The position numbers and the translations under genes are program-made. Below, piece after piece: positions 1 to 64,000 of a stretch of DNA of 64,000 nt. Within the stretch, counting starts at the first letter, position 1. Every line of letters starts with the position of its first letter. The DNA is taken from the NCBI GenBank assembly GCA_965208765.1, contig OZ242354.1, positions 2,921,281 to 2,985,280 on the forward strand. The letters run 5' to 3'. The notes under the pieces were generated by a model, which worked only from the letters and a program-made list of their open reading frames with translations, was not told the DNA's origin and searched no databases. Source of the stretch: Candidatus Poribacteria bacterium (GTDB taxonomy: Bacteria; Poribacteria; WGA-4E; JAJDTR01).

Positions 1-100
1 GATTAAGAGAGTGAACAGAGAGTAGGATTTACTATCGCCTTAAGATCTCTATCGTAGTCACCACCTGTTCAATCAATCCACCCAGTGAATCAGTCGAGCT
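1..100 (-). repeat. MITE-like dispersed repeat copy (reverse orientation), cut by the window edge
   Basis: Contains GATTTACTATCGCCTTAAGATCTCTATCG...CACC..TTGATC. The same composite motif recurs at more than 14 intergenic sites, for example 15880-15990, 22631-22750 and 43119-43213. Confidence 0.5.
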
Positions 101-148
101 TTCATAGAAACTCCCGATGCCCCTAGTTAAATAGCAATTCCCGGCTTT

Positions 149-214
149 CGCTCCAGAGGAGCGATATGTCTGTAGACACGTACGACACCCTTGGAGTCCG
201 CTCCAGCGGAGCGG
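149..214. repeat. Two REP palindromes on the left flank of the RAYT gene
   Basis: Perfect palindromes CGCTCCAGAGGAGCG (149-163) and CCGCTCCAGCGGAGCGG (198-214), each followed by ATATGTC or CATGTC. Confidence 0.7.
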
Positions 215-241
215 CATGTCAATAAAAGAGGTGATTTATCT

Positions 242-703
242 ATGGCAGACACCTACACCAAGCTCTACATACACATCGTGTTTTCCGTCAGGGGAAGACA
301 ACCCCTCATCTCCAAACACCACAAAGCCGAACTTCACCAATACATCACTGGCATCATCACCAAGAAAAATCAGAAGCTACTCCAAATCAATTCAATGCCC
401 GATCATATTCATATCCTCATGGGCGTGACTCCTGACATAGCTATTTCTGACTTGGTGCGAGACATTAAAGGAAGCACCTCACGATTCATCAACCGAAAAC
501 GGTGGGTTGCCGAAAAATTCATGTGGCAAGAGGGATTCGCCGCGTTTTCCTATTCGTATTCCCAATTGAAAGATGTCGCTACTTACATTGAGAACCAAGA
601 AAAGCATCATTCGCACAAGACATTTGAAGAGGAATATCTTGAACTCCTAAAACGTTTTGATGTTCGCTACAACCCAAAATACGTTTTTGATTCGCCGGAT
701 TAA
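242..703 (+). CDS. tnpA_REP: REP-associated tyrosine transposase (RAYT, IS200/IS605 TnpA-like, HuH Y1)
   Basis: ADTYTKLYIHIVFSV, the HuH motif DHIHILMGV, about 155 aa, and flanking inverted REP palindromes. The start was moved to the ATG at 242, inside ORF 191..703. Confidence 0.85.
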   Translation: MADTYTKLYIHIVFSVRGRQPLISKHHKAELHQYITGIITKKNQKLLQINSMPDHIHILMGVTPDIAISDLVRDIKGSTSRFINRKRWVAEKFMWQEGFAAFSYSYSQLKDVATYIENQEKHHSHKTFEEEYLELLKRFDVRYNPKYVFDSPD

Positions 704-747
704 CATAATACCGAAACCTGCAAGCGTGAACGTAAACAACAAACATG

Positions 748-813
748 CCGCTCCTCTGGAGCGGAAGAGTAAAGATCCTCATTTTCTACAGACATGTCGC
801 TCCGCTGGAGCGA
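748..813. repeat. Two REP palindromes on the right flank of the RAYT gene, inverted relative to the left pair
   Basis: CCGCTCCTCTGGAGCGG (748-764) preceded by ACATG, and CGCTCCGCTGGAGCG (799-813) preceded by TCTACAGACATGT. These mirror the left-flank sequences GAGCGATATGTCTGTAGA. Confidence 0.7.
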
Positions 814-974
814 AAGACTTGACCAAGTCTTGGACGAACTCTACATTTTGAGGGAAGTGCGAATGAAGAATATTAACAAACAATGAAATGTTTATTGGGA
901 ATCGACAACACTTGGACCACACATCGGATGGGTATGTGTTTATAAAACGCGATAGTGTCCCTTTCCGCTCCGGC

Positions 975-1050
975 GGGGATCAAGCGAGTGAATAACGAGT
1001 GATCAACTGAACGAATAGTGAAGGCGATAGAGATCTTATAGAAATCCCCA
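975..1050 (+). repeat. MITE-like dispersed repeat copy (forward orientation)
   Basis: GGGGATCAAGCGAGTGAATAACGAGTGATCAACTGAACGAATAGTGAAGGCGATAGAGATCTTATAG matches the family consensus. Confidence 0.55.
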
Positions 1051-1118
1051 ATGTTTATAGAATTACGTTAAACCCGGAGTCCGTCCCGTAGAGAAAATCG
1101 ATTTAACCCTATTCACAG

Positions 1119-1853
1119 ATGCATCGATTCTATGTTCCGCCAACCGACATCTCATCTGACATCGTTCGCATCCGTGACCCCGAACGTCATCACCTGTTGA
1201 ATGTGCTCCGGCTAAAGCCCGGCGACGACGTGCAGGTTTTTGACGGAAAGAGGAATAGTTACATCGCTCGCCTGAGGGATACGGAATCTTTCCCCGCGAT
1301 AGCATCAATTCAAGACTGCCAATTTCACCCGCCAATTCCCCCGCACATCACTCTTTTTCAAGCGATTCCCAAATCGGACAAGATGGATCTGATTGTTCAG
1401 AAAACCACGGAAATCGGCGTAGACGAAATCGTCCCGATGATATGCCAGAGATCGATTCCAAAGCGCAGGGGAGATGCTCGACAAAAACGGCAAGACCGAT
1501 GGGAACGAATCGGGATTGAAGCATCCAAACAGTGCGGGCGCCCGAGGTTTCCCAAACTGCTCCCGCCGCGAACAATTGGAAAATGTCTTGAACAAGCGAA
1601 GAATTGCGATCTGTCATTGCTGCTCTGGGAAAATGAGGTAAAACGCGAAATCAAGGGTGTCTTGCGCAACCATCGCCATGTCGAGTCAATCAGTCTGTTC
1701 ATCGGGCCAGAAGGCGGATTTTCGGACGCCGAGGTCGAGAATGCGATTGACAGCGGGTGCCTGCCTACGACATTCGGAGGGAATACGCTGCGGACAGAAA
1801 CAGCCGCTATAGTAGCTGTCGCTATCACCGTCTACGAGTTGCGCCGTTTCTGA
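1119..1853 (+). CDS. rsmE: 16S rRNA (uracil1498-N3)-methyltransferase RsmE
   Basis: 244 aa. The N-terminal PUA-like region and C-terminal SPOUT motifs (LFIGPEGGFSDAEV, GGNTLRTETAAI) are typical of RsmE. Confidence 0.8.
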   Translation: MHRFYVPPTDISSDIVRIRDPERHHLLNVLRLKPGDDVQVFDGKRNSYIARLRDTESFPAIASIQDCQFHPPIPPHITLFQAIPKSDKMDLIVQKTTEIGVDEIVPMICQRSIPKRRGDARQKRQDRWERIGIEASKQCGRPRFPKLLPPRTIGKCLEQAKNCDLSLLLWENEVKREIKGVLRNHRHVESISLFIGPEGGFSDAEVENAIDSGCLPTTFGGNTLRTETAAIVAVAITVYELRRF

Positions 1854-2253
1854 TTCTAGCTAATCGCATCTGAATTAAATTGGCTGTGTTACGATATTTT
1901 CGTCCCGAACCTTTCCCTTCGCCATGCCCAAGGGACAACAATGCACCCGTTCTTGTAGGGGCGAACCACTGTGTTCGCCCTTTTTCAACGGACATGCCTT
2001 TAGATCGCTTATGAAAATTGCATGTCATCCAGTCGGGTCAGCCATGAAAGTCTGCCACAACATGGGACGGCACTGGGGCCGTCCCCTACAATCAGATGCG
2101 ATTGCGCCGTTCCTAATGCGCCTTGACAACGGTATGGCGATAATATTATCATTCAACCTAGGACAAACATCTTACCCCGTATCTCCGAATTCGGAGTTAA
2201 ACGGAGCACGTCCGACAAAAAACTCTTCGATTTGAACTTAATAAAGCATTAAT

Positions 2254-3612
2254 ATGCCGACAGCAGCATTTCTCACCATGGGTTGCAAGGTGAATCAATA
2301 CGATACCGACGCGATGCACGAGACGATGGATCGGAACGGTTACACCATCGTCGATGCAAGCGAAATCGCAGATGTCTACGTCGTGAACACTTGCACGGTG
2401 ACAAACGTCGCCGATCAGAAAGCCCGCAAATCCATCCGACGAATCATCCGGCAAAACCCGCATGCCAAAGTGCTGGTTACCGGCTGCTACGCCGAGAGCG
2501 ACCGCGAATCGGTCGAGAAAATACCGGGAGTGACGTTCGTCTTCGGGAACCGCGAGAAAGCGGACTTTCAAGGCTATTTGGACAAACTCCGCGAATCCGA
2601 GCTTTTGCGAATTGAGCCCATCCATCACGACCCGGTGCGTGAACACGCAAGATTCAGTGCGGGCATTAGTCATACGAGCCAGCGTACGCGCGCGCTGATT
2701 AAGGTTCAAGACGGGTGCAGCGCCTTCTGCACCTACTGCATCATTCCCTACGTGCGCGGACGGATGACAAGCCGCAGCCTGACAGACATTGTAAACGAGG
2801 CGGAACGCATTGCCGCGAGCGGATACAAGGAGATTGTGATTACCGGCGTCCACTTGGGGGCTTACGGGCTAGACATTGAGAGAAGGGTGGATGTCGGTGA
2901 CATCTTGGAACAGATTCATCCGATTGAAGGCATAGAACGCATACGATTCAGCTCAATCGAACCCATGAATTTCCCCGACGACCTCGTCGATCGGATGGCA
3001 GCCCTGCCGAAGTGTATGCCACACTTTCACTTACCACTACAGGCGGGCAACGATAAGATTCTGCGCAGCATGCGTCGGCGTTACACCACGGCACAATACG
3101 CTCGGCTTGTGGAGAAACTGCGCAGCGCTTTTCCGGATGTCGGAATTACAACCGATGTCATGGTCGGTTTTCCGGGGGAAACCGATAGCGATTTTGAGGA
3201 ATCACTCAACTTTGTCGAGGGAATCGGATTCAGCCAACTGCACGTTTTCCGTTACTCCCCGCGGCGTGGCACACCAGCCGCAGACTATCCGGATCAGGTG
3301 CCTCCGGGCGTTTCCGCTGCGCGTAGCGGGAGGATGATCGACTTGGGGAATCGTCTTGGCAACGCCTTCAAACGGCGTATGCTGGGAAAGAAGGTGGGTG
3401 TTCTGGTTGAAGACAGTCGCGAGGGAAAGACGGGGCAACTCGCAGGATTTACGCCAAATTATCTACGGGTTCTGTTAGACGTTCCCGCGTCGGAAATTAA
3501 TCAAGTCGCCTCCGTCAAGTTGGTAGGACTAGAAAACGAGATGATTCAGGGAAAGACAGTCCATGCTGCGTTACGACGGACAGCCGCTAACGCTCCACAG
3601 CCTTCTATCTGA
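2254..3612 (+). CDS. mtaB: Radical SAM methylthiotransferase of the MiaB/RimO/MtaB family, most similar to MtaB
   Basis: N-terminal MTTase domain (LTMGCKVNQYDTDAM, VNTCTVT), a radical SAM CxxxCxxC (CSAFCTYCIIPYVRG) and a C-terminal TRAM-like region. Confidence 0.75.
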   Translation: MPTAAFLTMGCKVNQYDTDAMHETMDRNGYTIVDASEIADVYVVNTCTVTNVADQKARKSIRRIIRQNPHAKVLVTGCYAESDRESVEKIPGVTFVFGNREKADFQGYLDKLRESELLRIEPIHHDPVREHARFSAGISHTSQRTRALIKVQDGCSAFCTYCIIPYVRGRMTSRSLTDIVNEAERIAASGYKEIVITGVHLGAYGLDIERRVDVGDILEQIHPIEGIERIRFSSIEPMNFPDDLVDRMAALPKCMPHFHLPLQAGNDKILRSMRRRYTTAQYARLVEKLRSAFPDVGITTDVMVGFPGETDSDFEESLNFVEGIGFSQLHVFRYSPRRGTPAADYPDQVPPGVSAARSGRMIDLGNRLGNAFKRRMLGKKVGVLVEDSREGKTGQLAGFTPNYLRVLLDVPASEINQVASVKLVGLENEMIQGKTVHAALRRTAANAPQPSI

Positions 3613-3699
3613 ATTCTTCACGAACGTCCCAAACAAACATAAACGACACAGTCAGTCGGTTTCAACCCTATTACATCGCATGTGATCCTGGCGGCAATC

Positions 3700-4311
3700 A
3701 TGAAAATCGGAGTGCTGGCTTCCGGCAGCGGAAGCAATCTCCAGACCTTAATCGATCAACTCCACTACGACGAATCCTGTGAAATTGAAATCTCGGTCGT
3801 CATCAGCGATCGAAAGAAAGCCTACGCACTCACCCGCGCAAAGAAAGCTGGAATCCCTTCCTATGTTGTAAAAGCCCGAGATTTCCCCGACCGTCACGCT
3901 TTTGACGAGCGAATCTCCGAACTGCTTGAAACGCACGCAGTAGAACTGATCGTCTTAGCCGGTTTCATGAAGTTATTTCAACCCGCATTTGTTCAGAAAT
4001 ACAGAAACCGAATCCTTAATATCCATCCGGCGCTGCTACCGGCTTTCCCCGGCGCGCATCCGGTGGCGGACACCGTCGCCTACGGCGCAAAGGTGAGTGG
4101 AGTAACCGTCCATTTTGTGGATGAGGGGATGGACACCGGACCAATCATCGCGCAAAAGTCGGTGCCGGTGTTCGATAAAGACGACGAGGATAGCCTTCAT
4201 GCGCGTCTCCAAGTGGAGGAGCACAAACTGTATCCGACCGTGGTCAAGTGGTATGCGGACAACAGAATTAACTTCTCGGGCAGGAAAGTGATTGTGAAGG
4301 GGTCGGATTAG
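3700..4311 (+). CDS. purN: Phosphoribosylglycinamide formyltransferase PurN
   Basis: MKIGVLASGSGSNLQ and HPALLPAFPG plus the formyl transferase fold motifs. The start was set at the MKIGVL ATG. Confidence 0.85.
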   Translation: MKIGVLASGSGSNLQTLIDQLHYDESCEIEISVVISDRKKAYALTRAKKAGIPSYVVKARDFPDRHAFDERISELLETHAVELIVLAGFMKLFQPAFVQKYRNRILNIHPALLPAFPGAHPVADTVAYGAKVSGVTVHFVDEGMDTGPIIAQKSVPVFDKDDEDSLHARLQVEEHKLYPTVVKWYADNRINFSGRKVIVKGSD

Positions 4312-4312
4312 G

Positions 4313-5212
4313 ATGATTGCCATCTCGACGATGTGGAACGCGCTGAAGCAACCTGACGGTGCGGCGCTGATTGACGAACTCAATAATTTGGGCTTCGGTG
4401 CGGTTGAACTCAGCCGGCATCTGATGCGCGATCAGATTGAACAGCTTAAACCCTATCTGGGACGAACCAAGCCCTGCTCCATTCACAATTTTTGCCCCAT
4501 CTTGCCCGACCACCCACAATCCGATTCCGAAAGCGACCCGATCCACCTTTCCAGCCTTGACATATCCGAACGAAAACAGGCTGTGCGCTGGACGGTGCGG
4601 ACGATGGAGATGGCTGCCGACCTTGAAATCCCAATCGTGGTGCTCCACCTCGGCGAGGTGGACACATACGACCGGTCTTATCTGATGTATGATTTCTACG
4701 AATACGGCGAGCGCGAGTTTGAGGCGTTCAGCGACAAGGTGTCGGAGGCGATGGATTGGAGGGAGCGAAAGCAGGCAAAACATCAGGACGTGGTTCTATT
4801 CAGCTTGGATGAACTCAATGAACTCGCTTTGCGGATGGATCTCTACCTCGCCATTGAGAATCGTCCGCGCTACTATCAAATCCCGAACTTCGACGAGGTC
4901 GAGATGTTCTTCGACGCGTTTGCCGGCAGCAACATGCGGTATTGGCATGATGTTGGTCATGCTATCTTGCAAGAACGTATCGGGCTTTGTTGGTCCAACC
5001 GTTGGCTTGAAGCGTACAAAGATCATCTCATCGGCGTCAACCTGCACGACCTCAAAGACCTTGAGGAATATCACCCGCCCGGTTTCGGCGACATTGACTT
5101 TGACGACGTGTTCGCAGAACTCCCCGCCGATGTACTGAAAGTGTTGGAAGTTCGCCACGGCACGGCAGAGGAGGTGGTGGAAGCCAGGGAGTTTGTCTCT
5201 AGCCATACCTAA
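4313..5212 (+). CDS. Sugar phosphate isomerase/epimerase (xylose isomerase-like TIM barrel)
   Basis: The ATG overlaps the purN stop. AP-endonuclease-2/xylose isomerase-like TIM-barrel motifs (LGFGAVEL, LAIENRP, WHDVGHA). Confidence 0.6.
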   Translation: MIAISTMWNALKQPDGAALIDELNNLGFGAVELSRHLMRDQIEQLKPYLGRTKPCSIHNFCPILPDHPQSDSESDPIHLSSLDISERKQAVRWTVRTMEMAADLEIPIVVLHLGEVDTYDRSYLMYDFYEYGEREFEAFSDKVSEAMDWRERKQAKHQDVVLFSLDELNELALRMDLYLAIENRPRYYQIPNFDEVEMFFDAFAGSNMRYWHDVGHAILQERIGLCWSNRWLEAYKDHLIGVNLHDLKDLEEYHPPGFGDIDFDDVFAELPADVLKVLEVRHGTAEEVVEAREFVSSHT

Positions 5213-5488
5213 GGCGAGTTATGTAATTCGGTTAGTAACCAATGGTGCTAGCTTGAAATATGGAAGTGAATGGGCATAACGCCCCATATTGGCTTTGCTT
5301 CAAAGTTTGTTTAAACTGCTAACTTGTAGCGTAGTACTTATCAAAGGGTAAAAATGACTTCGATAGAATTTCCCGTTCCCTATTTGGTCAATTCATCGGT
5401 TTCTACAGATCCTTGCTTTACATGCAAAGATGCCACCGAACAGTTGATTCTAACCCGCGAAATCCATTAATCTATGAAAATCCATGAT

Positions 5489-5977
5489 TCAGAATTGATT
5501 CGCCACAAATACCAAGTCAAACACATTAATCACCCCATCCCCATTCACGTCTACCTCCGTTTCATTCGTCCTGAACCCCTGCGCTACGAGTATCAAGTCA
5601 AGGATATTCACTATCCCGTCGCCGTTCACATCTGCCGGATTCTTCGGTTTCACCCGTAAGTACATCTCCCCGTCAAGATTCGGCAACCTATGCTCCGTGC
5701 TTACCAAACCGCTGGCGACACCTTGCGCCTCCTCCGGCAGAGTTATCACCTGTGGTTCCCCGCTGTGGTTGTATACCGCCCACCCGTTGGTGAATTCGCG
5801 GATATAAAGCCCTTCTCGATTCTCGTAAAGTTGTGCTTTTGCTTCGCTGAGCGGACGACCGAGGTCGGCGTCCCAAAAGTCGTACCAGTAATGGGTATGA
5901 CTCACGCCGTCATTAAACAAAACGTAACTGTTTAGTTCAGTTTGTAAGAGTGGCGAAATCTGTGCGGCATTGAGCAC
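5489..5977 (-). pseudogene. C-terminal fragment of a dockerin-repeat protein, truncated by the IS66 insertion
   Basis: Two dockerin repeats (DVNGDGIVNILDLILV and DVNGDGVINVFDLVFV) lie at the C-terminus. There is no signal peptide. The ORF opens with GTG directly at the IS flank, and an in-frame TAG lies 3 codons upstream, inside the IS-proximal sequence. Confidence 0.55.
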
Positions 5978-7400
5978 ATTTGCTTGCTACGGAGGATTCA
6001 ACGCATCAATATGACGAATACAAGGGAACAACAGTTAATTGCTCGTATTGCCGAATTGGAAGCTGAAAATCAGGTATTACGTGCCCGTATAGCCGACTTG
6101 GAACAGCAGGTGTCAAAACTGTTAGCTCGTCCGACTTCGCCTCCAAAATCGCCTATCCCCGGATTTGTCAAACCGAATCGACAGAAACGTCGTCGCAAAA
6201 AGCCGGGGCAAAAACCGGGACACGCCGGCAGTTACCGACATCGTCCCACCAAAGCTGACGAAATTGTTGATATACCTATAAAGGATTGTCCTCATTGTCA
6301 TGGAGTGATTGAAAATATCACAACCCATCAACAGTATGTTGAAGAGGTCATTCCAGCTCAGACCAAGGTCATCTGCTATCAGACGCGGCGTGGGTATTGC
6401 CCAAGCTGTCAAAGGCAGGTGGAAAGTCACCACCCGCAACAGATACCCCATCGGTTGATAGGTTCGCGTGCGTTGCTCATTGCCGCTGAATTGAAGCACG
6501 CCATGGGGGTACCCTATCGGAAAGTCGCCGCCGTACTCAAACGACTGTGTGGACTTTCTGTCACCGCTGGCGCATTAGCGCAATCCATGCAATCATTGGC
6601 AAAGTGGTTCACTCCCGAATATCAAGCCATTCAAACCGGATTGCGACAGAGTCATTGTACCTATGTTGATGAAACCGGCTGGCGGTTAAACGGTCAATCG
6701 TGCTGGCTTTGGGCATTCACCACAGACAGTTACACGCTTTATGAAGTCAATGCGAGTCGTGGACATCAAGTCGTTTTAGAACAATTGAGTGCAGATTATG
6801 ACGGAGTCGTTGTCAGTGACTTTTATACTGCTTATAACCCACTTCCCTACACCCAACAAAAGTGCTCGGTGCATTTGCTGCGTGAATTGTCTGAAGTGAG
6901 AAAGACCAATCACACCCAAGAATATGCAGCATTTGCCAAAAAACTGACACGTTTGTTGCGCGATGCCATTCGCCTCAAGCAGAAGCAGTCGGACTTCACT
7001 CAATCTACTTTAGAACGCCGATTCAAAAGGCTAACCTGCCGATTGGAGGAACTTGCCAAAGCCGACTATCACGATTCTGATTGTCAAAGACTCGCCAAAC
7101 GGTTAGCCAAACACAGCGATTCGTTATTCACCTTTCTGTCACACATGCAGGTGTCCACTGATAACAATCGCGCCGAACGCGCCATACGACCCGAGGTGAT
7201 AACTCGCAAAATATCGGGCGGTAATCGTTCACCCAAGGGCTCTGAAGCGTTAGGTATAATCACCAGTGTGATTCAAACTTGCAAGCAGCAGAACAAAGAT
7301 TTCGTGGAAGTCGGCTTGGAAATCATCCGACGCTATCATCAAGGACTTGATGCCGGGGTTCTGACTGTTGAGACAACCGCACCAACCTAACCGCTTCCAA
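5940..7400 (+). mobile_element. IS66-family insertion sequence; ends not resolved
   Basis: The transposase ORF is flanked by a truncated dockerin gene on the left and the methyltransferase tail on the right. A GTAAGAG-like end sits near 5944. Inverted repeats could not be defined confidently by eye. Confidence 0.5.
5984..7390 (+). CDS. IS66-family transposase, single-ORF ISBst12-like type
   Basis: N-terminal leucine zipper (ARIAELEAENQVLRARIADLEQQV), a zinc-finger region (CPHCHG...CPSCQ) and a DDE core (YVDETGWRLNG, VSDFYTAYN, CSVHLLRE). Confidence 0.85.
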   Translation: MLRRIQRINMTNTREQQLIARIAELEAENQVLRARIADLEQQVSKLLARPTSPPKSPIPGFVKPNRQKRRRKKPGQKPGHAGSYRHRPTKADEIVDIPIKDCPHCHGVIENITTHQQYVEEVIPAQTKVICYQTRRGYCPSCQRQVESHHPQQIPHRLIGSRALLIAAELKHAMGVPYRKVAAVLKRLCGLSVTAGALAQSMQSLAKWFTPEYQAIQTGLRQSHCTYVDETGWRLNGQSCWLWAFTTDSYTLYEVNASRGHQVVLEQLSADYDGVVVSDFYTAYNPLPYTQQKCSVHLLRELSEVRKTNHTQEYAAFAKKLTRLLRDAIRLKQKQSDFTQSTLERRFKRLTCRLEELAKADYHDSDCQRLAKRLAKHSDSLFTFLSHMQVSTDNNRAERAIRPEVITRKISGGNRSPKGSEALGIITSVIQTCKQQNKDFVEVGLEIIRRYHQGLDAGVLTVETTAPT

Positions 7401-7599
7401 GTCCATCCAAATTATAGCTTTTCTACAATCCCCTAGGTTTGTGAAGTGGCTTTTGCCATAGAGAGTAGTGGACTAAACAGTTACCTAAAAGTTTTGCCTT
7501 AAACTGTACAGCGTCAATCATCTGCTCTACCTCACTTTCAGTTCCTGAAGTTTAGCTAACCTTCTCCGATGAAAGGATTGAATGTTCGGCTCAACGTAG

Positions 7600-8469
7600 T
7601 CAACGATTTCCTGTTGTGTAATGGGTTTCATCTGGGGTCTCTTCAAATAACAGGTATTGTGTGGGTTTGATATTGTCCTTAGCCAATTGGTAATTCTCGG
7701 GCAAAATTTCAATACCAGCAGAATTTCTTGACAACGTCTGAGCAACCTGACACGTCGTACCGGCGCCCGCAAACGGGTCAAGTACTCAATCGTCTTCCTC
7801 CGTAAACAGCCTGATGAACCATTCGGGTAAGGATTTGGGAAAAACCGCGCTGTGTTTGCGATTGCCGGTTTCTGTTGCCAAGTGCAAAACGTTTGTCGGG
7901 TAAGCCATCTTCCGGTCAACCCAATTTGAAACATTCTTGCCAAAACCGCTTCCCACTTTCGACGTATCCCGACTCTGATCAACTTTGCTGAGATGCTTTA
8001 ACCGTTTCTCCGCCCAATCTCCCATCGGCACCATAACCGACTCTTGGTACATATTAAAATCTTTGGTTTTATTGAATTGTATGCATCTTTCCCAAGCATC
8101 TCTGAATCGATTGGGCCATTTGCCAGGATAGCAATTCTTCTTGTGCCAGACGAACTCCTCCGTCCACAACCAGCCCTGCTTTCTCATTTCGAGTATCAAC
8201 TCAATGACGTAGGTATGGCGTTCACCGTTAACGGCTTTCTCCTTGATGTTGAGGATAAAGGTGCCGGACGGTTTTAGTACCCTCAAGAACTCCGCGGCTC
8301 GAGGGAGGAACCACTCGACATACTGATCCGGTTTGATTCCACCGTACGTCTTTGATCGTCTGTCGGCATACGGCGGGGAGGTAACGATCAGATCAAATGA
8401 ATCGGTATCAAATTTTGAGAGTACCTCTAGGCAATCGCCAAGGTAAAAATCTGTCTTTATTGCATTCAT
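7600..8469 (-). pseudogene. Beta-class N6A/N4C DNA methyltransferase with an in-frame TGA
   Basis: ORF 7786..8469 carries motif IV (SPPY) and ends ...LFTEEDD-TGA. The same frame continues VLDPFAGAGTTCQVAQ (motif I) to about 7600. The stop is at 7786-7788, where Leu or Trp is expected. Confidence 0.75.
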
Positions 8470-8645
8470 TGCGGCACGAGTTCTGTTGTTGCAGAAGGCT
8501 GCGATGTATGTTGGGTTTCACTCGAATTTAGACATTTTCGGGCGGAATAAGATTTGAATAGTGTTTCTTCCTCTTAAGACCTCTCATGGAGCACCGCTCA
8601 ACCCAACCTACGCACTGCGAGAGTCTGCTATCTATGAATTGTGCA

Positions 8646-8876
8646 TCAAAGGTCGCGTCTAACATCACTCCAATGCTTTAGTCTTCCTGCTTTGACATCG
8701 GCTTCCGCACGTTCCAAACTTTTGGCGACTTCGGGATCCCTCGCCAATTCGTGAGTGGCTTCCCGCGCTTCTTTGTCTTGGAGATACGCCAAATAGTCAT
8801 TGGCTATTTTCAGTTTTTCCGTGGAGAGTTGTTCAATTAACATAACTGCTCGACGTTGCAACTCCGCTTTTCGCAT
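8646..8876 (-). CDS. Small hypothetical protein downstream of the killer/antidote pair
   Basis: Probable start at MRKAELQRRAVMLIEQL. It is charged and helical, and lies on the same strand in tandem with the TA pair. Confidence 0.35.
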   Translation of the reverse strand: MRKAELQRRAVMLIEQLSTEKLKIANDYLAYLQDKEAREATHELARDPEVAKSLERAEADVKAGRLKHWSDVRRDL

Positions 8877-8917
8877 AGTATTTCCTATCGTCTTACCCGT
8901 TGCAGAGTTGGGAAAAA

Positions 8918-9232
8918 TTATGCTTGCTTTGCCATCTCGACAACAGAAAGCCGACATCCTAAAACATCAAGAATCACTCTCATTGTGTCAAGATGGGATT
9001 CATCCTCCCGCGACAGTATTTTTACGAGAAGGTCCGGAGCCGTGTGGGTTCGCCTTGCGAGTTCGTCTAGTCCGCCCTGTGCTTCGGCGATGCTCCGGAG
9101 AGCAATCAGGAATGCTAACGTATCACCATCGTTTTGATATTCTTCTAGTGCGGCTTGAAGATAACCGATAGCCTCTTCGCGGTTAGAAAGTCTTTCAATA
9201 AGATAATCGCGGTATTTTCTCATCTCTTTCAT
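8918..9232 (-). CDS. Addiction-module antidote protein (HTH, HigA-like, TIGR02684-type)
   Basis: YRDYLIERLSNREEAIGYLQAALEE...IALRSIAEAQGG matches the putative addiction module antidote family. Its start overlaps the stop of the killer gene. Confidence 0.7.
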   Translation of the reverse strand: MKEMRKYRDYLIERLSNREEAIGYLQAALEEYQNDGDTLAFLIALRSIAEAQGGLDELARRTHTAPDLLVKILSREDESHLDTMRVILDVLGCRLSVVEMAKQA

Positions 9233-9567
9233 TTTTGAGCCTCCTTGTAAGCCTGCCAATAGACTTTTGCGCGTTGGATGTCTCTGGTTTGCGAGGATTT
9301 TTCCCCACCGCAGAGCAGCAACACCATGGTATTATCTACCTCTCCAAAATAGATACGATAGCCTGGGCCAAACTGAAATCGGAGTTCAAACACTCCATTA
9401 CCTACAGGACGGTAATCGCCCAAATTACCGGACTCAAGGCGGTCTAGCCGGGCTTGAATTCTATTTAGTATCTTTAAGTCACGGACTGACTCAAACCAAT
9501 CGGTAAAAGGTTCCCTACCATTTTGGTCACGGTAAATTTGAATTTCTCTAGGACGTACATCAAGCAT
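9229..9567 (-). CDS. Addiction-module killer protein (RelE/HigB-like, TIGR02683-type)
   Basis: FTDWFESVRDLKILNRIQARLDRLESGNLGDYRPVGNGVFELRFQFGPGYRIYF is the canonical killer-protein signature. Confidence 0.75.
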   Translation of the reverse strand: MLDVRPREIQIYRDQNGREPFTDWFESVRDLKILNRIQARLDRLESGNLGDYRPVGNGVFELRFQFGPGYRIYFGEVDNTMVLLLCGGEKSSQTRDIQRAKVYWQAYKEAQK

Positions 9568-9671
9568 GGTGGATAACTCTGTAGTAGATTCAGGCGCTTC
9601 ATTCTGGCCGAGTAGGTTGGGTTTTCCATCTTAAACCTCCTTCATTTCTGTCTAAAGGGAGGTGAGTTCAA

Positions 9672-10856
9672 TCAAACCAGCGGATAATCGTAGAGTCGAT
9701 AGCGCTTGTAGATTTTGGCTCCCATGGTTTCGAGCGCGCGGTTCATGAGATGACTGTCCTCCAAAATCCACGACAACTCTGCACGGCGATAGCCTTTCCT
9801 GACGCTCGCTTGAAAGGCTTCGTAATACAGGAGCGCATCAATGCCCTGCTGGCGGTGCGACTCCTTAACGCCAATGGCTACCATGCGGGCGTCTTTAATC
9901 TTTCGAGCGTGCCAGATGATTTTGAACAGACCGATCGGAAATAGGCGCCCATTGGCATGCCGAAGCGCTTGATTAAAGTCGGGCAGGGCAAGGATGAAGG
10001 CTATCGGTTCGTCCTCGACCTCGGCGAACAGCACGATATCGGGGTCAACAATCTGAATGAGTTCATCCGCTATGCGATCAATCTCCCGATCGGTCATCGG
10101 CACAAAACCCCAATTCCTCTGCCATGCTGAATTGTAGATTTCTCTCATGTGTTCGATTTCTCGATCAATCTGTTTCTTTCTGATGGGACGCACCACAACA
10201 TTTCGCCGCCTCTTGATGCGTTCTACGATTTTGCCCAGCCGTTCCGGGGCGAATGCTTCGTCCGTGACCTCGTAGGCTAACAGGTCCTTTGCTGTCTTGA
10301 ACCCGAATCCCTCAACGAGATCGGCGTAATACGGTAAATTGTACGACATCATTATCGCCGGTGAGAAGTCGAATCCGTCAATGAGCAAGCCGCACTCGCC
10401 ATTGGTCGAGTAGCTCGTTGGACCGCGCATCACGTTGAGATACCGGCTCTTTAGCCAATCGGCAGCCGTGGTAAACAGTGCGTCCGCCACGCGTTGATCT
10501 TGAATACACTCAAAGAATCCGAAGAACCCTGCACGTTCGTCATGGAAGATGATATGGTTCTCGTTTTTGATTGCCGCTATTCGTCCGACGACAACCCCAT
10601 TCTGTCGAGCAAGGAAAAACTCCACTTCCGCGTAATCGAAAACCGGGCAAATCGATCGGCTAAACCGTTCCTTGAGTTGGCCGCGCAACTGCGGCACCCA
10701 CTGTGCACAGTTGCGATAAATCTGCGAAGGCAACTCTATGAAGGACTTCAGATCTGATGGAGTCTGGACGGGTTTCACATCAACTTGCATAGGGAAGGGC
10801 ACCGTTGGACTTGCGCACTTGGATTGCAAAAAGGCCTTCGCGGTGTAATAGTGCAA
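9672..10856 (-). CDS. GNAT-like acyl-CoA N-acyltransferase (about 390 aa, BioF2/FemAB-like architecture)
   Basis: The C-terminal half has a GNAT fold pattern (VAIGVKESHRQQGIDALLYYEAF...RAELSWILEDSHLMNRALETMGA). The N-terminal half has no recognisable family. Confidence 0.45.
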   Translation of the reverse strand: MHYYTAKAFLQSKCASPTVPFPMQVDVKPVQTPSDLKSFIELPSQIYRNCAQWVPQLRGQLKERFSRSICPVFDYAEVEFFLARQNGVVVGRIAAIKNENHIIFHDERAGFFGFFECIQDQRVADALFTTAADWLKSRYLNVMRGPTSYSTNGECGLLIDGFDFSPAIMMSYNLPYYADLVEGFGFKTAKDLLAYEVTDEAFAPERLGKIVERIKRRRNVVVRPIRKKQIDREIEHMREIYNSAWQRNWGFVPMTDREIDRIADELIQIVDPDIVLFAEVEDEPIAFILALPDFNQALRHANGRLFPIGLFKIIWHARKIKDARMVAIGVKESHRQQGIDALLYYEAFQASVRKGYRRAELSWILEDSHLMNRALETMGAKIYKRYRLYDYPLV

Positions 10857-11431
10857 TTAATCCCACGTCTTCGCGGGTTTGACCGACTATTATTCTAACG
10901 GATTATGTCCGATGTTTACAATGGGAAATGAATTTGAGGGGAGGGTACCGTTGGAAACAGTGATTGTTGAAGGAATTTTGTCGTACTGGGAGTTTTATTG
11001 CACGGGATTTTCTATCGCTGTCGCCATCCACTACCTTGATTGCCGTTGGCGATTTCAAAAGCTGGTGGGCAATGCCCACCCTACGGGAAATTGTGCAAAA
11101 AAAGTGGGAGTTGGGCTAGGATTGACCTTCCGACAGAATTTCTTTGTCTGCACTGTGTTCAGACACAACCTCTCCTTTGCACAGGACATTAAAATGGCGG
11201 GCATCAGAATGCGCCGAAGAAAACGGGCGAGTGACAAGCGCCATGTTGTATGATGGAGGACGGATGTCTCTGGATGAGATCGGATAGAGCGGTTGCTTCG
11301 AGAAAAGCAGGATGTGCTTTCCGTCCGAGATCGTGGTGACTATCAGTTGACTTACAATAGAGCCCAACTCGGCGGCGTCGACACAATCTTGGAGTCGTAA
11401 AATGCCGCGAGTTGGGAACTCAGGTAATGCG

Positions 11432-13639
11432 TTACTGCTCGAAGATTGATTCGTCCACTTCGGCGTTGATGGTAACTTTGCTAAGGGTCACCTCGGCAGC
11501 TTTCTCGCCATTGTCAATCGAGATGATAGAAAAAGCAATCTTCACTCCCGAGATGTCTCGGTGATCGCTGTAGAATTCCTCACGCTGCACGGGCCCGCCT
11601 TGTTGACCCAAAGCCTGAAACTCCTTCTTAACGATGTGTTTTGACTCCTGATCGATGAAGAGCTTAATTGAGCCCGCGGGTGTATTGCTGACCAAAATGA
11701 CATCAGCCATTTTCCCGTTTACATCCTCTTCGCCGAGATGTTGGACGGTCGCCTCATCACCGGAAACATAGGTAAGCAAAGGAGGATTCAGTCGAAAAAT
11801 CTCATTCCTGCCTTCCTGGGCGAAGACTTCCGGCATCGTTTGTGAGCCTTGGGGACTCGCCATCCACGCCGATTCCGCGCCGAGCACTCGGCTCATTGTC
11901 ATGCCCATCGCTTGGATTGTCAGATCGTATCGTGCTTTGCTAGGCAGCGCGACGGTAACTTTGCCTTCCATCGTCATCTCTCCAGCAGGCGTATTCATGT
12001 TTATTTTTCCCTTCGACACGAGAGTCTTCACTTGCTTCAGATTTTCCAACCCGCCGTGCGCGTCAACCGCAGCGGCAAGAATCTCCCTCGCTTTGGCGAC
12101 ATCTCCCTCGCCCGCCTCGGGCACGGGCTCCGGTGACGGAGTCGGAATGGTAATATCAATTTCGGTTACTTCGCCCAAGGAATCAAGAGGCTTATCGAAG
12201 TCGCTCGCCTTGCCCACCGCCAAGATGGTGAATTGGTCGGGATGCATATATTTGGCAACAACCCTTTGTACATCGGATTTTGTGACGTTCCGAATCCCCG
12301 CCATCAATTGCTCGACAAAGTCTTGAGGATAGTCATAATAAGCATATCTGAGAGCCCGCGAAAGGATTTCGCCCTTCGAGTCGTAGTCAAACACGGACGA
12401 ATTCATGAATCCATCGATTGCTTGTTTTAACTCCTCGTCCGACACCTCTTCGGCGCGCATCCGTTCGACTTCTGCCAGAATCGCCTCGCTAGCTGTGACC
12501 GTGCTCTCCGATTTAGTCGCGCAGGCAATCAGAAAAACGCCAGGGACATCGTAACCGGCACCGTAATTGTTACCTACGGAATATGCCAGTCCCTTTTCAA
12601 CTCTGATGCTGTTCACCAATCGGCTGCTGAAACCGATGCCCAAGATTTGGCACCCTACGACCAAGGCGGGGTAGTCCTCATTGCTGCGCAGCCATCCGAC
12701 GTGCCCCATCCTGATGTTCGTCTGATTCACGTCGTCTTTCGTTACCAAACCCACCCTTCTCGCCATGTCCTTGGGTACTTTGGGTTTTTCGGGAAGGTCA
12801 ATCTCCGCAGGCTGCCATCCTGTGAAAGCGCCCCTAATTTTGCCGAGTATATCCTCGGAGTTGAAGTCCCCAAGCACGCCCAAGATGGTGTTGTTCGGTC
12901 GAAAATATTTCGCGTGGAAAGCCACAAGGTCATCCCGCGTGATGCTATTGATGGTGTCGTATTCCGTTGTGCGGGCATAGGGACTGTCCGCGCCGTGGAT
13001 TAGCTTCCGAAATTCTCTCGACGTGATGCTGCGTGCGCTATCGTTACGCCGGGCAATAGAGCTGCGATGTTGAACCTTTTCCAACTCGATTTTGTCCTCC
13101 CGAAACGCAGGATTCATGAGCACGTCCGCGAGGATAGCGAGACCGGTGTCGAGGTCCTCCTTCAGCACGGACATTGATGCCGTTCCGGCATCACCGCCTA
13201 TCCCAACCTCGACTGAGGCGGCGAGATTCTCCAGGATTTCATCAAGCTCGTCTCCGGTTTTGCTGATGGTTCCGCCCGTACGCATCACAGCGCCGGTGAT
13301 GGCGGCTAACCCGATTTTGTCTTCAGGTTCGTAGATCGCTCCGGTGCGAATCTGCACCGAGATGTCAACAATCGGCAATTCATGGTCTTCCAACAGATAA
13401 ATAATCATGCCGTTGTCCAGTTCGACCCGCCGGGGCACAGGCGGTTGCGGTTGGTTCAGAGGAGGATAGACAAGCCCTTCGTGAGGTTTTTTATAAAGCG
13501 TGTCTGTCTCTTGAATCGTTGGTACACTTCGTGTATCTTCAGCAATCCCCAAATTCGATGGTTCAAGCGGTACATCGCCCCACGCAGCGAAAACGAAAAC
13601 GCAACTCCAGATTATCACACAGCACGAGAAATTCCTCAT
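11432..13639 (-). CDS. M16-family peptidase, probably the non-catalytic subunit, with a C-terminal extension
   Basis: M16 fold with no HxxEH motif, 735 aa with a signal peptide. It overlaps the upstream M16 gene by 4 nt. Confidence 0.7.
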   Translation of the reverse strand: MRNFSCCVIIWSCVFVFAAWGDVPLEPSNLGIAEDTRSVPTIQETDTLYKKPHEGLVYPPLNQPQPPVPRRVELDNGMIIYLLEDHELPIVDISVQIRTGAIYEPEDKIGLAAITGAVMRTGGTISKTGDELDEILENLAASVEVGIGGDAGTASMSVLKEDLDTGLAILADVLMNPAFREDKIELEKVQHRSSIARRNDSARSITSREFRKLIHGADSPYARTTEYDTINSITRDDLVAFHAKYFRPNNTILGVLGDFNSEDILGKIRGAFTGWQPAEIDLPEKPKVPKDMARRVGLVTKDDVNQTNIRMGHVGWLRSNEDYPALVVGCQILGIGFSSRLVNSIRVEKGLAYSVGNNYGAGYDVPGVFLIACATKSESTVTASEAILAEVERMRAEEVSDEELKQAIDGFMNSSVFDYDSKGEILSRALRYAYYDYPQDFVEQLMAGIRNVTKSDVQRVVAKYMHPDQFTILAVGKASDFDKPLDSLGEVTEIDITIPTPSPEPVPEAGEGDVAKAREILAAAVDAHGGLENLKQVKTLVSKGKINMNTPAGEMTMEGKVTVALPSKARYDLTIQAMGMTMSRVLGAESAWMASPQGSQTMPEVFAQEGRNEIFRLNPPLLTYVSGDEATVQHLGEEDVNGKMADVILVSNTPAGSIKLFIDQESKHIVKKEFQALGQQGGPVQREEFYSDHRDISGVKIAFSIISIDNGEKAAEVTLSKVTINAEVDESIFEQ

Positions 13640-15189
13640 TCACCCGCCTCCGTTTCTTCTTTCGATGCTTCTTCGGTAACAATTTCCGCGACAGAACGAT
13701 TGTTATCCGCGAAATATTCGTTCGCTACACGTTTGATATCTTCCGCGGTTATCTTTTCGATGTGTTCCAATAGGTTGAAAATCTCACGCCAGTCACCTCG
13801 GATAAATTCGCTGGTACACAACGCCGCGGCTAAGCCTTGGTTGGAGCGCAACGATCGGATAAAACCGGCTTTCGCGTTCCTCTGGACTTTCTTCAACTCA
13901 TCCTCTGTCACAAGTTCGGTCTTGAGATTCTCAATCTCAGCCATAATCATCTCTTCATTCTTCTCGTTTGAATGCCCTTGCGCCGGGAATGAGTAAACAA
14001 CGAAAAGGTTGGCGTATTTGTCACCCGGATACCCCGGAAACGCGCCGACAGAGATTGAGGCTTTCTCGTCGCGAATCAGTTTCTTGTGAAAACGTGACGT
14101 GCGTCCGGAGGACAGAATGTCCGCAATTGCTCCCAGTACGACAAAATCGGGATGCCTGATGGATGGAACATGGTAAGCGCAGATGAAAATGGGTTGCGAT
14201 TGCTCCGTGAGTTTGACATGCCGCGTACCCAACTGTTTCGGCTCGATGGTTTCGACAAGTGGCGGGTTGGCGCGGGACGGAATTTTGCCGAAGTATTCTT
14301 CCGCCATTTGGATGACTTGGTCTGTTTGGACATCACCTACGATTGCCGCCACCATATTGCTGGGCGCGTAAAACTGCTCGAAGAACGCAAGCGCCTCGGC
14401 ACGCGTGGTCGTGTTGATGTCGGACATGTGACCGATGATCGGACGACCGTACGGATGCGCGAGAAAAGCCAACCCGTTCATTTCTTCTAACAGCCTGCCA
14501 ATGGGGCTACTGCCCACGCGCCCTCGGCGCTCCTCTTTGATGACATCTTTCTCTTTGAAAAATTCCCTCATCACCGGGTCGAGAAACCTCGACGATTCAA
14601 GCGCCATCCAGAGTTCGAGCCGATTTGACGGAAGGCTGTAAAAGTATTCGGTGGAATCTGCGGAGGTGGTTGCGTTGATACCGACAGCCCCTTCCTGTTC
14701 CAGAAGTTTCGAATATTCCTCACCATCGGAATACTGGGATACTTTCTCTTGAAGGGCGTCAAACTCCGCCTGTAACTGTTTCACTCTTTCGGGGTCGGCG
14801 TGATCGGCTTTTACCCACTCGCTCCTGAGTTGGTCGTACACGCCGTCCATCTCATCCATGACGGCTTTCTCTTTTTGGTAATTTTTTGTTCCGAGCGTCG
14901 TCGTTCCTTTGAACGCCATGTGCTCGAAAACGTGGGCGATTCCGGTGTTCCCCACGGGTTCGTCAACGCCGCCGACATTAACGTAGATGTATCCCGAAAA
15001 CACGGGCGCATCGTGCCGCTCGAGGATAATGAACTTCATTCCGTTGGACAACACGTGCTCTTGCACCTGCGCTTCGATGTCTTCGAAGCCCGCGGCGTAT
15101 AGCGCCGCCGCGTATAAGGTCAGCAGCATACAAGCAATTGGTTTGAGTATTTTCATTGTATTTGTTCCGGTGGTTATCAGTTGTCGCAT
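13636..15189 (-). CDS. M16-family zinc peptidase (pitrilysin/PqqL-like), catalytic
   Basis: HVFEHMAFKGT is the inverted zinc-binding HxxEH motif. It has a signal peptide and is 517 aa. Confidence 0.85.
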   Translation of the reverse strand: MRQLITTGTNTMKILKPIACMLLTLYAAALYAAGFEDIEAQVQEHVLSNGMKFIILERHDAPVFSGYIYVNVGGVDEPVGNTGIAHVFEHMAFKGTTTLGTKNYQKEKAVMDEMDGVYDQLRSEWVKADHADPERVKQLQAEFDALQEKVSQYSDGEEYSKLLEQEGAVGINATTSADSTEYFYSLPSNRLELWMALESSRFLDPVMREFFKEKDVIKEERRGRVGSSPIGRLLEEMNGLAFLAHPYGRPIIGHMSDINTTTRAEALAFFEQFYAPSNMVAAIVGDVQTDQVIQMAEEYFGKIPSRANPPLVETIEPKQLGTRHVKLTEQSQPIFICAYHVPSIRHPDFVVLGAIADILSSGRTSRFHKKLIRDEKASISVGAFPGYPGDKYANLFVVYSFPAQGHSNEKNEEMIMAEIENLKTELVTEDELKKVQRNAKAGFIRSLRSNQGLAAALCTSEFIRGDWREIFNLLEHIEKITAEDIKRVANEYFADNNRSVAEIVTEEASKEETEAGE

Positions 15190-15404
15190 CCATATCTCCT
15201 TAGGGAGTGAAAACCTGCCAGTTTCAAGATTAAGCGACTGAAAAAGATGTACTGCGTGAATAACGAAGGATCAACCTACTGAAAAGGGAGGGCGATAGCT
15301 AATCCCATGGAGATCTTCGCGCAATAGAATTCTCTGTTCGAACCGCGATTCCAATTCCCGCCATTGATGTTCCGTAATTATAGGACGAAGGAATGACTAG
15401 CACC

Positions 15405-15659
15405 CTACTCCTTGAGTTCCTCAAGCATACCAACGACGGCAAAACGAATATGTGAGGACAGCGCCGAATTTTCCGCGCGCAGGTCCGCTCCCTCTTCATC
15501 CGGGTACATCACATGAGACGCCACCGCTCTTTTGACCCATCTTTCTGCCCGGTCATCATAAGGAATGTATTTTTCCTTGGGTGCGGCGCATGCGGGGCAT
15601 TCCTCGGGCGGTTCCTGCGCATCCGTCCACAAATAGCCGCAAGCTGTGCAAACGAACAT
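15405..15659 (-). CDS. Rubredoxin-like zinc-ribbon protein
   Basis: N-terminal CTACGY...EECPAC Cys4 knuckles. The remaining 50 aa are uncharacterised. Confidence 0.45.
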   Translation of the reverse strand: MFVCTACGYLWTDAQEPPEECPACAAPKEKYIPYDDRAERWVKRAVASHVMYPDEEGADLRAENSALSSHIRFAVVGMLEELKE

Positions 15660-15879
15660 GGTTTATTCTCCTTGTTTTGTGTGCCAAAAATTGGTAAGAA
15701 TTGGCACGGTATAAGACTTGGAAAACGTTGCGGAGTTTAGCATAGGCAAAGGGTAATTGCAAGGAAGAAATGGGGTGATTGTGGGACGTTACAACCGAAA
15801 TCCGAGAACGAAGAGCAAGAGTTGATTTGGTTTGTGTTCTCGCGGTTTGGGATGGATTGCGCTTCTATATACTTACGGT

Positions 15880-15990
15880 CGCGATTCGGAGAAGATTCCT
15901 ATCGCATGGGGAGCTCTATCGCAGGATTTACTATCGCGCGCTATTAAGATCTCTATCGCCCTCACTGTCCGTTCGGTTGATCTATCCGCT
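15880..15990 (-). repeat. MITE-like dispersed repeat copy (reverse orientation)
   Basis: CAGGATTTACTATCGCGCGCTATTAAGATCTCTATCGCCCTCACTGTCCGTTCGGTTGATC. Confidence 0.55.
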
Positions 15991-17625
15991 CAATTGATCT
16001 CCTATCGGATTGGGATTTGCGAACTCCAGACGTATCAATGTGCCAACTCCTTCCTCACTCGTCACGGAGATCTTGCCGCCGTGATCGGTGACGATTCGCT
16101 GCACAATCGCCATTCCCAAACCGGTTCCGGTTTCCTTTGTCGTGTAGTACGGGGTGAAGATTTTCTCCCGCGTTTCCGGCGACATACCGTTACCGGTGTC
16201 CTGAACCTCCACCGCGACCCTGCCCGTACCAATTGGCTGGGTTGAGATTCGCAACGTTCCGCCGTCCGGCATGGCTTCAACGGCGTTCTTGATCAGATTC
16301 TGCAGGACTTGGGCAATCTGTTCCGGGTCGATGGAGATGCGAGGCAAATCGGAGTTGAGGTCGGTCTCGATCTGAATTTGCGATAGCGATTGGGAGTATA
16401 GATTCAATGTCTGTTCGGCGATTTGATTGAGGTTGGAGGGCTTTCGGTCGGGAAGAGGCATCCGAGCGAATTGATGGAATTCGTCCACCATCCGCTGGAG
16501 CCGGTCGACCTCTTCGATGATGGTCTGGGTGCATTCGTCACAGATGCTGTCGAAGATTTCGGGCTGAGAGCGCGCTTTCTGAAGGTTTTCGACGGAGACA
16601 CGAATGGGAAACAGAGGGTTCTTGATTTCGTGGGCAATCTGGCGTGCTACATCCCGCCAAGCGGCGACGCGCTCGGCACTGATTCGCCGCTCCAAGTTGG
16701 TTTTGAGATCCGCCGCCATCCGGTTGACGCCCTGCGTGAGCTTCCCAATTTCGTCTCGGGTGTGCACATCAAGTTGGTGATCGAGTTCCCCGGAGGCGAT
16801 TCGGCTCACGCCTTCCGTGAGTTGATGAATCGGTTTGGTCATCCTGAGCCCGATTAGGTAGCTGACAATATAAGCGAACAGCAGTCCAACCGCCGCCACG
16901 ACAAAAAGAATCAGCGTCAACTGGCGCTGCAACCTAATCTCGTTTTCGTGGGAATACGCGATAATCAATTCGACGGGTGAACTTGACGACAATGTCGGCA
17001 GCGCGACCGGAATAACACTGTGCGGCATGTCATAAATTTTGATCATTGAGAACCTGCCGGTTTTGCCTGTGCCGGCAGCCTGAAGTAGCCTGCCTCTCTC
17101 GACTGGAACGGAACCTTCCGCTTGATTTAGAGGGATTAACTCATTCGCTTCACGAAGATAGACTGTATGACGTGATTGGTTTCTCAGCGCGCGGTGAAGT
17201 CGATCGCGCAGGAAATATCCACCCGTCACAAATCCCAAGAGCCGCTCGCCCGCCTTGATTGGCAGCGTGACCTCGATTGCCGATTCGGAGGAACTGACCG
17301 CGGCACGGCGCGAGTTTCTGAGCCTAATCGCGGATTTTGGGGCTCTTCCCTTCGCTCGCCCCAATGCCTCCTTATCGACCTCACCGCGCCGTAAGCCCAC
17401 ATCCAATCGACTGGCGATGATTTTCCCGTCCTCGTCCCCGTACTCCAGAATCTGGAGTGCTGTGTCTCGAATCGTGGTCGGCCGAGTTTCTTGGTTTCTG
17501 ATGGCGCGGACGACATCCGGGTCGGTTCTTTCGGTCTCGACCTTCTCCTCAATATCTGTGACAAGATGATTGTGCGTCTCCGAGATGCGCGTTCTGAATT
17601 CTGCTGCTTCCTCACGAATTTGCAC
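15982..17625 (-). CDS. Sensor histidine kinase (NtrY-like: TM, periplasmic region, TM, HAMP, HisKA, HATPase_c)
   Basis: H-box HEIKNPL, N-box LIKNAVEAM, G-boxes DTGNGM and GTGLGM. An N-terminal TM helix (LTYTSLFFVTIGGIFAIASYF) continues upstream of the annotated GTG to about 17733 with no canonical start codon. Confidence 0.8.
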   Translation of the reverse strand: MQIREEAAEFRTRISETHNHLVTDIEEKVETERTDPDVVRAIRNQETRPTTIRDTALQILEYGDEDGKIIASRLDVGLRRGEVDKEALGRAKGRAPKSAIRLRNSRRAAVSSSESAIEVTLPIKAGERLLGFVTGGYFLRDRLHRALRNQSRHTVYLREANELIPLNQAEGSVPVERGRLLQAAGTGKTGRFSMIKIYDMPHSVIPVALPTLSSSSPVELIIAYSHENEIRLQRQLTLILFVVAAVGLLFAYIVSYLIGLRMTKPIHQLTEGVSRIASGELDHQLDVHTRDEIGKLTQGVNRMAADLKTNLERRISAERVAAWRDVARQIAHEIKNPLFPIRVSVENLQKARSQPEIFDSICDECTQTIIEEVDRLQRMVDEFHQFARMPLPDRKPSNLNQIAEQTLNLYSQSLSQIQIETDLNSDLPRISIDPEQIAQVLQNLIKNAVEAMPDGGTLRISTQPIGTGRVAVEVQDTGNGMSPETREKIFTPYYTTKETGTGLGMAIVQRIVTDHGGKISVTSEEGVGTLIRLEFANPNPIGDQLSG

Positions 17626-18062
17626 ATCAAACGCGTTGCGAATAAAATAGCTCGCAATCGCGAATATACCGCCGATGGTGACGAAGAAGAGTGAGGTGTA
17701 CGTGAGGAAGATTTTGTGATGGAGTTTGATAGTCTAGAGGTCCTTTTTTGCCGGTTTGAAACTCTAAGCGCGACTTGAAAAACGCGGTTCAGTATCCTTA
17801 GAAAATTTCATACATTTCATAATTTTCATAACAAACGCGGTTTTTCGGTAGAGGCGGAGAAAGGGCGATAACTCTTACTATCACTGGATTCCGCGCCGTT
17901 TTGCGGTTCACGTCAAGTTTTCACAGTTATGAAATTTTGGTATTAAGTGCCGACGGAATTTTGGACCACACACACGCAACGGTGAGACAAGAGTTGTCAT
18001 TTGAATCCTTGCCAGGACACCGCATAGAGATCCGATGAAAAAACAAACCAGTGGGTGCTGCG

Positions 18063-18332
18063 TTATTCTTGCGAGGGCGGGTCCGGAGGTTTCTGCCGGT
18101 CAACGAGCACGATGACTGCCAAAAGGAGTACCAGCAAGATCACGATGATACCGGTGTATACGACCTTGCACCACATCTCGAGCGCCAAGTTGCCGAGGAA
18201 ACCGGCAACCGCCCCAACTCCGATTGTGATGAGGAGGAAGCGCCCTCTAAAATGCTTTGCGGATTTAACGATCAGTATCAGAGACACAATCAGTAGTAGA
18301 AAAATAAGCGTGAGGAGAATTGTGTCAATCAT
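18063..18332 (-). CDS. Small hypothetical membrane protein with two TM segments
   Basis: 89 aa, highly hydrophobic (LLTLIFLLLIVSLILIV; IVILLVLLLAVIVLV). Confidence 0.35.
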   Translation of the reverse strand: MIDTILLTLIFLLLIVSLILIVKSAKHFRGRFLLITIGVGAVAGFLGNLALEMWCKVVYTGIIVILLVLLLAVIVLVDRQKPPDPPSQE

Positions 18333-18470
18333 GGTTTAAGGCTTTCGTCGGGAAACAAACGCGTATATCGAAACATACCGGATGCGGCACAGCAGCGTAG
18401 ATAATAGATCTAAGGAATTATAGCGTGGCGCGGTGTTTTGCGCAATTGAAATTGGATGCGCAAAAAATTC

Positions 18471-18499
18471 TTGACATGCGTAATGTTAGGTAGTATAAT
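18471..18499 (+). promoter_or_regulatory. Perfect consensus sigma70 promoter: TTGACA, 17-nt spacer, TATAAT
   Basis: TTGACA at 18471-18476, a 17-nt spacer tgcgtaatgttaggtag, and TATAAT at 18494-18499. An AAAGGGGA RBS sits before the ATG at 18577. Confidence 0.6.
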
Positions 18500-18576
18500 T
18501 CAGATTATAGGATATAAGATTCGGTTGGTTGGTTTATACAACTCACTCTACAAACACAAAAAGGGGATTTCTGAAA

Positions 18577-19593
18577 ATGGCAAAAAGCGCCGACGGACGG
18601 AACAGGAAAAAGACCATCGAACTCAGAAACGATCAACTCATCTTCCGATTTCCGGAGGTGCACGAGGAAGCGGAAGTTGCGATTGAATTCCAGCGGACGC
18701 TGCGGATTCCGGACGATAACCGCGAACATTATCTGCCGCCGGGGCTCGGCGAATTTCCGCTCTATCGCGTGGACGACTATCCGGATAACCTGCCGGAAAC
18801 GTGGAGCCAACATGGCGGGGTATTCTTGCCGATGTATCAAGCAGAAGCACTGTGGATTAACTTCCGCGCCGAATATCCGATGGCGGTGAAGATAGCGGCG
18901 GGCAAGATTAACGCGGTGACCGGGGAGGCATGGAGCGAAGGGCTTACTCGAGAACCTCAGGACTACATGGTGGTACCCGGTCAGCCGTGGCTGGACGGGT
19001 TCTGCGTGGAGAAGGGGTTGATTCGGCAGTTCGTGGCGATGCCGCTGGGCGAGGGCTACACGGCGGAGGAGCAGTTGACGGGAGAGGCGGAGCATGGCGG
19101 GATTCAGATTGCCGTCTACCCGATGAAGGTGTCGGTATACGAGGAGAGTTTCGGTTGGGTTGAAAATAGGCTATGTGCGCCGACACAGAAATTGCATAAA
19201 CTGCACGATTCTGAGATGGGTTTAGCACCCGGCGGTCTTATGCGTCAAGAGATATACGAGGACGAACACGGAATCGATGCGTGGGACACGTCGACTTATT
19301 CGCGGTGTTTCGTGCATATTGTAAACAGTGTTCAACTGTTTCACTTGACGGGATGCCGGCCGCCGGGGAAACCTCAGACCGCGCAAGATTACACCGCCGC
19401 TGGTCTCCCTTGGTTTGATTACTACTGGGGCGATTTGAAGGCTTTGGAAGGCGCGAAAGAGTTGGCTGGACTGGACAGTGTTGCCGCTGTTAAACTGAAA
19501 AAAGGGGAGGGTTTCCTCTCGGACAACGATCCGGTGACGCCGGTTGTCGTGAAGAAATTGAACCGGTCAGTGGTGCGCGAGGGTGTTTTCTAG
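18577..19593 (+). CDS. Hypothetical protein encoded in a GC-rich, probably foreign island
   Basis: 339 aa from MAKSADGR, with no family recognised. GC here is visibly higher than in the flanks, and the gene sits directly upstream of a tyrosine recombinase. Confidence 0.55.
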   Translation: MAKSADGRNRKKTIELRNDQLIFRFPEVHEEAEVAIEFQRTLRIPDDNREHYLPPGLGEFPLYRVDDYPDNLPETWSQHGGVFLPMYQAEALWINFRAEYPMAVKIAAGKINAVTGEAWSEGLTREPQDYMVVPGQPWLDGFCVEKGLIRQFVAMPLGEGYTAEEQLTGEAEHGGIQIAVYPMKVSVYEESFGWVENRLCAPTQKLHKLHDSEMGLAPGGLMRQEIYEDEHGIDAWDTSTYSRCFVHIVNSVQLFHLTGCRPPGKPQTAQDYTAAGLPWFDYYWGDLKALEGAKELAGLDSVAAVKLKKGEGFLSDNDPVTPVVVKKLNRSVVREGVF

Positions 19594-19637
19594 TCAATTG
19601 AAAGCGGTGGAATGCTGCCGCGAGTGCAGGGTCTGTC

Positions 19638-20537
19638 ATGAAACAGGGAAAGGAATCGGAGACAGGTTTACGAATCGCTTTGGGTTCGGTTGAGGAGATT
19701 CGCGCGAACGTGTCGGACAACACGCTCAAGGCGTATAAGCACGCGACGCGCAAGCTGGAATCGTGGCTTGAGGGTCGCGCGCTATCCGATGCGGTGCTGG
19801 CGGAGTATGTGCGTTTTTTGCATGAGCAGGGGAAATCGCCAGCGACGATCAATCTAGTGCTGTCTGCGGTGAAGTGGATGGCGGAATACCACGGGATGGA
19901 TGCCGTGGCTGGTGCGGCGACCGAGGGCGCGTTGTCCGATGTTCGTCAGTCAGGAAAGCGGCGCGAACGGCGTCAGGTGGACGGACTGACGTGGGACGAT
20001 GTGGAGCGAGTTTGCGCCGCAGCGGAATCGGCTGACACGGTGGCGGGGTTGCGCGATGCCGCCATGATTAGCCTCATGAGCGATTGTCTGTTGCGCATCT
20101 CGGAGGTCGTCGCGGTGGATGTGCAGGATGTCAATTCCGAAGGGCTGCGACTCCGCCGACGCGGAAACGATCGAGAGGCTCTGTATATCTGCGAATCGAC
20201 GCGGCGGTTAATCGAACGCTATCGAAGGAGAACGGGCGTTGATTCGGGAGCTCTGTTCCGGCGGGTTCGATTCCAGAACCATGTGACAGAGGAACGTCTC
20301 GGCGTGAAGGGGGCGCGTGAAGCAATACAGCGGTGGGCAGCAGAAGCCGGTATCGAAGGATTCATCAGTGGACACTCTCTCCGTGTCGGGTCTGCGGTAT
20401 CGTTGGCACGGGCGGGGGCGTCGGTCGTCGATATGCAGACGGCGGGCAGATGGAAGTCGGCGGACATGCCGGCGCATTATGCCAAAGCGGAACTGGCGGA
20501 GCGGGGCGCGATCGCCCGGTTCAAAGACGGGAAGTAG
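19638..20537 (+). CDS. Tyrosine recombinase / phage-type integrase
   Basis: N-terminal SAM-like core-binding domain and a catalytic domain carrying the R...HSLRVGSAVSLARAG...AHYAK (catalytic Tyr) pattern. Confidence 0.8.
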   Translation: MKQGKESETGLRIALGSVEEIRANVSDNTLKAYKHATRKLESWLEGRALSDAVLAEYVRFLHEQGKSPATINLVLSAVKWMAEYHGMDAVAGAATEGALSDVRQSGKRRERRQVDGLTWDDVERVCAAAESADTVAGLRDAAMISLMSDCLLRISEVVAVDVQDVNSEGLRLRRRGNDREALYICESTRRLIERYRRRTGVDSGALFRRVRFQNHVTEERLGVKGAREAIQRWAAEAGIEGFISGHSLRVGSAVSLARAGASVVDMQTAGRWKSADMPAHYAKAELAERGAIARFKDGK

Positions 20538-20628
20538 ACAATGAAGTCGAGGTTGCCGGTTGCAAAGATGGGGATGTCCGAGTCAACCTGTTTTTCTCTT
20601 TTCCCCATGCCAAGAGGAGTCCTATCGA

Positions 20629-21009
20629 ATGAGCCGATTACGCAGAAAAGTACTCAATAGATTTTTTAACATTGAAGGAACAGCCCAAGACATGTTAAAT
20701 CATTTCGAATGGGTTGTCCAGTCGTGTCCCGAATGCCAAACCGATGAAGACAAATACGCACTAACTGTTAGCATATTCTTGGAAAAATGGTATGTCGGCA
20801 CGGCGGACACGTATACTGCCAAAAACATGATAATGTCAGCCGCCAAAGAAACGGCTGAAGCGACTAACAAACCATTCAACCTCCAATTAGTCGCCGCCGC
20901 CGCCATTGGAACTTATATCGGTTCTCGGCAGAAAAAACCGCCGCAATCCGCTTTATACCATGTGAGTCTGTTCAACGCCGTGTGTGAAGTAATCCCGGAA
21001 TCTTTGTAA
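20629..21009 (+). CDS. Hypothetical protein
   Basis: Start taken at MSRLRRKV. Low-GC ORF immediately after the integrase. No motif recognised. Confidence 0.35.
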   Translation: MSRLRRKVLNRFFNIEGTAQDMLNHFEWVVQSCPECQTDEDKYALTVSIFLEKWYVGTADTYTAKNMIMSAAKETAEATNKPFNLQLVAAAAIGTYIGSRQKKPPQSALYHVSLFNAVCEVIPESL

Positions 21010-21060
21010 AGAGGTTCAAAGATGGGAAGTGAAAGCGGTATTCCAAAAAAGGAGAAATGA

Positions 21061-21357
21061 CATGAAGCGAGAATTGATCTATGCGGCGGCGGTTGTGTTG
21101 GGGCGCTGATGACTATGGCGTTGGGGTTCGTCGTGTCACGCGGAACACAAAGCGAATCACCTGCCGACTGGGAAGACGGCTATTTTAATGTGATTAACTG
21201 CCGGCGAGTGCGGTTGGTCGTTGACCTGAAAGAGGATGAATACTACGAGACGACGCTAAGTCCATTAAACCTCGTGTTTGGTCGGCGAAAGGGCGAAAAA
21301 GGCGTGATGGCGGGCAATGTGGTGGGCAGTTATGGCATGACGGTAACGGCGAAATAG
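21061..21357 (+). pseudogene. Small secreted hypothetical protein, apparently frameshifted at a GGGG run
   Basis: MKRELIYAAAVVLGR then a stop. The hydrophobic signal-like segment continues in the +1 frame as MTMALGFVVSR. Adding one G to the GGGG at about 21097 would fuse the two. Confidence 0.35.
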
Positions 21358-22178
21358 TAAATGTGTGCAGCGATTATATTCGTGTGGGTAGAGAGGAAAA
21401 AACGGACATGCGAGAGGCACAGTTTGGAATCAACGAACATGGAGGGTTCGTCGGCGTTTTTGGCATTGGCGACACACAATCTCGTGCGCTTATGGGCGTG
21501 AACGAGTATGGGGACGGCGCAATAAGCACTTGGTGGAAGAACGGCGAACGCCGGGCAAATCTGAAGTGAATCTAAGGAAGGGAAGTAGAGGAGGAAACAG
21601 ATGATTCATAGGGCTTTGCTTAAAGTGTTCGGATGCAGTGGCGCGGGCGCATTGTCGGGGGGAATAATGATCTATTTATTCGTCTGGAGCGAGTGGGTTG
21701 AATGGGGCGTAGAATCGGCACAGCCGTTTCGATTAGATTGGCACGAGAAAGAGATGGTGTTTTTATTTGCGGTTGTCGGGACGTTAGTTGGAATGATAGG
21801 CGGTATCGGTTGGGCAATCGAACATAACGAAGCGAGATGGCATTCATTGGTTGTTCACGATCCCACTAACCGGAATGGGCGTGGGGATAGTAACGGCATT
21901 GGAAAGTGCGGGCGTGTTTGCGCGGCTCAAGGATAGGAAGTAAAGACGGAATCAATCGGCGGGCAATGCGGAATTGGAACGCAATTCGGGAGGCGCTGGC
22001 GGGTACAAAGGATTTTGACACGGTGCTTGGCAGGTTTTCATTTGACGACGCGGGGGATGCCGTGTACAATCCCGTCATGTTGATTGTGCGGAACGGGGAG
22101 TTTGAGGTGTTTGAGTAGGTGTGTGCAGTTTTGATGAGATTCGATATCAATCATTCAAAACATGGAGGATGACGTTAA

Positions 22179-22610
22179 ATGGTGTTGACATTTTTGAACA
22201 AGCATAGGCATATTGGTCTTTTGGTTCTCCGCATCGGGATCGGGTTGATGTTTATCGTTCACGGAGCGCCGAAACTATTTGACGGACCAGAGAAGTGGGA
22301 GAAACTTGGCATGGCAATGGCGACGCTCGGCATCGGGTTCGCGCCGGCGTTTTGGGGATTCATGGCGGCGGTTTCGGAGTTTTTCGGCGGCATCTGTCTC
22401 ATCCTCGGATTCGTTTTTCGGCCGGCTTGTATCCTTTTGACGATAACCATGCTGGTTGCCTCTATCAGCCATCTGAGCCGCGGGGACGGTTTGGGCGGTG
22501 CCTCTCATGCCATCGAACTCGGAATCGTGTTCTTGAGTTTGATCTTGATTGGTGCGGGGAAATATAGCCTTGACGAGAAGTTGCAGCCGCATCAAGAGGA
22601 GAGCAGCTAA
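22179..22610 (+). CDS. DoxX-family membrane protein
   Basis: The DoxX signature GLLVLRIGIGLMFIVHG and four TM segments. Confidence 0.75.
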   Translation: MVLTFLNKHRHIGLLVLRIGIGLMFIVHGAPKLFDGPEKWEKLGMAMATLGIGFAPAFWGFMAAVSEFFGGICLILGFVFRPACILLTITMLVASISHLSRGDGLGGASHAIELGIVFLSLILIGAGKYSLDEKLQPHQEESS

Positions 22611-22630
22611 GCTGAATGGCGGGGCAAGAA

Positions 22631-22750
22631 GATCTCTACCGCACTCACTATCCGTTCGCTTGATTCCCGCCTACGGTGCCGGTGGGAACGCGATGTGAGT
22701 TCTATCGCCTTAAGATTTCTATCGCGCTCATTATCCATTCGCTTGATCCC
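22631..22750 (-). repeat. MITE-like dispersed repeat, two adjacent units in reverse orientation
   Basis: GATCTCTACCGCACTCACTATCCGTTCGCTTGATTCCC followed by ...GAGTTCTATCGCCTTAAGATTTCTATCGCGCTCATTATCCATTCGCTTGATCCC. Confidence 0.55.
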
Positions 22751-23920
22751 TCAGGAAAATGAGGGGTTGACGGTCTGTTTTTCGACAGCTTGCAAGGCTT
22801 GGTCTACAAGAGCGTCGACTTCTAGGGCGTCTTCTGCGGCTTGAGCGTCTTCAATCGCGGCGTTGGTGGCGGGGTGGTCGGGCACAAATAGCGAGCAGCA
22901 GTCCTGGTGCGGCAGCGTGGAAACCTCAAAAGTGCCAATCCGCTGCGCCAGATTGATAATCTCCTCTTTGTCATCGCCGATGAGCGGGCGGAGCACCGGC
23001 AGTCGCGCCGCGTCTTCAATCACCTTGAGATTTGCAAGGGTTTGCGAGGCGACTTGCCCCAGACTCTCTCCCGTAATTAGCGCTAACGCTCCCTCCCGCT
23101 CCGCAATCCGCTCGGCAATTCTCATCATCATTCGCCTATAAAGAATGACGCGAAACGGCGCCGGAGTTTTTGTCACAATCTCGCGCTGAATCTCCGCGAA
23201 CGGGACATAGTAGACCTGCGTTCGATGATTGGACTTCGCCAATATCCCCACGAGTTCCGCCGCCTTTTCGAGCGACGCTTTGTCCGTGTACGGATAGCTG
23301 TGGAAGTGAATAAAGACCGCCTTTGCGCCGCGTTTCATCATGCGCCACGCCGCCACGGGCGAGTCGATGCCGCCGGAGAGCATCACAAGCACCTTGCCGC
23401 TGACACCGACGGGCAATCCGCCGACTCCTCGAATCTTGTCGGTGTAGATGTAGGCTGATTTCTCGACAATCTCAATCCAACACAGCAAATCGGGATGGTG
23501 CATGTCCGCCCTGGCGCCGGTGTGTTTGAGCAGATGCGCTCCGACCTCGGCACTGATTTCGGGGGAGGTCAGCGGAAAATTCTTGTTGGCGCGCCTCGTT
23601 TCGACCTTCAGTGTTTGGAATTCCCGCTCTCGAATCCATTCCAGCGCTCCGTTCTTTATCGCCTCCATATTCTGCTCGGTGACACGGCATAGCTCGAAAT
23701 GCGCGATTCCCATGATATGCCCCAAGCGCCGCTGAATCTCGGGGATATCGGAATTTACGCCCAACGTCACCAGAATCCTGCCGTGAATGCGCTGAACATC
23801 GGTGTATTCCGTACCTTCGAGCGCTTGCTTGAGGTTTCGGACGAGTCGGTTCTCAAAGAAGGATCTGTTCTTGCCCTTCAGACCGATCTCGCCGTAGTGA
23901 ACGATGAAGACTCTTTGCAT
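22751..23920 (-). CDS. thiI: tRNA 4-thiouridine synthase ThiI
   Basis: N-terminal THUMP domain and the PP-loop SGGIDSPVAAW. 389 aa. Confidence 0.85.
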   Translation of the reverse strand: MQRVFIVHYGEIGLKGKNRSFFENRLVRNLKQALEGTEYTDVQRIHGRILVTLGVNSDIPEIQRRLGHIMGIAHFELCRVTEQNMEAIKNGALEWIREREFQTLKVETRRANKNFPLTSPEISAEVGAHLLKHTGARADMHHPDLLCWIEIVEKSAYIYTDKIRGVGGLPVGVSGKVLVMLSGGIDSPVAAWRMMKRGAKAVFIHFHSYPYTDKASLEKAAELVGILAKSNHRTQVYYVPFAEIQREIVTKTPAPFRVILYRRMMMRIAERIAEREGALALITGESLGQVASQTLANLKVIEDAARLPVLRPLIGDDKEEIINLAQRIGTFEVSTLPHQDCCSLFVPDHPATNAAIEDAQAAEDALEVDALVDQALQAVEKQTVNPSFS

Positions 23921-24330
23921 GTTTGTTCTAGAATTTGTGAAGCACGTTTTAGAATTGGCGTTTTTCTTGTGGAGCGACTACTAATAATTAGATTGAGTGT
24001 ATGGAACACGGCAAGGGTGATAGATTTCCCTTCCATACCATCCTCAATCATCTGGAACAGGTGAAGAGTTGCGGTGTTCCTTTACACGACGAGAATTTCG
24101 TCTTAAATTTGGCGGTCAAAGATTGTCTCAGAAACGGAAAAATGGGACCCGCGAGTTGGGCTTCACTGAATTCTACACAACCTACAACCGGAGGTGCTGA
24201 TCGACATCTGATGAACCCTGCTTCCTGTTGAAGGCGGTGAAACCGGCAGCGGTTTTCATCGTTTGTGTCGTTACTTGATATGTCAATTTCCCGCCCCAAC
24301 GCATGACTCGCCGATTGTAGAACCGCAACC

Positions 24331-25083
24331 ATGAAATTCGCCGCCCGAACAGACATAGGAAAATTTCGCACGCTCAACGAAGATATGTATTTTGTTGACG
24401 AAGACATCGGTCTGTTTGTTCTTGCGGACGGCGTGGGAGGCCACGACGCGGGCGATGTGGCAAGCGGCATCGCTGTCGCCGTTTTCCAAGAATGGACAGA
24501 TAAACATCACAAATTGACCGAGGACAGCATAGACACCAGCCCCGCCGGAAAACTGGAGACGTTGAAAGCGCTTGTCAACGAGGCGAATCACCAAGTCTAC
24601 GAGAGATCATTAACCAGAGATTTCAGCAACGGGATGGGGACAACCCTCATCGGGGGCTTTATTACGCCGTCCGAGCTAATCTATGCCCACGTCGGGGACA
24701 GCAGGCTCTACATCTTGCGAAACGGCGTTCTCGAGCAGATAACTAAAGACCACTCGTTAGTTCAAAAACTGGTAGATCTCGGACAATTAACGCCACGTGA
24801 GGCTCGTGTCCATCGCCATCGAAATATTATTGATCGGGCAATCGGGTTTGAGTCGTCTGTAGAGGTCGATTTCGACATTTGCCCCCTTATCTCCGATGAC
24901 ATTGTTCTTGCATGCACGGACGGACTACACGACATGATAGTTGACGATGCGGAGATCGCCCGGATAATTACGGACGCATCAGACCTTGATGCCGCAAGTC
25001 TCGCACTGATCGACAAGGTACTCGAGTACGGCGGCAAAGACAATGTGACCCTGGTTCTCGCCGACCCCTTTAAAAATCGCTAA
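24331..25083 (+). CDS. PP2C-family Ser/Thr protein phosphatase
   Basis: RTDIGKFRTLNED, FVLADGVGGHDAG and the catalytic motif D(194)GLHD. Confidence 0.85.
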   Translation: MKFAARTDIGKFRTLNEDMYFVDEDIGLFVLADGVGGHDAGDVASGIAVAVFQEWTDKHHKLTEDSIDTSPAGKLETLKALVNEANHQVYERSLTRDFSNGMGTTLIGGFITPSELIYAHVGDSRLYILRNGVLEQITKDHSLVQKLVDLGQLTPREARVHRHRNIIDRAIGFESSVEVDFDICPLISDDIVLACTDGLHDMIVDDAEIARIITDASDLDAASLALIDKVLEYGGKDNVTLVLADPFKNR

Positions 25084-25470
25084 TTCTACTTCTCAATAGC
25101 CATTTTCGTTCATATTCACGCAGGTCTCGGTCAATAAGCAAATGAAATATAGCGAACGATTTAAGATTGTTGCGGCAATCCTATTGTGGTAGCGCTAGTG
25201 GCTCGCGGCAAGAGGTCGCGATCAGGACATCGCTCCTACAGAACCTCTGCTAGTGCGGTGTAAACATCCTTGGGCCCTTAAACAGTCGACGGGGTGAGGA
25301 CAATTCTAACGCACGAGATTTACTGCGAGGACCTGCTATCCATTCGGTTAATCGCAATTCACTCACTTGATAGTTGATCGTACTCTACGGAATTGTGCCA
25401 GTAAGAAACCAAGTTTCAAAGAAAACGGGCTTGTGATCAGAAAGAACCTTGAAAATCGTGAGTTATCATT

Positions 25471-25890
25471 ATGAAAGACTCAGCTAAACCGAGGCTTCTC
25501 TCCGGAGGCAATCCGCAAATTCCAAAGGGTGACGGGGATTCCCACGTACAAGCCTACATCGCAGCCATGCCGGACTGGAAACACAACGTCGGACGCAGCC
25601 TCGACGCACTAATCGTCCGCACGGTACCCGAAGTGCGCAAGGCGGTGCGGTGGAACTCGCCCTTTTATGGCATTGAGGGCCAGGGCTGGTTCCTCTCCTT
25701 CCATTGCTTCACGAAGTACGTCAAGGTAACTTTCCTAAACGGCGCGTCGCTGCGGCCCGTCCCGCCCGTCGAATCCAAGCATGAGGACGTGCGCTACTTT
25801 CACATCCACAAGGATGATCAACTCGACGAAGAGTTATTGGAGAATTGGATTCGGCAGGCATCGGAACTGCCCGGAGAAGCCATGTTTTGA
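25471..25890 (+). CDS. DUF1801 (YdhG/YdeI-like) domain protein
   Basis: KAVRWNSPFYGIEGQGWFLSFHCFTKYVKVTFLNG is the DUF1801 pattern. Confidence 0.55.
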   Translation: MKDSAKPRLLSGGNPQIPKGDGDSHVQAYIAAMPDWKHNVGRSLDALIVRTVPEVRKAVRWNSPFYGIEGQGWFLSFHCFTKYVKVTFLNGASLRPVPPVESKHEDVRYFHIHKDDQLDEELLENWIRQASELPGEAMF

Positions 25891-25989
25891 GTATGCCCGA
25901 CCGATACTCCATGCGGGATAAAGTGGCCCGGCTCGGTTAATCGATAAAGATCCCAATTCGATTCCCACTCTCAAATTACGCCGCGTTGG

Positions 25990-26075
25990 CGGGGATCAGA
26001 GACGGACCTCTATCAGAATCTTCTATGGGCTCTCTATCGCCCTCCCGATTCGGTCGGTGGATCATATTGAGCAGT
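25990..26075 (-). repeat. MITE-like dispersed repeat copy
   Basis: GGGATCAGAGACGGACCTCTATCAGAATCTTCTATGGGCTCTCTATCGCCCTCCCGATTCGGTCGGTGGATC. Confidence 0.45.
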
Positions 26076-26087
26076 AGTCCGTGTCCG

Positions 26088-26552
26088 CTATTTGTGCCGC
26101 ACGAATCGGATGATGGCACTGGTTTTCACAAAAAATGCGGTGAACATCAGGAAGGCAAACCAGCCAATCAATATACTCCACGGTCGCTGCACAATCAATG
26201 CCCTCGACGTGTAAACGAAATAGGAGCCATAGGCAAGCACGGCGAAAAAGAGCAGCAACATAACGGCTTGGAGCAGTTCCCGAACAACGACGAGTGACTT
26301 GGGGAGCGGTGCCTCTTCGCTCTCCCGTCGAGTGTGCCCCAGGATGAGACCGACTGTGATGGTTGTTAGCCAACCCAGTAGTAATCCCCACGGTCGGTTA
26401 TGCAGGTCGTGGTCCGCTTCTCTGGCAGCGATGAAGTGGAGGGTGCCGACGAAGAGGCCAAGGGCGGTGAGAAATATCACGGACAGGAAAATCACCTCTT
26501 TAACGGCGCGCCTAAGTGCTAACTCGTTACCGGTATCTTTAGGTAACCGCAT
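26088..26552 (-). CDS. Hypothetical integral membrane protein with four TM segments
   Basis: Hydrophobic segments only; no motif recognised. Confidence 0.4.
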   Translation of the reverse strand: MRLPKDTGNELALRRAVKEVIFLSVIFLTALGLFVGTLHFIAAREADHDLHNRPWGLLLGWLTTITVGLILGHTRRESEEAPLPKSLVVVRELLQAVMLLLFFAVLAYGSYFVYTSRALIVQRPWSILIGWFAFLMFTAFFVKTSAIIRFVRHK

Positions 26553-26711
26553 TGTTCAATTTACCTTTGTCATTCCCCGGTCAGAGTTGGGAAGGGAGTG
26601 AGTTTGACTGTCCTCCACTCTCGTGCGAAGGGGAACCTCGTACTAGAGTCGTTGCAACTAAGTGGTTTATTTTCTAAAAAAATATGGTTAGTGTTGGGTG
26701 CCGGTGCGGTT

Positions 26712-26985
26712 AGAAAGGGATCTCTATCGCCTTCGCTATCCACTCAGTTGATCACCTACCGGCGTGGTAGAATGGGTTTCTTGTGCCAGTCTCGTAAGTA
26801 TTAAATACTTAGCGAGAAAACCACTAAGGATTTTACATTCGGACTTTCGTTGTGCGATTTGTCGTAGCGCAATGTGTTGCATGTTTTCTGGAGGAGCGAA
26901 CTCTGCTCGTGACAAGAAGTCGCGACCTGGAGAAGATCTCTATCGCATTCGCTATCCACTCATTTGATCCCCTACAGTTGTTTTG
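26712..26985 (-). repeat. Two short MITE-like repeat copies in an intergenic region (26712-26760 and 26930-26985)
   Basis: GGATCTCTATCGCCTTCGCTATCCACTCAGTTGATCACCTAC and AGATCTCTATCGCATTCGCTATCCACTCATTTGATCCCCTACAG. Confidence 0.5.
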
Positions 26986-27123
26986 TTGTAACAATCTTCC
27001 AATGCCAAATCCAGTATTTCCGTTCTTTTCATTTCGCGTCCGCTTTGCCCGTTCGTTTGTCTGTATATCGCAATATGTATAACCATGAATGCAAATGACT
27101 GTAAGACTATCATTCATTGATCC

Positions 27124-30100
27124 TTACGATTCCGAATAATCCGTTGCGTCCGTCTCCGGTAGTGTCGGCACTTGAGTATCTGCATCGTACTTGCGAACAG
27201 AAAATCGATCGAGAATTACGTAAAGCACCGGAATGATGGTCAGTGTACAGATTGTCTGTACGATAATCGCGCCGATTTCGACCCCCGCCAAAGTTGCTCG
27301 CATAATTGCCGCCCCGCGATCTCCGAGCGTCTGCGGAAACATGCTGATGATGATGGTCAAATTTGTCATGATAATCGTCCGTAATTTTAGCGGACACGCC
27401 TTCAACAGCGCCTCTTTAACCGGCATCCCTTGCTGCCGAAATATGTGCGTCTGATCGAGTAAGAGAATTGCGTCGTTTACGACAATCCCAATTAACATAA
27501 TGAGCGCCAACAGTGAAAAGATATTGATAGTCAGTCCAAAAATCCACATTGACAATACCGCACCAACAAATCCCAAGGGAAGAGTAAGCATAATTGTGAA
27601 AGGGTGGAGATAGGAACCCAGGAGGGCGGCAAGCAGCATGTACGTCAACACGACGGCTTGAACTAATGCCACGCTAATCGCTTGATAGGATTCGGCTTGC
27701 ATTTCAGCGTCGCTTCCCATACGAATCTGATAGCCGGGCGGCAATTTAATCCGGCTAACTTGCCGTTGAATCTTGCCGACGACCTCTCCAAGGGATTGAT
27801 CAGTAATGTTCGCTTCGACAGCAAACACATTCTGTTTGTTTTTGCGTGCAATTTGCGTTTCACCGGAGCGCTCAACGAGGGCGCCCAATGAGGCTAGCGA
27901 CACTAAACCGTTTTGGGTTCGAATCAGGATGCGGCCGACACTCTCGGCAATTTCCACGTCTTTCTTTGCCAATTGTACCCGAATGTCGTATTCTTCGTCT
28001 CCTTCCTCATACGTGGAGGCGGTCACCCCTGTTAAGCTGTAGCCCAAGGCTTGTCCAACCTCCGCTACCGTTAAACCGTAATCTTTAAGCCTATTTCGGT
28101 CGGGAAGAAAAGTCATTTCTGGTTTGCCCGTTCGTACAGTAGTTTTTGTTTCTACCAATTCAGGCATTTTGTCTACGATATCCTTCACTTGGTTGGTGAC
28201 TGCAATCAACTTCACCCTTTCATCTCCCAAGATTTCTATTCTGATGTCCGATCCACCGCCGGGAAGCATCTGTTGCCGAACGACTCCGGGAAACTTGCCA
28301 TCCAAAATGGATCGCAATTCGTCGTTAACCTCTAGAACGTGTTTCTTACGATCTTTGGGCAAAACCACTAACAACTCGGCATACTCGACCCCTTCGTTAA
28401 CTCCGACACCTTTCCCGATTTTCGTTAAGACATCCTTGACCTCGGGCGAATCTCTCAGGACGGCTTCCATCTCCAACGTTATCTCGTTTGTCTCGGCTAA
28501 TGTCGTACCGGGAGGAAGTTCCACGCTGATGATAATAAAGTCGCCGTTGGACTTGGGAATAAATTCGCCTCCCAAGGTACCTGCCAAAAATACCGATCCC
28601 ACAATCAATACGATTGCAACCAGTACGTTTACCCAAAGGTGTTTGAGTGACCAACCGAGTATCCTCGTATAACCTCGTTCCAGACCTTCCATTCCCCGGT
28701 TCCAAAGGCGGAAAAAGGGGTTCGGTATTTTCCCTTCTTCGGTCGGTTTAAGGAGATGGGCAGCCAACATCGGCGTCATTGTAAACGACAGCCAGAGCGA
28801 AAAGATTGTGGCGAAAACAACCGTCAGTCCGAACTCGACGAAGAATGCTCCAACCAGTCCAGACATGAACGCAATCGGGACAAAAACAAATATGTTTGTC
28901 ATCGTCGATCCGATTACGGCAATGGTGACCTCTTTCGTTCCTTCGGCTGCCGCAATCTCTGCAGACTCGCCCGCGTCCATACGCCGAGTGACATTTTCCA
29001 GAATGACGATGGCGTTGACAACGAGGGTTCCAATCGATAGACCGAGTCCGAGCATTGACATGATGTTCAAGGTGAATCCGAACATACGCATTAGAAAAAA
29101 TGCCGAAAGAATACACGCGGGCATCACAACTGCAACGATGATTGTCATTCGTACATTGTGGAGGAAAAGGTACAGAATAACTGAAGTCAAGATGACCCCG
29201 ATAATGATGTTTGTTTGAACATCGTTGACCGAATCCAAAATCTTGACGGATTCATCTTTGACCACTTCAATTTCAACATCAGCGGGAAGCTGCGCTTCAA
29301 GTATCTTGATTGTCTTGCGAACATCATCCGCAAGCCTAATCGGCTGCGCATCGTTGAGTTTGATAATACTCAGCGTAATCCCTTCCTTGCCATCATAGCG
29401 AGCAGTCAATCGCTTCTCGGCGAACGTATCATCGACTGAACCCAGTTCACCCAGTTTAACGCTCCCACCTGACCGACGGAAAACATCCAGATGTCGAAGT
29501 TCGTCGAGGCTAGTGAATTCGCCTTCCATGCGGACGGTAAATTCATCTTTCGATTGGATAATTCGCCCGGCGGGAATTGATAGATTTCCGGATTTTATCG
29601 CCTGTACGACATCCGTAATCGAAAGCTCATATCCTTTCAATCGTTCTTTGGAGAGATTTACCTGAATCTCCCGTTTCTCACCGCCCAGAATATTAACACT
29701 CGCAACGCCTCGTATCCGCGATAAAGCCTCTTTTATGTCTCCGTCCGCAAACTCATATAGCTCGCGCAAAGGTTGGTCTCCGGTGAGAATCAACTCCATG
29801 ATCGGAGAAGCGCCTAGCTCGAATTTCTCGGCAATCGGCGGCTCCGCGTCATCCGGCAATCTGTTGATAATGGCATCAACTTTGTCCTTCACATCAATGT
29901 GGGCGAGGTCGACATCGGTACCAAACTCAAATTCAATAGTAACGATTGAGGCGCTATCACGTGAGTAGGATTCGATACTCTTGATACCGCCAATTGTGGT
30001 AACGGCATCTTCAATCTCTTTGGTAACTTGACTTTCAATCTCCACCGGATTTGCTCCCGGCCAGATAGTGGTTACCCCCACTACCGGGATATCAACTTCC

Positions 30101-30213
30101 GGGAATAGGTCTATGGTCAGCATTGAAAACGAGACGATTCCGAGAAATACGAACACCAGATTGACCATGACCGCAAGTACCGGTCGTTCGATACAGGTTT
30201 TTGCCAAATTCAT
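27124..30213 (-). CDS. RND efflux transporter permease (HAE1/AcrB family)
   Basis: 1029 aa and 12 TM segments. AcrB-type motifs in TM4 and TM10, plus large periplasmic loops. Confidence 0.9.
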   Translation of the reverse strand: MNLAKTCIERPVLAVMVNLVFVFLGIVSFSMLTIDLFPEVDIPVVGVTTIWPGANPVEIESQVTKEIEDAVTTIGGIKSIESYSRDSASIVTIEFEFGTDVDLAHIDVKDKVDAIINRLPDDAEPPIAEKFELGASPIMELILTGDQPLRELYEFADGDIKEALSRIRGVASVNILGGEKREIQVNLSKERLKGYELSITDVVQAIKSGNLSIPAGRIIQSKDEFTVRMEGEFTSLDELRHLDVFRRSGGSVKLGELGSVDDTFAEKRLTARYDGKEGITLSIIKLNDAQPIRLADDVRKTIKILEAQLPADVEIEVVKDESVKILDSVNDVQTNIIIGVILTSVILYLFLHNVRMTIIVAVVMPACILSAFFLMRMFGFTLNIMSMLGLGLSIGTLVVNAIVILENVTRRMDAGESAEIAAAEGTKEVTIAVIGSTMTNIFVFVPIAFMSGLVGAFFVEFGLTVVFATIFSLWLSFTMTPMLAAHLLKPTEEGKIPNPFFRLWNRGMEGLERGYTRILGWSLKHLWVNVLVAIVLIVGSVFLAGTLGGEFIPKSNGDFIIISVELPPGTTLAETNEITLEMEAVLRDSPEVKDVLTKIGKGVGVNEGVEYAELLVVLPKDRKKHVLEVNDELRSILDGKFPGVVRQQMLPGGGSDIRIEILGDERVKLIAVTNQVKDIVDKMPELVETKTTVRTGKPEMTFLPDRNRLKDYGLTVAEVGQALGYSLTGVTASTYEEGDEEYDIRVQLAKKDVEIAESVGRILIRTQNGLVSLASLGALVERSGETQIARKNKQNVFAVEANITDQSLGEVVGKIQRQVSRIKLPPGYQIRMGSDAEMQAESYQAISVALVQAVVLTYMLLAALLGSYLHPFTIMLTLPLGFVGAVLSMWIFGLTINIFSLLALIMLIGIVVNDAILLLDQTHIFRQQGMPVKEALLKACPLKLRTIIMTNLTIIISMFPQTLGDRGAAIMRATLAGVEIGAIIVQTICTLTIIPVLYVILDRFSVRKYDADTQVPTLPETDATDYSES

Positions 30214-30314
30214 ATCGTATGATTTCCTTTTAGGCTGTGAGCGAGAAATCGTTTTGAAGCCCGGTCATAAATTTCAAGCGGGCATTTTCAGTGTTGTGTA
30301 TCTTGGGAACGAGT

Positions 30315-31920
30315 TTACTTCACAACGACGATTTTCATACCATCCGCCAACTGTCGATGTCCACTCACAATCACGAAAGTCGAATCTGTTACTCCTTCAA
30401 GAATCGAAATCTTCTCGCCCCAAACAAGCCCGACTTTCACTATCTGTCGGCGTGCTTTTCCATCTTTTGCAACGAAAACGTGTCCGGCTCTATCTTTGAT
30501 GTCCAAAACAACCTCTCGAGGAAGAAGCAGCAAATTCTCAGCCGCCGACAGGTCTATGCCGACTTCCGCAAACATGCCCGGTTTAAGTTGATACTCCGGG
30601 TTTGAAATCTCCGCCTTGATCTTTACGGTGCGGTTATCGGAGTTTACGATGGGACTGATGAAATCAATATTTCCGTCGATTTGCGCTTGGCTGGTGGAAA
30701 TACTTATCGGGGTACCGACCACCAGATTGCCGAGATCTACTTCAGGGGCGGCAAAAACTACCTTGACCACATCCATTTTGACAATCGTAAATATCGGGCT
30801 ACCTCCGGGGCCGCCAGTTAGATAATCGCCGAGATCCGCGTTTCGATTCGCCACGATACCGTTTATAGGGGAGGTTATCGTAGCATCATCATGCCGCTTT
30901 TTGGCAAGATTGACCTGTTCGTTTGCCTGATCGAATTGCGCTTGTGCGGCGGTAATCTCGTTTTCCCAGGCTTTTATTTTGACGAGATTTCGAGCAGTCA
31001 GCAGATTCGATTCTGCCTGCCTGACTTGAGATTCTGCTATTGAAATTTGCGTATTCCAATCCTCGGTTTCCATCGAAACACGGGAGAGTTCCAATGCCGC
31101 TTCAGCCTTAGAGAGTTGGGTTTCCGCGGCGGTGACATCTTCTTTCCGGACGCCTTCTTGCACCAAGCTCAATTGTTCAACTCTGGCTTCATGTTGTGCC
31201 TTGGCGCCGTCAAGTTGTGCTTTGGCGTTGTCCAAATCCCGGTCACTGATTGCGTCTTTCTCGTGGAGTTTCCGCGCTCGATCAAAGTTCGATTTAGCGT
31301 TTTCCAACTTTGCTTGTTCCCCAGAAACAGCCGCTTTTGCCTGTTGAATCTCCTGATTTCTCGCGCCTTTTACGGTTTTTTCGAGGTTCGCTTCGGCAGC
31401 AGTGACACTCGCTGTCGCCTGGTCAAACTGAGATGTCACTTGTGCTTGTGCCAAGGTTTGTGCTTGTTTTAACTGTGCTTTTGCCGCATCAAGCGATGCT
31501 TGTGCGGCTTCCGCTTGAGTTTCAATTTTGATTTGCGCGGTCGCTTTGACTGTTAAGAGTTGTGCTTTCGCCGCTCTTGAGGCTGCTTGTGCCTGTTTCA
31601 AAGCAATGTGTAATTCTCGGGAATCGATCCGTGCGAGAACGTCGCTTTTTTTGACATGATCGCCTTCATTGACCTCCAACGCCACCAGTTTTCCGGGGGT
31701 GTTGGCGTAAATCTCGACCATCGCATCGGCTTCCAGATTTCCGGTATACGTGACTCTCTGTTCAATCTTGCCACGTTGAGGTGTGACAACTCTGACAGGC
31801 TTCGGTTTTGAAACTTCTTGAGCGAAAGTGTAGTCGAAACTCAATCCACCTAACCCCAAACACAATATTACGATAAAGATTCGAAATCTGTATTGTCGCA
31901 CCAATCTCTCCTTGTAACGG
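30315..31920 (-). CDS. RND efflux membrane fusion protein (HlyD/EmrA-like periplasmic adaptor) with a very long coiled-coil hairpin
   Basis: Lipoyl and beta-barrel motifs, and an alanine/glutamine-rich coiled coil of about 250 aa. The true start is probably downstream of the annotated 32045, to avoid overlap with the TolC-like gene. Confidence 0.8.
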
Positions 31921-33399
31921 TTATTGAAGCCTAGTGCTGATTGCGCGCTCCAATCTCGCAACAGCAATGATATAGTCATGAATCGCTTGCAGGCGATTGA
32001 CCTGCGCTTGTGTGTGAGACAATTCAACATCCGTGAGTTCAACACCTGTGATTAGCCCTGCTTTATGCTGGACATTTGCAATACGCAACCCTTCTGCAGC
32101 TTCCTCAACGATACCCTCTTGCACCTCAATCAGTTTTTGTGCCGCTTGAAGGTCAAAAACGGTAGATTTAACCTCAAGTTTTATGCTGTCACGGAGTTGG
32201 TCTTTATTTGTCCGAATCTGATCAAGGTTCACGCGCGCCTGATTGACCTTCGCCTGCGTGGCAAACCCGTCAAAGATAGGAAATTGACTCACCAATCCGA
32301 CACTCCAAGAGGCGTTGAATGGTTGGCGCTCATTACGATTGAAGGTGTACTTGCCAAACGCGGAGAGCGTTGGCTTGTTCCCGGCTTCGGCAACCTTGAC
32401 ATGCTTCTCGCCGATCTGTTCTTGAACCTTGACCTGTTGAAGTTTCGGTCGCCGCTCAAGCGCTGTTGCAATAGCCTCGTCAATATTCACAGTCTTCAGT
32501 TCGGTATGCAGCTTGCCATTGATCGAGATAGACTCGTCAAGCGGCAGTCCGAGTGTCAGTTTGAAGTTTTCTTTGGCAAGTTTCTGCTTGTTGCGTGCTT
32601 GGATTAATTGCGAGCGCGCATTGACAACTTGGACATTTGCTCTGATTACTTCTAACTGTGTGGTGGCACCTGCGGTCTTCTGTTCCTGAGCGCGTTTATA
32701 ACGTTTTTCAACCTGAGCAATCGATCGCTCGGCAACATCAATGAAAGCCTCAACCAGCAACAGCCCGTAGAACGCTTGGCGGACTTGTAGCTCAACATCG
32801 AGATGGACTGCGTCCAGCGCCCGACTAGCTGCTTGCTTTCCCAAGACCGCTTGGCGGTAGGTATTGCGGATTTTGCCCCACGTAAATAGAGGGTACGTCG
32901 TCTGTGCTTGCCCCTGAAGACTGTGTTTGACGCCGAGTTCAAATTCTATTGGCTCCCTGCTAGCGTCGTTCATCTGTTTTTCTAATGAGAATTCTTCAGG
33001 CAGCAGGTCTTCAAAATTCGCCAGAAAGTCCCCATCTAACACGATTTTCGGCAAACTTCCGCTGAACGTGTAGCCTGTGTCCAACATAAGTTGTGGAAGA
33101 AACGCTGCACGGGCTTCTTTGACTTTCTCATTGGCAAGTTCCACATCTTTCTGGCTGATTTGGAACTTGCGATTGTTGCTCAAAGCATAGTTAATGCTCT
33201 GAGCAAGCGTGAAAGTCTTCACAGATTCTTGTGTCGACGCTTCTCCCCAATCGGCGATGGACATTATACCCAAGATTTGAAACAAGACGACGACTCCAAA
33301 TATACGGCATCTCCTAAACATAAACACCTTCCCGAAAAAAACAAGTGGTTTTGCGCGAGATTTAATTTGGATAAAAGTATTTATAGTCACCGCAACCAC
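31921..33399 (-). CDS. TolC-family outer membrane efflux protein
   Basis: Signal peptide plus two repeats of the OEP domain. It is the first gene of the efflux operon on the minus strand. Confidence 0.8.
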   Translation of the reverse strand: MVAVTINTFIQIKSRAKPLVFFGKVFMFRRCRIFGVVVLFQILGIMSIADWGEASTQESVKTFTLAQSINYALSNNRKFQISQKDVELANEKVKEARAAFLPQLMLDTGYTFSGSLPKIVLDGDFLANFEDLLPEEFSLEKQMNDASREPIEFELGVKHSLQGQAQTTYPLFTWGKIRNTYRQAVLGKQAASRALDAVHLDVELQVRQAFYGLLLVEAFIDVAERSIAQVEKRYKRAQEQKTAGATTQLEVIRANVQVVNARSQLIQARNKQKLAKENFKLTLGLPLDESISINGKLHTELKTVNIDEAIATALERRPKLQQVKVQEQIGEKHVKVAEAGNKPTLSAFGKYTFNRNERQPFNASWSVGLVSQFPIFDGFATQAKVNQARVNLDQIRTNKDQLRDSIKLEVKSTVFDLQAAQKLIEVQEGIVEEAAEGLRIANVQHKAGLITGVELTDVELSHTQAQVNRLQAIHDYIIAVARLERAISTRLQ

Positions 33400-34569
33400 G
33401 TGATTGATTCGCTCTTATCCGGCCACTTGATTATTTTCAATCCTTTGGCCCTTACCAAATCAAGTCAATTAATCGTTCGTTTGATTTTTCCGATTTGTTG
33501 ATGGGGTTGATTCCACGCTGGAGGCGTTGGGACATTGCACTCCTACGGAGTGCAGGGCATTGGGCACGTTACATGTTCACGTTACATGTTATTGATATAG
33601 CACTCTTCCAGAGCGCAGAGCGCGCAGATTAGACATTTCATTGGTTTTATAGACAGCGGGATAAGAGCGTAAATTGATGAATTGTCCTTGGTTTTTTATT
33701 GTGCGGATCAGTTATCGTAGGATTAGCTATCAGAATCTACTATCTCCTTCATTTTCGGTCAGCTGATCGTTCGTGTGATAGCGGTTGATGTTGCACCGTA
33801 TTATACAAACAACACCTAAAGTTGACAATTGAAAAGAAAGGTTAAGGCGCGGACCAGGATAATGGACGTCTAATCCAAGGACTATCCAGATTTACGAACC
33901 GATTTAACCGACCGAATAAGTAGGATGATAGAATCCCCGCAATTTCATCATCGGTACCTGACGGCCAAGGCTAGCGCCTATCAAGAAGGCAGCCTAACCG
34001 CGGCATGCTGGAAGACACGCTACTACATCGACCCGCTGCTCCGTGATGGGTCAGAGCTGCTTGAAGCCACGCAGGCACTGGTGACAAATTGCACAGTCAT
34101 GTCATCGACTGTTAGACTTCGCTTTCCGTGAGGATGCATCTCGAATTCGTGAAGAGAACCGTTTTTACGAATTTCCTTTCTGCATGTTTCCGCCACTCCA
34201 AGACGCGTAATGAACGAAGCCCTATCGTCTCAAGATGTCTGTAGGGGATCCAGAGCGGGAACTCATATCCGGTCGGTCGTGCCTTCTTTAGTCCGTCAGC
34301 CGATCATCCGGTTGATTGCTACCACGAACCCTCGGTGCTTGAAACTTAGCGGTACGAAATAGCATTAGACGCGACTGCCCTAGGATGCGCCGGGATTTGC
34401 ATTTACATTCCTCAAGAACCTAGTCTATAATATCGGCACAAAAGCCGTGAATTTAGGTTGCACCCAGCGGCTCAAAGTTGCGGGCAAAAACCAATTGGCG
34501 GAGCACTCAATTCGGCATTTGAAGTCACTCATAACGAACCGGATTTTCGTTTAATGGGAGATCACACCA

Positions 34570-34944
34570 GTGGGATACGAATTTCATCATGTACACCTTC
34601 GTTGCGAAGATTTAGATGCGGCTGTCGGCTTTTATGAGAATGTGCTTGACGGAAAGATCACAGAACGTGTGGCGCTTGGCGGTATGCCCATAGTTCGCAT
34701 GGAAGTTGGCGGTCAGAGGCTTTTTCTTTCACCCAAGTTTGGCGATATTGATGTCGAAGCCGCTAGCGGAAAAGCGCGTTGGGGCGTTTATCAACTTGCG
34801 TTTCTCGTCGATGATATTGATGCCGCGGTTGAGGAACTCAAAGCAAGAGGAGCACAAGCTCAAAATATCAAACCGTCCGGAAATCCAATCGCCTTTTTCT
34901 CGGGTCCCGACAGTGTGCAGATCGAATTGATGCAGCGGTCTTAG
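34570..34944 (+). CDS. VOC-family (glyoxalase/bleomycin-resistance/dioxygenase) protein
   Basis: FHHVHLRCEDLDAAVGFYENVLDG and the paired beta-alpha-beta-beta-beta modules. 124 aa. Confidence 0.7.
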   Translation: MGYEFHHVHLRCEDLDAAVGFYENVLDGKITERVALGGMPIVRMEVGGQRLFLSPKFGDIDVEAASGKARWGVYQLAFLVDDIDAAVEELKARGAQAQNIKPSGNPIAFFSGPDSVQIELMQRS

Positions 34945-34961
34945 CTCGAATTTGTACTTGT

Positions 34962-34983
34962 GTAGGGTGGGCACTGCCCACCA
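34962..34983 (+). terminator. REP-like perfect hairpin GTAGGGTGGGCA/CTGCCCACC at the 3' end of the VOC gene
   Basis: An 8-bp GC-rich stem, GGTGGGCA with CTGCCCACC. A second hairpin, GGTGCGCAGTGTGCACC, follows at 34994-35010. Confidence 0.5.
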
Positions 34984-35157
34984 TTCCTTGTAAGGTGCGC
35001 AGTGTGCACCGTACAGCCTGTGTTCTCAAACAGGTTCTTAAAGTTTATGCGATAGAAGGGACCTTGAACTTTCTCCACGTTCAATCTCTTTGAATTGGGA
35101 ATGTCTTTTTAACGCAGATTTCCACACCCTAACCGTGGAGGGTATGCTTGGCTCCAC

Positions 35158-35838
35158 ATGAAATTCAGTGAACTCTTCTACACCATTCAGGGCGAAGGGA
35201 AACTTGTCGGCGTCCCGTCCGTATTTTTCAGGACCAGCTACTGCAACCTGAGGTGTATTTGGTGCGACACTCCGTATACGAGTTGGGCGCCGGAGGATAA
35301 AGACATAACTGTCGCAGAAGCAGTCAAGGCAATCGCGAAGTTCGGGTGCAGTCACGTCGTGATCACGGGCGGTGAACCGTTTGTCCAAACAAAGGAATTG
35401 ACCCGGCTGTGCCAAGAACTGAATCAACGGGGACATCACATCACCGTGGAAACGAATGCAACCGTCTATGCGCCGATTGCAGCCGACCTGATTTCAATGA
35501 GCCCGAAACTCCGAAACTCCAACCCTGATCCCGACAATCGGTTCTTTAAGCTTCATGAACGTGAGCGTATCTGTCCCGATGTCATACGCCAGTTCCTCGG
35601 TCAGAACGAATGCCAAGTCAAGTTCGTTGTTGATTGTCCCGAAGACCTTGAGGAAATCAAGACCTTGCAAGCCGAAATCCCCATTCCGCCGGAGGTTATC
35701 ATACTCATGCCTCAAGGGGTAACTCCCGAAGAATTACAGCCCAAACAGGAATGGCTAGTGGAGATTTGCAAAGAGGAAGGATACCGCTATTCGCCACGGG
35801 TACACGTGGACATTTGGGGGAGCAAGCGCGGCGTGTAA
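35158..35838 (+). CDS. queE: 7-carboxy-7-deazaguanine synthase QueE (radical SAM)
   Basis: GEGKLVGVPSVFFRTSYCNLRCIWCDTPYTSW carries the QueE CxxxCxxC, and ITGGEP is present. Confidence 0.85.
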   Translation: MKFSELFYTIQGEGKLVGVPSVFFRTSYCNLRCIWCDTPYTSWAPEDKDITVAEAVKAIAKFGCSHVVITGGEPFVQTKELTRLCQELNQRGHHITVETNATVYAPIAADLISMSPKLRNSNPDPDNRFFKLHERERICPDVIRQFLGQNECQVKFVVDCPEDLEEIKTLQAEIPIPPEVIILMPQGVTPEELQPKQEWLVEICKEEGYRYSPRVHVDIWGSKRGV

Positions 35839-35897
35839 CACTGGAAGCGAATTTTAGCCGGTCGGCTCGAATTAACAATCCGAGGAAGCTGCGATAT

Positions 35898-36290
35898 ATG
35901 GCAGAGCTCAATAAGCTGAAGGGATGTTATCGACGGGTATTGCTTTTCTTGTTTGCGATTGCCGCCATCCTTCTAGCGGCAGGTTTTATCTTTTACCAGC
36001 AGGTTGGCGGAATTGAAGGCTCGCGATACTGGATGGCGGGACGGGCACTAGGCAAGGTGGAAGAACATCTGCTAAAAAATCGCCCCGACGGCGTCTCAAG
36101 AGCAGATGTCGAAAGCCAGTTTGAAACGGTGCGAAACGCCAATACCGAGTGGCGTGTTGGCCTCGTGGAACTTCATCGTGCTCTCAAGGACTATCAAGAC
36201 CGATTTCAGAATACGAAGCCTTCAACTCCCGAGACAGTGCAATTCCTCATGAATCTTGAAGCTACGGTTCTGACCGAAACAAGCAATTAA
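35898..36290 (+). CDS. Hypothetical N-terminally membrane-anchored protein
   Basis: MAELNKLKGCYRRVLLFLFAIAAILLAAGFIF: a single TM helix followed by a soluble domain of about 95 aa. Confidence 0.4.
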   Translation: MAELNKLKGCYRRVLLFLFAIAAILLAAGFIFYQQVGGIEGSRYWMAGRALGKVEEHLLKNRPDGVSRADVESQFETVRNANTEWRVGLVELHRALKDYQDRFQNTKPSTPETVQFLMNLEATVLTETSN

Positions 36291-36365
36291 TCTTGATTAT
36301 TACGTCTCAAACTGTTTGGCTGTGTTCCCTCAATCTCGCGAAAATTGCGACATGGTTAAAGTTTC

Positions 36366-37082
36366 TTGATCGACATAATCCTACACGCCGCATCACGCTG
36401 GTTTGGCGAAGGACCGCTAACTCGACAGGATTTTCGGCAGATTTCCCACTTTTATTCCTCCCTACCCCAAACCGCACGAATGCAGGTGTGGGCACGCCTG
36501 ATTTGCCTGCAACCCGTAATGAGAGCAATTGAGCAACACGTCCCTCATTCCGCCGAGCGGTTGGTTGATTTGGGGAGTGGATACGGACTGGTGAGCGCCC
36601 TAACTGCGCTGCGGCGGGAGAGCACGGTTTTGGGGATTGAAGCCTCGTCCTCAAGACTTGCGATTGCCCGGCAAGCCACAACCGGACATATCCCGCAAGT
36701 CTCCTTTCAGCAGGGGGATATCGCTCAAATCTCTCCTCCCCCAAGCGACGCCATCCTGTTAATCGATGTTCTATGTCTCTTCGCGGGTGACGCCCAAGCG
36801 CATGTTCTGTCAAATTGCGCGAATGCGCTCAGTCCGGATGGTGTTCTGCTTATCAAGGACAATACGACGACCCCGGGGTGGAAGTACCGATACACACATC
36901 TGGAGGAGAGAGTCAAGCTGTGGATAGGGACGTACGGGGTCAGAGCACAGATGCAGCCGAACTATCGCGCTCCCGAGGCGTGGCGGCGGCTTATCACGAA
37001 TGCAAACCTGAGAATTGAAGAGGAATGTTTTATCAAATCGATTGCCCCCTATCCCGGGGTAATCTATCTCTGCCGAAAATAG
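36366..37082 (+). CDS. Class I SAM-dependent methyltransferase
   Basis: Motif I LVDLGSGYGLVSAL and motif II LLIDVLCLF. Confidence 0.65.
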   Translation: MIDIILHAASRWFGEGPLTRQDFRQISHFYSSLPQTARMQVWARLICLQPVMRAIEQHVPHSAERLVDLGSGYGLVSALTALRRESTVLGIEASSSRLAIARQATTGHIPQVSFQQGDIAQISPPPSDAILLIDVLCLFAGDAQAHVLSNCANALSPDGVLLIKDNTTTPGWKYRYTHLEERVKLWIGTYGVRAQMQPNYRAPEAWRRLITNANLRIEEECFIKSIAPYPGVIYLCRK

Positions 37083-37085
37083 CAT

Positions 37086-38189
37086 CTACGCTGTGGTCTC
37101 GGCATCATGATATTGCCTCACGAACTCCCGAATCTGTCGAGAAGCCGAATCCTCGCTCAACTGGGAGTTCACGAGAATCTCCAACGCCCGCGTTAATCGA
37201 GCCTCCGTATCTCCCCACGCTCTGAGCAACGCCCTGTTCTCCTCCTGTTCCGGTTGAGCCGCGCCCGCCAACAACCGATACACAATCGAAAGATAGAAGA
37301 GGATATTGTGATAATCTAGCTGCGTGAAAATATCTTCCTCGGAGCATCCCGACCGGTAGGTGATAGCCCGGTTTGCGTAAGCGCGGACTACATCCCGATT
37401 CAGCAAGTTGACGAAGTTTCCACCCTCGCGGTTCGCACCCAGGCTATTAAAGAACTGAACGATCCGCCTTTCACTCCAATCCCACCCGATACTCCCGAAA
37501 TCGACGAAGGAGATGCCGTCCGTATCCACCACGATGTTGCGTGCGTTATAGTCGAGCGTCCCTAACGTAGCTGAATCTCTACGGATGGCCTGCGTGAAGT
37601 TCGACCAGAGCTTGTCAAGATCCGATGGTGACGGTTCGCCGCTTGATCTTGCGAGATATTCCATCGTTTTTCGACCTCGGTCTAGCATCTCGTCCATCGT
37701 CTTACGGAGATAGGTCGGATAGTCCAGCGAGTACACATACCGCGCGAAATCAGCACGCAGATTGACGAAGCTTTTCTCTATTCGATAGAACTCTCCCAGA
37801 GCGCCAGTTATCGTTTCCTTCAGAGACTCAAGCGGGGTTGTTTGAGCCAGATCGTCGAGCGTCGATTCGCCGCGCCACTCCAACAACAGGCAGAAATCGG
37901 GACCCGACTGCCATATAACCTTTGGTACGCTGCAGCCAGTCTCGCTCAGCGTCGAGAGAGCAAACGACTCAACTTCGAATGGCGTAAACGCCGAATCACC
38001 GATCGGACGTGTGATAAAATGCTGCTTGAGCACATAACTCTGTCCGTCAACCATCACCCGCCAGAGGTTGTTTCTTTCGACACTGCCGTGCTTAATCGGG
38101 ACGACGTGCAGGCAGTCTGGCGACGTACGAAATCGATTCGCAATCTTAGGAATAATATGGGATAGTTCAGGAATCATAGAGATTGGCAC
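37086..38189 (-). CDS. Protein-kinase-like phosphotransferase (APH/choline-kinase family)
   Basis: Brenner motif LDYNARNIVVD and DFGSIGWDW. A nucleotide-binding lobe with YVLKQHF. Confidence 0.65.
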   Translation of the reverse strand: MPISMIPELSHIIPKIANRFRTSPDCLHVVPIKHGSVERNNLWRVMVDGQSYVLKQHFITRPIGDSAFTPFEVESFALSTLSETGCSVPKVIWQSGPDFCLLLEWRGESTLDDLAQTTPLESLKETITGALGEFYRIEKSFVNLRADFARYVYSLDYPTYLRKTMDEMLDRGRKTMEYLARSSGEPSPSDLDKLWSNFTQAIRRDSATLGTLDYNARNIVVDTDGISFVDFGSIGWDWSERRIVQFFNSLGANREGGNFVNLLNRDVVRAYANRAITYRSGCSEEDIFTQLDYHNILFYLSIVYRLLAGAAQPEQEENRALLRAWGDTEARLTRALEILVNSQLSEDSASRQIREFVRQYHDAETTA

Positions 38190-38322
38190 CCGGGCAGTCA
38201 GCTTTGCGTGGAACAGTATACCGTAAGTCAGTCAATCGTTCCAACCCTATCGTGTTCCATCGAGCCGAACCGCATCTGATTCATTGGATTAAGCGACCGA
38301 ATCGGGCACGAGATAGAATAAT

Positions 38323-38382
38323 GTAGGGTGGGATCAAGTGAATGGATAATGAGCGCGATAGGACTCTCCTGCCCACCATCCT
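38323..38382 (+). repeat. REP-like hairpin carrying a shortened MITE insert
   Basis: GTAGGGTGGG, then ATCAAGTGAATGGATAATGAGCGCGATAGGACTCTCC, then TGCCCACC. Confidence 0.55.
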
Positions 38383-38520
38383 TCCATGCTTCCACCCTTC
38401 TAACCTTCCGCGTCCACCGCGATTCGATGCGATTGCACGCGCCGCATGTATTGCCTGTCGCATCCGAGTCACCAATGTGATATAATAACACCCTAATTCT
38501 CGTCAATCCGGGGGCATCAC

Positions 38521-41500
38521 GTGTCAAGAATCAAACCTATCGTCTGGCTAATTTTCCTTTTGTCCGGGGCAAGCGGCCTCGTTTATGAAGTCGTCTGGAC
38601 ACGCCAACTCACACTCGTTTTCGGTAGCACAGTGTTTGCGACAAGCACGGTGTTGACGGCGTTTATGGGAGGCTTGGCGCTCGGAAGCTATTATTTCGGG
38701 CGCATGGCAGACCGCGAAAGGCGCCCATTGCGACTGTATGCCATCCTCGAAGCGGGAATCGGTGGCTTCGCATTAATCTGGCCCCTACTCTTAAGCGTGT
38801 TGAACGCCATCTACATTCTCGCGTATCGCGGTCTCGGAGCCGAATTTTACGCCCTGTCGCTGATCCGATTCGCGCTTTCGTTCCTCGTTCTGCTCCTTCC
38901 ATCAACCCTGATGGGTGGAACACTCCCCATCCTGAGCCGTTTCTTCGTGAACCGATTGGAGAGACTCGGTCTCAATGTCGGGGCGCTCTACGCGTTGAAC
39001 ACCTTCGGCGCTGTCGTCGGCTGTATCGCGGCGGGGTTCTTCCTCATCCAGTATTTGGGAGTTCAAGCGTCGATTTATCTTGCCGCGGGGATCAATTTCG
39101 CAGTCGCCGTTATCGCGTTTCTGCTAGATAGAATGAGCGTGCAAAACACGGAAAATGGCGAAGTTGAAACCCGAGAAACGCAATCTGCGTCTGATCCAGC
39201 ACCGGTTAATACGGCTTCTGATCCGGTTTTTCGTCTCGTCCTATGGGCTTTCGCTGTATCCGGGTTCTGTGCGCTCTCCTACGAAGTTTTCTGGACTCGC
39301 ATCCTGGTCTTTTTCCTCGGTAGTACGACCTATGCTTTCTCGACGATGCTGGCGGCTTTCCTTTTCGGAATCGCGCTGGGGAGTTTTATCTTCGCGTGGG
39401 TTGCCGACCGACTGAAATCGCTCGTCAACCTGCTGGGTCTGGTTCAGATCGGGATCGGACTCGCCGCAGTGGCGCTGATACCCGCCTTCGGAGGACTTTA
39501 CGGCATCAGCAGCACGCTCCAATCCATGTTCGGAGGAGGGCGGTTTTGGGCATTTTTCGCCTGCGTCATCGTGATGAGCCTACCGACACTGTTGATGGGG
39601 ATTAGTTTTCCACTCGTCGCTCGCATCTACACGGTTAACGCTGCTAAACTCGGGCGAAGCATCGGGAACGTCTACGCGCTCAACACCGTCGGATCCATCC
39701 TTGGCGCCTTCTGCGCGGGGTTCATCTTTATTCCCTTAATCGGTATTCGCCCGGGCATTGTCCTGATGGCGGCGCTCAACCTCATTGTCGGATGCGTTCT
39801 AATCTTTCGGAACGAAAATCGGTCTCGGTTCTTCAACGGCGCGGCAGTGGGCGGTACGATTGTGACCGCCGGAATAGCCGTAATCATTCTTTTCGCGGCG
39901 AACAAGCCGCTCTTCCTTAAAAGCGCCATCTTTCGCACACAGCGACCCGGTGACACCATCATTGACTACAAGGAGGAGGTTGACGCAACCGTCACCACGC
40001 TCAAGGACGATGAAGATGTGTACCGGCTATATGTGGATACGAATCAGGCAGCCGACGCTTCCCGTTGGGATTCGCCGTCGCACCGTGTCATTGCTCATCT
40101 CCCGCTGCTGCTGCATCCGAATCCGAAACGGGCGCTTGTGGTCGGGTTTGGCATGGGCGTGACCTCCTACTCGATTACGCAGCACGGCGTCCGTGTTGAT
40201 GCCGTGGAAATATCGAAAGGGGTGGTTGACTCCGCGCGGGCGCATTTCAGCCATGTCAACCACGATGTTCTGGATAATCCGCTGTTCAGCCACTTTATCA
40301 ATGATGGGCGAAACTACATCCTGATGACCCGGCAGAAATACGACATGATTTCGACCGGAATCATCCACCCACTAGTTAGCGCGGGAAGCTCAAACATCTA
40401 CACCGCGGATTTTTATCGCCTTTGTCGGCGGATCCTGACGGACGACGGAATCATGTGTCAATGGGTGCCGCTGCACCGCGTCCCCGAAGGGCACTATAAA
40501 ACGATCGTGAGGACATTCGTCAAGGTGTTTCCGCACACGACGCTCTGGTACAAGTATACTCCGGACTTCGTTATCCTTATCGGCACGCCTCACCCGCTCA
40601 GGATTAACTACGAAGACTTTCTGGCGCGCGCAGAAATTCCAAGCATCCGCGAAGGACTTGCGCACGACGATTTGGACAGCATGTCACTGCTCGACTCGTT
40701 CATGATGGGCGAGAAACGAGTGCTTGAATACGTCGGGGACGGTCCTATCCATACTGACAACCGCCCGCATCTGGAATTCTTCCGTGCGCAAGACCTTGCA
40801 AATACAACACCCGTCAACATTGTAGGAATGACGAAACACCGTGAACGGGTGACAGCCTATTTGGATAACTACGGTCGCACCATTGACCAGAAAAAAGAGA
40901 TCAGAGGACAAATTCGTCAGTATTTCGATGCCACCGAGAAGCTGATTCAGGGACAGATTGAGTACGCCAAAGGAGACTACGACCGAGCGGTCGGTTTGCT
41001 TAATCAAGCGACCGCCATCAATCCGGACGATGAAACGATTCACTACAACCTCCGAGTTGTCGCGGACCTATTTAACGAGGAATACCAAGGAGAGCTCAAG
41101 CAGCTTGAGCAGCTCGTGAAACAGGCGCAGCAAAAGGATCCCAAAGACGCTGAAGGCTATCTTCAACTGGCGGTCATCTATGAAGGTCAGGGCAAGCTGG
41201 AGGAGGCAGCCGAAGCCTTGGAGCAGGCTATCGATATCGAGCCGGCTAAGGTGCAATTCTATCTGCTGCTAGGACCGATCTATGAACGCCAAGAGCGCTT
41301 TGACGAGGCATTACGCACCTACCGGCGGCTTGAAAAGGTGGATCCAAATCTGCCCGCACCGATTTTGCAGGCGATGGCGTTCATTCAACATCAAAAGAAG
41401 GAGCACGACGACGCGCTGAAACACGCCAAAAGGGCGTTGGAGGCGGACGCAACTTCATGGCGCACCCACTATCTCTTGGGCAGCATTTATGCCGCCAAAG

Positions 41501-41712
41501 ATGAGGGTCAAAGGGCGATTCAATCCTATCGACGGGCAATCGAACTTGCACCCAACGAACCTATACCGCATACCGACTTGGCAGAGTTGTACTTTTCGCG
41601 GAAACGGTATGACGACGCGCTGAAAGCCAATGCGTCAGCAATCCGCCTCGCACCGGGTGTCCCGGAGCTTGAGGAGCAGCGCCGGCGGATCCAGGCTGCA
41701 ATGCCAAAGTAA
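38521..41712 (+). CDS. Fused membrane (MFS-like, about 13 TM) / spermidine-synthase-like (PABS) / C-terminal TPR-repeat protein
   Basis: Two runs of TM helices and a PABS domain (LVVGFGMGVTSYSI...DAVEIS...DMISTG). Four to five TPR repeats lie at the C-terminus. GTG start. Confidence 0.8.
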   Translation: MSRIKPIVWLIFLLSGASGLVYEVVWTRQLTLVFGSTVFATSTVLTAFMGGLALGSYYFGRMADRERRPLRLYAILEAGIGGFALIWPLLLSVLNAIYILAYRGLGAEFYALSLIRFALSFLVLLLPSTLMGGTLPILSRFFVNRLERLGLNVGALYALNTFGAVVGCIAAGFFLIQYLGVQASIYLAAGINFAVAVIAFLLDRMSVQNTENGEVETRETQSASDPAPVNTASDPVFRLVLWAFAVSGFCALSYEVFWTRILVFFLGSTTYAFSTMLAAFLFGIALGSFIFAWVADRLKSLVNLLGLVQIGIGLAAVALIPAFGGLYGISSTLQSMFGGGRFWAFFACVIVMSLPTLLMGISFPLVARIYTVNAAKLGRSIGNVYALNTVGSILGAFCAGFIFIPLIGIRPGIVLMAALNLIVGCVLIFRNENRSRFFNGAAVGGTIVTAGIAVIILFAANKPLFLKSAIFRTQRPGDTIIDYKEEVDATVTTLKDDEDVYRLYVDTNQAADASRWDSPSHRVIAHLPLLLHPNPKRALVVGFGMGVTSYSITQHGVRVDAVEISKGVVDSARAHFSHVNHDVLDNPLFSHFINDGRNYILMTRQKYDMISTGIIHPLVSAGSSNIYTADFYRLCRRILTDDGIMCQWVPLHRVPEGHYKTIVRTFVKVFPHTTLWYKYTPDFVILIGTPHPLRINYEDFLARAEIPSIREGLAHDDLDSMSLLDSFMMGEKRVLEYVGDGPIHTDNRPHLEFFRAQDLANTTPVNIVGMTKHRERVTAYLDNYGRTIDQKKEIRGQIRQYFDATEKLIQGQIEYAKGDYDRAVGLLNQATAINPDDETIHYNLRVVADLFNEEYQGELKQLEQLVKQAQQKDPKDAEGYLQLAVIYEGQGKLEEAAEALEQAIDIEPAKVQFYLLLGPIYERQERFDEALRTYRRLEKVDPNLPAPILQAMAFIQHQKKEHDDALKHAKRALEADATSWRTHYLLGSIYAAKDEGQRAIQSYRRAIELAPNEPIPHTDLAELYFSRKRYDDALKANASAIRLAPGVPELEEQRRRIQAAMPK

Positions 41713-41790
41713 TAGGCATACCCCGTATGCCGTTACCAGAAGAACAAAGTAGTAGGCATACTCCGTATGCCGTAACCGGAAGAACTACCG
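41713..41790 (+). terminator. Tandem 33-bp direct repeats, each a GGCATAC..GTATGCC hairpin, after the fusion gene
   Basis: TAGGCATACCCCGTATGCCGTTACCAGAAGAAC and TAGGCATACTCCGTATGCCGTAACCGGAAGAAC. Confidence 0.5.
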
Positions 41791-41850
41791 CAGGCAGTTA
41801 AGGAGACGTTAATGCAAACCCAAGAAGTGAAAAGGAGTTGTCGGTAACAA

Positions 41851-43104
41851 ATGCAGATTCAATCACCAAAGGGGACGAGAGACATTCTCCCTTCAGATAT
41901 CCAGACTTGGCAATGGGTGGAGAAAGTTGCGAGATCGGTTTTCGAGACCTACGGCTATCAGGAGATCCGAACTCCGATCTTCGAGAGCACCGAACTCTTC
42001 GTGCGCGGCGTTGGCGATACCACCGACATCGTTGAAAAGGAGATGTACACTTTTGACGATAAAGCCAACCGCAGCATCACGCTCCGCCCGGAAGGCACGG
42101 CGCCGGTGGTCCGCGCAATTCTCCAGAATCGGTTGCTGGAGGGAACAAATGTGCTAAAACTGTATTACAACGGGCGCATGTACCGTTACGAAAGACCGCA
42201 GAAAGGGCGTTTTCGCGAGCACTGGCAGGTCGGTGTGGAGGTCTTCGGGGCTGCGGGACCTGCCGTTGATGCAGAAGTCATTGCGTTAGCCCACCACTTC
42301 TACTCGACACTCGGTTTCAAAGATTTGATGTTACATCTCAACACCATCGGCGACCGCACCTGTCGCCCAAACTATGTGACGAAGCTCAAGGCGTTCACGA
42401 AGAGCCGTCTCGATCAGTTCTGTAAGGAGTGCCAAGGACGCTATGAGCGCAATCCGTTACGCCTTTTCGACTGCAAGAAGGGCTGCCGCGAGATCCTTGC
42501 CGAAGGTCCTCGACTGATGGACTATCTAAGTGAACCGTGTCGTGAACATTTCGATTCGGTCAAGCATTATCTAGATTTGTCAGGGATAGACTATACCGAG
42601 AATCCGGATCTCGTAAGGGGGATGGACTACTACTCCCGCACCACGTTTGAATTCACCGCTGGCGGTCTCGGTGCGCAGAACGCTATAGGCGGCGGCGGAC
42701 GCTACGATTATCTCGTCGAAGAACTTGGTAGCAAGTCAACCCCGGGAATCGGGTTCGGGCTTGGCGTTGACCGTATCATACTCGCATTGCAGGCGCAAGA
42801 AGTCGCGATTCCGACGCAGCCCCACGTCGAAGCGTATATCGCCGTGCTCGGGGACGATGCGATGCCGGTTGCCTTTCAATTGGCGCAACGCCTTCGGATA
42901 GGTGACATCCGAACCGAGCTTGAGCACACCGGACGCAGCTTGAAAGCACAGATGAAAACGGCAAACAAGCTTGATGCGCGGTACGTCGTCATCCTCGGTG
43001 AAGATGAGATTAGAGACGAAACTGCGACAGTGCGCGATATGGGGACCGGCGAACAACAGTCCATTGGGTTTAACCAATTGGTTGAGAAATTGAGGACACA
43101 CTAA
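41851..43104 (+). CDS. hisS: Histidine--tRNA ligase
   Basis: PKGTRDILP, class II aaRS motifs 1-3 and a C-terminal anticodon-binding domain. 417 aa. Confidence 0.9.
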   Translation: MQIQSPKGTRDILPSDIQTWQWVEKVARSVFETYGYQEIRTPIFESTELFVRGVGDTTDIVEKEMYTFDDKANRSITLRPEGTAPVVRAILQNRLLEGTNVLKLYYNGRMYRYERPQKGRFREHWQVGVEVFGAAGPAVDAEVIALAHHFYSTLGFKDLMLHLNTIGDRTCRPNYVTKLKAFTKSRLDQFCKECQGRYERNPLRLFDCKKGCREILAEGPRLMDYLSEPCREHFDSVKHYLDLSGIDYTENPDLVRGMDYYSRTTFEFTAGGLGAQNAIGGGGRYDYLVEELGSKSTPGIGFGLGVDRIILALQAQEVAIPTQPHVEAYIAVLGDDAMPVAFQLAQRLRIGDIRTELEHTGRSLKAQMKTANKLDARYVVILGEDEIRDETATVRDMGTGEQQSIGFNQLVEKLRTH

Positions 43105-43118
43105 GTCTGAGGAACTTT

Positions 43119-43213
43119 CGTAGGGTGGAATCAAGCGAATGGATAATGAGCGATCAACTGAGTGGATAACGAAGACGATAGTAGATCCTGATAGGACTCC
43201 CCTGCCCACCAGC
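43119..43213 (+). repeat. REP hairpin with a full MITE insert, copy 1 in the hisS-aspS spacer
   Basis: GTAGGGTGG, then AATCAAGCGAATGGATAATGAGCGATCAACTGAGTGGATAACGAAGACGATAGTAGATCCTGATAGGACTCCCC, then TGCCCACCAGCC followed by TTTTTT. Confidence 0.65.
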
Positions 43214-43455
43214 CTTTTTTCCGCGCAACATTCCCTGTAGGAGCGAGTTTCACTCGCGACAGAAAATCTCGTGACTTGGAGTTGATCCTAAAAGGCTTGT
43301 GGGGGTAATCTTTCGAATCAAGATAGAACCAATGAGTCAGCCTTTTGTAAGCCACGGAGTGGCGGAAGGTGTATAGAAATGCCGAAACCCGAGCCGTTCA
43401 AGCCCCAGCGGGGCGACAGGTGACAACCTGCATAACCCAAGGGCTTTAGCATTCG

Positions 43456-43556
43456 TAGGGTGGAATCAAGCGAATGGATAATGAGCGATCAACTGAGTGG
43501 ATAACGAAGATGATAGTAGATCCTGATAGGATTTCCCTACCCACCAGCCTTTTTCC
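43456..43556 (+). repeat. REP hairpin with a full MITE insert, copy 2 (about 95% identical direct repeat of copy 1)
   Basis: Same 100-bp sequence with a few substitutions (GAAGATGATAG, GGATTTCCCTACCCACC). Confidence 0.65.
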
Positions 43557-43732
43557 CTGGAATATTTACTGTAGGAGCAAGTTTCACTCGCGACCTGGAG
43601 GTCGCTCCTACAGTAAGTTCGAGGTCGAGATCCTCCACTAGAAAATAATTTCTTCCTTTTATCTTCACCGCGCATAATGAATGAACAGAATACTGACCCA
43701 CTCATACCACAAGGAGAACCGAAATACACACA

Positions 43733-45739
43733 ATGCCTGAAATGAAAAGGACGCACTATTGCGGAGAACTGCGGCTCGCCGACGCCGGAAAATCTGCCCG
43801 ACTAACCGGCTGGGTCGCCCGCCGTCGAGACCACGGCGGCGTCATATTCGTCGATCTACGCGATCGGACAGGAATCACGCAGGTCGTCTTCGATCCGGAG
43901 ATCGACCCCGAATCACACCAACTCGCACACCAGATTCGTAACGAATTTGTGTTGTGCGCCGCCGGGAGTGTACGCGAGCGCGTCGAAGGCGACCTATTGG
44001 CGCTGACGGATCGAAAGCATCAAGCCGACCTCGACGCCGGTCACCTCTCCGAGGATCTCAAATCTACGTTCGAAGACGATAGACATTCACTCTCGGCGGA
44101 CGTGACGGTTACCGTTCGAGAAACAGGGAGCCGATGGCTGATCACCGACAATGAGAGCAGCCGAACCTACGCGGCGAAAGTCGTTGACGACGCGCTCCAC
44201 ATCTATCAGGGCACCGTCAATCCTGAGCTTGACACCGGCGAAATCGAGCTGGCAACGAATCAGCTAGAGATCTTGAACCGCGCCGAAACGCCGCCGTTCC
44301 CCGTGGAAGACGAGATCGATACCGACGAAGAGATTCGCATGACGTACCGCTACATCGATCTCCGCCGTCCCAAGATGCAGAAGATGTTGTCCGTTCGACA
44401 CAAAGCCATGCTCGCCGCCCGGAAGTACATGGATGAGCAGGGGTTCCTTGAAATCGAAACACCAATCCTGATGAACAGCACGCCCGAAGGCGCGCGGGAC
44501 GTGCTCAGCCCAAGCCGACTCAATGCCGGCAACTTCTACGCGCTGCCGCAATCGCCGCAGCAGTTCAAGCAGATCCTGATGATGAGCGGCGTTGACCGCT
44601 ACTTCCAGATTCCCCGCTGTTTCCGCGATGAGGACACCCGCGCCGACCGGCAGCTCGAGTTCACGCAACTTGATCTTGAGATGTCCTTTGCGACAGTGGA
44701 TGAGGTCCTCGAAGTCAGCGAAGGATTGATGAAACGCATGTTTGAGGAAGCCGCGGGGATTCCGGTACCGACGCCGTTTCCGCGTATTTCCTACCACGAC
44801 TCCATGGCGCGGTTCGGGAACGACAAACCGGACACCCGCTTTGGGATGGAACTCTCCGACCTCTCCGATCTCGTCGCCGGCTGCGATTTCAAGGTGTTTA
44901 CCGGCGCCTTGGAACGGAAGGGGCAGGTGAAGGGGATCGCCGTGCCCGGCGGAGCGGCGTTTTCACGAAAAGAGATTGAGGACTTGACCGAATTTGTGGG
45001 GATCTACAAGGCGAGGGGATTGGCGTGGATAAAAGTGACCGAGAAGGGGTTCGAATCCAGCATCGTCAAATTCTTCAGCGAGGAGACGCTCAAAGCGGTG
45101 GCGGGACGGATGGAAGCAAAACCGGGAGACATCATGATGTTCGTCGCCGATCAGCCGAAGGTGGTTGCGGATGCCCTGTCAAACCTGCGGCTTCAACTCG
45201 GACGGCAACTCGATCTCATTGACGAGAGCCGATTCGACTTTCTCTGGATTGTCGATTATCCGCTATTCGATTGGAACGAAGACGAAAACCGTTACGAACC
45301 CTTCCACCACCTCTTTACGGCACCGACCGACGACAGTATTCCGCTGTTGGAGACCGATCCCGGTAACGCCCAATCGCAGCACTACGATCTCGTCATCAAC
45401 GGCATAGAGATTTGCAGCGGCAGCGTCCGAATCCATCGCTGGGACATCCAGCAAAAGGTGCTGGAACTCCTGAACATCGGTCCCGAAGAGGTCGAACGGC
45501 GTTACGGCTACTTCATCAAAGCGCTGCAGCACGGCACTCCGCCGCACGCCGGAATCGCCCCCGGGCTGGACCGCATCTTGATGCTGATGACCGGCGAGGA
45601 GAATATCCGAGAGGTCATCGCCTTCCCCAAAACCCAAAAAGGCTTATGCCTCCTCACCAGCGCCCCCTCCCAAGTCACGGACGAACAGTTGGAGGAGTTG
45701 TCAATTAAGGTTGATTTGGAGGATCAAGCGAGCGAATAG
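43733..45739 (+). CDS. aspS: Aspartate--tRNA ligase with an insertion of about 75 aa in the N-terminal anticodon-binding OB domain
   Basis: OB-fold (GWVARRRDHGGVIFVDLRD), class II motifs, GAD insertion domain and C-terminal GLDR. 668 aa against a typical 590. Confidence 0.9.
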   Translation: MPEMKRTHYCGELRLADAGKSARLTGWVARRRDHGGVIFVDLRDRTGITQVVFDPEIDPESHQLAHQIRNEFVLCAAGSVRERVEGDLLALTDRKHQADLDAGHLSEDLKSTFEDDRHSLSADVTVTVRETGSRWLITDNESSRTYAAKVVDDALHIYQGTVNPELDTGEIELATNQLEILNRAETPPFPVEDEIDTDEEIRMTYRYIDLRRPKMQKMLSVRHKAMLAARKYMDEQGFLEIETPILMNSTPEGARDVLSPSRLNAGNFYALPQSPQQFKQILMMSGVDRYFQIPRCFRDEDTRADRQLEFTQLDLEMSFATVDEVLEVSEGLMKRMFEEAAGIPVPTPFPRISYHDSMARFGNDKPDTRFGMELSDLSDLVAGCDFKVFTGALERKGQVKGIAVPGGAAFSRKEIEDLTEFVGIYKARGLAWIKVTEKGFESSIVKFFSEETLKAVAGRMEAKPGDIMMFVADQPKVVADALSNLRLQLGRQLDLIDESRFDFLWIVDYPLFDWNEDENRYEPFHHLFTAPTDDSIPLLETDPGNAQSQHYDLVINGIEICSGSVRIHRWDIQQKVLELLNIGPEEVERRYGYFIKALQHGTPPHAGIAPGLDRILMLMTGEENIREVIAFPKTQKGLCLLTSAPSQVTDEQLEELSIKVDLEDQASE

Positions 45740-45778
45740 TAGTCGTAGGGTGCGCACTGCGCACCAGCCTTTGGTCTT

Positions 45779-45807
45779 GTAGGGTGGGCGCCGCCCACCA
45801 TTTTTTT
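45779..45807 (+). terminator. Rho-independent terminator after aspS
   Basis: GTAGGGTGGGCGCCGCCCACCA followed by TTTTTTT. It is preceded by a second REP-like hairpin, GTAGGGTGCGCACTGCGCACC, at 45744-45768. Confidence 0.7.
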
Positions 45808-45819
45808 GCTTCCCGGTTT

Positions 45820-45990
45820 TTGTAGGGTGCGATCAAGAAGCGAATAGATAAACTGAGCGGATAGCGAAGGCGATAGAGATTCCCCGCGCACCAGCCTTTG
45901 ATCTTTTAGGGTGGGATCAAGCGACCGGATAGAATCAACCGAACGAATAGTGAGGGCGATAGTAAATCCTGCGCGATAGAGGTTTCTCGT
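45820..45990 (+). repeat. Two adjacent MITE-like units, the first inside a GGTGCG/CGCACC REP hairpin
   Basis: GTAGGGTGCG, then ATCAAGAAGCGAATAGATAAACTGAGCGGATAGCGAAGGCGATAGAGATTCCCC, then GCGCACCAGCC. This is followed by TAGGGTGGGATCAAGCGACCGGATAGAATCAACCGAACGAATAGTGAGGGCGATAGTAAATCCTGCGCGATAGAGG. Confidence 0.6.
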
Positions 45991-46064
45991 CATATTGCAG
46001 ATTTCTTTTCTTACTGCCCACCAAGAGCTAACCTCCACCAACGAACACACACAGTCGGAAACAT

Positions 46065-47237
46065 GTGGAGATAATCCTCATGGCTGAATACATGAAAGGG
46101 ATTAATCCCGCTATAATCAAGTGGGCAAGAGAACGCTCGGGATACACGCTTGAGGAAATCGCCGATTCCCTCAACAAGGACACTGAAACTATCTCCAACT
46201 GGGAGTCCGGGAGTTCTGCGCCGACCTATGCCCAGCTTGAAAAACTGGCTGACAAATGCAAACGCCCTATCGCCCTGTTTTTCTTCCCTGAAGTTCCCGA
46301 AGAGCCTGATTTGGTCAATCAGCTTGCGCTGCGAAGTTCAGAAATCGAGGCACTAAGCCCCAACATCCGCTTGCTGTTACGTCATGCTGCTGCCAGACAG
46401 ATTTCATTGATGGAACTGAATATGGGCGTGAACCCTGTCGAAACGAGAATCTTTCGCGATCTTCATGCCCGACTTGACGATTCCGTGACAGTATTAGCCC
46501 ACCAAGCCCGGGAATACTTGGAAGTCAGCGTTGAAACACAAGCAAGTTGGAAATCCTCGACAGAGGCGCTCGGGATCTGGCGAAACCGCATTGAGGACAA
46601 AGGTATCTTCGTTTTCAAGGACGCATTCCAGGATGATTTCGTTGATGGGTTTTCGCTCGTCCATGACCAGTTTCCTGTTATCTATCTGAACAATAGTCGG
46701 CCCCACGTCAGACAAATCTTCTCACTCTTTCATGAGTTGGCTCACCTGTTGCTCCGGCGTAACGGCATTACACGCGGCGTCAAAATTGGTGAGGAGAAAA
46801 TTGAGCGGTTTTGCAACCGATTTGCCGCTGAATTCTTGGTACCGTCGTCCGATTTGGAAACGAGGCTCGATTTTCCAGATTACGATGATGCCGCAATTTG
46901 GAAATTGGCACGGCACTATAAGGTTAGCCGTCCGGTTATTCTGCTCAAACTGATCGATCGACACATTCTGGAACCGACTGACTATGAGCGGATGACAAAA
47001 AAATGGAAAGAGGCGCAGGAATCCAAGCTTGAACAAGCTGCCGTAAGCAACAAACCTGGAGGAGGAGACTATTACAACACCCGCGCAGTGTACCTAGGAT
47101 ACAGATTCCTGGAGCTCGCCTTCAGCAGATATCATCAAGGTGGATGTTCTATTGAAGAACTCGCAGGGCATCTGAACGTTAAGGTAAAAAATTTGCCTGG
47201 GCTGGAAGACCGTCTATTGAGGAAAGCAACCGGCTAA
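46065..47237 (+). CDS. XRE-family HTH fused to an ImmA/IrrE-family zinc metallopeptidase (COG2856-like)
   Basis: N-terminal HTH (IIKWARERSGYTLEEIADSL) and the metallopeptidase HEXXH (FHELAHLLL). The stop overlaps the downstream ATG. Confidence 0.75.
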   Translation: MEIILMAEYMKGINPAIIKWARERSGYTLEEIADSLNKDTETISNWESGSSAPTYAQLEKLADKCKRPIALFFFPEVPEEPDLVNQLALRSSEIEALSPNIRLLLRHAAARQISLMELNMGVNPVETRIFRDLHARLDDSVTVLAHQAREYLEVSVETQASWKSSTEALGIWRNRIEDKGIFVFKDAFQDDFVDGFSLVHDQFPVIYLNNSRPHVRQIFSLFHELAHLLLRRNGITRGVKIGEEKIERFCNRFAAEFLVPSSDLETRLDFPDYDDAAIWKLARHYKVSRPVILLKLIDRHILEPTDYERMTKKWKEAQESKLEQAAVSNKPGGGDYYNTRAVYLGYRFLELAFSRYHQGGCSIEELAGHLNVKVKNLPGLEDRLLRKATG

Positions 47238-47704
47238 TGGCTTACGTATTTGACACCAACAGTTTTAGGGTGCTCGGCAACTACTATCCCGATCAATTCC
47301 CGACTTTTTGGAGACAATTCAATCAGGCGGTAATAGATGGGAAGATAACCTCCGTTAGGGAGGCTCACAGAGAATTAGAATCCCAGGTACAGCCTCCTTT
47401 GCTTGATTGGGTAAAAGACCATAAAAGTATTTTCACATCGCCCACCACAACGGAGACACGATTCATCACCGATATTTTCTCCATTAAGCATTTTCAAACA
47501 CTAGTGAGCGTGCAAAGCCGCTTAGAAGGTCATCCGTGCGCCGATCCGTTTATCATTGCAAAAGCAGAGTTCATAGAAGGATGCGTTGTCACAGAAGAAA
47601 CGTTGAAACCCAATGCCGCGAAAATCCCGAATGTTTGTGAGCGCTTTGAGATTGACTGTACAAATCTCCAAGGGTTCATGGAAAGAGAGGGTTGGACTTT
47701 CTAA
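47237..47704 (+). CDS. DUF4411 (PIN-like) domain protein, the common partner of HTH-ImmA proteins
   Basis: MAYVFDTNSFRVLGNYYP has a PIN-like N-terminal acidic motif. 155 aa, translationally coupled to the upstream gene (TAATG). Confidence 0.65.
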   Translation: MAYVFDTNSFRVLGNYYPDQFPTFWRQFNQAVIDGKITSVREAHRELESQVQPPLLDWVKDHKSIFTSPTTTETRFITDIFSIKHFQTLVSVQSRLEGHPCADPFIIAKAEFIEGCVVTEETLKPNAAKIPNVCERFEIDCTNLQGFMEREGWTF

Positions 47705-47768
47705 TCTCGCTCGGAATCAAAAATCACCAGCTACTTAATGCTAACAGCTTGGAGGAAGAGAAACACCT

Positions 47769-49499
47769 ATGGCACGAAACAGCCGCACCTCCCAATCCCC
47801 CGAAGTCCAAGACTACCGCCACGACGACGCCACCCGACGAAACAACCCGCCCGCCGCCATCGCTTCCCAAGGAAGAATCCGCGAAACACCCAAGCAGGAA
47901 TACGCCTACAACCCCCACCTGCCGCCCATTCTCCGATTCGACGACACCGGCAACGCCGACCAAATCCCCGAACTCCTCGAAAAGGCAAAGAACGGACTCT
48001 CCGACGACGAAATCAAAATCCTAGCCGACGCCTTGAAAGACCGCACCCCCTGGCTCGAATGGGCGGGCAAACAGGAGGCGAAATCCTTCGCCGTAGATCC
48101 GGTGGCGCTGCATATCCACGAACGCTTGAGCGCAAAAGCTATCTTGAGAACCGCGGCGCGCCAAGATGTTCAGCGGGAGCTATTTGCTGATCCGCAGCAG
48201 GAATACCACGAAGCCGTGCGGTTCTACCAGCACGACGTGGATTGGTCGAACCGCCTCATCTTGGGCGATAGCCTCACCGTGATGACTTCCCTCGCGCACC
48301 GCGAGGACCTTGCCGGCAAGGTGCAGATGATTTACATCGACCCGCCCTACGGCATCAACTTCCGATCAAACTTTCAGCCCACCGTCTTTCAGCGTGATGT
48401 GAAAGACAAAGCGAGCGACCTAACCCGCGAACGAGAACAGATTAAAGCCTACCGTGACACCTGGACGCTCGGCGTCCACTCCTACCTCGCCTACCTGCGC
48501 GACCGTCTGATAGTTGCTAGAGACCTCCTGACCGACAGCGGTAGCATCTTCGTGCAGATTGGTGATGAGAATGTCCATCGCGTGCGATGTCTGATGGACG
48601 AGGTATTTGGGAGCGAGAATTTTGTTCGAGAAATCGTTTTCACGAAGACAACAGGACTTGGACAAGTATTGCTCAACAGCGTCAACGATTATGTGCTTTG
48701 GTACGCCAAGAACCGTGAGGCTGTGAAGTACCGACAGGTCTATTTTGAGAAAGTAGCCGGTACAGCGGGTGCCAGCAGGTATAAAAATAGTGATGATAAT
48801 GGGAGGTTGTATTCTACTACCGATCTGAGATCCCAAACTGGTACAGAACGATCACGATTCCCGATTATGTTTCAAGACAAACCTTACACCGTCTCCGGGA
48901 CACGAGGATGGTCAACAAACGAGATTGGGGTGGAACGAATTGTCGCCTCAGAACGTGTCGTTGTTGAAGGAAATACCCTTAGATTCAAGAGATACTTAGA
49001 TGATTATCCTGTACTACCAACAAATAATGTATGGGCAGATGTCGGTGGGATTCAAAGCCGCACTGATCCTAAGATATATGTCGTCCAGACAACTAACAAA
49101 GTTATCGAACGCTGTCTCCTCATGACCACCGACCCCGGCGATCTCGTCCTCGATCCCACTTGTGGCGCCGGCACCACCGCCTACGTCGCGGAGGGTTGGG
49201 GCAGAAGGTGGATAACCATTGACACCAGCCGTGTAGCGATTGCCCTGGCACGTCAACGCCTCTTGACGGGCAGTTTCGACTATTTCGAACTCCAAGACGA
49301 ATCGAATGGTGTCGCGGGCGGATTCATCAATAAAACCGTCCCGCACATCACACTGAGAAGCATCGCCCAAAACACCGCGCTCGACCCCATTTTCGCGCAA
49401 CATGAACCCATTCTCCAAGACAAGTTGGAGACGCTGAACCGCGCTTTGGGGGCGGTAACGCCACAGATTCGGACGGCGCTGGGAACTTCCCGCAAGTGA
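47769..49499 (+). CDS. mod: Type III restriction-modification Mod subunit (beta-class N6-adenine DNA methyltransferase)
   Basis: Motif IV, MIYIDPPYGINF, lies N-terminal to motif I, LDPTCGAGTTAYVA. 576 aa, with a Type III res gene downstream. Confidence 0.8.
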   Translation: MARNSRTSQSPEVQDYRHDDATRRNNPPAAIASQGRIRETPKQEYAYNPHLPPILRFDDTGNADQIPELLEKAKNGLSDDEIKILADALKDRTPWLEWAGKQEAKSFAVDPVALHIHERLSAKAILRTAARQDVQRELFADPQQEYHEAVRFYQHDVDWSNRLILGDSLTVMTSLAHREDLAGKVQMIYIDPPYGINFRSNFQPTVFQRDVKDKASDLTREREQIKAYRDTWTLGVHSYLAYLRDRLIVARDLLTDSGSIFVQIGDENVHRVRCLMDEVFGSENFVREIVFTKTTGLGQVLLNSVNDYVLWYAKNREAVKYRQVYFEKVAGTAGASRYKNSDDNGRLYSTTDLRSQTGTERSRFPIMFQDKPYTVSGTRGWSTNEIGVERIVASERVVVEGNTLRFKRYLDDYPVLPTNNVWADVGGIQSRTDPKIYVVQTTNKVIERCLLMTTDPGDLVLDPTCGAGTTAYVAEGWGRRWITIDTSRVAIALARQRLLTGSFDYFELQDESNGVAGGFINKTVPHITLRSIAQNTALDPIFAQHEPILQDKLETLNRALGAVTPQIRTALGTSRK

Positions 49500-49515
49500 G
49501 TGGAAGGAGTGGGAG

Positions 49516-50598
49516 GTGCCGTTTGATACCGACCCCGACTGGCCTTCAGAGTTGAAGGGTGCCTTGACAGATTACCGCGAGGCGTGGCGGGAAAAGATGG
49601 ACGAGGTGAACGAATGTATCGCCGCCGCCTCCGACGGCGAGGAGTTGGTCGATCAGCCCGAGGTGGACCGAAAGAAACTGAGGGTGAGCGGTCCCTTCAG
49701 CGTGGAGGCGGTGCAACCCGCCGAAGAATCGCTCTATGACGATTCACCGATTGGGGGTGAACCTGACGAGGAACTTGATACATTCGAGTCCGAAGGAAGC
49801 GAATCGGCAAACGCCGAAGCCTACCTTGACGGCATGATTCGTCTGCTCCGAAACGATGGCGTCCGCTTTCCCGATGACTGCACCATGAAATTCGCTAGGC
49901 TTGACCCGCTTGAAGCCGGTGTTCTCCATGCAGAAGGCAAATGGACAGATGACGCCGAAGATCGGCTTATTGCCGTAGTGTTCGGACCTCAGCACGGTCC
50001 GGTGACGGCGATGCAGGTTGAGGAGTGCCTGCCGATTGCATCGCGCCGCGGCTATGACGACTTGGTTTTTGCGGGTTTCGGTTTCGATGGCGCCGCCCAA
50101 GCCGCCATTCAGGACGATCCGAATCCCAGAGTCCGGGTGCACATGGCACACATCAACCCCGACGTAACAATGGGCAGCTTGCTCAAAGAGACCCCCACCA
50201 GTCAACTCTTTACCGTGTTCGGCGAACCCCGCACAAAACTTGAAAAGAGGGAGGATGGTGAGTATATCGTCGAGATGGAGGGTGTCGATGTCTACAATCC
50301 CGTTGACAACATGGTGACCTCCGAAGGGAGCGACAGGGTGGCGGCATGGTTCATTGACTCCGACTACGACGGCAGAACCTTCTGCATCACCCAAGCCTTC
50401 TTTCCCGACAAGAAAGCCTGGAGCAAAATTGCCCGCGCCCTGAAAGGCGTCATTGACGAGGATCGGTTTGAGAGTTTCAGCGGCACCACATCCTTGCCGT
50501 TTCCCGCAGGCGAACACCGGCGTGTTGCCGTTAAGGTCATCGACCCCCGCGGAAACGAGGTCATGCGGGTGCACAACCTCGGTGAGCAGGGATACTGA
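49516..50598 (+). CDS. Hypothetical acidic protein inside the RM locus, function unknown
   Basis: 360 aa, GTG start with a GGAGG SD 5 nt upstream, and a Glu/Asp-rich N-terminal region. No motif recognised. It lies 17 nt after the mod stop. Confidence 0.45.
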   Translation: MPFDTDPDWPSELKGALTDYREAWREKMDEVNECIAAASDGEELVDQPEVDRKKLRVSGPFSVEAVQPAEESLYDDSPIGGEPDEELDTFESEGSESANAEAYLDGMIRLLRNDGVRFPDDCTMKFARLDPLEAGVLHAEGKWTDDAEDRLIAVVFGPQHGPVTAMQVEECLPIASRRGYDDLVFAGFGFDGAAQAAIQDDPNPRVRVHMAHINPDVTMGSLLKETPTSQLFTVFGEPRTKLEKREDGEYIVEMEGVDVYNPVDNMVTSEGSDRVAAWFIDSDYDGRTFCITQAFFPDKKAWSKIARALKGVIDEDRFESFSGTTSLPFPAGEHRRVAVKVIDPRGNEVMRVHNLGEQGY

Positions 50599-50621
50599 TG
50601 TTGAGGCGTGGCAGGAGGTAG

Positions 50622-50771
50622 ATGATGGACAAGAACCAAGACATCTTTGACGGATTCACTGTCAGCCTGTTCCTTGATGAATACGGCGATTATCTTGCGC
50701 ATTTCGTCGAACTCCCCAGTGTCTCACGCGGTAAGAAATGGGCTCAGAGTCTAGACAATCAATCCTCTTGA
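50622..50771 (+). pseudogene. N-terminal remnant of a hicB antitoxin gene
   Basis: MMDKNQDIFDGFTVSLFLDEYGDYLAHFVELPSVS is near-identical at the nucleotide level, over about 45 nt, to the start of the intact hicB at 51085. It then diverges and stops. Confidence 0.5.
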
Positions 50772-50849
50772 GATCAAAAATGCGGAGGCATTAGTTGCGA
50801 GAGTCAAGGTACGCTTGATTATCCTCACGTAACAGGATAGAATTATGGC

Positions 50850-51092
50850 ATGAATCGAAGAGATGCTTTGCTTGACAAGGCTAGGCGGAACCCAAATGGA
50901 TTGCAATTCAGAGAGTTTGAGCAACTCATGCGTCAATGCGAGTGGACACAACGCCGCCAGCGTGGTAGCCACCGGGCTTGGTATTCGCCTAAAGGATACA
51001 GGCTCATGGTCCAACCCAAGCGATCAATGGCTAAGGCTTACCAAGTTCGTCAATTCCTCATAAAATATAATCAGGAGGCAGAAGATGGCTAA
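50850..51092 (+). CDS. hicA: HicA-family toxin (YcfA-like mRNA interferase)
   Basis: 80 aa. EFEQLMRQCEWTQRRQRGSHRAWYSPKGYRLMVQPKRS is the HicA dsRBD-like signature. Confidence 0.75.
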   Translation: MNRRDALLDKARRNPNGLQFREFEQLMRQCEWTQRRQRGSHRAWYSPKGYRLMVQPKRSMAKAYQVRQFLIKYNQEAEDG

Positions 51093-51456
51093 GAACCATG
51101 ATGATTTTGATGGATTCGCAATTAACGTTTTTCTTGACGAAGATGGCGATTATCTTGCGCATTTCGTCGAACTCCCCAATGTCTCGGCTTTCGGACCAAC
51201 ACCCGCTCAAGCACTGGTTGAATTGAAAACAGCGTGGGAATTGATGAAAGAATGTTACCAGGAAGATGGTGTCCCTGTCCCTAAAGCACCGTCGCGAGAA
51301 GGATACGAGGGGCCGTTCAACGTTCCCGTTGATGCCCGACTTTATCATGAATTAGCAAAAGAAGCGGCACGAGCGGAGATGAGCCTTTACGCATTTGTAG
51401 CGGAAAAACTAGCGAAACCGACTGCCCGCGACTCAAATAGCGCGAGAGTAACATAA
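51085..51456 (+). CDS. hicB: HicB-family antitoxin
   Basis: FDGFAINVFLDEDGDYLAHFVELPNVSAFGPTPAQALVELK is the HicB RNaseH-like fold, with a C-terminal RHH-like DNA-binding tail. It overlaps hicA by 8 nt. Confidence 0.75.
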   Translation: MAKNHDDFDGFAINVFLDEDGDYLAHFVELPNVSAFGPTPAQALVELKTAWELMKECYQEDGVPVPKAPSREGYEGPFNVPVDARLYHELAKEAARAEMSLYAFVAEKLAKPTARDSNSARVT

Positions 51457-52508
51457 TGCCTGAAAAAAAATCTCATGACCTACATGATTTCATGCGCCAA
51501 CTAAGCCAGGAGATGGCTGCAGAATACGACCGCATCCAAAAGCGTGCACCCGAAGACCCAGGGACCGCTGGCGACCAAGGCGAGGCAAATTGGGCTGAAC
51601 TGTTACGTGGATGGCTCCCTCGCACCTATGAGGTTGTTACAAAGGGACGCATTATTAGCGCAGATGGGCGCACAAGTCCACAGGTTGACGTTTTAGTTCT
51701 AAAGGATGTATATCCAAAGAAATTGTTAGACAAGAAACACTACCTTGCTGCAGGAGTTGCCGCTGCCTTTGAGTGCAAAACCACTCTAAAATCTGCACAT
51801 ATTGCGGAGGCAGTACAAACCTGTGTGGAAATTAAGAACTTGTATCCAGTTCGTGAAGGATCGCCCTACAAAGAGTTGCACGCCCCCATTGTCTATGGGT
51901 TGTTAGCGCATTCTCATTCTTGGAAGGGGCCTAACTCAACGCCTGAAGAGAATATTCTGCAGAACCTGAGAGGCTCCGACGGGCTCTTCGTCACACATCC
52001 GCGTTTAAGTCTTGATATGCTATGCGTTGCCGACCTTGGAGCATGGACATTGTCAAAGATGTCGCCCAATCCACTGCTGGTTCTCGAAGACGAATCGTTG
52101 ATCTCCCAAGAAACGCCACCGTGCAGACCAGTGTGGAGTGCGTATATGGAACATACAACCTGCGTTGAAAATCAAGTCGACTATTTCACTCCGATTGGTG
52201 TTCTGATTTCCTATCTGTCAAAACTGATTGCATGGGAAGCCCCAACGTTGCGAAATCTCGTAGATTATTATCTGGCTGCACCCATTGGGGGATCCAGTAG
52301 GGGAGTGCCCCGCAAGTGGGATAGTTCAATATATAGTTCAGGGCTTCGACGCGCTGCTCAAAAGCAGACATTCGTAACTGGTGAAGCCAAGACATGGGAT
52401 GAATGGAACATGGTTTTTGGCCCCGGATTAGTTAAACATTTGAAATTTCAACTAAACGTACCGGAATCAAACCGCAGCGAACGCGAAATCAACACAGAAA
52501 CAGGATAA
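51456..52508 (+). CDS. Putative PD-(D/E)xK-fold nuclease with an uncharacterised C-terminal domain of about 230 aa, translationally coupled to hicB
   Basis: A helix carrying E (GEANWAELL), a beta-strand QVDVLVLKD and FECKT together form the E...hD...ExK arrangement. The ATG overlaps the hicB TAA. Confidence 0.45.
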   Translation: MPEKKSHDLHDFMRQLSQEMAAEYDRIQKRAPEDPGTAGDQGEANWAELLRGWLPRTYEVVTKGRIISADGRTSPQVDVLVLKDVYPKKLLDKKHYLAAGVAAAFECKTTLKSAHIAEAVQTCVEIKNLYPVREGSPYKELHAPIVYGLLAHSHSWKGPNSTPEENILQNLRGSDGLFVTHPRLSLDMLCVADLGAWTLSKMSPNPLLVLEDESLISQETPPCRPVWSAYMEHTTCVENQVDYFTPIGVLISYLSKLIAWEAPTLRNLVDYYLAAPIGGSSRGVPRKWDSSIYSSGLRRAAQKQTFVTGEAKTWDEWNMVFGPGLVKHLKFQLNVPESNRSEREINTETG

Positions 52509-52828
52509 CTTGGCAGAGAATAATGCGGCAGAAACCCGCGAACTGTAGCTGCAAGGTCCGCCGGTCCTCTGTTGGTGTGCACTACACTACTATTGTGCTC
52601 GCGTGCTTCGGAATACCTTAGTCTGAATCTCGGATTACTCGGACGTCACGGAATAAAAACCGATAGAACCCTTGAACGAAAAACCGGTGTAATCGGGTAA
52701 TCCGCGTGGGTCCAGGTCTCAGACAATCTTTGTGTGGGTATCCATCTTGAACAAGGGCAACAAACGCAACGTCATCACATCTTTCGAGACAGTGTTAACG
52801 ACATTGCGTCGACAAATCAAGCTCCCTC

Positions 52829-55805
52829 ATGAACCTAAACCAACTCGACATCCCAATCCAACCCGTTGAACAGCCCATCCTGTGCAGCCCCTACGCAGAA
52901 CCGAGCGCCCACTGGGTCTACGACACCGAGACCGGCGAAGCCATCCGGCAACCCGGACGCCGTGACGCCGGCTACTGGTACAAAACCGAGCGCACGGGCA
53001 GCGGGCAACTTCAGATTTTCCGCGAAGAGGAATGGGACGATTTGCCTTTGGTGAATAGACTACGCGACGATGTCCGAAGATGGAGAGAATCGAACTACCG
53101 AAACGCCACCAATGTAACGCGTGAACTCCTGAACCATTGGAGGCGCGAAGATAGGGAGCGGCGGCTGTTTTTCTGCCAGCTTGAAGCCGTTGAGACGGTT
53201 ATTTGGCTTGCCGAGATTCGCAGCGGGGGCAAACGCGTTAGTTTTATCCCAAATTCACTGATGACGATCGAAACAAGCTGGCTGATCCACCCGACGACAC
53301 TGACCTTCCCGAACTCATTCGCTACGGGTGCAAGATGGCGACCGGCAGCGGCAAAACCGTGGTGATGGCGATGCTGATTGCGTGGGCGTTCTGCAACCGC
53401 GGCAAAGTGCCCTCCGACGAGCGCTTTCCGAAAGCCGCGCTAGTCGTCTGCCCGAACCTGACCATCAAAGAACGGCTTCTGGTGCTCCGCCCGAATCGTC
53501 GGACAACTACTACGATGCGTTTGAACTCATTCCGACGAAACTCCGCCCGCTGCTCAACGGCGGCAAGGTGCTGGTGACGAACTGGCATCAATTCGCCTTG
53601 GAATCCCCGCAGGCGGAGGGCGGCTCCACCTACTCCGTCGTGAATAAAGGCGAGGAGACGCCGGATGCATTTGCGCAGCGTGTACTGGGCGAACTCTATG
53701 ACCGCGCGCCAATCATGGTGCTCAACGATGAGGGGCACCACGCCTACCGCCCTGCGCCGGTTGAGGAACAGCTATCCGCCGAGGAGCAGAATGAACGCCA
53801 AGATGCCACCGTTTGGATTAGCGGTCTGGACCGGATAAACTCCGCCTGCGGCGTCCGCTTCTGCGTCGATCTCTCCGCCACGCCCTTCTATATACACGGC
53901 AGCGGCCACCCGGAAGGTACCCCCTTCCCTTGGCTCGTCAGCGATTTCGGATTGGTGGACGCCATTGAGAGCGGCATCACCAAGATTCCGCGCTTGCCCG
54001 TCAGCGACACCACCGGTCGTCCCGAACCCAAATACTTCCGTCTGTGGCGCGCGATTAACGACCAAATCCTACCGGCTGATCGATTGCCAGGTAAGGCGAA
54101 GAAGCCCAAACCGGAAGCCGTGTACCGTGAAGCCGAGGACGCGCTAAACACTCTCGCCAGCCAGTGGGTGGAACGCTTTGGCTACATCCGGCAGGCATCC
54201 GATGCCAAAGACAAAACGCCGCCCGTCATGATTATCGTCTGCGACAATACCGACATTGCCGAACATTTCTTCCGAAAAATCTCCGGCGAGGTGGAAGTTG
54301 AAGACCTTGCAGAAAACGGTGGGAAGAGAAAAAAGAAAAAGGCGACCAAGACGGCATACGGACAAGGTACGGTGTTTCCCGACTTGCTGTCGAACGAACG
54401 GGACGTGCTGCGAACCCTGAGAATTGACAGCAAGATGTTGGCTGACGCGGAAAGCGACGAAACGGGAAAGAACAAAGCCCAAGCTGCCGAGGATTTGCGT
54501 CAGATTGTGGCGACGATTGGAAAGCCCGGCAAACCCGGCGAACAGGTGCGATGCGTCGTGTCCGTGGCGATGTTGAACGAAGGCTGGGACGCCAACAACG
54601 TCACGCATATCCTCGGACTGCGAGCCTTCACCAGCCAACTCCTCTGTGAACAGGTGGTTGGCAGGGGTTTGCGGCGCATGAACTACACCCCCGATCCGGA
54701 AACCGGCTTGTTGACCGAAGAATATGTCGATGTGTACGGTATCCCGTTTTCCGTCATCCCGTTCAAAGGGCGCCGCCCCGGCGCATCTGCGCCTGACCCT
54801 CCGAAGAATCATTTACGCGCCATGCCCGAACGGAAGGACTACGAGATACGTTTTCCGGTTGTGGAGGGGTACGTCTTTGCGCTCCGAAAGAACGAAATCA
54901 AGGCGGACATCAAGTCAATGGAGCCGCTCTTCGTTGAACCTGAACAGACACCCACTGCCGTTTTCGTCAAACCCGCTGTCGGCTACGAAACCGGTAATCC
55001 TTCCGCCTTGGGTCCCGGACAATTCGAAGAGCAAAATCGCCAAGAATATTACAGGACGACGCACATTCAAGCCATCAAGTTCGAGATTGCGCGGCGAATT
55101 GTCCTGAATTTGGTCGGCGGGGCCAATTTTCCACGCGATAGTAGGAGTGATCCCAAGCTTCGGTTTCAATCCCGACACCGTCTATTCCCTCAAGTCTACA
55201 GATTGGTTGATGCTTATGTCGAAATAAAAGTCGACTTTCGCGAGTGTAATCCGTGCGAGATTGGTCAAGAAAAATACACCAATCGCATAGTGGAACGCCT
55301 GACGGCGGCAATCCAACCTAACGAAGCAGAAGGTGAAACCCCGCTGCTGCCCATCCGGAATCGTTACAAACCCATCGGCACATCGGCGGAAGTGGATTTC
55401 ATGACTACCCGATCCTGCCACGGCACGGAACGCAGCCAAATCAACCAAGTCGTTCTGGATACCGAGAGGTGGGAACGTTCATCCTGCTTCCGTCTGGAGC
55501 AATCCGAGGTTGTTGACTACTATGTCCGCAACGACCACCTTGGATTCGGCATTCCATACGAATACACCGACGTGTCCCACCACTTTGAGCCCGATTTTAT
55601 TGTCCGACTCAAGAACGATGTCAACCTAATCGTGGAAATTAAGGGTCACGAAACCGATCAGGAACTTGCCAAGTATGCAGGCGCGGAACGATGGGTGTCC
55701 GCCGTCAACAACTGGAATGAGCTTGGAAAATGGGATTTCCACGTGTGCCGCGACCCGCAGCTGCTGGAGCGTGAGCTAATGTACATCGTCCAATCGGGCG
55801 AGTGA
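52829..55805 (+). pseudogene. res: Type III restriction enzyme Res subunit (SF2 helicase plus C-terminal endonuclease), disrupted by two -1 frameshifts
   Basis: Three consecutive frames: 52829-53365, 53335-53577 (Walker A, MATGSGKT) and 53328-55805 (DEGH box, helicase motifs, C-terminal PD-ExK IVEIKGHE). The frame changes occur at TTTTATCCCAAATT (about 53240-53262) and CCGCCCGAA (about 53485-53495). Confidence 0.8.
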
Positions 55806-55960
55806 GCGAAAGATCGAACAGTAAGAGCGATCAACCGAGCGGAAAGTGCGGGCGATAGAAATTCTGTTCGTTAGTGGTTCCGTGATCGTTGACGATTCAC
55901 TCGTTTGATTTTCACGGGCGCTTTCAAAGGCTGGTGCGCATTGCGCACCCTACAGATTTG
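55800..55960 (+). repeat. Degenerate MITE-like unit followed by a reverse-orientation REP hairpin
   Basis: GATCGAACAGTAAGAGCGATCAACCGAGCGGAAAGTGCGGGCGATAGAAATTC..., then GGCTGGTGCGCATTGCGCACCCTAC. Confidence 0.5.
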
Positions 55961-56134
55961 CATAGTCGAACTGAAACCTCATCCGATTTTTGTTTCAAAA
56001 ATGGCTGGAAATGATATAATCTAGCATCTCGCATCCAACCTGAATCATCAAATGTTTGAATTGCCGTGCAGCGTGCACAACCTCGGCGTCATATTTCGTA
56101 CACCCCCTCAGGATTCACTATAGGAGACTAACAT

Positions 56135-57754
56135 ATGAATCAAACGACTCACGAAGCGCCTTCCGAAAACGGCGGAGGGCACAACATCCTCATAGGCATC
56201 ATAGTCGCCATTGTCGTCGGAATCATTATCGGTGGTTGGCTGCCCGGCGTCGCCGCGAAGACTCATGTCCTCGGCGAAATCTTCCTAAACTTACTGAAGA
56301 TGATTGTCGTCCCGCTCGTCATGCTCTCAATGGTTGTCGGAATCACCGGATTGGGCGATATACGCAACCTCGGCCCCATCGGCGGGCGCACCGTTCTCTA
56401 CTACATGGCAACGACCGGAATCTCGGTGCTGATTGGCATCATCTTGGTCAACGTAATCCAGCCCGGCAAGGGCATTTCGCACGGTGAAGAACGCCCCGAT
56501 TTGGCGTATACCCTTAGCGGCGATGGGAACCGCACCGTCAATCTGACAAACGGCAAGTGGAACAAGACACGGTACAGCGAAAAATATATGCTGATGCTGT
56601 CGGATCAGCAGGTCGAGGGTGAAATCGTCTCTCTCTCCGAAATGTCGGCGACGGTAAAATTCTGGAAAAATATGGCTGAAGGCGTATTTCACATCGCAAC
56701 CGATACAGGCGAGCATCTACCGTTCCGGCGCGAAAATGGAGAGGTCGTTTCCGCCGACCCCGAACTTTCCCAGAATGGACAAGGTCTCCAAATAAAGTTG
56801 CCCGTTGCCAAGGAAGTGCGCGGCAAAGAGGAACGCGACATGGGCGGCACGCTGAAAGAGGTGCTGCTTGGCGACAAATCGACGGGAAGAGAGGGCATGA
56901 TTCCACGCAATGTCTTCAATGCGATGGTGCGGATGGAAATTTTGCCCCTGATATTTTTCTCGTTACTGATTGGCGCCACGCTTTCAGTCCTCGGCGAACG
57001 GGGGCGGCCCACCATAGCGGTTATTTCCGGCTTAAATGACGCCGTGATGCGACTGGTGCACTGGATAATGGTTCTCGCGCCTGTCGGCATCTTTGGACTC
57101 GTCGCCGGACGCATCGGTCATGCCGGGGGATTCAAGGAATTTCTGCCGGAACTGATGGCGGTGGGCAAATACAGTTTCACCGTCGTGCTTGGTCTAGGGG
57201 TGCACGGTCTTATTATATTGCCGCTTATCCTCCTGCTGATTGCCCGTCGGAATCCTATACGGTACATAAAGGGCATGAGTACGGCACTGCTGAACGCTTT
57301 CTCGACTGCGTCCTCCTCCGCCACGCTGCCGTTGACAATGAGGGCGGTGGAACACGAAAATAAGGTCTCCAATCGGACAGCGAGTTTTGTCCTGCCGCTG
57401 GGCGCCACAATCAACATGGACGGTACCGCGCTCTACGAAGCCATTGCAGCCATGTTCATTGCGCAGGTGTACGGGATTGAGCTCGGGCCAGTGCAACAGA
57501 TGGTTATCTTTCTGACGGCAACCCTGGCGGCGATTGGCGCGGCTGGAATCCCGGAAGCCGGGCTTGTCACCATGGTCGTCGTCCTTAAAGCTGTTGGCTT
57601 GCCGATTGAAGGTATCGCGCTAATACTCACGATTGATTGGTTGCTCGACCGATTCCGGACGACGGTCAATGTGTGGGGCGACAGTGTCGGTGCCGGCGTC
57701 ATCGAATCGCTCGAAAACCGTGGTAATTCGGAAGGTGCGAAGTCTAGCGAATAA
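56135..57754 (+). CDS. Dicarboxylate/amino acid:cation symporter (DAACS/GltP family) with a large extra loop after TM3
   Basis: SLC1/GltP motifs (NMDGTALYEA, AAIGAAGIPEAG). 539 aa against a typical 420-440. The insert of about 165 aa starts at HGEERPDL. Confidence 0.85.
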   Translation: MNQTTHEAPSENGGGHNILIGIIVAIVVGIIIGGWLPGVAAKTHVLGEIFLNLLKMIVVPLVMLSMVVGITGLGDIRNLGPIGGRTVLYYMATTGISVLIGIILVNVIQPGKGISHGEERPDLAYTLSGDGNRTVNLTNGKWNKTRYSEKYMLMLSDQQVEGEIVSLSEMSATVKFWKNMAEGVFHIATDTGEHLPFRRENGEVVSADPELSQNGQGLQIKLPVAKEVRGKEERDMGGTLKEVLLGDKSTGREGMIPRNVFNAMVRMEILPLIFFSLLIGATLSVLGERGRPTIAVISGLNDAVMRLVHWIMVLAPVGIFGLVAGRIGHAGGFKEFLPELMAVGKYSFTVVLGLGVHGLIILPLILLLIARRNPIRYIKGMSTALLNAFSTASSSATLPLTMRAVEHENKVSNRTASFVLPLGATINMDGTALYEAIAAMFIAQVYGIELGPVQQMVIFLTATLAAIGAAGIPEAGLVTMVVVLKAVGLPIEGIALILTIDWLLDRFRTTVNVWGDSVGAGVIESLENRGNSEGAKSSE

Positions 57755-57799
57755 ATAGTGAGCAATTGAGGGAACGGATAATGACCGTGAAAGTAATTC

Positions 57800-57905
57800 C
57801 TCTTAGGGATTCCTCAAGTTCAGGATTTCCTATTGCCTTAGGACATCTATCGCACTCCTTATTCAGTCAGTTGATCGCACCCTAAAGAAATGGTGGGCAG
57901 TGCCC
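57800..57905 (-). repeat. MITE-like unit (reverse orientation) plus a complete REP hairpin
   Basis: GATTTCCTATTGCCTTAGGACATCTATCGCACTCCTTATTCAGTCAGTTGATCGCACCCTA, then ATGGTGGGCAGTGCCCACCCTAC. Confidence 0.55.
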
Positions 57906-57935
57906 ACCCTACGAGCTAGTCACTGACCACTGCCT

Positions 57936-59024
57936 CTAGCGATTTGGCTGGATGAGGATTTTGGTTGATGATTTCGCCGTCTCAAGCGCGAGAGTCGCGT
58001 CCTCAAGGGGAAAAATCTCTGACACCAAGGATTTCACCGGTAAACGCTCTCGCGTCAGGAGTCCGATTGCCTTGGCGAATGGCCCGCAACGGGACGTCTG
58101 AATCCGCACCTCGTCAACGACAAACTTGGTAGTGTCAACGCCCGTTGCCGGCAAGCCGCAGGTGGTCTTCAGAGCAATGGTGCCGCGCGGGCGCACGATT
58201 TCGGTGGCGAGGCGTAAACCCTCGGGGCTGCCGGTAGCGTCCACAACCACGTCGGCGCCGATGCCTCCTGCCCACTCGCGCACGGCTTCAATCCATTTGG
58301 GGTGATTGGCGTTGATAGTCTCAACCGCTCCCCAAGTTAAGCCGCGCTTGAGCTTGTCCGGCGACCGAGAAACGGCGCATACCCGCGCTTCCCTGAGGGA
58401 GGCGACCGCACAAATCAGCAATCCCAATCTGCCGATGCCAAGAACGACAACGCGGCTCGACGGGGAAATCGGCGTCAACTCGAATGTCTGAATGGCTGCG
58501 GCAAGCGGTTCAATGAAAACACCCTCCTCCCAAGAGATTGTATCGGGGAGAGGGTGCAGGTTCAATACCGGCACACGGACATATTCGGCGTATGCGCCGT
58601 CATAGTTGACGATACCCACGACGGTGCGTTCGATGCAGTGATTGGACAGTCCGCGTCGGCATGCCGCGCAGAACGTTTCACGATTATACGCGCGGCAGGT
58701 GTTGTTGATCTCCGCGGTAACCCGTTTCCCAATCCAAGGGTGATTGTCTTCGGATCCAACTTCAACAACGTCGCCAACCAACTCGTGTCCGAGCACCAAT
58801 GGAAGAGGTACGGTATAATCCCCGGAGAATAGAGCAATGTCGGTGCCGCACACGCCGGCAAACTCTACGCGAACGATTGCCTCGCTCGGTTGCAAAGATG
58901 GGAACCGGCGCGTGACAATTTCAAATTTACGTATCCCCGAGAGTGTGGCAGCGCGATGATTTGGCATCATGTCGGTTTGTGATATTTTGCGGGAAGGATG
59001 CCACCATTGTAACGCGGGGAGCAT
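57936..59024 (-). CDS. Zinc-dependent alcohol dehydrogenase of the MDR family (threonine/sorbitol dehydrogenase-like)
   Basis: GVCGTDIALFSG is the catalytic zinc motif. PLVLGHELVG and the Rossmann GxGxxG (VLGIGRLG) are present. Confidence 0.8.
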   Translation of the reverse strand: MLPALQWWHPSRKISQTDMMPNHRAATLSGIRKFEIVTRRFPSLQPSEAIVRVEFAGVCGTDIALFSGDYTVPLPLVLGHELVGDVVEVGSEDNHPWIGKRVTAEINNTCRAYNRETFCAACRRGLSNHCIERTVVGIVNYDGAYAEYVRVPVLNLHPLPDTISWEEGVFIEPLAAAIQTFELTPISPSSRVVVLGIGRLGLLICAVASLREARVCAVSRSPDKLKRGLTWGAVETINANHPKWIEAVREWAGGIGADVVVDATGSPEGLRLATEIVRPRGTIALKTTCGLPATGVDTTKFVVDEVRIQTSRCGPFAKAIGLLTRERLPVKSLVSEIFPLEDATLALETAKSSTKILIQPNR

Positions 59025-60004
59025 GGAGTGTCAACCGCGATTGGCGCCGCGATCCGATGTCAACCGATCGTCGCACGCATATAAAAAATACCGAACCAAG
59101 ACATGCCAGCGGGGTGTTGAAATAACGGTAATGCGCCTCAACCTATACTACTATTGAAACCATTTCTCGTCATCGGCGTTATTTATGCACAAAAAAGCCT
59201 TGACGAATCATCAACGGTTAATGTATAATTGGCATTCAGAAATTCCCACCCGCAATTATCCGCAGTGAGGAGCACTTCGTCAAACGGATCGTAAACCCCC
59301 TAGATTTGGTATACGGATAGATCGTGATGATTTGAAGTCGGGCTGTGAATATTTTACCCTCCGCTGCCTCAACCCAACAAACGGGTTAGACGGAGTCTTT
59401 GGACGTAGACTGTGTGGGTAGTGTGTATTTGATACGAGCACACTCAAACATATCCTAAAAGAGCCGAGAACCCCCGCCTTGAAGTGAAGGAGTCGTTATC
59501 CCCCTTCAATTTCTGATGTGAGATCTCGTCTATGTTTTAATTTGTCTGGTGATGCATGAAGCCAGCATCCAACCAACCCCCCAATCCCAAGGTACTTCAG
59601 GGAATGCGACTTTTCTTATGTCAAATTCGATCAAGTGAGGCCTTCTGCCGAGGACAAATAGCCAAGTAATTTATCAAATCCATTGAAGCATATCAAGAGA
59701 TATCTTTACTCAGGTTGAAAATCTAATTGTTTCGCTGGGTAACGAGCAACTTGCCCTCGGCGTAAAAGCCACCTACACAATGAGGTTAAACTTTCCAAGG
59801 AACCCCTCCATTTCTCAACCGAAGGCACCCCTAAGTGAACTATTGATTCTACCTCCAATTCGGTGAGCTTCCCTTGAGCCTGTGTATTGTCGTAACAAAC
59901 AATTCATAGATTGAATTCAGAACGGTGTTTAGCTCAATTGCTGACCCCAATATTCACTGAGTTATCTATGAGAGTCTGGTGATAAACGAGGAGTAACAAA
60001 GATT

Positions 60005-61324
60005 ATGGAGAATTTGGACATCGGTAAACTCCAAGAAATGAGAATTTCCGAACTGAACGCTATGGCCCGAAAACTCGGGATCACAGGCTACAGCGGACTT
60101 CGCAAACAGGAGTTGATTACCCGAATTCTTGAAGCCAAAGCAGAGAACACCAATGCGTTGTCCGGATCGGGTGTACTTGAAATTTTACATGACCGGGATC
60201 AGGGATACGGTTTCCTTCGATCGTCGCGTTACAATTACCTGCAAAGCAGTGATGACATCTATGTATCACCGTCACAGATTCGTCGGTTCGATCTCCGCAC
60301 CGGACATGAAGTCGCAGGAAAGATTCGTCCGCCCAAGAAGAGCGAGAACAAGGAGGAGCGCTACTTTGCTCTGCTGCAGATTGAAACCGTCAACAGAGAG
60401 AATCCCGAGATAGCCAAGGAGAGGATTCTCTTTGACAATCTCACTCCGGTTTATCCCGATGAACGGTTGCAGTTAGAGCACGACCCCTTCGAGTTTTCCA
60501 CGCGCATTGTCGATTTAATGTCGCCCATAGGCAAGGGGCAGCGTGGATTGATTGTCGCGCCACCTTACAGTGGCAAGACAACCATCCTAAAAAATATCGC
60601 ACGAGGAATCGAGGCGAATCATCCGGAAGTCAAGCTGATTTTTCTCTTGATTGATGAGCGTCCGGAAGAGGTGACCGATGTCGCCAGATCTGTCAGGGGA
60701 GAGGTAATCAGCTCGACGTTTGACGAGCATCCGGAACGACATATACAAGTCGCCGATATGGTCATTGAGAAGGCGCGAAGGTGGGTTGAGTACGGCAAAG
60801 ACGTAGTCATACTGTTAGATAGCATGACGCGGTTGGCGCGGGCGCACAATGTTATGGCGCCGCACAGCGGCAAGACATTGTCGGGCGGTTTGGATGCGCT
60901 AGCGTTCGTCAAACCACGGCGTTTCTGCGGCGCCGCGCGGAAAATAGAAGAAGGCGGCAGTTTGACGATTTTGGCAACTGTGCTGATTGACACGGAAAGC
61001 CGCGCCGATGAACATATTTACGAGGAGTTCAAAGGCACCGCCAACATGGAAATCCATCTTGAACGCTCGCTGCTCGACCGACGCATCTTCCCTTCCATCA
61101 ATATCGAGAAATCGAAAACGAGGCGCGAAGAACTGCTGCTCAAACCGGAAGCGCTCAGTAAGGTGTGGGTGCTGCGAAAATTTATGGGCCAGATGAACAC
61201 CGCCGAGTCAATGGAACTTTTGGTTGAACAACTCGGCAAAACTGCCACAAACGAAGAATTCATTGAAATGATGGTAAACAACAACAGGAGCAAAAATGGA
61301 TCGTCGCGTGCCGCGCGATACTAA
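60005..61324 (+). CDS. rho: Transcription termination factor Rho
   Basis: N-terminal RNA-binding OB domain, Walker A (PPYSGKTT), Q-loop and R-loop. 439 aa, with a long 5' leader of about 840 nt. Confidence 0.9.
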
Positions 61325-61382
61325 TACTATATCGAAATTACCGATTTTTACACTTTGACGTTTCAGACGTGGAGGACATATC

Positions 61383-61595
61383 ATGAAACCAGAGATCCAT
61401 CCGGAAAACATGGATTGTGTGATTACGTGTGCATGCGGTACAACGTATAAGACAATTTCCACAAAACCTAAAATGGGAATTGACGTTTGCGCTAAGTGCC
61501 ACCCGTTTTACACCGGGCAGCAGAGCCGGGTCATTGATACTGCGGGACGTGTAGAGAGTTTCCGACGCCGCTACGGTATCACAGCGGAAGAGTAA
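61383..61595 (+). CDS. rpmE: 50S ribosomal protein L31
   Basis: MKPEIHPE...CACGTTY..DVCAKCHPFYTG is the zinc-ribbon form of L31. Confidence 0.9.
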   Translation: MKPEIHPENMDCVITCACGTTYKTISTKPKMGIDVCAKCHPFYTGQQSRVIDTAGRVESFRRRYGITAEE

Positions 61596-61714
61596 GTGGC
61601 CGCAGGGCTAAGACCAGGTTTGCCAAGCCGCCAACGGAGCGCGCAGATATTCGATTGGTCAATCGAACGTGGAACGACGTATAGGGTGTCGAAGAGCCGA
61701 GGCACGAGTTAAAG

Positions 61715-62785
61715 ATGTTTGACAAGTTGAAAGACATTGAAGCCAAATACGTTGAGGTCGAGAAATCATTGTCCGACCCAACACAGATATCCAACCCGCA
61801 AAGGCTGCAAAGCCTCGCAAAGACGCATTCGGAACTAGCCCCAATCGTTTCGACATTCAAAGAATACCAAAAAGTGCAGGCGGAGGCGAATGAGGTCCTA
61901 TCTCTGCTTGAAGAGGAGACGGAGGAAGACCTTGTCGAATTGGCTAAGGGAGAGTTTGAATTACTGACGAAGCAACAGGAGCAGTTGGAACAGCAACTCC
62001 AGTTGCTTATGCTTCCGAAAGACGCGAACGACGAAAAGAATGTCATCACCGAGATCCGCGCAGGCACTGGAGGAGAGGAGGCGAGTCTGTTTGCGGCAGA
62101 ACTCTTCCGTATGTATTCAAGGTTCGCCGAGCGTCAGGGATGGAAAATTGAAATCCTCAGCGCAAACGAAACAGGGCTCAAGGGATTCAAGGAGGTCATT
62201 TTCTCTCTACAAGGCGACCGTGCCTATAGCAAGTTAAAATTCGAAGGCGGGATTCACCGGGTGCAGCGAGTTCCCGCGACGGAAGGCAGCGGCAGGATTC
62301 ACACGTCCGCGGTCAGTGTTGCCGTACTGCCCGAGGCTGAAGAGGTAGATCTCGTCATTGAGCCTTCAGATATCCGCATTGACCTGTACCGTTCCTCTGG
62401 GCCTGGCGGTCAAAGCGTGAACACGACCGACTCGGCTGTTCGGATTACCCATTTGCCGACAGATCTCGTCGTCACCTGCCAAGATGAAAAATCGCAGCAC
62501 AAGAACCGGGCTAAAGCGATGAAGATATTACGTTCCCGTCTCTTGGAGCAGATGCAGCTCGAGCAAGACGCCGAACGATCCCAAACCCGCCGAACTATGG
62601 TCGGCAGCGGTGATCGAAGCGAGAAGATTCGCACCTACAATTTTCCCCAAACCCGTGTCACGGATCATCGCATCGGACTCACTATTCATCAACTCGACGC
62701 CGTTCTAGATGGAGAACTCGACCCCCTCATCGGCGCTTTGACGACCGCCGACCAGACGGAAAAGTTAAAGACACTCCAGCCGTGA
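61715..62785 (+). CDS. prfA: Peptide chain release factor 1
   Basis: The RF1-specific PAT tripeptide (VPATEGSG) and the GGQ motif ([23 protein letters not shown]). Confidence 0.9.
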
Positions 62786-63642
62786 AAACCTGGTGCGTTC
62801 TCGACCTCATCCAGTGGACAACCGAATACTTTAAACGTTACGACATCCCCAGCCCCCGCTTAGATGCCGAGTTGCTGCTCAGCCATGTCCTAGGAACCAG
62901 CCGATTGCAACTCTATCTGCGGTTCGAGATGCCGGTTTTTCCCGAACACCTTTCGGCATTCCGAGAGCTCATCAAGAAACGAGCGGCTCATGCCCCCGTT
63001 AGTTACCTCACAAGCCGTAAAGAGTTCTTCTCTCTTGAGTTCTACGTAGATTCCCGCGTATTAATCCCTCGTCCCGAGACGGAGGTGTTGGTCGAACATG
63101 TGCTTAAAGCCCAAGGAGCGCCGTGTCAGCTACTGGACATCGGCACGGGCAGCGGCGCCATCGCGATTAGCCTCGCGGTTAACCGACCGGAGTGGGAGAT
63201 CTTAGCTACGGATATATCGGCGGAAGCACTTGAAGTCGCGCAGAAAAACGCCGTCGCCCATAAATGCGCCGATCGGCTGACCTTCCTGCAAGGGAATCTG
63301 TTTGAACCTCTGGAGACGCTGCCGGATTCTCGATTTGATTGGATAGTCTCCAACCCACCCTACGTGAGCACAAAAGAATACCCTTCCCTGCCGCCCAATG
63401 TGCGCGACCACGAACCTGAAATCGCACTGCTTGCGGGGGTTGACGGGCATGAAGTTATTGTCGGGATCTTGAATGGTGCACTTCGATTCCTCAAACCGGG
63501 CGGACGAGTCGCGCTCGAAATCGGCCACAATCATAGCCACGAGGTCCAGGACCTAGTTCAATCAAATTCGGCATATAGCGAATGTCAAGTGATTAAAGAT
63601 TATTCCAGTGTCGAACGCGTGGTTATTGCCACTGCAGGGTGA
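62782..63642 (+). CDS. prmC: Release factor glutamine N5-methyltransferase PrmC/HemK
   Basis: NPPY (VSNPPYVS), a SAM-binding motif [12 protein letters not shown], and a 4-nt overlap with prfA. Confidence 0.85.
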
Positions 63643-63877
63643 ACTCGCGAATTGTAGTCATCCACATTTAACACGCCTGTTGTCGATTTGATAATTGACG
63701 ATTGTTACGATTGACGTGCTGTGGGAGTGCACTCCCGGTTGGGACCTCGTGTCACGAGTACGTTTCGCTCCGACAGAACAAGCGCAACAAATTGCGCTAC
63801 TACAAACAAGATAATCCCACGTGTGAAATTCCCGACTGCCACCACGATAAAACCGCCATAGTGAGTGGGTATAGACC

Positions 63878-64000
63878 ATGAAGAGAGTGTTGATAAGCGC
63901 GTGCTTGTTGGGTGAGAAGTGCCGGCACAACGGACGCGACAGCAAGAGCGACGAGGTGATGGAGAGGTTGGGAGGGGATGAACTCGTTCCGGTCTGTCCC
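63878..64000 (+). CDS. DUF523-family protein, 5' partial that continues beyond the window
   Basis: MKRVLISACLLGEKCRHNGRD matches the DUF523 N-terminal signature. Confidence 0.45.
   Translation, partial: MKRVLISACLLGEKCRHNGRDSKSDEVMERLGGDELVPVCP

Follow-up and report, generated by a model that had tools for sequence, protein, structure and literature searches.

Organization of the locus

The window analysed in the current work (the whole stretch of Candidatus Poribacteria DNA, 64,000 nucleotides in length) encompasses two consecutive genes, here named A339 and Int, which are preceded by a promoter of consensus sequence and followed by a segment of lineage-specific DNA. Related loci are indicated by an L followed by a number. 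The features, all located on the + strand, are (from 5' to 3'):

18462-18470, +, A-rich, UP-element-like tract abutting the -35 hexamer (from alignment)
18471-18499, +, sigma70-type consensus promoter (-35 TTGACA at 18471-18476, 17-nt spacer, -10 TATAAT at 18494-18499; sequence match)
18494-18509, +, palindrome TATAAT-TCAG-ATTATA, spanning the -10 hexamer and the predicted start of transcription (read from the sequence)
18500-18576, +, leader (5' UTR) of approximately 70-77 nt from the -10 hexamer to the A339 start codon, conserved in syntenic orthologues
18577-19593, +, A339, an ORF of 338 aa plus stop, member of a very large uncharacterised family
19638-20537, +, Int, a 299-aa tyrosine recombinase (PF00589, E 3.4e-17)
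20482-21967, +, lineage-specific replacement segment with a new Int C-terminal tail and cassette-like genes (delimited by homology breaks)
20517-20537, +, Int-tail direct repeat copy 1, the last Int codons (RFKDGK-stop; repeat search)
20629-21009, +, cassette gene 1, an orphan ORF of 126 aa (97% identity to a 130-aa product of L084)
21012-21032, +, Int-tail direct repeat copy 2, AGGTTCAAAGATGGGAAGTGA, which reads RFKDGK-stop (17/18 nt identical to copy 1)
21062-21569, +, cassette gene 2, split over three frames (tblastn of the 174-aa product of L084: frames 2, 1 and 3)
21601-21943, +, cassette gene 3, frameshifted near 21840 in the window (intact 144-aa membrane protein in L094)
21923-21943, +, Int-tail direct repeat copy 3, weaker, CGGCTCAAGGATAGGAAGTAA (RLKDRK-stop), abutting the binding-protein remnant (repeat search)
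21945-22118, +, remnant of a periplasmic binding-protein gene (Peripla_BP_5/6; full-length in L093 and L004) that covers its 3'-terminal ~57 codons

Promoter and leader

The presence of a perfect promoter, as claimed in an earlier note on this DNA, was verified: the sequence TTGACA-17 nt-TATAAT at 18471-18499 (+ strand) agrees with the consensus at 12/12 positions and represents the sole such match within 12-28 kb and the sole exact one across the 64-kb window, in which 3 matches with one mismatch or fewer were observed versus 0.18 expected from shuffles. Alignment of 16 Poribacteria loci, non-syntenic copies included, revealed an unchanged -10 hexamer and an unchanged spacing of 17 nt in 16/16 (a sigma70-type promoter being defined here by its -35/-10 hexamers and a spacing of 16-18 nt), a -35 hexamer that retains 4-6 of 6 consensus positions, and an A-run 5' to the -35 hexamer in each of the 16 loci. 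Homology between the non-syntenic copies and the window begins at ~18460-18462. Judged from these comparisons, the promoter is probably functional, since it is kept in orthologous as well as paralogous loci. The palindrome at 18494-18509, which is partly kept in orthologues as TATAATTC..TTATAGG, is possibly an operator. An Rfam search with the leader and the neighbouring intergenic DNA generated no structured-RNA match.

Int is a Cre-like tyrosine recombinase

The gene following A339 indeed specifies a tyrosine recombinase (19638-20537), as had been noticed earlier. Its membership of this family is indicated by both the catalytic domain and a SAM-like N-terminal core-binding domain (PF02899, E 1.1e-5, 26 bits versus a cutoff of 22.3). 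The closest solved structure by sequence is that of Cre (best PDB match, E 8e-12), with which residues R153, K224, H246, R249, W272 and Y281 of Int align; among 14 Int orthologues, R153, K224, R249, W272 and Y281 are invariant, and H246 is present in 13/14 (Q in the remaining one). Considering that the catalytic residues are kept and that dN/dS amounts to 0.13-0.23 over deep divergence, it follows that some recombinase function is under selection. No relatives of Int were found in scans of JGI metagenomes, and a literature search on Poribacteria tyrosine recombinases retrieved no papers.

A339 and its partner outside Poribacteria

The A339 product, referred to previously as a 339-aa protein (338 aa plus stop), was said to lack a recognisable family, and this statement held: sequence and profile searches against Pfam, NCBIfam, PADLOC and PDB yielded nothing significant, and PHROGs returned just two marginal matches (E about 0.03). 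PADLOC v2 models matched neither A339 nor Int, the capH model being matched only by HTH proteins of other phyla. The A339 family itself comprises at least 8,000 clusters at 90% identity (3,782 clusters at 50% identity), the members of which carry "hypothetical protein" as their sole annotation. The A339 protein of the window is 54-72% identical to family members of other phyla, 65 alignment columns being invariant, and the gene evolves with a dN/dS of 0.16-0.24. The distribution of the family across phyla is patchy and therefore points to horizontal transfer at some time. The nearest relatives of the window A339 are encoded by sponge-symbiont MAGs of several phyla, and the family is frequent in free-living bacteria too (Alcanivorax, Thiocapsa, Dechloromonas, Streptomyces and Bradyrhizobium).

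A first AF2 model of A339, built from a shallow alignment, reached a pLDDT of 59, and a fold search with that model is meaningless. The second model (pLDDT 90, pTM 0.88) was subjected to Foldseek comparison, by which no fold neighbour was found in the PDB; significant structural similarity was confined to proteins of giant viruses, of which one is annotated as ubiquitin-like-domain-containing. Members of the A339 family with ubiquitin, UBA and RING domains (P0371) exist, as do others with TPR or Sel1 repeats. Reading of the A339 sequence provided no evident signal peptide or secretion signal.

Outside Poribacteria, a gene for an XRE/CapH-like HTH protein is located directly 5' of A339 in 60/79 loci. 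This partner (116 aa; PF13560 E 9e-12; PADLOC capH E 4.5e-8) is accompanied by a conserved palindrome, e.g. GTGTAGTATATACTACAC, which adjoins the ATG, the palindromic operator overlapping the -10 hexamer of a near-leaderless TTGACA-17 promoter. Neighbours of the HTH-A339 pair are often defence-like (PDDEXK_4, AAA, WYL, AAA_15/21, and type I restriction remnants). An HTH gene was sought in the window and in the A339 loci of Poribacteria and none was found; in the window, the motifs of the A339 family are present and the upstream HTH gene is absent. The question raised earlier, whether A339 and Int travel together, is answered positively for Poribacteria (19 loci, see below); elsewhere, the partner is the HTH gene and not a recombinase. 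Because it is an HTH regulator and not a recombinase that partners A339 outside Poribacteria, the family habit also argues against the suggestion that A339 acts as a recombination directionality factor. Our best guess is that A339 serves as effector in an accessory module under tight regulation, of the defence or addiction type, which in Poribacteria has become hard-wired to Int.

Composition, synteny and age of the A339-Int pair

The earlier note described this region as an island with a GC content of 60-65% in surroundings of 40-52%, figures which proved to be overstated. GC content is 55.7% for A339, 60.6% for Int and 56.7% for the pair, compared to 50-56% for native neighbours and a window mean of 51.4% (sd 3.3%, 1-kb windows); Int alone reaches the upper tail (top 0.6% of 900-bp windows). 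The GC3 values of A339 (65%) and Int (67%) are equal to those of neighbouring genes (58-68% for native neighbours, including 63.5% for the histidine kinase gene and 68% for ThiI), and therefore no codon-level anomaly is apparent.

Ten or more further Poribacteria loci have the pair in an identical syntenic position, following a histidine kinase gene and a small membrane gene, the succession histidine kinase, 89-aa gene, A339, Int, variable DNA, binding protein, DoxX, ThiI being found in L001-L007, L020, L084 and L093-L095. A second conserved position is defined by the order Hydantoinase, PQQ, PcRGLX, A339, Int, Cupin. Altogether, 19 Poribacteria loci, spread over at least three chromosomal positions, contain A339 and Int, and the pairwise identities of the two genes are correlated (r = 0.74, 153 pairs). 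Comparison of syntenic loci with the window produced dS values of 0.18-0.9 and dN/dS values of 0.13-0.24, indicative of purifying selection on both genes. Relative to L084, dS is 0.43 for A339 and 0.18 for Int, a discordance from which recombination inside the module is deduced. Every related syntenic locus recovered holds the pair, with the loci having been retrieved through A339 or Int, a sampling that could not have displayed empty sites. A comparison of histidine-kinase distances with those of A339 or Int covered an identity range too narrow to bear on vertical inheritance.

The proposed att-like direct repeats around 18400-22150 were absent from a repeat search of the flanks, and the 64-kb window contains no tRNA gene. 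Between paralogous copies, homology starts at the promoter and stops at the 3' end of Int, without terminal repeats. One genome holds three copies of the pair (L007, L008 and L009) plus a 3.8-kb segmental duplication; terminal inverted repeats perceived by eye around the L008/L009 pair resolved into REP-like arrays and this same duplication. Of the marks by which an integrative island is recognised, flanking att repeats and a deviant composition were lacking for the pair, and no empty site was seen among the loci retrieved through A339 or Int. On the basis of these sequence comparisons, the A339-Int pair is an old module conserved across sponge-symbiont Poribacteria and not a recent import, contrary to what had been proposed.

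A variable segment overlaps the 3' end of Int

The accessory part of the locus is not the two-gene pair, as was previously assumed, but the segment at 20482-21967, which is located 3' of the Int tail and overlaps it. What it has replaced is the ancestral tail of Int together with a DUF6884 gene and the greater part of the periplasmic binding-protein gene: homology of the window ends at 20481 versus L093 and at 20395-20535 versus other syntenic loci, and is regained at 21968-22034. The window shares this segment with its close relatives L084, L094 and L095. Its small ORFs have the lower GC content that had been noticed before (49.3% over 20538-21972). Repeat copy 2 is a remnant of the Int 3' end situated between two cassettes and is kept in L084, L094 and L095. 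Copy 3 represents, in L094, the 3' end of the intact 144-aa ORF, and its similarity may therefore in part be kept as coding sequence. Searches with cassette gene 1 against Pfam, NCBIfam, PADLOC and PHROG gave no match. Cassette gene 2 is intact in L084 (174 aa), with a related repeat protein in L020 and L012, and its version in the window is either a pseudogene or the product of assembly frameshifts. The Int tail of the window resembles that of the paralogue in L013.

Across Poribacteria, the break in homology falls 56 nt 5' of the Int stop codon in the window and no more than a few nt away from it in the remaining syntenic loci, such breaks at or just before the stop being found at two unrelated chromosomal locus types. 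The DNA between Int and the next conserved gene ranges from ~0.14 kb to at least 4 kb in the first locus type and measures 0.25 versus 5.15 kb in the second, and the inserts 3' of Int (~0.14 to >4 kb) are without a recombinase gene; some of the inserted genes are of considerable length and run in the opposite direction (e.g. those for 745-775-aa TPR proteins in L002 and L007). A recombinase-less variable array extending from a fixed site beside the recombinase, as in integron-type systems, is thus present. In addition, L003 differs from L001 by a 2.6-kb insert on whose flanks the Int 3' end is duplicated over 65 nt (92% identity), and the window clade contains two further Int-tail copies at cassette borders. 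Control scans for Int-tail copies, performed upstream and on the reverse complement, gave no comparable match in any of 34; of about 7 independent lineages, just 2 have the direct repeats.

A motif of the GAAATCGGATT type, GAAAT[CT]G[AG]?GGA[AT]T, is present in 8 copies within 589 kb of Poribacteria DNA, and all 8 are on the + strand at -22 to +48 nt from an Int stop codon, an enrichment whose statistic is partly circular because the motif was defined after the sequences had been seen. In L083 the motif lies within a palindrome (AATCGG-N7-CCGATT), and the insertion breakpoints of L006 and L007 match its edge. Repeat searches and inspection of cassette borders for an attC-like structure disclosed only the Int-tail direct repeats and no shared palindrome, and the borders of the DUF6884 and binding-protein units share no motif; an apparent fixed unit border turned out to be a REP insertion specific to L093. 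Elsewhere, L084 and L093 contain a 2.7-kb insert in the DoxX-ThiI interval, an indication that Poribacteria genomes are fluid at other positions too, and the variability adjacent to Int may therefore be partly background. Variable DNA that begins at or just before the end of Int hints at gene capture there.

Discussion

The explanation that we favour, with moderate confidence when taken as a whole, is that of a long-resident Poribacteria module whose Int captures recombinase-less cassettes near its own 3' end. Its fixed core consists of the consensus sigma70-type promoter with its A-rich tract, A339 and the Cre-like Int. As the HTH gene is absent from Poribacteria and the -10 hexamer is TATAAT, A339 and Int are probably transcribed strongly without the usual repressor. 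The site on which Int acts would then coincide with the 3' end of its gene or directly follow it, and there gene cassettes devoid of a recombinase would be inserted, swapped or deleted by it and would come to be positioned downstream of the strong promoter. In function this would amount to integron-like gene capture, with a different anatomy. More tentatively, and as a joint proposal which we regard as possible and no stronger, this would be an undescribed gene-capture platform, composed of a Cre-like Int, a site over or after its own stop codon, a derepressed promoter and A339, and present at several chromosomal positions, with the HTH-A339 pair being a new and very widespread two-gene accessory system.

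The view of the earlier note, i.e. a recently acquired integrative element, or a cargo gene with its recombinase, forming an island between native genes behind a strong promoter, now appears highly improbable. The high GC content of Int (60.6%, top 0.6% of 900-bp windows), the adjacency of a recombinase and an orphan gene to low-GC ORFs, and the patchy occurrence of the A339 family across phyla would suit it, but it is largely refuted by synteny across ten or more further Poribacteria loci, whose dS is 0.18-0.9, and native-like GC3, a pair without flanking direct repeats in a window without a tRNA gene, and paralogous homology running from promoter to Int 3' end without terminal repeats speak against it as well. 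A similarly slight likelihood is assigned to a phase-variable or regulated defence or toxin module in which Int would flip the promoter or another segment and so switch A339: a recombinase beside a strong promoter is typical of invertible switches, and HTH-A339 modules elsewhere lie among defence-like genes, yet conserved inverted repeats around the promoter are lacking, the only 13-nt inverted pair in the window (17688/18537) is missing from all orthologues, L084 included, and A339 matches no PADLOC model. It is improbable, if less so, that sponge symbionts use A339 as a eukaryote-like factor for interaction with their host, constitutively expressed at a high level and linked to a recombinase only incidentally. 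The sponge-symbiont origin of its nearest relatives in several phyla, the family members with ubiquitin, UBA and RING domains (P0371) or with TPR or Sel1 repeats and the giant-viral structural relatives, one of them ubiquitin-like-domain-containing, are in line with such a role, against which stand the lack of an evident secretion signal, the commonness of the family in free-living bacteria and its usual partnership with a bacterial autorepressor.

Unlikely, though less so than these, is that the module is a domesticated relic, with an Int unrelated to the variability downstream, the latter resulting from general plasticity and from recombination or gene conversion among paralogous copies. The three copies of the pair in one genome (L007, L008 and L009) together with the 3.8-kb segmental duplication, the Int tail that the window shares in likeness with the L013 paralogue, the discordant dS values relative to L084 (0.43 versus 0.18 for A339 and Int), the further indel hot spots nearby and the lack of repeats at most loci are all compatible with it, and the several paralogous Int copies per genome could yield Int-tail fragments through ordinary homologous recombination. 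A relic does not readily account for the retained catalytic residues of Int and its dN/dS of 0.13-0.23, for breakpoints that, in two unrelated chromosomal settings, lie at the Int stop or slightly 5' of it, or for a motif that is exclusive to the Int-proximal position.

Gene capture by Int would share with integrons a tyrosine recombinase that is fixed beside a site gathering recombinase-less genes, the placement of the newest DNA nearest to the recombinase, a resident strong promoter facing the array, and cassette genes that are mostly orphans. The integron-like reading suggested earlier is therefore compatible with the DNA found 3' of Int and does not extend to the recombinase, which is not an IntI (13.3 bits against TIGR02249, with a cutoff of 265). 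Unlike in integrons, the array here is co-directional and 3' of Int rather than divergent, the putative site overlaps the stop codon of Int itself, no attC-like folded repeats were seen in the repeat searches and at the borders inspected, an additional conserved gene (A339) is placed between promoter and Int, and some inserted genes are large and oppositely oriented, a contrast with the promoterless cassettes of integrons. Int has the H-x-x-R...W...Y signature in common with Cre of the Cre/loxP system of phage P1 and is, like it, a two-domain protein of similar size; the similarity is low, no 13-8-13 lox-like site was identified, and the context is chromosomal and multicopy instead of phage or plasmid. 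Xer-exploiting IMEX, pdif modules and CIME/ICE accretion involve recombinase-less elements that accumulate in tandem at a resident dif or ICE att site. The segments described here likewise are without a recombinase of their own, and by analogy their tandem arrangement in the window and the Int-tail direct repeats, which flank the L003 segment and mark borders in the window clade, may be comparable to these, but they target the 3' end of the very gene that specifies the recombinase, and the repeats are found in a minority of loci. XRE/CapH-autorepressor modules of toxin-antitoxin and defence systems resemble A339 loci outside Poribacteria in having an HTH gene and an operator over the promoter before A339; they differ in that the window contains no HTH gene, the loci inspected contain no CapP-type protease, and A339 matches no known toxin or defence effector (PADLOC).

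The locus illustrates that a perfect promoter, an integrase and a slightly raised GC content need not mean recent acquisition. A339 represents one of the larger protein families without a name, a domain model or a solved relative, and its unusually conserved sequence, which in most phyla is part of a self-contained autoregulated operon, makes it a good target for functional discovery. Should the 3' end of Int indeed be the place where this recombinase captures cassettes, integron-style gene capture would have evolved independently a second time, in an uncultivated symbiont phylum, and this could help to explain the shuffling of orphan genes in sponge symbionts.

Position, age and composition of the A339-Int pair

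Two adjacent genes are considered here, namely A339, a 338-aa ORF (18577-19593, + strand), and Int, a 299-aa tyrosine recombinase (19638-20537, + strand) which starts 44 nt after the end of A339. In a scan with one genome per species, A339 relatives were retrieved from 79 loci (L numbers denote individual genomic loci found through A339 or Int homologues), and the nearest relatives of the window copy are all from Candidatus Poribacteria MAGs; therefore, the window is poribacterial. Loci L001-L007 and L020 share the gene order of the window, being histidine kinase, 89-aa membrane gene, A339, Int, variable DNA, DoxX and ThiI, and L084 and L093-L095, found through Int homologues, are likewise syntenic. 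Between the window and these syntenic orthologues dS is 0.18-0.9, with a dN/dS of 0.13-0.24 for A339 and Int, while protein identities span comparable ranges for A339 (0.80-0.88), Int (0.72-0.93) and the flanking kinase (0.83-0.88). Considering the shared synteny, the dS values and identities like those of the kinase, the pair has been resident at this position since before the divergence of these species. The earlier note had regarded the pair as a recently acquired island, an idea which is largely refuted by the conserved synteny and deep synonymous divergence within Poribacteria, together with a dN/dS indicative of purifying selection.

A second conserved position (Hydantoinase, PQQ, PcRGLX, A339, Int, Cupin) is represented by L082 and L083, and a single genome may carry up to three copies of the pair (L007, L008, L009). 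The homology of paralogous copies to the window is confined to ≈18460 to ≈20420, which encompasses the promoter, A339 and Int, and pairwise identities of A339 and Int are correlated (r = 0.74 over 153 pairs). Based on these two sequence comparisons, promoter, A339 and Int behave as one unit, and the pair, as the note had proposed to check, does travel together within Poribacteria. The unit is conserved, selected and long-standing. Between the window and its close relative L084, A339 has a dS of 0.43 (84% amino acid identity) and Int a dS of 0.18 (93%), the closest locus to the window being L001 for A339 and L084 for Int; this discordance suggests recombination inside the module.

The GC content is 55.7% for A339, 60.6% for Int and 56.7% for the pair, as compared to 51.4% for the window (standard deviation 3.3% over 1-kb windows), and the upper tail of window GC is reached by the total GC of Int only. 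At GC3, A339 (65%) and Int (67%) match the neighbouring histidine kinase (63.5%) and ThiI (68%). Codon third positions of the pair thus look native, and the clearly raised GC content previously ascribed to it was overstated. The segment downstream of Int (20538-21972) has 49.3% GC. A positive GC skew on the + strand is sustained over 18000-22500, covering A339, Int and the downstream genes (0.12-0.39 per 500 nt), and far exceeds that of the rest of the window. Further upstream, the histidine kinase and 89-aa genes are separated by an AT-rich intergenic stretch of 437 bp (17626-18062), which contains imperfect inverted repeats (17802-17825 and 17915-17938) and has no annotation or Rfam match.

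The promoter and its counterpart outside Poribacteria

Promoter elements preceding A339
18471-18476, + strand: -35 hexamer TTGACA, exact consensus
18494-18499, + strand: -10 hexamer TATAAT, exact consensus, 17 nt from the -35

The perfect sigma70 promoter described in the earlier note was recovered as an exact 12-base consensus with 17-nt spacing at 18471-18499, and the A339 start codon lies ≈77 nt downstream. It is the single exact match within the 64-kb window, in which matches with at most one mismatch number 3 versus 0.18 expected from dinucleotide-preserving shuffles. In an alignment of 16 Poribacteria loci, the TATAAT sequence and the spacing of 17 are retained without exception, an A-run is located just 5' of the -35, and the -35 is TTGACA in 8 of the 16, with one or two changes in the others. 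Conservation across paralogous copies which have 70-78% DNA identity to the window, and therefore differ at about a quarter of nucleotides, argues that the promoter is probably in use. An invertible promoter switch was rejected because inverted repeats flanking the promoter are not conserved among orthologues, and the leader matched no Rfam family.

A same-strand gene of ≈116 aa is located directly upstream of A339 in 60 of the 79 loci, these 60 being exclusively from outside Poribacteria. It specifies an XRE-type HTH protein (PF13560, E 9e-12; RefSeq annotations concur), which among PADLOC models is matched best by the regulator CapH (E 4.5e-8). A conserved palindrome, for example GTGTAGTATATACTACAC or GTGTACTATGTAGTACAC, abuts the HTH start codon and includes the -10, with TTGACA being present 16-18 nt upstream of that -10; in L014-L079 palindrome and TTGACA are found within ≈40 nt upstream of the HTH ATG. 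This layout is that expected of a near-leaderless, autorepressed operon, and the comparison suggests that operon and control region are passed on jointly from one phylum to another. Its neighbours are often defence-island-like (PDDEXK_4, AAA, WYL, AAA_15/21, type I restriction remnants) and sometimes housekeeping genes. The usual partner of A339 is the HTH protein, not a recombinase. The HTH gene is absent from the window and the Poribacteria loci, yet the poribacterial promoter retains GTAGTATA at a distance from the -35 similar (offset ≈1 nt) to that of the left palindrome half of HTH-A339 operons; the "perfect" promoter may therefore represent the A339-family promoter following loss of the repressor gene. 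Short, charged and conserved C-terminal tails are alike in A339 (VREGxF), the HTH proteins of other phyla (RDGDW) and Int ([YF]KDGK), the Int tail being kept even where the preceding 15 residues are replaced; this may reflect either a function of the peptide or a site in the DNA.

The A339 family

In agreement with the absence of a recognisable family noted before, searches of A339 against Pfam, NCBIfam, PHROGs, PADLOC and PDB sequences gave nothing significant. A word-indexed search, in which 8,000 candidates are scored, returned at least 7,998 matches with the single sequence and at least 8,000 with a profile, the matches listed carrying no name beyond "hypothetical protein". When 1.84 billion cluster representatives were searched exhaustively with HMMER, 3,782 clusters were retrieved at E ≤ 0.001, of which 930 reached E ≤ 1e-30. 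Members with 54-72% identity to the window protein are from Chloroflexota, Acidobacteriota, Gemmatimonadota, Pseudomonadota, Planctomycetota and others, and dozens of alignment columns are invariant. Sequenced plasmids and phages encode few members, which are always annotated as hypothetical. Some members are fused to TPR, Sel1, VWA or DUF932 (fusion-bearing relatives being P0371, P0320, P0334 and P0333), and one, of eukaryote-like composition, combines ubiquitin and a UBA-like stretch with a RING finger and an inserted segment resembling ubiquitin.

Structure modelling with a shallow alignment was of low quality (pLDDT 59); a more divergent alignment gave a second model (pLDDT 90, pTM 0.88) predicted to be mostly beta-sandwich, with a disordered loop at 196-210. 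Foldseek retrieved no significant PDB neighbour (best E 0.12, TM below 0.2). Clear matches of the model in a viral structure library were uncharacterised giant-virus proteins, among them one of Harvfovirus (E 4e-25, TM 0.67) and a Hyperionvirus ubiquitin-like-domain protein (E 1e-10); giant-virus proteins are its sole significant structural relatives. Because of the autorepressed two-gene architecture, horizontal spread and defence-like neighbourhoods, our best guess, held with low confidence, is that A339 is a regulated accessory effector.

Accessory DNA at the 3' end of Int

Features at and downstream of the Int 3' end
20482-21967: replacement segment in the window, L084, L094 and L095, supplanting the ancestral Int tail, DUF6884 gene and most of the binding-protein gene
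20517-20537: Int-tail copy 1, last 21 nt of Int, RFKDGK-stop
20629-21009: intact orphan gene, no family match
21012-21032: Int-tail copy 2, 17 of 18 core bases identical, reads RFKDGK-stop
21062-21569: split gene, frameshifted here (174 aa and intact in L084)
21601-21943: split gene, frameshifted here (144 aa and intact in L094)
21923-21943: Int-tail copy 3, weaker, RLKDRK-stop, adjoins the binding-protein remnant
21945-22118: binding-protein remnant (Peripla_BP_5/6), last ≈57 codons, gene intact in L093 and L004

Homology of the window to syntenic loci ends inside or at the end of Int and returns at 21968-22034, inside the terminal codons of the gene for a periplasmic binding protein. L093 and L004 have a fuller arrangement of Int, DUF6884 gene, intact binding-protein gene and DoxX, with an Int-to-DUF6884 spacer of ≈143 bp and 275 bp, respectively; in L001 the remnant is cut at a nearby position, ≈23 nt further upstream. 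No family was found for the three genes of the segment, and the two split ones are pseudogenes unless the frameshifts are errors in the assembly of this long-read MAG. Inserts at the window-like position measure 1.1 kb in L006, 2.9 kb in L007, 2.6 kb in L003 (with a DUF2971-like gene) and more than 4 kb in L002, and at the second position the Int-to-Cupin interval is 0.25 kb in L083 versus 5.15 kb in L082. Those inserts whose genes were examined contain no recombinase. Accessory DNA starts at or just before the Int gene end at two chromosomal positions.

All three Int-tail copies are kept in L084, L094 and L095, and the 2.6-kb insertion of L003 relative to L001 has a duplication of the Int 3' end (65 nt, 92% identical) at its borders. 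When the last 70 nt of Int was compared with 5-6 kb downstream in 17 loci, the window-clade and L003 repeats were the only matches, and 34 control scans, covering the upstream DNA and the reverse complement of the downstream DNA, gave none. Duplications of the target sequence are thereby present in two lineages. The motif GAAAT[CT]G[AG]?GGA[AT]T, whose enrichment is indicative only as it was defined after inspection of the sequences, occurs 8 times in 589 kb of poribacterial sequence (both strands), always on the + strand and -22 to +48 nt from the Int stop, and once in 1.5 Mb of other loci. It lies inside a palindrome (AATCGG-N7-CCGATT) in L083, with one mismatch in the L011 version, and the insertion breakpoints of L006 and L007 are at its edge.

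A second indel hot spot is located close to that of Int, where DoxX and ThiI are separated by an insert of 2.7-3 kb that carries an FRG-domain gene (L084 5751-8433, L093 11050-14028); it maps to window 22611-22750, where just two REP-like repeats are found. This repeat (≈30-39 nt, core CTATCGCnnTCAyTATCCrTTCrsTTGATC) has 13 window copies distributed over both strands (22629-22667, 22712-22750, 1001, 15953, 26724, 26940, 38332, 43129-43493, 45933, 55829, 57847), whereas 20 shuffles contained none. Other Poribacteria loci also have copies and short tandem arrays of it, for instance in the A339-Int gap of L008 and L009.

Capture by Int or general plasticity

The assignment of Int as a tyrosine integrase was upheld by a Pfam Phage_integrase match (E 3.4e-17) and a SAM-like N-terminal domain; catalytic residues are present, and its nearest solved relative is Cre (E 8e-12), with the H-x-x-R, W and Y positions aligning. 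Int itself may carry out the insertions and replacements, acting on a site that overlaps or follows its own 3' end, and transcription from the strong promoter would then extend into the captured genes. We consider such capture by Int tentatively, at somewhat below an even chance. Its main rival attributes the downstream variability and Int-tail fragments to general plasticity and homologous exchange among paralogous copies, which is favoured by a window Int tail like that of the L013 paralogue, by the unequal divergence of A339 and Int from L084 (dS 0.43 versus 0.18) and by the further indel sites near Int.

Capture by Int would work like an integron. Integron membership was rejected, since Int scores 13 bits against a cutoff of 265 with the IntI model and is thus not IntI, and since the array lies 3' of the Int gene in the same orientation; repeat searches and inspection of the cassette borders revealed no attC-like elements. 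Overall, the locus is probably an old conserved module with accessory DNA downstream. The earlier observations and their interpretation hold in part, and the recent-island idea does not. The finding is of moderate interest, firstly because A339 represents a large, unnamed and structurally unassigned family with a distinctive operon, and also because the poribacterial variant links A339 with a Cre-like recombinase, next to which a cassette-like hot spot is located.

Follow-up and report, generated by a model that had tools for sequence, protein, structure and literature searches.

REPs are extragenic imperfect palindromes of 20-40 nt, present in many copies and carrying an unpaired GTAG at one end (PMC3733652). 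We analysed a 64,000-nt stretch of DNA (the window) from the genome of a Poribacteria sponge symbiont and found, in such hairpins and elsewhere, a 37-nt module that resembles REP/REPIN-RAYT sequences (Nunvar 2010 PMC2817692; Bertels & Rainey 2011 PMC3116915; Di Nocera 2013 PMC3733652) in being short, extragenic, high-copy and hairpin-based, and in showing compensatory stem change, a TAG-type tag nearby and strand-specific action. It is unlike a REP in having only four Watson-Crick pairs plus a tandem G.A, in carrying (G)ATCAA rather than GTAG or CGTC 5' of its hairpin (its GATAG lies 3'), in not being found to flank RAYT genes, and in apparently inserting into REPs and into itself. The hairpins that host it here (GTAG plus palindrome) are ordinary GTAG REPs; GTAGGGTGSGCAYTGCSCACC, for example, is an extragenic, many-copy imperfect palindrome with an unpaired GTAG tag. 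REPs inside other palindromes have been reported by Di Nocera et al. (PMC3733652), which is the reverse of the present arrangement.

REP/BIME palindromes are also reported as targets of IS1397, ISKpn1 and other ISs (Clement 1999 PMC94167; Tobes & Pareja 2006 PMC1525189; both as cited in PMC3116915). These ISs share with the module a preference for REP hairpins as landing sites but are full-length, transposase-encoding, duplicating IS3-family elements, whereas the module is 37 nt long and non-coding. Like BOX, Correia, ERIC, RUP and the minisatellite-bearing MITE of P. gingivalis (PMC4596501), the module is intergenic and modular, with a copy-variable module number. In pneumococcal BOX the number of tandem boxB units varies between fixed boxA and boxC ends; the module differs in its bracket-like A A B B order (as nesting predicts), its far smaller unit and its lack of real terminal inverted repeats. 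The initial annotation called the element MITE-like, which did not hold: MITEs carry terminal inverted repeats of ~10 nt or more matching IS ends, whereas the module has GATC only (4-5 nt), one subfamily (..GATAGTCTTCAC) is without even the shared GATC end, and target-site duplication was absent in 50 filled/empty comparisons.

With IS200/IS605 elements and PATEs the module shares the absence of notable terminal inverted repeats and of target duplication, one active strand (its hairpin pairs on the top strand), a target-fixed orientation and, presumably, hairpin recognition. IS200/IS605 elements carry two distinct subterminal hairpins, and their clean insertions lie 3' of a fixed tetra- or pentanucleotide, whereas the module has a single hairpin and a loosely G-rich target in which a few bases are replaced; no fixed tetra- or pentanucleotide was seen at its junctions. 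Elhai et al. reportedly described in 2008 the SDR repeats of Nostoc/Anabaena, 21-27 nt long, with signs of mobility and mostly nested in other repeats; these are said to be without an associated transposase and to spread by a mechanism not known. The module is like them in lying far below 100 nt, in nesting in other repeats and in having no linked transposase. It is unlike them in phylum and sequence, in length (37 nt against 21-27 nt), in its covariation-supported hairpin with tandem G.A and in its systematic self-nesting. No paper describing the module was found in the literature; the family is real and high-copy, apparently undescribed as the initial annotation had supposed, and has the look of a novel type of very small mobile DNA.

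Between hisS and aspS lie two direct repeats of 106 nt each (43117-43222 and 43452-43557), 95% identical, much as had been noted. Each consists of GTAGGGTGG, a 74-nt insert and TGCCCACC, with TACCCACC instead at the end of the second copy, and both lie within a ~150-nt block present twice, 335 nt apart. The insert had been taken for a single unit of ~85 bp with three GCGATAG heptamers as internal structure; it proved to be two nested 37-nt modules, and the heptamers are the 3' tails of the nested units. Each copy is a module inside a module, and the pair occupies the loop of a REP hairpin that bears a GTAG tag (REP1). The same hairpin does occur empty elsewhere, as claimed, both as the reference copy in Table 1 and as variants at 45745-45765 and 45779-45799.

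Table 1. Modules, host repeats and their parts in the window, with covariance-model scores.
Position	Strand	Feature	Score (bits)	Remarks
1001-1037	+	module	56.7	inner unit of A A B B array at 978-1050
11005-11041	-	diverged module	26.1	adjoins empty REP1
15269-15305	+	module	36.1	in array 15246-15334
15946-15982	-	module	51.4	in array 15892-15999
22629-22665	-	module	55.3	flanked by GGCGGG/CCCGCC
22712-22748	-	module	58.5	
26027-26063	-	diverged module	35.6	
26717-26753	-	module inside H2-type REP (GGTAGGT, module, TTTCTAACCGCACC)	60.7	empty counterpart in L007
26933-26969	-	module	60.1	directly after GTAG tag of H3-type REP
34962-34982	+	empty REP1 hairpin GTAGGGTGGGCACTGCCCACC		reference for the unfilled state
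38332-38368	+	single module in REP1 loop (GTAGGGTGG, module, CTGCCCACC)	49.5	
43120-43128	+	left arm of REP1 hairpin with GTAG tag, first copy (GTAGGGTGG)		L115 orthologous site is empty hairpin GTAGGGTGCGCACTGCGCACC
43129-43151	+	outer module 5' half (A-unit AATCAA plus hairpin GCGAAT-GGATA-ATGAGC)		
43152-43188	+	inner complete 37-nt module GATCAACTGAGTGGATAACGAAGACGATAGTAGATCC	49.7	E 2.8e-10; nested after outer hairpin foot
43189-43202	+	outer module 3' tail (TGATAGGACTCCCC)		
43203-43210	+	right arm of REP1 hairpin, first copy (TGCCCACC)		
43235-43260	+	second REP type (CTGTAGGAGCGAGTTTCACTCGCGAC), within duplicated block		repeat family D2; conserved at L115 orthologous place
43352-43428	+	two H6-type REP units (..GGCGGAAGGTGTATAG.. 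and CAAGCCCCAGCGGGGCGACAGGTG)		empty in window, module-filled in L115
43455-43545	+	second filled REP1 copy	39.8 (inner module)	left arm 43455-43463; outer A-unit 43464-43486; inner module 43487-43523; outer tail 43524-43537; right arm 43538-43545
43569-43613	+	inverted pair of second REP type (CTGTAGGAGC...GCTCCTACAG)		I2; 13-nt arms, 100% complementary
45847-45883	+	module in loop of C-variant REP1	52.4	REP1 at 45823-45892
45933-45969	+	inner-unit module in REP1 loop	53.4	loop at 45908-46023
55829-55865	+	module	47.3	followed by inverted partial unit
57840-57876	-	module	44.9	adjoins empty REP1

The module unit has the form GATCAA-NNGANN-GRATA-RNGANN-GCGATAG-AGATCC (numbered, G1ATCAA-N7N8-GA-N11N12-GRATA-R18N19-GA-N22N23-GCGATAG-AGATCC), and its ends are bracketed by GATC...GATC. 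It contains a mini-hairpin of 2 bp, a tandem G.A/A.G mismatch, 2 bp and a GRATA loop, followed by the GCGATAG tail; loop and tail are nearly invariant among copies. Covariation, one of the checks suggested at the outset, was strong. In the inner helix 96.1% of cells were paired and all four pairs changed on both sides (182 cells), with 0/500 shuffles matching the observed pairing and slid controls paired at 25-44%; RNAalifold independently gave the identical four pairs. The mismatch is conserved as G9.A21 in 95% and A10.G20 in 97% of copies, its Y-GA-R context being kept in 82-92%, and the tandem G.A has two covarying pairs symmetrically on each side and no bulge, unlike kink-turn or box C/D-like motifs, in which tandem sheared G.A pairs follow a 3-nt bulge beside a canonical stem. 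For two of the pairs G.T was common (29%) and A.C rare (1-3%), and we therefore conclude that one strand folds. Outer and inner stem sequences occurred in 64 combinations, so that many independent changes must have taken place in the hairpin. The conserved hairpin is kept by compensatory, strand-specific pairing.

Using a covariance model built from 150 module copies, we found 16 full modules in the window at E<1e-3, plus partial and decayed ones, in line with the initial annotation's count of at least 15. There were 8 occurrences of GTAGGGTGG (0.2 expected) and 29 of GCGATAG (7 expected). Most of the places listed earlier contained copies: 975-1050, 15880-15990, 22631-22750 (two), 25990-26075, 26712-26760, 26930-26985, 38323-38382, 45820-45990 (two), 55800-55960 and 57800-57905. 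The copy at 1-100 is truncated by the edge of the window, those at 25310-25385 and 33700-33790 are decayed and were recognised only with a weight matrix or by eye, and 17840-17900 holds no copy; the copies at 11005-11041 and 15246-15334 had been missed. The statement that all copies are intergenic stands save for two A-units that reach the last codons of genes, and in the array 15892-15999 the outer A-unit gives the stop and last codons of the ORF 15982..17625(-). The REP1 loop at 45908-46023 also holds the tail of a second insert type.

Empty REP1 units numbered 5 in the window and 51 in the loci of the genome scan, all those seen being intergenic. REP1 loop lengths are discrete, at 4-5 nt (71 copies), 37-39 nt (13) and 72-74 nt (3). 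Together with an empty ortholog in locus L115, these lengths bear out the claim of insertion into REP loops, but the loop is not the general target: modules were found in at least six further, sequence-unrelated repeat families and in unique DNA, and flanks complementary over at least 6 nt made up 10% against 7% in the control. Within a host repeat the module can occupy the 5' side, the loop, the 3' arm or the 3' foot, and in the H5 family it is found at three or more different positions with the same module ends. The 50 filled/empty host-repeat comparisons showed 1-5 host nt replaced (variously GCG, GCA, GCC, GG, GA or GCAT), and the two bases upstream of the module were only R then G/C. Of 378 clusters, 122 have GTAG in the 12 nt preceding the module start and only 5 have CTAC there; the module keeps a fixed orientation with respect to the GTAG tag of its host. 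Nesting was seen in both orientations, always at the hairpin foot, and an extra tail followed the core in 39/47 cases with an extra upstream A-unit against 70/285 without (Fisher p = 2e-14).

A scan covering 185,579 species returned 114 loci, all from Poribacteria and from at least 13 MAG assemblies, and more distant relatives, in which the same genes are preserved, had no module. The family occurs only in a single lineage of Candidatus Poribacteria, which are sponge symbionts. Orthologous sites, whose comparison had also been proposed, differ in the presence of modules: in the window the REP directly after hisS contains a module, and its counterpart in the close relative L115 (hisS 90% identical) is empty; for the neighbouring H6 repeat the reverse holds, with L115 filled and the window empty. 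Both arms of the hisS-site REP differ as well (G variant in the window, C variant in L115), so that this difference may reflect exchange of the entire filled REP and not insertion of a module. Between loci L023 and L030 we found a 34-nt indel that equals one module and lies inside another. We regard the existence of the family, the nesting of its units and its differing presence at orthologous sites as shown.

A link with the RAYT at 242-703 had been suggested. This gene is flanked by inverted H5-type REPs (CGCTCCAGNGGAGCG..TAG) and not by REP1, the nearest module copies lie outside those REPs, and no cognate RAYT flanked by inverted REP1 was found in the sequence examined. Inverted module copies flanking a RAYT gene were seen neither in the window nor in loci L119-L138; the RAYT homologue loci L119-L136 contained no modules, and L137/L138 had one module 77 nt downstream of the RAYT gene. 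A module-RAYT linkage is not supported. In 21 inverted module pairs examined no transposase gene lay between the copies; Y1 transposase and TnpB genes are present in these Poribacteria genomes.

The best explanation, to which we give about an even chance, is that the module is a non-autonomous mobile DNA of very small size, active in single-stranded form. It would enter G-rich steps in or beside REP stem-loops and, within its own copies, the 3' foot of the hairpin, replacing 1-5 bases for a net gain of ~34 nt with no target duplication. Arrays of the nested A-A-B-B form, among them the ~74-nt inserts of the hisS-aspS spacer, would result from repeated self-insertion; once filled, host repeats could also be propagated whole through duplication, REP turnover or gene conversion. 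The folded form is probably single-stranded DNA rather than RNA, although sequence alone cannot separate the two, and hairpin plus tail may be the recognition element of a trans-acting enzyme. A HUH/Y1 transposase (RAYT or IS200/IS605-like) is the most likely candidate, because such enzymes act on one-strand hairpins and leave no duplication. Counting against mobile single-stranded DNA are the untidy junctions with a variable 1-5 nt replaced (known IS200/IS605 insertion is clean), the thermodynamic weakness of the hairpin (MFE z-scores of ~0 with DNA and RNA parameters) and the lack of a clear replichore bias in a sparse chromosome sample.

We think it rather unlikely that the module is instead a structured RNA, a protein-binding or stabilising hairpin in transcripts (3' UTRs, small RNAs) whose spread would be a side effect of REP turnover. 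In favour of this, tandem G.A is well known in RNA as a platform for protein binding, and the covariation tolerates G.U and not A.C. Window clusters between tandem genes were 10 sense and 3 antisense, and within 120 nt downstream of gene ends there were 72 sense and 38 antisense. Over 119 sources, however, clusters between tandem genes were 63 sense and 58 antisense, and we therefore see no cis role in mRNA; an alternative ORF length cut-off gave 75 and 84, again with no orientation bias. Inverted nesting of modules in one another, a folding energy no better than that of shuffled sequences, and relatives that keep the same genes and lack the module all argue against RNA. So does Rfam: a match to a known structured RNA had been named as a possible refutation, and Rfam 15 gave none at gathering score across the whole 64-kb window; over 43000-46100, with E allowed up to 10, there were only chance-level matches, all of them outside the modules.

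There is also a small chance that the module is not itself mobile, one or a few ancient insertions having been multiplied by copying of the filled host repeats (RAYT, gene conversion, segmental duplication), with multi-unit forms arising by replication slippage. The paired arm differences at the hisS site are what whole-REP replacement predicts, the hisS-aspS copies lie in a duplicated block, and no cognate transposase was found. Many module flanks match long composite repeats elsewhere; with many copies inside larger composite repeats, independent insertions must be well below the copy number. Passive spread would not, however, account for the same 37-nt unit and ends in unrelated host families, at several H5 positions and in unique DNA, nor for nesting in both orientations at the hairpin foot or an indel that falls inside a module; the balanced A-A-B-B order is not what slippage would be expected to give, and compensatory upkeep of the hairpin is left with no reason. 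It is very improbable that the copies are arrays of duplex-DNA binding sites (iterons) for a GATAG/GATAA regulator or nucleoid protein, or, in a related idea, DnaA-box-like TGGATAA sites. The near-invariant GRATA loop and GCGATAG tail would suit such sites, as would the GATAR spacing of ~12 or ~23 nt in the hisS-aspS copies. The CGATAG motifs had been proposed as protein-binding sites, but covariation points to single-strand pairing instead and appears already to argue against iterons as the whole story: duplex binding needs no complementarity of N7N8 with N22N23 or of N11N12 with N18N19, and leaves the asymmetry between G.T and A.C unexplained. The bases of the would-be DnaA box vary (R14, R18, N11-12), and GATC, at 244 occurrences in the window against 250 expected, is neither over- nor under-represented.

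The spacer between hisS and aspS (Pfam gave the same flanking genes as the initial annotation) contains two direct repeats of 106 nt that are 95% identical, each adjoined by an additional repeat of 45 nt. The 106-nt copy is laid out as GTAGGGTGG, a 74-nt insert and TGCCCACC, while the second copy ends TACCCACC. We found GTAGGGTGG 8 times in the window (0.2 expected) and GCGATAG 29 times (7 expected). With the direct repeats, the empty hairpin and these counts, the repeat first noticed by eye is real. The unit of about 85 bp proposed for it was replaced by one of 37 nt when 160 seed matches were listed with their flanks and a weight-matrix census was run over 1.05 Mb. The single 37-nt module was by far the commonest form (184 of 391 clusters), with the consensus G1ATCAA N7N8 GA N11N12 GRATA R18N19 GA N22N23 GCGATAG AGATCC. 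Among 160 distinct single modules, 119 had the head GATCAA, 128 the loop GAATA or GGATA and 145 the tail GCGATAG. A covariance model from 150 copies found 16 full modules in the window; the earlier list of copies was mostly right, although 17840-17900 is not a copy, two copies are decayed and two had been missed.

Features of the window discussed in the text
Feature	Position	Basis or detail
hisS	41851-43104	Pfam
aspS	43733-45739	Pfam
106-nt direct repeats	43117-43222, 43452-43557	95% identical
Outer A-unit of hisS-aspS insert	43129-43151	nested array
Inner complete module of hisS-aspS insert	43152-43188	nested array
Outer tail of hisS-aspS insert	43189-43202	nested array
Empty REP1 hairpin GTAGGGTGGGCACTGCCCACC	34962	sequence match
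Empty REP1 variants	45745, 45779	sequence match
RAYT gene	242-703	Y1_Tnp (PF01797, E 7e-28)
Inverted REPs (two plus two) around RAYT	150-225, 745-820	CGCTCCAGNGGAGCG + 8-9 nt + TAG
Inverted module copies beyond these REPs	1-100 (-), 978-1050 (+)	
A-units at gene ends	45722-45739, 15982-15999 (-)	last five codons and stop
40-nt tandem duplicate	41705-41785	90% match
REP family CTGTAGGAGCGAGTTTCACTCGCGAC	43235-43260, 43569-43613	

The variable positions of the consensus pair with one another, N7N8 with N22N23 and N11N12 with R18N19. Standard pairs were found in 96.1% of cells over these four hairpin pairs (alignment A1), with two-sided changes at all four (182 cells). The observed covariation values were reached in none of 500 shuffles, and when the 3' partner was slid along as a control, pairing was only 25-44%. 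RNAalifold, which was not told of the pairs, gave exactly the same four. G9.A21 and A10.G20, which lie between the pairs, were retained in 95-97% of module copies, in a pyrimidine-GA-purine context in 82-92%, and constitute a tandem G.A mismatch. Among all 357 distinct A-units (GATCAA head plus hairpin), the N7N8/N22N23 stem has both of its pairs in 69% (random expectation 30%) and the N11N12/R18N19 stem in 81% (44%). The stems combine in 64 different ways, so the signal is not the product of a few clonal subfamilies. G.T made up 29% of cells at two of the pairs and A.C 1-3%, so selection for folding acts only on the strand as written. Because the GATC/GATC bracket is almost constant, covariation neither supports nor refutes a bracket helix. 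Thermodynamic support for the fold was not obtained, its energy being no better than that of shuffled sequence (z about 0) with nearest-neighbour DNA and RNA parameters; the hairpin on its own is weak, and presumably it needs a partner.

Longer forms of the module, the hisS-aspS inserts among them, are bracket-like. Where an extra A-unit lies directly upstream of a core, an extra ATAG..ATCC tail lies directly downstream in 39 of 47 cases, against 70 of 285 cores lacking the extra A-unit (Fisher p = 2e-14). Two loci from other assemblies (L023 and L030), 92% identical over the aligned stretch, differ by a 34-nt indel that represents one module inside another. The point of self-insertion lies between the 3' foot of the hairpin and the GCGATAG tail, and also takes inverted modules ([rcB][A][B][rcA], where B is the GCGATAG-AGATCC half). 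Fourteen single-module (AB) copies start directly after TCTATC.

REP1, the GTAG-tagged host hairpin, has the properties that Di Nocera et al. (PMC3733652) require of an ordinary REP. Loops of 92 REP1 units in 1.1 Mb measured 4-5 nt (n=71), 37-39 nt (13), 54 nt (1), 72-74 nt (3) or other lengths (4), rising in steps of about 34 nt. A comparison of empty and filled hairpins at an orthologous site, as suggested in the initial annotation, was provided by L115, a close relative with a 90% identical hisS. Directly after the hisS stop, L115 has an empty hairpin GTAGGGTGCGCACTGCGCACC with flanks equal to those of the window on both sides, and the window has its filled counterpart. An H6-type unit (another REP-type family), CAAGCCCCAGCGGGGCGACAGGTG, in the same spacer is filled in L115 and empty in the window. 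This spacer is 628 nt long in the window and 95 nt in the relative L117. A second, unrelated type of insert was also observed in REP1 loops (GATCGGCGATTGTCAAATCGTCGAATTCCCCTCTTCTCTTAC and GATTCGCGATCGCAATTCGCCGATTTCTTCTCTTAC); it occupies 6517-6558 and about 13930-13965 of L115, where the window has the 37-nt module, and the loop at window 45908-46023 holds a module array followed by a second-insert tail at 45986-46015 (..GATTTCTTTTCTTAC|TGCCCACC).

The loops of REPs are not the only sites. Modules also follow the GTAG of the GTAGGAGCGATCTCC..GTCGCGAC repeat, lie within GGTAGGTGCGGTT..AACCGCACC and within GTAGGCGGGG..CCCCGCC, interrupt GCACTCCAGAGGAGTGC at three different points, adjoin GCCCCAGAGGGGC at its 3' foot and occur in non-repeated DNA. 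Flanks were complementary over at least 6 nt for 10% of modules and 7% in a flank-shuffled control, barely an excess, and we rejected the idea that the module always lies in a hairpin loop. The hairpin-loop targeting originally described therefore holds for modules in REP loops but not as a rule, since other repeats and non-repeated DNA are also hit. When filled host repeats were set against empty ones (50 comparisons), 1-5 host bases had given way to the module, mostly starting with G (GCG, GCA, GCC, GG, GA, GCAT), and no target duplication was found. Two pairs of loci (L036 against L109, L043 against L007) are consistent with clean insertion of 34 nt into a G^C step, but this was discarded as a general rule, because most junctions do not fit. 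An origin related to GATC (Dam sites, restriction-ligation) was likewise discarded, as empty sites lack GATC and its frequency is as expected.

Modules have a nearly fixed orientation relative to the tag of their host. Of 378 clusters, 122 have GTAG in the 12 nt before the module start and 5 have CTAC there, and relative to REP1 there were 23 forward and 2 reverse modules. Relative to flanking ORFs of at least 200 aa, orientation was random overall (63 sense, 58 antisense; 119 sources), with a modest sense excess just downstream of genes (72 against 38). The window alone, at an ORF cut-off of at least 110 aa, gave 10 sense and 3 antisense, which hinted at a cis-acting 3'-UTR element; this was rejected because the 119-source set shows no such bias. 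Local strand coherence was modest (76.6% in the majority orientation, 68.5 +/- 1.7% at random), and module strand plotted along four chromosomes, a sparse sample, gave no clear replichore pattern. Two genes take their last five codons and stop from an A-unit in the same frame: aspS ends GAT CAA GCG AGC GAA TAG (..LEDQASE*), with orthologues ending ..LEQE* in L115 and ..KVDL* in L117, and ORF 15982..17625(-) ends GAT CAA TTG AGC GGA TAG (..DQLSG*). Modules thus rewrite gene 3' ends.

The initial annotation had named the RAYT of the window as an example of a protein that might bind GCGATAG, and a link between this RAYT and the repeat was not supported. The gene is flanked by inverted H5-type REPs (a further host family) in the classic RAYT arrangement; beyond these, on both sides, lie inverted module copies. 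No module was found at 18 homologous RAYT loci of other genomes (L119-L136), whose flanks are H5 or H6 REPs, and the homologue in L137/138 has one copy, downstream of the gene. We therefore rejected this RAYT as the cognate transposase. An autonomous parent element was rejected as well, as none of 21 inverted module pairs enclosing a single ORF encloses a transposase. L127-L136 represent one RAYT locus in many samples, with strain length differences of 42 and 166 nt just downstream, the next gene starting at 3081, 3123 or 3247; the RAYT of L129 is preceded by an OrfB_IS605/TnpB gene.

Further copies were sought with the pattern ATCAANNGANNGRATAGYGANNGCGATAG in one genome per species (185,579 species). 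This gave at least 114 loci in at least 13 assemblies, all of those listed being MAGs named Candidatus Poribacteria bacterium. Relatives of window proteins at 90-96% identity occur in assemblies of ENA and Logan, and matches at greater distance are named Poribacteria. L115 carries 6 modules in 21 kb, and relatives at 80-83% identity (L116-L118) have no modules and no REP1 in 58 kb; the family is lineage-restricted within the phylum. IMG/VR viral contigs gave no matches, and a phage origin was rejected. A known structured RNA was not found, as Rfam gave no match anywhere in the window, and with the threshold relaxed to E 10 (43000-46100) no hit fell on a module; hammerhead, kink-turn, ToxI-like and CRISPR-repeat readings were also rejected for unfitting sequence or arrangement. 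The literature searched contained no paper with module sequences and none describing Poribacteria REPs. The module family is real, apparently undescribed, and we rate it as a kind of very small non-autonomous interspersed repeat. Its closest analogues are REPs/REPINs, very small dispersed cyanobacterial repeats and single-strand IS200/IS605-type elements, though by their defining tests it is not a MITE, REP/REPIN or PATE; the observation behind the initial annotation stands and its interpretation only in part.

The strand-specific fold, the lack of duplication, the orientation fixed to the REP strand (the one that RAYTs recognise) and insertion at hairpins, which include the module's own, suggest that the module moved as single-stranded DNA in a transaction of the HUH/Y1-enzyme kind, with the hairpin and GCGATAG tail as the putative recognition signal. 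This reading is weakened in that no enzyme is linked to the module and its junctions are less tidy than those of IS200/IS605 elements. It is also weakened by the hisS site, where both REP arms differ between the window and L115, so that exchange of the entire filled REP may account for the difference there. Copying of filled host repeats certainly contributes to spread, since the two copies in the hisS-aspS spacer represent a local duplication and composite repeats of more than 140 nt contain many modules. The module may have a role as RNA, though this fits the orientation data poorly. The initial annotation had also suggested that the CGATAG motifs could be protein-binding sites, but we rejected duplex-DNA iterons, which leave the hairpin covariation unexplained; in the DnaA-box/iteron reading of TGGATAA/CGATAG, the bases supposed to be essential are not constant, and those that vary do so in the paired manner of a hairpin.

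A bolder version of the single-strand reading, which we consider rather unlikely, would make the module a minimal replicator of a new class, a single-stranded DNA hairpin of 34-37 nt with all cis information. The tandem G.A core, GRATA loop and GCGATAG tail would direct a strand-specific cut-and-join by an HUH-type enzyme, from the host or hitch-hiked, with joining at G/C steps of extruded hairpins (its own included) and replacement of a few bases, a reaction unlike that of DDE, IS200/IS605 or RAYT/REPIN elements. If so, the module would be the smallest structured mobile DNA known and, in a lineage of sponge symbionts, a main builder of intergenic DNA. Bacteria commonly carry very small interspersed repeats, whose mode of movement is largely obscure. 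The module offers a unit of constant length (37 nt), a hairpin proven by covariation and containing an invariant tandem G.A, a defined point of self-insertion, close relatives with sites both empty and filled, and many long-read genomes from one uncultivated phylum, and therefore a minimal cis signal for single-strand DNA mobility could be tested with oligonucleotides and recombinant Y1 transposases. Modules enlarge and scramble intergenic regions, and will confuse assembly, binning, and terminator and small-RNA prediction in Poribacteria.

Several other features were observed. The window aspS is long (668 aa); about 110 residues that match no Pfam family separate its anticodon-binding OB fold (23-86) from the catalytic domain, which starts at residue 198. 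The hisS-aspS adjacency is broken in L118 (17525-19550) and L116 (5850-6520). Genes for LRR and Big_1 surface proteins come after hisS in L116. The aspS of L118 is found about 6 kb downstream, split by gene calling into two ORFs (277 + 196 aa), a sign of a probable frameshift or pseudogene. The 40-nt tandem unit starts in the last codons of ORF 38521..41712 and extends beyond its stop, each copy bearing the hairpin GGCATAC-CCC-GTATGCC, and it is absent from the orthologous L115 spacer. The CTGTAGGAGCGAGTTTCACTCGCGAC family resembles the GTAGGAGCGAGCTTGCTCGCGAA-type REPs of Pseudomonas; its second site is a perfect inverted pair with 13-nt arms, REPIN-like. Finally, two adjacent 8-kb pieces of OZ244829.1 (L080 1-2700 and L082; 4.704-4.720 Mb) are extremely repeat-dense. 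They contain 27 module clusters (22 on one strand), among which H5 and REP1 units and small genes for coiled-coil proteins (..DKRIDGLDKRIDDLNANMNARF..) are interspersed.

What the first reader, a model, noticed from the sequence alone, without database searches (positions are those of the whole stretch)
46065..55805. Composite defense island: HTH-ImmA/DUF4411, Type III mod, an unknown 360-aa gene, hicAB plus nuclease, and a frameshifted Type III res
A Type III RM gene pair (mod 47769-49499, res 52829-55805) has been split by about 3.3 kb. The inserted DNA carries an unknown acidic 360-aa ORF, a hicB remnant, an intact hicA-hicB, and a 350-aa putative PD-(D/E)xK protein. An HTH-ImmA/IrrE peptidase with its DUF4411 (PIN-like) partner sits immediately upstream. 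The island begins right after a cluster of REP/MITE repeats at 45744-45990 and ends at another at 55800-55960. This arrangement is typical of defense islands and is a good place to look for new immunity components. The two unassigned genes at 49516-50598 and 51456-52508 are the candidates.
Basis: partly seen in the sequence, partly recalled or inferred. Interest (0 to 1): 0.7.

Follow-up and report, generated by a model that had tools for sequence, protein, structure and literature searches.

The report
Decayed restriction operon carrying defence cargo
This is an inherited bacterial anti-virus gene cluster in a probable sponge-symbiont (Poribacteria) genome: a broken restriction-modification operon that carries a toxin-antitoxin pair and a NucC-like DNA-cutting enzyme between its two genes, and every part belongs to a known family.

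Summary
Two readings change.

1. The "unknown 360-aa gene" (49516-50598) is the C-terminal ~40% of the Type III-like methyltransferase. A 71-bp deletion between CGGCGCTG repeats cut it off. The cargo between mod and res is therefore 2.2 kb, not 3.3 kb.

res carries two 1-nt deletions, not one, so both R-M genes are broken.

The cargo is not a one-off insertion:
- Mod-(HicA)-HicB-DUF6602-Res recurs in 17 related, mostly Poribacteria, loci.
- Four of these lie at the same aspS-symporter site.
- Loci found through Res hold other cargo in the same gap: GmrSD, NERD, SLFN/AlbA_2, DUF5131 and unknown proteins.

The mod-res gap therefore behaves as a variable cargo bay.

Upstream, HTH-M78/DUF4411 is a RosmerTA-like pair. 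The flanking REPs are genome-wide repeats.

All components are known kinds, so interest is moderate to low. The cargo-bay pattern and the HicB-nuclease coupling are the leads worth following.

The parts
45744..45990 (.). Left REP-like repeat cluster (palindromes GGGTGCGCACTGCGCACC and GGGTGGGCGCCGCCCACC, plus 35-nt units)
   Evidence: The same core palindrome occurs at 4 other sites in the window, and both inside and outside the module in sister genomes.
46065..47237 (+). Fused HTH (Xre-type) and M78/ImmA-IrrE metallopeptidase, HELAH motif present. RmrA-like antitoxin and/or CapH-CapP-like regulator.
   Evidence: Pfam Peptidase_M78 2e-21 and HTH_3 4e-12. PADLOC RmrA 2e-28, capP 4e-16, capH 5e-6. 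Its stop overlaps the next start by 1 nt.
47237..47704 (+). DUF4411, a PIN-like (VapC-group) predicted toxin
   Evidence: Pfam DUF4411 8e-29. No PADLOC family matched. The literature describes DUF4411 downstream of HTH-DUF955 fusions (PMC5499597).
47769..49499 (+). mod, 5' part (576 codons): N6_N4 methyltransferase with DPPY and SAM motifs and a hypervariable target-recognition region at aa 281-440
   Evidence: Pfam N6_N4_Mtase 7e-32. PADLOC MTase_III PDLC03632 6e-137. Identity profile.
49474..49481 (+). Junction of a 71-bp deletion in mod, lying within the retained copy of the direct repeat CGGCGCTG. It shifts the frame.
   Evidence: Nucleotide alignment with L004, L027, L035 and L001. tblastn of 8 intact Mods shows about 22 residues missing and a change from frame 3 to frame 1 at 49480-49487.
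49516..50598 (+). mod, 3' part (the '360-aa unknown ORF'). Homology to intact Mods starts at 49480 in this frame.
   Evidence: PADLOC PDLC03632 positions 621-981/983, E 5e-41. phrog_67 DNA methyltransferase positions 537-740/743, E 5e-27. 73-89% identity to the C-termini of intact Mods.
50612..50725 (+). hicB 5' remnant
   Evidence: 81% identical to 51072-51185. The same remnant is present in L004, L028 and L035.
50850..51092 (+). hicA toxin (80 aa)
   Evidence: Pfam HicA_toxin 29.8 bits, cut-off 27. PHROG toxin families.
51085..51456 (+). hicB-like antitoxin (123 aa). It overlaps hicA by 8 nt and the nuclease gene by 1 nt.
   Evidence: The best PDB hits are HicB (E 0.055). PHROG HicB-like 1e-4 and 5e-4. 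Pfam HicB 15 bits, below the cut-off. Position.
51456..52508 (+). DUF6602 / NucC-fold PD-(D/E)xK endonuclease (350 aa) with catalytic D78, E106, K108
52829..53245 (+). res fragment 1 (frame 2). It ends at a 1-nt deletion between 53245 and 53246 (TTTTAA to TTTTA).
   Evidence: NF046055 BPTD_3080-family REase positions 1-135..
53246..53489 (+). res fragment 2 (frame 1), containing the Walker A motif MATGSGKT. It ends at a second 1-nt deletion between 53489 and 53490.
   Evidence: NF046055 positions 159-215..
53490..55805 (+). res fragment 3 (frame 3): the rest of the SF2 helicase and the C-terminal PD-ExK nuclease motif (EPDF...EIK)
   Evidence: NF046055 positions 211-966, 714 bits. 95% identity to the L004 Res. 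The motif is invariant in A2.
55828..55953 (.). Right REP-like repeat cluster, inverted relative to the left one

Best explanation
The stretch is a vertically inherited composite defence locus in a Poribacteria-type genome. It is built on a Type III-like restriction-modification operon: a beta-class Mod of about 1000 aa plus a BPTD_3080-family Res.

Shown:
- Both R-M genes are broken. mod carries a 71-bp deletion between 8-nt direct repeats. This produces the 576-aa ORF and the 360-aa 'unknown' ORF.
- res carries two 1-nt deletions, one just before and one after its Walker A motif.
- The 2.2-kb mod-res gap holds a hicB remnant, hicA-hicB and a NucC-fold DUF6602 endonuclease. The nuclease start overlaps the hicB stop.
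- In relatives the same gap holds this or other defence-type cargo.
- An HTH-M78 gene with a DUF4411 PIN-like partner lies upstream.

Inferred:
- When intact, the operon restricted unmethylated DNA. Here that function is lost, and the surviving parts act on their own.
- The DUF6602 protein is a Mg-dependent DNA endonuclease that is latent until triggered. It acts as a single-gene, Damona-type abortive-infection effector. Its trigger is probably not cA3 made by a neighbouring gene.
- HicA is an mRNA interferase held in check by HicB. Because hicB and the nuclease gene are translationally coupled, HicB autoregulation probably also sets nuclease expression.
- HTH-M78/DUF4411 is a protease-gated toxin-antitoxin pair of the RosmerTA type.
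For: - Mod split.
- Res in three frames, with intact homologues elsewhere.
- NucC fold and catalytic residues. NucC features are taken from bioRxiv 10.1101/694703.
- DUF6602 as the domain of the validated single-gene system Damona.
- Solitary full-length homologues on plasmids, including a 5.4-kb plasmid, and next to housekeeping genes in other phyla.
- Recurrent Mod-(HicA)-HicB-DUF6602-Res layout in L001-5, 7, 10, 11, 13, 15, 17, 19, 27-29, 35 and 117.
- Same aspS/symporter locus in L004, L007, L028 and L035.
- Alternative cargo in Res-ascertained loci.
- HTH-M78/DUF4411.
- Other long ORFs in the window (up to 1063 codons) are intact.
Against: - No function was tested here.
- The two 1-nt res lesions could be assembly errors. 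A sister assembly, L004, shows a frameshift in the essential aspS gene.
- The split Mod keeps both catalytic motifs in its first ORF, and the second ORF has a plausible start. Residual methylation cannot be excluded.
- HicB is supported only by weak sequence scores.
- Tyr81 of the NucC cA3 pocket is conserved as Y86. A nucleotide ligand supplied from elsewhere in the genome is therefore not excluded.
- Similarity to the actual Damona protein could not be measured.
Confidence: 0.8

Rival explanations
1. The res frameshifts, and possibly the mod deletion, are sequencing or assembly artefacts. On this view the R-M system is functional in the organism.
For: - The window comes from a 6.49-Mb long-read-style contig.
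- Sister MAGs show scattered single frameshifts, including one in essential aspS in L004, and in different island genes.
- Beyond the lesions the reading frames are clean. ResC is 95% identical to L004.
Against: - A 71-bp loss bounded by an 8-nt direct repeat is a typical real deletion, not a base-calling error.
- The two 1-nt losses are not in long homopolymers: A2 to A1, and next to a run of 3 C.
- No other long ORF in the 64-kb window is interrupted.
- Three lesions all fall in the two R-M genes, which is what joint inactivation predicts.
Confidence: 0.15
2. The DUF6602 nuclease is functionally tied to the R-M complex. It would be a latent second-line effector that fires when the R-M enzyme is inhibited, as the PrrC anticodon nuclease is tied to EcoprrI, or it would act as an accessory nuclease subunit.
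For: - It sits between mod and res, on the same strand, in 17 loci spanning Mod identities of 59-70%.
- The gene order in the gap is collinear across loci.
- The PrrC precedent for an effector embedded in an R-M operon (PMC1484252).
Against: - Those loci were found through DUF6602, so the association is biased by ascertainment.
- Loci found through Res lack it: 0 of 4 Poribacteria loci and 0 of 80 metagenome loci.
- The family is mostly solitary, including on small plasmids.
- Here it stays intact although the R-M genes are broken.
- Res keeps its own nuclease motif.
Confidence: 0.12
3. HicB-like plus DUF6602 form their own toxin-antitoxin-like pair. HicB would be the nuclease's inhibitor or regulator, and HicA would be optional.
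For: - hicB abuts or overlaps the nuclease gene in about 14 loci.
- Only 5 of these also have hicA.
- A single 434-aa HicB::DUF6602 ORF exists in L117, and another in P0063.
- hicA-hicB-DUF6602 also occurs away from any R-M genes, in L016. L006 has hicB-DUF6602 without hicA.
Against: - HicB equally precedes a different gene, the ~390-aa protein, in L119 and L121.
- DUF6602 has no HicB in any locus outside Poribacteria or on the plasmids examined.
- Orphan antitoxins are the expected residue of toxin loss.
- hicA is intact here.
Confidence: 0.15
4. The HTH-M78 protein is mainly a stress-responsive switch for the downstream operon, a fused CapH/CapP-like regulator, rather than the antitoxin of DUF4411.
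For: - PADLOC capP (4e-16) and capH (5e-6) both hit the same protein.
- HTH-M78 directly precedes Mod without DUF4411 in L003, L005 and L017.
Against: - The best PADLOC hits are RmrA, the RosmerTA antitoxin (2e-28).
- The 1-nt overlap with DUF4411, and the same pair occurring without R-M genes in L025, fit a toxin-antitoxin pair.
- The two roles are not mutually exclusive.
Confidence: 0.3
5. One reading: a recent 3.3-kb insertion split an R-M pair and brought in two novel immunity genes, and the whole island is delimited by REP/MITE elements.
For: The gap and the flanking repeats exist.
Against: - The 360-aa ORF is part of Mod.
- The 350-aa ORF belongs to DUF6602/NucC.
- The layout is shared by sister genomes at the same locus.
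- The REPs are genome-wide and are absent from modules in other clades.
Confidence: 0.04

Closest known systems
NucC (cA3-activated endonuclease of CBASS and type III CRISPR; PDB 6p7p, 6q1h, 7zgv)
   Same: - The catalytic D...ExK motif is kept.
- The adenine-stacking Tyr81 is kept as Y86.
   Different: - It is about 80-110 aa longer.
- Arg53 of the cA3 pocket is Thr57.
- The gate loop is 6 residues shorter and carries a family-specific RxGTPYxEL motif.
- No CD-NTase or Cas10 gene was seen in any examined neighbourhood.
- The family is usually a solitary gene.
Damona (single-gene DUF6602 anti-phage system from Vibrio cholerae integron cassettes; bioRxiv 10.1101/2024.07.02.601686)
   Same: The DUF6602 domain, the PADLOC hits to Cas PD_DExK and the CBASS endonuclease models, and the single-gene lifestyle in most lineages.
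   Different: - Sequence similarity to the Damona protein itself was not measured.
- Here the gene sits inside an R-M operon and is translationally coupled to hicB.
Type III restriction-modification, BPTD_3080-family Res (NCBIfam NF046055) with the long Mod (PADLOC PDLC03632)
   Same: - Mod with the motif IV - TRD - motif I order.
- Res with SF2 helicase motifs and a C-terminal PD-ExK motif.
- Both genes on the same strand.
   Different: - Both genes are disrupted.
- 2.2 kb of cargo lies between them.
- Mod is about 1000 aa, with a C-terminal region of about 400 aa that has no Pfam domain.
PrrC-EcoprrI (latent anticodon nuclease encoded inside a Type Ic R-M operon)
   Same: An effector nuclease gene is embedded between R-M genes (PMC1484252).
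   Different: - This is a DNA endonuclease of a different fold, inside a Type III-like operon.
- There is no evidence of physical or regulatory coupling.
- The cargo is interchangeable with unrelated genes.
RosmerTA / HTH-DUF955-PIN three-component toxin-antitoxin systems, and CapH-CapP regulators
   Same: A fused HTH and M78 peptidase is followed by an overlapping small PIN-like gene.
   Different: - DUF4411 matches no PADLOC RmrT model.
- HTH-M78 also occurs directly upstream of Mod without DUF4411.
HicAB type II toxin-antitoxin
   Same: Toxin-first overlapping bicistron. HicA scores above the Pfam cut-off.
   Different: - HicB matches only weakly.
- In relatives hicB often lacks hicA and is coupled, or even fused, to the nuclease gene.

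Membership tests
Type III R-M (BPTD_3080-family Res with long beta-class Mod) | Mod with an N6/N4 methyltransferase domain, DPPY and SAM motifs, and a central variable target-recognition region | tested here: met
   Pfam N6_N4_Mtase 7e-32. PADLOC MTase_III 6e-137. Residues 281-440 are 12-50% identical between flanks that are 80-97% identical.
Type III R-M (BPTD_3080-family Res with long beta-class Mod) | Res with SF2 helicase motifs and a C-terminal PD-(D/E)xK nuclease | tested here: met
   The three fragments cover NF046055 positions 1-135, 159-215 and 211-966. Walker A MATGSGKT and EPDF...EIK are present. The largest fragment scores 714 bits against a cut-off of 800.
Type III R-M (BPTD_3080-family Res with long beta-class Mod) | Both genes intact and able to make full-length proteins | tested here: not met
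   A 71-bp deletion in mod and two 1-nt deletions in res. Eight homologues are single ORFs.
Type III R-M (BPTD_3080-family Res with long beta-class Mod) | Methylation of a specific site and ATP-dependent restriction | not testable with these tools
   Needs methylome data or biochemistry.
NucC | NucC fold, including the embellishments beyond the restriction-enzyme core | tested here: met
   [not shown]
NucC | IDx30EAK catalytic motif (D73, E104, K106) | tested here: met
   Present as VD78...E106-C-K108. These residues are invariant in 98 family members.
NucC | cA3 pocket (R53, Y81, T226) and gate-loop latch (H136, Y141) | tested here: not met
   R53 aligns to T57, and the family consensus is variable there. 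Y81 aligns to the conserved Y86. The gate loop is 6 residues shorter with no His at the H136 position. T226 could not be mapped.
NucC | Genetic linkage to a CD-NTase or a type III CRISPR Cas10 | tested here: not met
   Neither appears among the Pfam-labelled neighbours, nor in the annotated plasmids. The rest of the source genome was not searched.
Damona (DUF6602 single-gene defence) | DUF6602 domain | tested here: met
   Pfam PF20247, 87 bits against a cut-off of 27.
Damona (DUF6602 single-gene defence) | Sequence relatedness to the validated V. cholerae protein, and anti-phage activity | not tested
   The sequence is not in the text held for the paper or its supplement. Activity needs an experiment.
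HicAB | HicA toxin domain | tested here: met
   PF07927, 29.8 bits against a cut-off of 27.
HicAB | HicB antitoxin domain | tested here: inconclusive
   Pfam HicB 15 bits, below the cut-off of 21. The best PDB hits are HicB at E 0.055. PHROG HicB-like 1e-4. The gene position fits.
RosmerTA | RmrA antitoxin (HTH plus M78 peptidase) | tested here: met
   PADLOC RmrA models up to 2e-28. Pfam domains. HELAH motif in the sequence.
RosmerTA | A recognised RmrT toxin next to RmrA | tested here: not met
   DUF4411 matches no PADLOC family at E <= 0.01. It is a PIN-like predicted toxin according to PMC5499597.

The most novel reading that the evidence does not exclude
The interval between mod and res of BPTD_3080-family Type III-like R-M operons may be a dedicated cargo bay, refilled by recombination. 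Alternative effectors would be swapped between strains and expressed with the operon. The effectors seen are the NucC-like DUF6602 nuclease, GmrSD, NERD, SLFN/AlbA_2, the DUF5131 pair, and unknown proteins of about 152, 390 and 465 aa. Within this bay, the DUF6602 nuclease would be a NucC derivative that no longer depends on cA3. It would be held latent by HicB or by the R-M complex and released when these are disturbed, as a back-up to restriction.
Probability: 0.12. Interest if true: 0.65.

Novelty: new member of a known kind. Interest (0 to 1): 0.35.

Why it matters
For annotation, the result removes a false 'unknown gene', which is a Mod fragment. It also shows that this R-M system is dead while its passengers survive.

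For defence biology there are two usable leads.

1. A large, strongly conserved family of NucC-fold nucleases of about 320 aa:
- It had 1019 representatives at 50% clustering.
- It lives without any cyclase partner, on plasmids and in many phyla.
- It would be a good test of how a NucC-type enzyme is controlled without cA3.

2. The mod-res gap of this R-M family often carries interchangeable defence genes. 29 of 68 metagenome loci have at least 0.5 kb between the two genes. That gap is a cheap place to mine for new effectors, including the unassigned proteins of about 152, 390 and 465 aa.

Tried and rejected
- The first AF2 run, with 22 close homologues, gave pLDDT 39 and was discarded. A 98-sequence alignment built from the representative search gave a usable model.
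- An exact look-up of the window's own DUF6602 protein found no recorded contig.
- The supplement of the Damona paper did not contain the name or a sequence.
- The phage collection held no homologue.
- Pfam, NCBIfam and PDB sequence searches gave nothing for the Mod C-terminal region beyond the methyltransferase models.
- N-terminally extended DUF6602 proteins showed no extra Pfam domain.
- Promoter and terminator scans were at chance level.
- A REP-bounded mobile island was rejected. The palindrome occurs elsewhere in the window and is missing from modules in other clades.
- Phase variation or programmed frameshifting in mod or res was rejected. No simple-repeat tract lies at any of the three lesions.

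Full report
**1. What is in the sequence**

Between aspS (43733-45739) and a sodium:dicarboxylate-type symporter (56135-57754), all sizeable ORFs lie on the + strand:
- 46065-47237 (390 aa)
- 47237-47704 (155 aa)
- 47769-49499 (576 aa)
- 49516-50598 (360 aa)
- 50850-51092 (80 aa)
- 51085-51456 (123 aa)
- 51456-52508 (350 aa)
- 52829-53365, 53335-53577 and 53328-55805, three overlapping frames

The hicB remnant is real: 50612-50725 is 81% identical to 51072-51185. So are the repeat clusters at both ends.

**2. The 360-aa 'unknown' ORF is the end of mod**

- The 576-aa ORF and the 360-aa ORF match one PADLOC Type III methyltransferase model of 983 positions. The first matches at E 6e-137. The second matches positions 621-981 at E 5e-41.
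- The second ORF also matches the C-terminus of PHROG DNA-methyltransferase family 67.
- In eight related loci the corresponding gene is one open frame of 983-1034 codons. Those proteins align to the window in frame 3 up to 49481-49487, then in frame 1 from 49480. About 22 residues are missing at the switch.
- The nucleotide alignment shows that the window lacks 71 bp present in all four compared homologues. The loss lies between two copies of CGGCGCTG, and sequence on either side is nearly identical to L004. This is a microhomology-type deletion that shifts the frame.
- The first ORF keeps the DPPY and SAM-binding motifs. Residues 281-440 are only 12-50% identical to homologues, between flanks of 80-97%. 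That pattern is expected for a Type III Mod target-recognition region.

**3. res has two lesions**

- The three res frames match NCBIfam NF046055 (BPTD_3080-family restriction endonuclease) at positions 1-135, 159-215 and 211-966.
- Intact homologues of about 990-1000 aa align without missing residues across frame changes at about 53245 and 53490.
- The alignment shows single-base losses: TTTTAA to TTTTA at 53245/53246, and one base before CCC at 53489/53490.
- The first lesion lies upstream of the Walker A motif, so no internal start could give an active helicase.
- Beyond the lesions the frames are clean. Fragment 3 is 95% identical to L004, so the inactivation is recent.
- Assembly error cannot be excluded for the two single-base losses, because sister MAGs show scattered frameshifts, even in aspS of L004. 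Against that, the sites are not long homopolymers, and no other long ORF in the window is broken. The 71-bp deletion in the partner gene is also not a base-calling type of error. I put real decay at about 80-85%.

**4. The 350-aa protein is a NucC-fold nuclease**

- Sequence searches: Pfam DUF6602 at 8e-25. PADLOC PD_DExK, CBASS 'Endonuclease (NucC)' and NucC models. PDB NucC chains at 1e-10.
- Family size: the protein belongs to a large, strongly conserved family of about 320 aa. There were 2079 hits, the top 120 at 60-73% identity, and 1019 representatives at 50% clustering.
- Structure: a model built on 98 diverse members has pLDDT 91 and pTM 0.89.
  - The top 14 Foldseek hits are all NucC (E 2e-12).
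- Catalytic and ligand residues, using the residues defined for NucC in bioRxiv 10.1101/694703 and the profile alignment:
  - Catalytic D73, E104 and K106 correspond to D78, E106 and K108, which are invariant in the family.
  - Tyr81 corresponds to the conserved Y86.
  - The phosphate-binding Arg53 corresponds to Thr57.
  - The gate loop is six residues shorter and carries a family-specific RxGTPYxEL motif.
- Neighbourhood: no CD-NTase or Cas10 gene appears in any neighbourhood I could label.
- Lifestyle: full-length homologues are solitary genes on plasmids, including a 5.4-kb Psychrobacter plasmid that otherwise carries only replication and mobilisation genes, an antitoxin and two hypothetical genes. 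In other phyla they lie next to housekeeping genes.
- Literature: DUF6602 is the domain of Damona, a single-gene anti-phage system from Vibrio cholerae integron cassettes. I could not obtain that sequence for a direct comparison.

**5. The cargo is shared and interchangeable, not a one-off insertion**

The genome scan seeded with DUF6602 returned mostly Candidatus Poribacteria MAGs, which indicates the likely origin of the window.
- tblastn with the window's proteins shows Mod-(HicA)-HicB-DUF6602-(variable)-Res in L001-5, 7, 10, 11, 13, 15, 17, 19, 27-29, 35 and L117. HTH-M78, with or without DUF4411, often lies in front.
- Four of these loci (L004, L007, L028, L035) have the same flanks as the window. 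AspRS is 94-98% identical and the symporter 87-97%. The locus is therefore inherited in this clade.
- Because those loci were found through DUF6602, I also sampled through Res.
  - Of 80 metagenome loci, none has DUF6602 or HicB.
  - Among the 68 that hold both genes, in either order, 29 have at least 0.5 kb between them.
  - ORFs in those gaps include GmrSD, NERD, SLFN/AlbA_2 and a DUF5131 pair.
- Four Poribacteria loci chosen through Res (L118-L121) also lack DUF6602. They carry GmrSD_N and recurrent unassigned proteins of about 152, 390 and 465 aa, with HicB-like genes or fragments in three of the four (L118, L119, L121). Gene order is largely conserved.
- L003, L117, L120 and L121 share flanks but differ in cargo. 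In L027 and L035, short copies of the Mod 3' end and the Res 5' end lie inside the gap. This suggests exchange by recombination through the conserved gene ends.
- The mod-res gap therefore behaves as a variable cargo bay, and DUF6602 is one of its alternatives.

**6. hicAB**

- HicA passes the Pfam cut-off.
- HicB is supported by several weak hits: PDB HicB at E 0.055, PHROG at 1e-4, and Pfam at 15 bits. Its position also fits, with an 8-nt overlap with hicA.
- Its stop overlaps the nuclease start by 1 nt.
- In relatives a HicB-like gene often abuts DUF6602 without hicA. In L117 the two are one 434-aa ORF.
- HicB also precedes the ~390-aa gene where DUF6602 is absent, and DUF6602 elsewhere has no HicB.
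- I therefore read hicAB as an ordinary embedded toxin-antitoxin pair whose autoregulated promoter probably also drives the nuclease gene. I keep 'HicB controls the nuclease' as a rival.

**7. The upstream pair**

- The 390-aa protein is HTH_3 plus Peptidase_M78 with a HELAH motif.
- Its best PADLOC hits are RmrA, the RosmerTA antitoxin, at 2e-28. It also hits capP and capH.
- DUF4411 is a PIN-like predicted toxin described downstream of such fusions (PMC5499597). It matches no PADLOC RmrT model.
- HTH-M78 also occurs directly in front of Mod without DUF4411 in L003, L005 and L017. A regulatory role for the operon is therefore possible as well.

**8. The flanking repeats**

- The core palindrome occurs seven times in the window, four of them far from the island.
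- In sister genomes it lies both inside and outside the module. It is absent from modules in other clades.
- An IS200/RAYT-like ORF at 191-703 may be related to these repeats.
- The repeats do not delimit a mobile element.

**9. Verdict**

- All parts fall into known families, the R-M core is decayed, and nothing here requires a new mechanism.
- The comparative pattern (a cargo bay, and a cyclase-less NucC-like family sometimes coupled or fused to HicB) is a reasonable lead but is unproven.
- Interest is 0.35.

Noticed in passing
L004:11343-12494, L007:11424-12614, L011:11108-12253, L119:7722-8897, L121:7803-8990 (absent from the window): A recurrent protein of about 390 aa, with an N-terminal signal or transmembrane segment and a coiled-coil-like start, sits just upstream of Res in many Poribacteria modules. 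It follows either DUF6602 or HicB. It has no significant Pfam match.
   Followed up: partly
L002:3353-4762, L027:6738-8120, L119:5907-7304; L003:9365-9823, L120:8329-8817, L121:6322-6804: Two further unassigned cargo families, of about 465 aa and about 152-162 aa, recur in the mod-res gap in a conserved order. They may be remnants of a larger ancestral operon.
   Followed up: partly
L027:9493-9600 and 11318-11479; L035:12516-12831: Short duplicated pieces of the Mod 3' end and the Res 5' end lie inside the mod-res gap. They look like scars of cargo exchange by recombination through the conserved gene ends.
   Followed up: no
window 48609-49088 (Mod aa 281-440): This segment of mod is hypervariable (12-50% identity) between flanks that are 80-97% identical. 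It is the likely target-recognition domain and implies different specificities among sister genomes.
   Followed up: partly
window 191-703: An ORF beginning ...YTKLYIHIVFSVRGRQPLI resembles an IS200/IS605-type Y1 transposase or a REP-associated tyrosine transposase. It could relate to the REP-like palindromes scattered through the window. This was recognised by eye only.
   Followed up: no
window 7786-8469 (-) and 9229-9567 (-): A small N4/N6-type DNA methyltransferase-like ORF (SPPY motif) and a RelE/HigB-like ORF lie elsewhere in the window. They suggest further defence or toxin-antitoxin genes. Both were judged by eye only.
   Followed up: no
window 43733-45739: AspRS is 668 aa, with an insert of roughly 75 aa in its N-terminal part compared with what I recall for typical bacterial enzymes. 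The insert is conserved at 94-98% identity in sister genomes.
   Followed up: no
L004:2202-4200, L007:13293-15607, L028:6092-7665 and 10001-10958, L035:2664-3816: Each sister genome at the aspS locus has a frame break in a different gene: aspS, res, mod plus DUF6602, and HTH-M78. This is either mosaic decay of the island or indel noise in these long-read MAGs.
   Followed up: partly
L120:4369-8139: One relative has a 1256-aa Mod that carries a DUF559 (Vsr-like endonuclease) domain according to the precomputed Pfam list.
   Followed up: no

Follow-up and report, generated by a model that had tools for sequence, protein, structure and literature searches.

In classical Type III restriction-modification (R-M) systems the mod and res genes are adjacent. 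NucC, an effector of CBASS and type III CRISPR systems (PDB 6p7p, 6q1h, 7zgv), is a proven defence enzyme, in which the N-terminal helix alpha0 mediates an activating trimer-trimer contact and residues R53, Y81, T226 and V227 belong to the cA3 pocket (bioRxiv 10.1101/694703). Damona, found in the chromosomal integron of Vibrio cholerae, is a single-gene anti-phage system of the DUF6602 type (bioRxiv 10.1101/2024.07.02.601686). The locus described here lies in a 64,000-nucleotide stretch of DNA from a Candidatus Poribacteria bacterium (the window). In this locus a gene for a NucC-like nuclease, designated X, directly follows a hicA-hicB pair, and the whole hicB'-hicA-hicB-X region sits inside an R-M operon, with mod on one side and res on the other (Table 1).

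Table 1. Features of the defence islet, in positions of the window
Feature	Positions	Strand	Basis
HTH + ImmA/IrrE (Peptidase_M78) protein	46065-47237	+	Pfam Peptidase_M78 2.1e-21, HTH_3 4e-12; context
DUF4411 protein, pairs with the ImmA/IrrE gene	47237-47704	+	Pfam DUF4411 7.9e-29; context
mod, Type III-like N6/N4 DNA methyltransferase, two ORFs (47769-49499, 49516-50598)	47769-50598	+	Pfam N6_N4_Mtase 6.6e-32
hicB' remnant: ribosome-binding site and first ~35 codons of an older hicB	50612-50725	+	ORF 50622-50771, 49 aa
hicA, HicA-family toxin, 80 aa	50850-51092	+	Pfam HicA_toxin
hicB, divergent HicB-family antitoxin, 123 aa	51085-51456	+	ortholog profile versus E. coli HicB structures
X, stand-alone NucC-like PD-(D/E)xK endonuclease (DUF6602), 350 aa	51456-52508	+	fold, motif, Pfam
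res, Type III-like restriction helicase-nuclease, in three frames	52829-55805	+	intact orthologs, PF04851 ResIII

The islet is about 10 kb long and begins with the ImmA/IrrE gene, which is also found 5' of mod in loci L001, L003, L004, L084 and L156. A sequence-only reading of the window had described an 8-nt overlap between hicA and hicB, and an overlap of the hicB stop with the X start in the form TAATG. Both overlaps are present, the TAA of hicB and the ATG of X sharing one base. On the plus strand no terminator-like site was found from the start of hicA to the stop of X, and the promoter-like site upstream of hicA (50815-50843) is not above chance, with 5 such sites found versus 2.8 ± 1.7 expected.

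The assignment of X to the PD-(D/E)xK nucleases, made in the same reading, was borne out by structure prediction. An AF2 model obtained with 99 diverse representatives (pLDDT 91) has the PD-(D/E)xK core alpha/beta fold, which is restriction-endonuclease-like and specifically NucC-like; a model from 40 close homologs (pLDDT 47.5) was set aside. The three motifs that had been picked out by inspection fall on the expected helix and strands of the model: E43 of GEANW is within helix 35-53, D78 of QVDVL is at the start of strand 79-82, and E106 and K108 of FECK are within strand 101-111. Across 99 diverse homologs (34-71% identity) D78, E106 and K108 never vary and the conservation of E43 reaches at least 90%; hhalign aligned the three invariant residues with D73, E104 and K106 of NucC. 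X matches Pfam DUF6602 over residues 33-129 with 87.2 bits (cut-off 27, E=8.1e-25), and its best profile match is the CRISPR-associated PD_DExK profile of PADLOC. NCBIfam gave no match for hicA, hicB or X, and no record matched the exact X protein of the window. The nuclease domain (residues ~1-205) is followed by a family-specific C-terminal domain (~205-325) and a disordered tail (326-350); these last 25 amino acids are an unstructured extension specific to the window, which the homologs lack. Within the PD-(D/E)xK superfamily, sequence and predicted fold place X in the NucC-like (DUF6602) branch, with E43, D78, E106 and K108 as catalytic residues, and we take it to be an autonomous DNA endonuclease.

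If the similarity extended to activation, X would be an orphan cyclic-oligonucleotide effector, switched on like NucC by cA3 coming from a CBASS or type III CRISPR system at another place in the genome. We regard this as quite improbable. The adenine-stacking Tyr81 of NucC is aligned by hhalign with the nearly invariant Y86 of X, and the best profile match is CRISPR-associated (see above), but Y86 is the only residue of the cA3 pocket that is kept. R53 is aligned with T57, at a position not conserved in the X family, and the alignment of NucC to X ends at residue 191; T226 and V227 have no counterpart, the NucC C-terminal segment that contains them being replaced in X by a different domain of ~120 amino acids. 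The gate loop of X is 6-7 residues shorter, and in the hhalign alignment the latch residues H136 and Y141 correspond to V132 and to a gap, respectively, although this detail of the latch is uncertain, as HMMER placed Y138 of X near Y141. No cyclase recurs beside X in 84 X-bearing loci, and Pfam scans of the immediate neighbours of X gave no cyclase or Cas family among the recurrent matches; in the window X is flanked by hicB and res. The reading of X as a canonical NucC was therefore rejected, with most of the cA3-pocket features absent and a different C-terminal domain. The X family has kept the catalytic core of NucC, but most of the cA3 pocket is gone and the C-terminal domain is a newly acquired one; its control must therefore differ from that of the CBASS/CRISPR effector. 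How stand-alone NucC-like nucleases are controlled is a concrete question for defence-system biochemistry.

The X family comprises 1664 representative clusters at 50% identity with an E-value limit of 1e-3. At least 435 clusters remain at E≤1e-30 and define a family of stand-alone NucC-like nucleases across phyla. Nearly all members of the X family are 300-335 amino acids long (~320 aa). In 68 X loci from other phyla no Mod, Res, HicA or HicB neighbour was found, nor any recurrent or conserved neighbour family, and HMM searches detected no HicB within 3 kb. Plasmids carry seven copies that are nearly full length, each covering at least 80% of X; a 5.4-kb Psychrobacter plasmid carries X and five genes, encoding RepM, a RelB/DinJ-family antitoxin, a MobV relaxase and two hypothetical proteins. 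Relatives with 60-64% identity occur in Nitrosomonas, Lysobacter and Limnobacter with the R-M context absent, and in one Poribacteria locus (L011) X is kept where both mod and res are absent. A search of 50,697 phage records yielded no X homolog. X thus belongs to a large, horizontally mobile family of usually single genes, plasmids included. By analogy with Damona and NucC, its most likely role would be that of a single-gene anti-phage or anti-plasmid effector, cutting DNA after triggering.

The R-M genes flanking the cargo are both interrupted in the window. Intact mod orthologs (~980 aa) match it in two frames, 3 and 1, which meet at 49480-49487, reflecting a frameshift and a deletion of ~21 amino acids near 49480. 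Intact res orthologs (990-1000 aa, PF04851 ResIII) match it in frames 2, 1 and 3, the frameshifts being at ~53242-53251 and ~53490-53496, and the Walker A motif MATGSGKT is in the middle piece. These frameshifts may mean that the islet is decaying, or they may be indel errors of the assembly. A PD-(D/E)xK-like motif, PDF...EIK, can be read by eye at the C terminus of Res.

The order mod-X-res on the same strand was found in 19 loci, as would be expected if X served the Type III-like Mod-Res system as an auxiliary nuclease subunit and mod-X-res were a three-gene R-M variant. Several observations make such a role very improbable. X was absent, and other cargo present, in all four sampled Mod-Res loci whose Res is 71-76% identical. 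X occurs without Mod and Res in the 68 other loci, on plasmids and in L011. The spacing between X and res varies, with other genes interposed, and the GC content of the hicB'-to-X segment (0.47-0.49) differs from that of mod and res (0.55-0.61). Moreover, Res seems, by eye, to have a PD-(D/E)xK-like motif of its own. On these grounds X was rejected as an obligate R-M subunit. Three of the four X-less loci still contain hicB, which abuts res in L158 and L159 and a 388-aa membrane protein in L156; the 75-aa hicB' of L161 also abuts res. Because hicB is also found directly before res or a membrane-protein gene in loci that lack X, it seems to reside in the R-M operon and to be no dedicated partner of X. 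In a neighbour-joining tree the X-adjacent hicBs are not monophyletic. A Type III-like mod-res operon with a variable cargo slot and a recurrent hicB, as found in these sponge-associated Poribacteria, is an unusual organisation for a defence islet.

The hicA product matches Pfam HicA_toxin (PF07927; 6.6e-07) with 29.8 bits, above the cut-off of 27, and contains a GSH motif. A profile built from ten hicB orthologs matches 6hpb and 6u0i, two structures of E. coli HicB, at E=0.0013; Pfam found HicB in 5 (best 0.0018) and UPF0150 in 4 of the ten orthologs, all below threshold. The protein has a putative N-terminal HicB fold and a C-terminal RHH-like region, whose match to the Pfam HicB model is weak and below threshold. 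HicAB loci had been taken to be normally bicistronic, and this holds for relatives outside the R-M slot, which are plain hicA-hicB pairs. Among metagenomic loci a full hicA is upstream of the hicB relative in 39 of 57, which gives the HicB assignment strong support from context, and X is downstream of it in only 2 of 41, the remaining 39 being without X. The hicAB of the window is not a self-contained two-gene operon, as the third ORF overlaps the hicB stop. The second hicB copy, the remnant upstream of hicA, had escaped the sequence-only reading, as had the mod-res setting of the trio, the frameshifts in mod and res, and the terminal extension of X. Over its 114 nt hicB' is 81% identical to 51072-51185, so that hicB' and the 5' part of the intact hicB make up a direct repeat; its identity to the 5' part of the only hicB copy in L004 and L054 is 85-87%. 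The layout hicB'-hicA-hicB is also present in L075, and a full hicB-hicA-hicB in L089.

The arrangement hicA-hicB-X occurs in six distinct loci (the window, L075, L005, L084, L125/126 and L161/162), and it had been proposed to form a dedicated three-component module. As a toxin-antitoxin (TA) or abortive-infection device, HicB would neutralise both HicA (an RNase) and X (a DNase), and loss of the labile HicB on infection would free both. The 8-nt and 1-nt overlaps linking the three ORFs fit this scheme, and so do two in-frame HicB::X fusions (P0020 and P0063), which are diverged (80% identical to each other), have hicA upstream in both cases, and are present in three assemblies, short-read ones included. 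Since the activating trimer-trimer contact of NucC is mediated by helix alpha0, a HicB at the N terminus of X could, by analogy, plausibly block assembly. However, X is intact without an upstream hicB in five Poribacteria loci and in all 68 loci from other phyla. The hicA gene is present in only 6 of the 19 X-bearing R-M loci and missing in 13, the HicB subfamily is without X in 39 of 41 loci, and in loci lacking X hicB is found equally 5' of a membrane-protein gene or of res. In addition, all co-occurrences derive from one orthologous locus in one lineage and therefore are not independent events. These data make the tripartite module unlikely and the case for a new three-component toxin system weak. 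What stands of the proposal is the local co-occurrence, whereas its generality does not: outside one lineage the hicA-hicB-X synteny is absent, with X and hicAB occurring separately. That X homologs never co-occur with hicAB, an outcome the sequence-only reading had named as fatal to the module, is true of the 68 loci from other phyla and untrue of the Poribacteria-type loci.

In 12 of the 19 related loci of the lineage, hicB precedes X at a distance of at most 180 nt, usually with a gap of 0-5 nt. This closeness, together with the two fusions, suggests more than accidental adjacency and makes a local regulatory coupling of hicB and X plausible. Gating of the expression or activity of X by HicB is thus a plausible, if weaker, alternative. 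In one version, which we consider doubtful, HicB has been recruited as a removable brake that, free or fused to the N-terminal helix of X, holds the NucC-like nuclease (possibly Res too) inactive until infection or stress destroys HicB. If true, this would be a cyclic-nucleotide-independent switch for a NucC-type enzyme and, with HicA, a tripartite abortive-infection module combining RNase and DNase. The HicB::X fusions, in which an antitoxin domain is tethered to a DNase, are a case open to testing.

HicB could also act as a controller similar to the C proteins of R-M systems, that is, as an RHH repressor placed before nuclease genes (X, res) whose expression it delays or limits, with hicA as an optional passenger. 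This role would agree with the presence of hicB in most Mod-Res slots irrespective of X, directly abutting X in most of the 12 hicB-bearing loci and in others res or a membrane protein, and with the weak match of its C-terminal region to the Pfam HicB RHH model. Furthermore, hicA is often absent, thus HicB cannot act only as a HicA antitoxin. On the other hand, TA loci commonly leave orphan antitoxins behind as they decay, the RHH assignment falls short of the Pfam threshold, and res and X occur without hicB in several loci (L003, L006, L009, L015, L160). A search for a HicB operator gave no convincing site, the only candidates being a palindrome of 10 nt within hicA and, across the hicA/hicB junction, an inverted repeat of 13 nt. 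We therefore judge the controller role to be rather unlikely, though less so than the brake or the tripartite module.

Across genomes the three modules, X, hicAB and mod-res, occur independently of each other, and X and hicAB meet only in Poribacteria-type genomes, in the variable slot between mod and res. The locus is probably a composite of independent modules and not a dedicated three-part system. In such a composite X would have landed in a variable mod/res cargo slot that also holds a resident hicB, sometimes with hicA. An incoming hicA-hicB unit may have broken the older hicB, leaving hicB' behind and yielding hicB'-hicA-hicB-X. The three intact ORFs are probably carried on one transcript, with the translation of X probably coupled to that of hicB, and HicB probably represses this hicA-hicB-X transcript through its putative RHH domain. 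If HicB represses the shared transcript, the output of X would follow HicB levels.

Compared with NucC, X has the same P-G-T-x-G-D-x-x-E-x-x-W helix motif and the NucC-specific fold, both proteins fall under Pfam DUF6602, and the catalytic motif is IDx30EAK in NucC and VDx27ECK in X. X is ~80-110 amino acids longer, with a different C-terminal domain, and whereas NucC, a homotrimer that turns into a hexamer when activated, is encoded beside a CD-NTase or in a type III CRISPR locus, X was never so placed in the loci examined. Damona, compared by description only, shares with X the DUF6602 domain, matches to the Cas PD_DExK and CBASS small-endonuclease profiles, and the character of a stand-alone gene on mobile elements; unlike the X of the window, it has not been reported with hicAB or within an R-M operon. 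As in type II TA systems of the HicAB type, hicA is upstream of hicB and overlaps it, and the HicA domain is above the Pfam threshold. In contrast to them, a third gene overlaps the hicB stop in the window, two relatives fuse HicB to the nuclease in frame, and in related R-M-slot loci hicB often persists without hicA. As in Type III R-M systems, mod is 5' of res on one strand, and Res is of the helicase type with a C-terminal PDF...EIK, but the two genes, adjacent in the classical systems, are separated in the Poribacteria slot by 1-5 kb of variable cargo. Finally, R-M systems with a C protein have a small DNA-binding protein directly 5' of the nuclease gene, as HicB putatively is here; the C protein is of the HTH type, whereas the small protein of this locus is HicB-like (RHH), with a putative regulatory role.

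The genes hicA and hicB and the 350-aa ORF that follows them (X) had been described in the sequence-only reading as a tri-cistronic unit, and the coordinates, overlaps and lengths it assigned to the three genes were all correct when compared with the ORF map and the raw sequence. The hicA product passed the Pfam HicA_toxin threshold (29.8 bits vs 27). HicB is divergent: a Pfam search yielded no match at E<=0.01, a profile made from ten orthologs matched E. coli HicB structures at E=0.0013, and half of the orthologs had sub-threshold Pfam HicB or UPF0150 matches. In a metagenome scan comprising 67 loci, 57 extended far enough upstream to be scored for hicA, and 39 of these had a full cognate hicA before the relative of this hicB; X followed in 2 of the 41 loci with >=600 nt downstream, both times in the same mod...res context. 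Judged by these sequence relationships we accept the gene as a HicB, and the two frequencies show that it usually serves as the antitoxin in a plain two-gene hicAB pair.

Features of the islet around hicA, hicB and X (mod and res, Type III-like methyltransferase and restriction helicase-nuclease genes; hicB', truncated older copy of hicB)
Feature	Position	Strand	Description
Islet	46065-55805		~10 kb; ImmA/IrrE, DUF4411, mod, hicB', hicA, hicB, X, res
HTH-ImmA/IrrE (M78 peptidase) and DUF4411 genes	46065-47704		upstream of mod; start and stop overlapping; pair conserved in several related loci
mod	47769-50598		frameshift and ~21-aa deletion near 49480
hicB'	50612-50725		114 nt (ORF 50622-50771); ribosome-binding site and first ~35 codons, just past mod stop
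hicA	50850-51092	+	80 aa
hicB	51085-51456	+	123 aa; 8-nt overlap with hicA
X	51456-52508	+	350 aa; ATG shares one base with hicB stop (TAATG)
X tail, residues 326-350	52431-52508	+	25 aa, VKHLKFQLNVPESNRSEREINTETG; predicted disordered
res	52829-55805		two frameshifts, ~53242-53251 and ~53490-53496, giving three frames

X had been taken for a putative PD-(D/E)xK nuclease on the basis of three motifs. It matched Pfam DUF6602 at 8e-25, the PADLOC CRISPR-associated PD_DExK profile at 5.8e-24 and two PADLOC NucC profiles, and a profile of its homologs matched solved NucC structures at 2e-13 to 1e-9. The structure prediction and structural search proposed for X were carried out: the AlphaFold model, made from an alignment of 99 diverse representatives, had a pLDDT of 91.3 and a pTM of 0.89, and Foldseek agreed with a NucC-like assignment. 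The three motifs fit the catalytic helix and strands of the model, with E43 (the Glu of GEANW) in helix 35-53, D78 (QVDVL) at strand 79-82, and E106 and K108 (FECK) in strand 101-111. D78, E106 and K108 are invariant in the 99 sequences (34-71% identity) and align with D73, E104 and K106 of NucC. The profile, model and residue matches thus confirm the PD-(D/E)xK call and refine it: X is a NucC-like nuclease. Its last 25 residues form a low-confidence tail, which is absent from homologs and may have arisen through loss of a stop codon or through an indel close to the usual end.

The X family is large: clustering at 90% identity gives more than 2000 clusters, and the 50%-identity library contains 1664 representatives at E<=1e-3 and 435 under the stricter limit of E<=1e-30. 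Almost all are 300-335 aa long. The neighbourhood of X was inspected in 80 genome loci. In 68 of these, from many phyla, none of Mod, Res, HicA or HicB was found beside X, and these 68 loci shared no recurrent neighbour family, the immediate neighbours being mutually unrelated. HMMs built from 62 HicB and 43 HicA sequences located no HicB closer than 3 kb to X except in Poribacteria-type loci. Nitrosomonas, Lysobacter and Limnobacter have relatives with 60-64% identity, whose contexts are unrelated, and seven plasmids carry near-full-length copies (>=80% of X covered). One of these, the 5445-bp Psychrobacter plasmid pP43BP2, carries an X-family gene at 1612-2607 and five other genes (RepM, a RelB/DinJ-family antitoxin, MobV relaxase and two hypothetical proteins); the presence of this gene on such a tiny mobilisable plasmid fits a self-sufficient role in exclusion or defence. 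The plasmid copies, the unrelated contexts and the lack of hicAB neighbours show that X is a self-contained, mobile gene. Synteny of hicA-hicB-X does exist elsewhere, but in the mod-res loci of one lineage only, and not in the 68 other loci.

X was found together with hicB or mod/res in 19 loci, all of them versions of the window's locus, from Poribacteria or unclassified sponge-type MAGs. An intact hicB lies <=180 nt upstream of X in 12 of them (with hicA present too in 6); two have a degraded hicB, and in five X is intact without an upstream hicB. L011, a Poribacteria locus, has X at 4194-5144 but neither mod nor res. X is flanked there by an AAA_15/DUF3696-type ATPase gene and by the 778-aa gene that elsewhere comes after res, which suggests that X stayed in place when the neighbouring R-M genes were deleted. 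X was absent from all four sampled Mod-Res loci with Res of 71-76% identity, where the slot between the two genes contained a 456-aa protein, a 388-aa membrane/coiled-coil protein, a Uma2 nuclease and small ORFs. In three of the four hicB was still in place, directly next to res or the membrane protein, and one had hicA as well. In the X-less loci L158 (7642-7995) and L159 (7643-8020) hicB directly precedes or overlaps res, the position occupied by controller (C) proteins in other R-M systems.

In Poribacteria-type genomes (L156-L160, L001-L020, L054) mod and res are always separated by 1-5 kb of cargo that varies from locus to locus, including X, hicB (alone or together with hicA), a ~390-aa membrane/coiled-coil protein with a signal peptide, a ~460-aa protein without Pfam match and a Uma2 nuclease. 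In a neighbour-joining tree the hicB genes of the slot form one clade, with X-adjacent copies mixed among res-adjacent ones. In the window, which has housekeeping genes on both sides of the islet, the GC content of the hicB'-to-X segment is 0.47-0.49 as opposed to 0.55-0.61 in mod and res. The ImmA/IrrE and DUF4411 pair (0.46-0.50) is also below mod and res, like the hicAB-X segment. The mod-res operon of this lineage thus reads as having a variable cargo slot, with hicB as an old resident and X as one alternative cargo among several. For an R-M operon, such an internal site of gene exchange is unusual. The orthologs of mod and res are all intact (~980-1000 aa). In the window, the R-M system may be decaying with hicAB-X left intact, or the assembly may contain indel errors, as several related loci also show broken genes.

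The truncated hicB' and the start of the intact hicB form a 114-nt direct repeat (81% identity) that brackets hicA; with the only hicB copy of L004 and of L054, hicB' shares 85-87% identity. The order hicB'-hicA-hicB-X recurs in L075, in L089 a complete hicB copy comes before hicA-hicB, and L161 has hicA and a hicB::X fusion followed by a 75-aa hicB' overlapping the res start. The repeat and these layouts therefore indicate that an incoming hicA-hicB unit recombined at the resident hicB, and hicB' looks like the scar of this event. Repeated hicB copies probably promote cargo exchange.

Two X-family representatives, P0020 and P0063, are in-frame HicB::X fusions of 434 aa, with 80% gapless identity and a common junction, QKLA[G/E]QTASEEK. 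They lie in L084 (8001-9305), L161 (855-2159) and L162 (439-1743). Because a long-read contig, a TARA short-read scaffold and a Logan assembly all contain such fusions, an assembly artefact is excluded. In every fusion locus hicA, missed by the gene caller, lies upstream. Two other family members, P0202 (548 aa) and P0213 (538 aa), have an unrelated ~230-aa N-terminal extension, a further add-on at this end of the nuclease. An essential antitoxin role of HicB for X is disfavoured, X being intact without hicB in many loci; the fusions and the occurrence of hicB before nuclease genes hint at a secondary coupling. The three-component system suggested earlier is only partly supported: hicAB, X and R-M are separable across genomes, as modules meeting in one lineage-specific slot.

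In the window hicAB and X probably share a transcript, and X translation is probably coupled to that of hicB; HicB autoregulation would then also set X levels. No terminator-like site interrupts the + strand from the start of hicA to the stop of X, and the promoter-like match before hicA was not above chance. X is most likely a Mg-dependent DNA endonuclease using E43, D78, E106 and K108. It probably acts as a single-gene defence or exclusion effector, judging from NucC, from the DUF6602 single-gene defence system Damona (bioRxiv 10.1101/2024.07.02.601686) and from the habit of X as a plasmid or island gene. Activation of NucC involves a trimer-trimer contact made by its N-terminal helix alpha0 (bioRxiv 10.1101/694703); by analogy, one may speculate that a HicB moiety at the N terminus of X interferes with NucC-type assembly. 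A canonical NucC was ruled out, as the cA3 contacts are mostly gone, the gate loop is shorter and the C-terminal domain differs. Only one of the four reported cA3-contacting residues of NucC is kept (Y81, Y86 in X); R53 aligns with T57, and the alignment ends short of T226 and V227. The gate loop of X is 6-7 residues shorter than in NucC, without the H136/Y141 latch; residues ~205-325 make up a domain specific to the family, for which no informative structural match was obtained. We class X as a stand-alone NucC-like DUF6602 nuclease, a variant of a known nuclease type.
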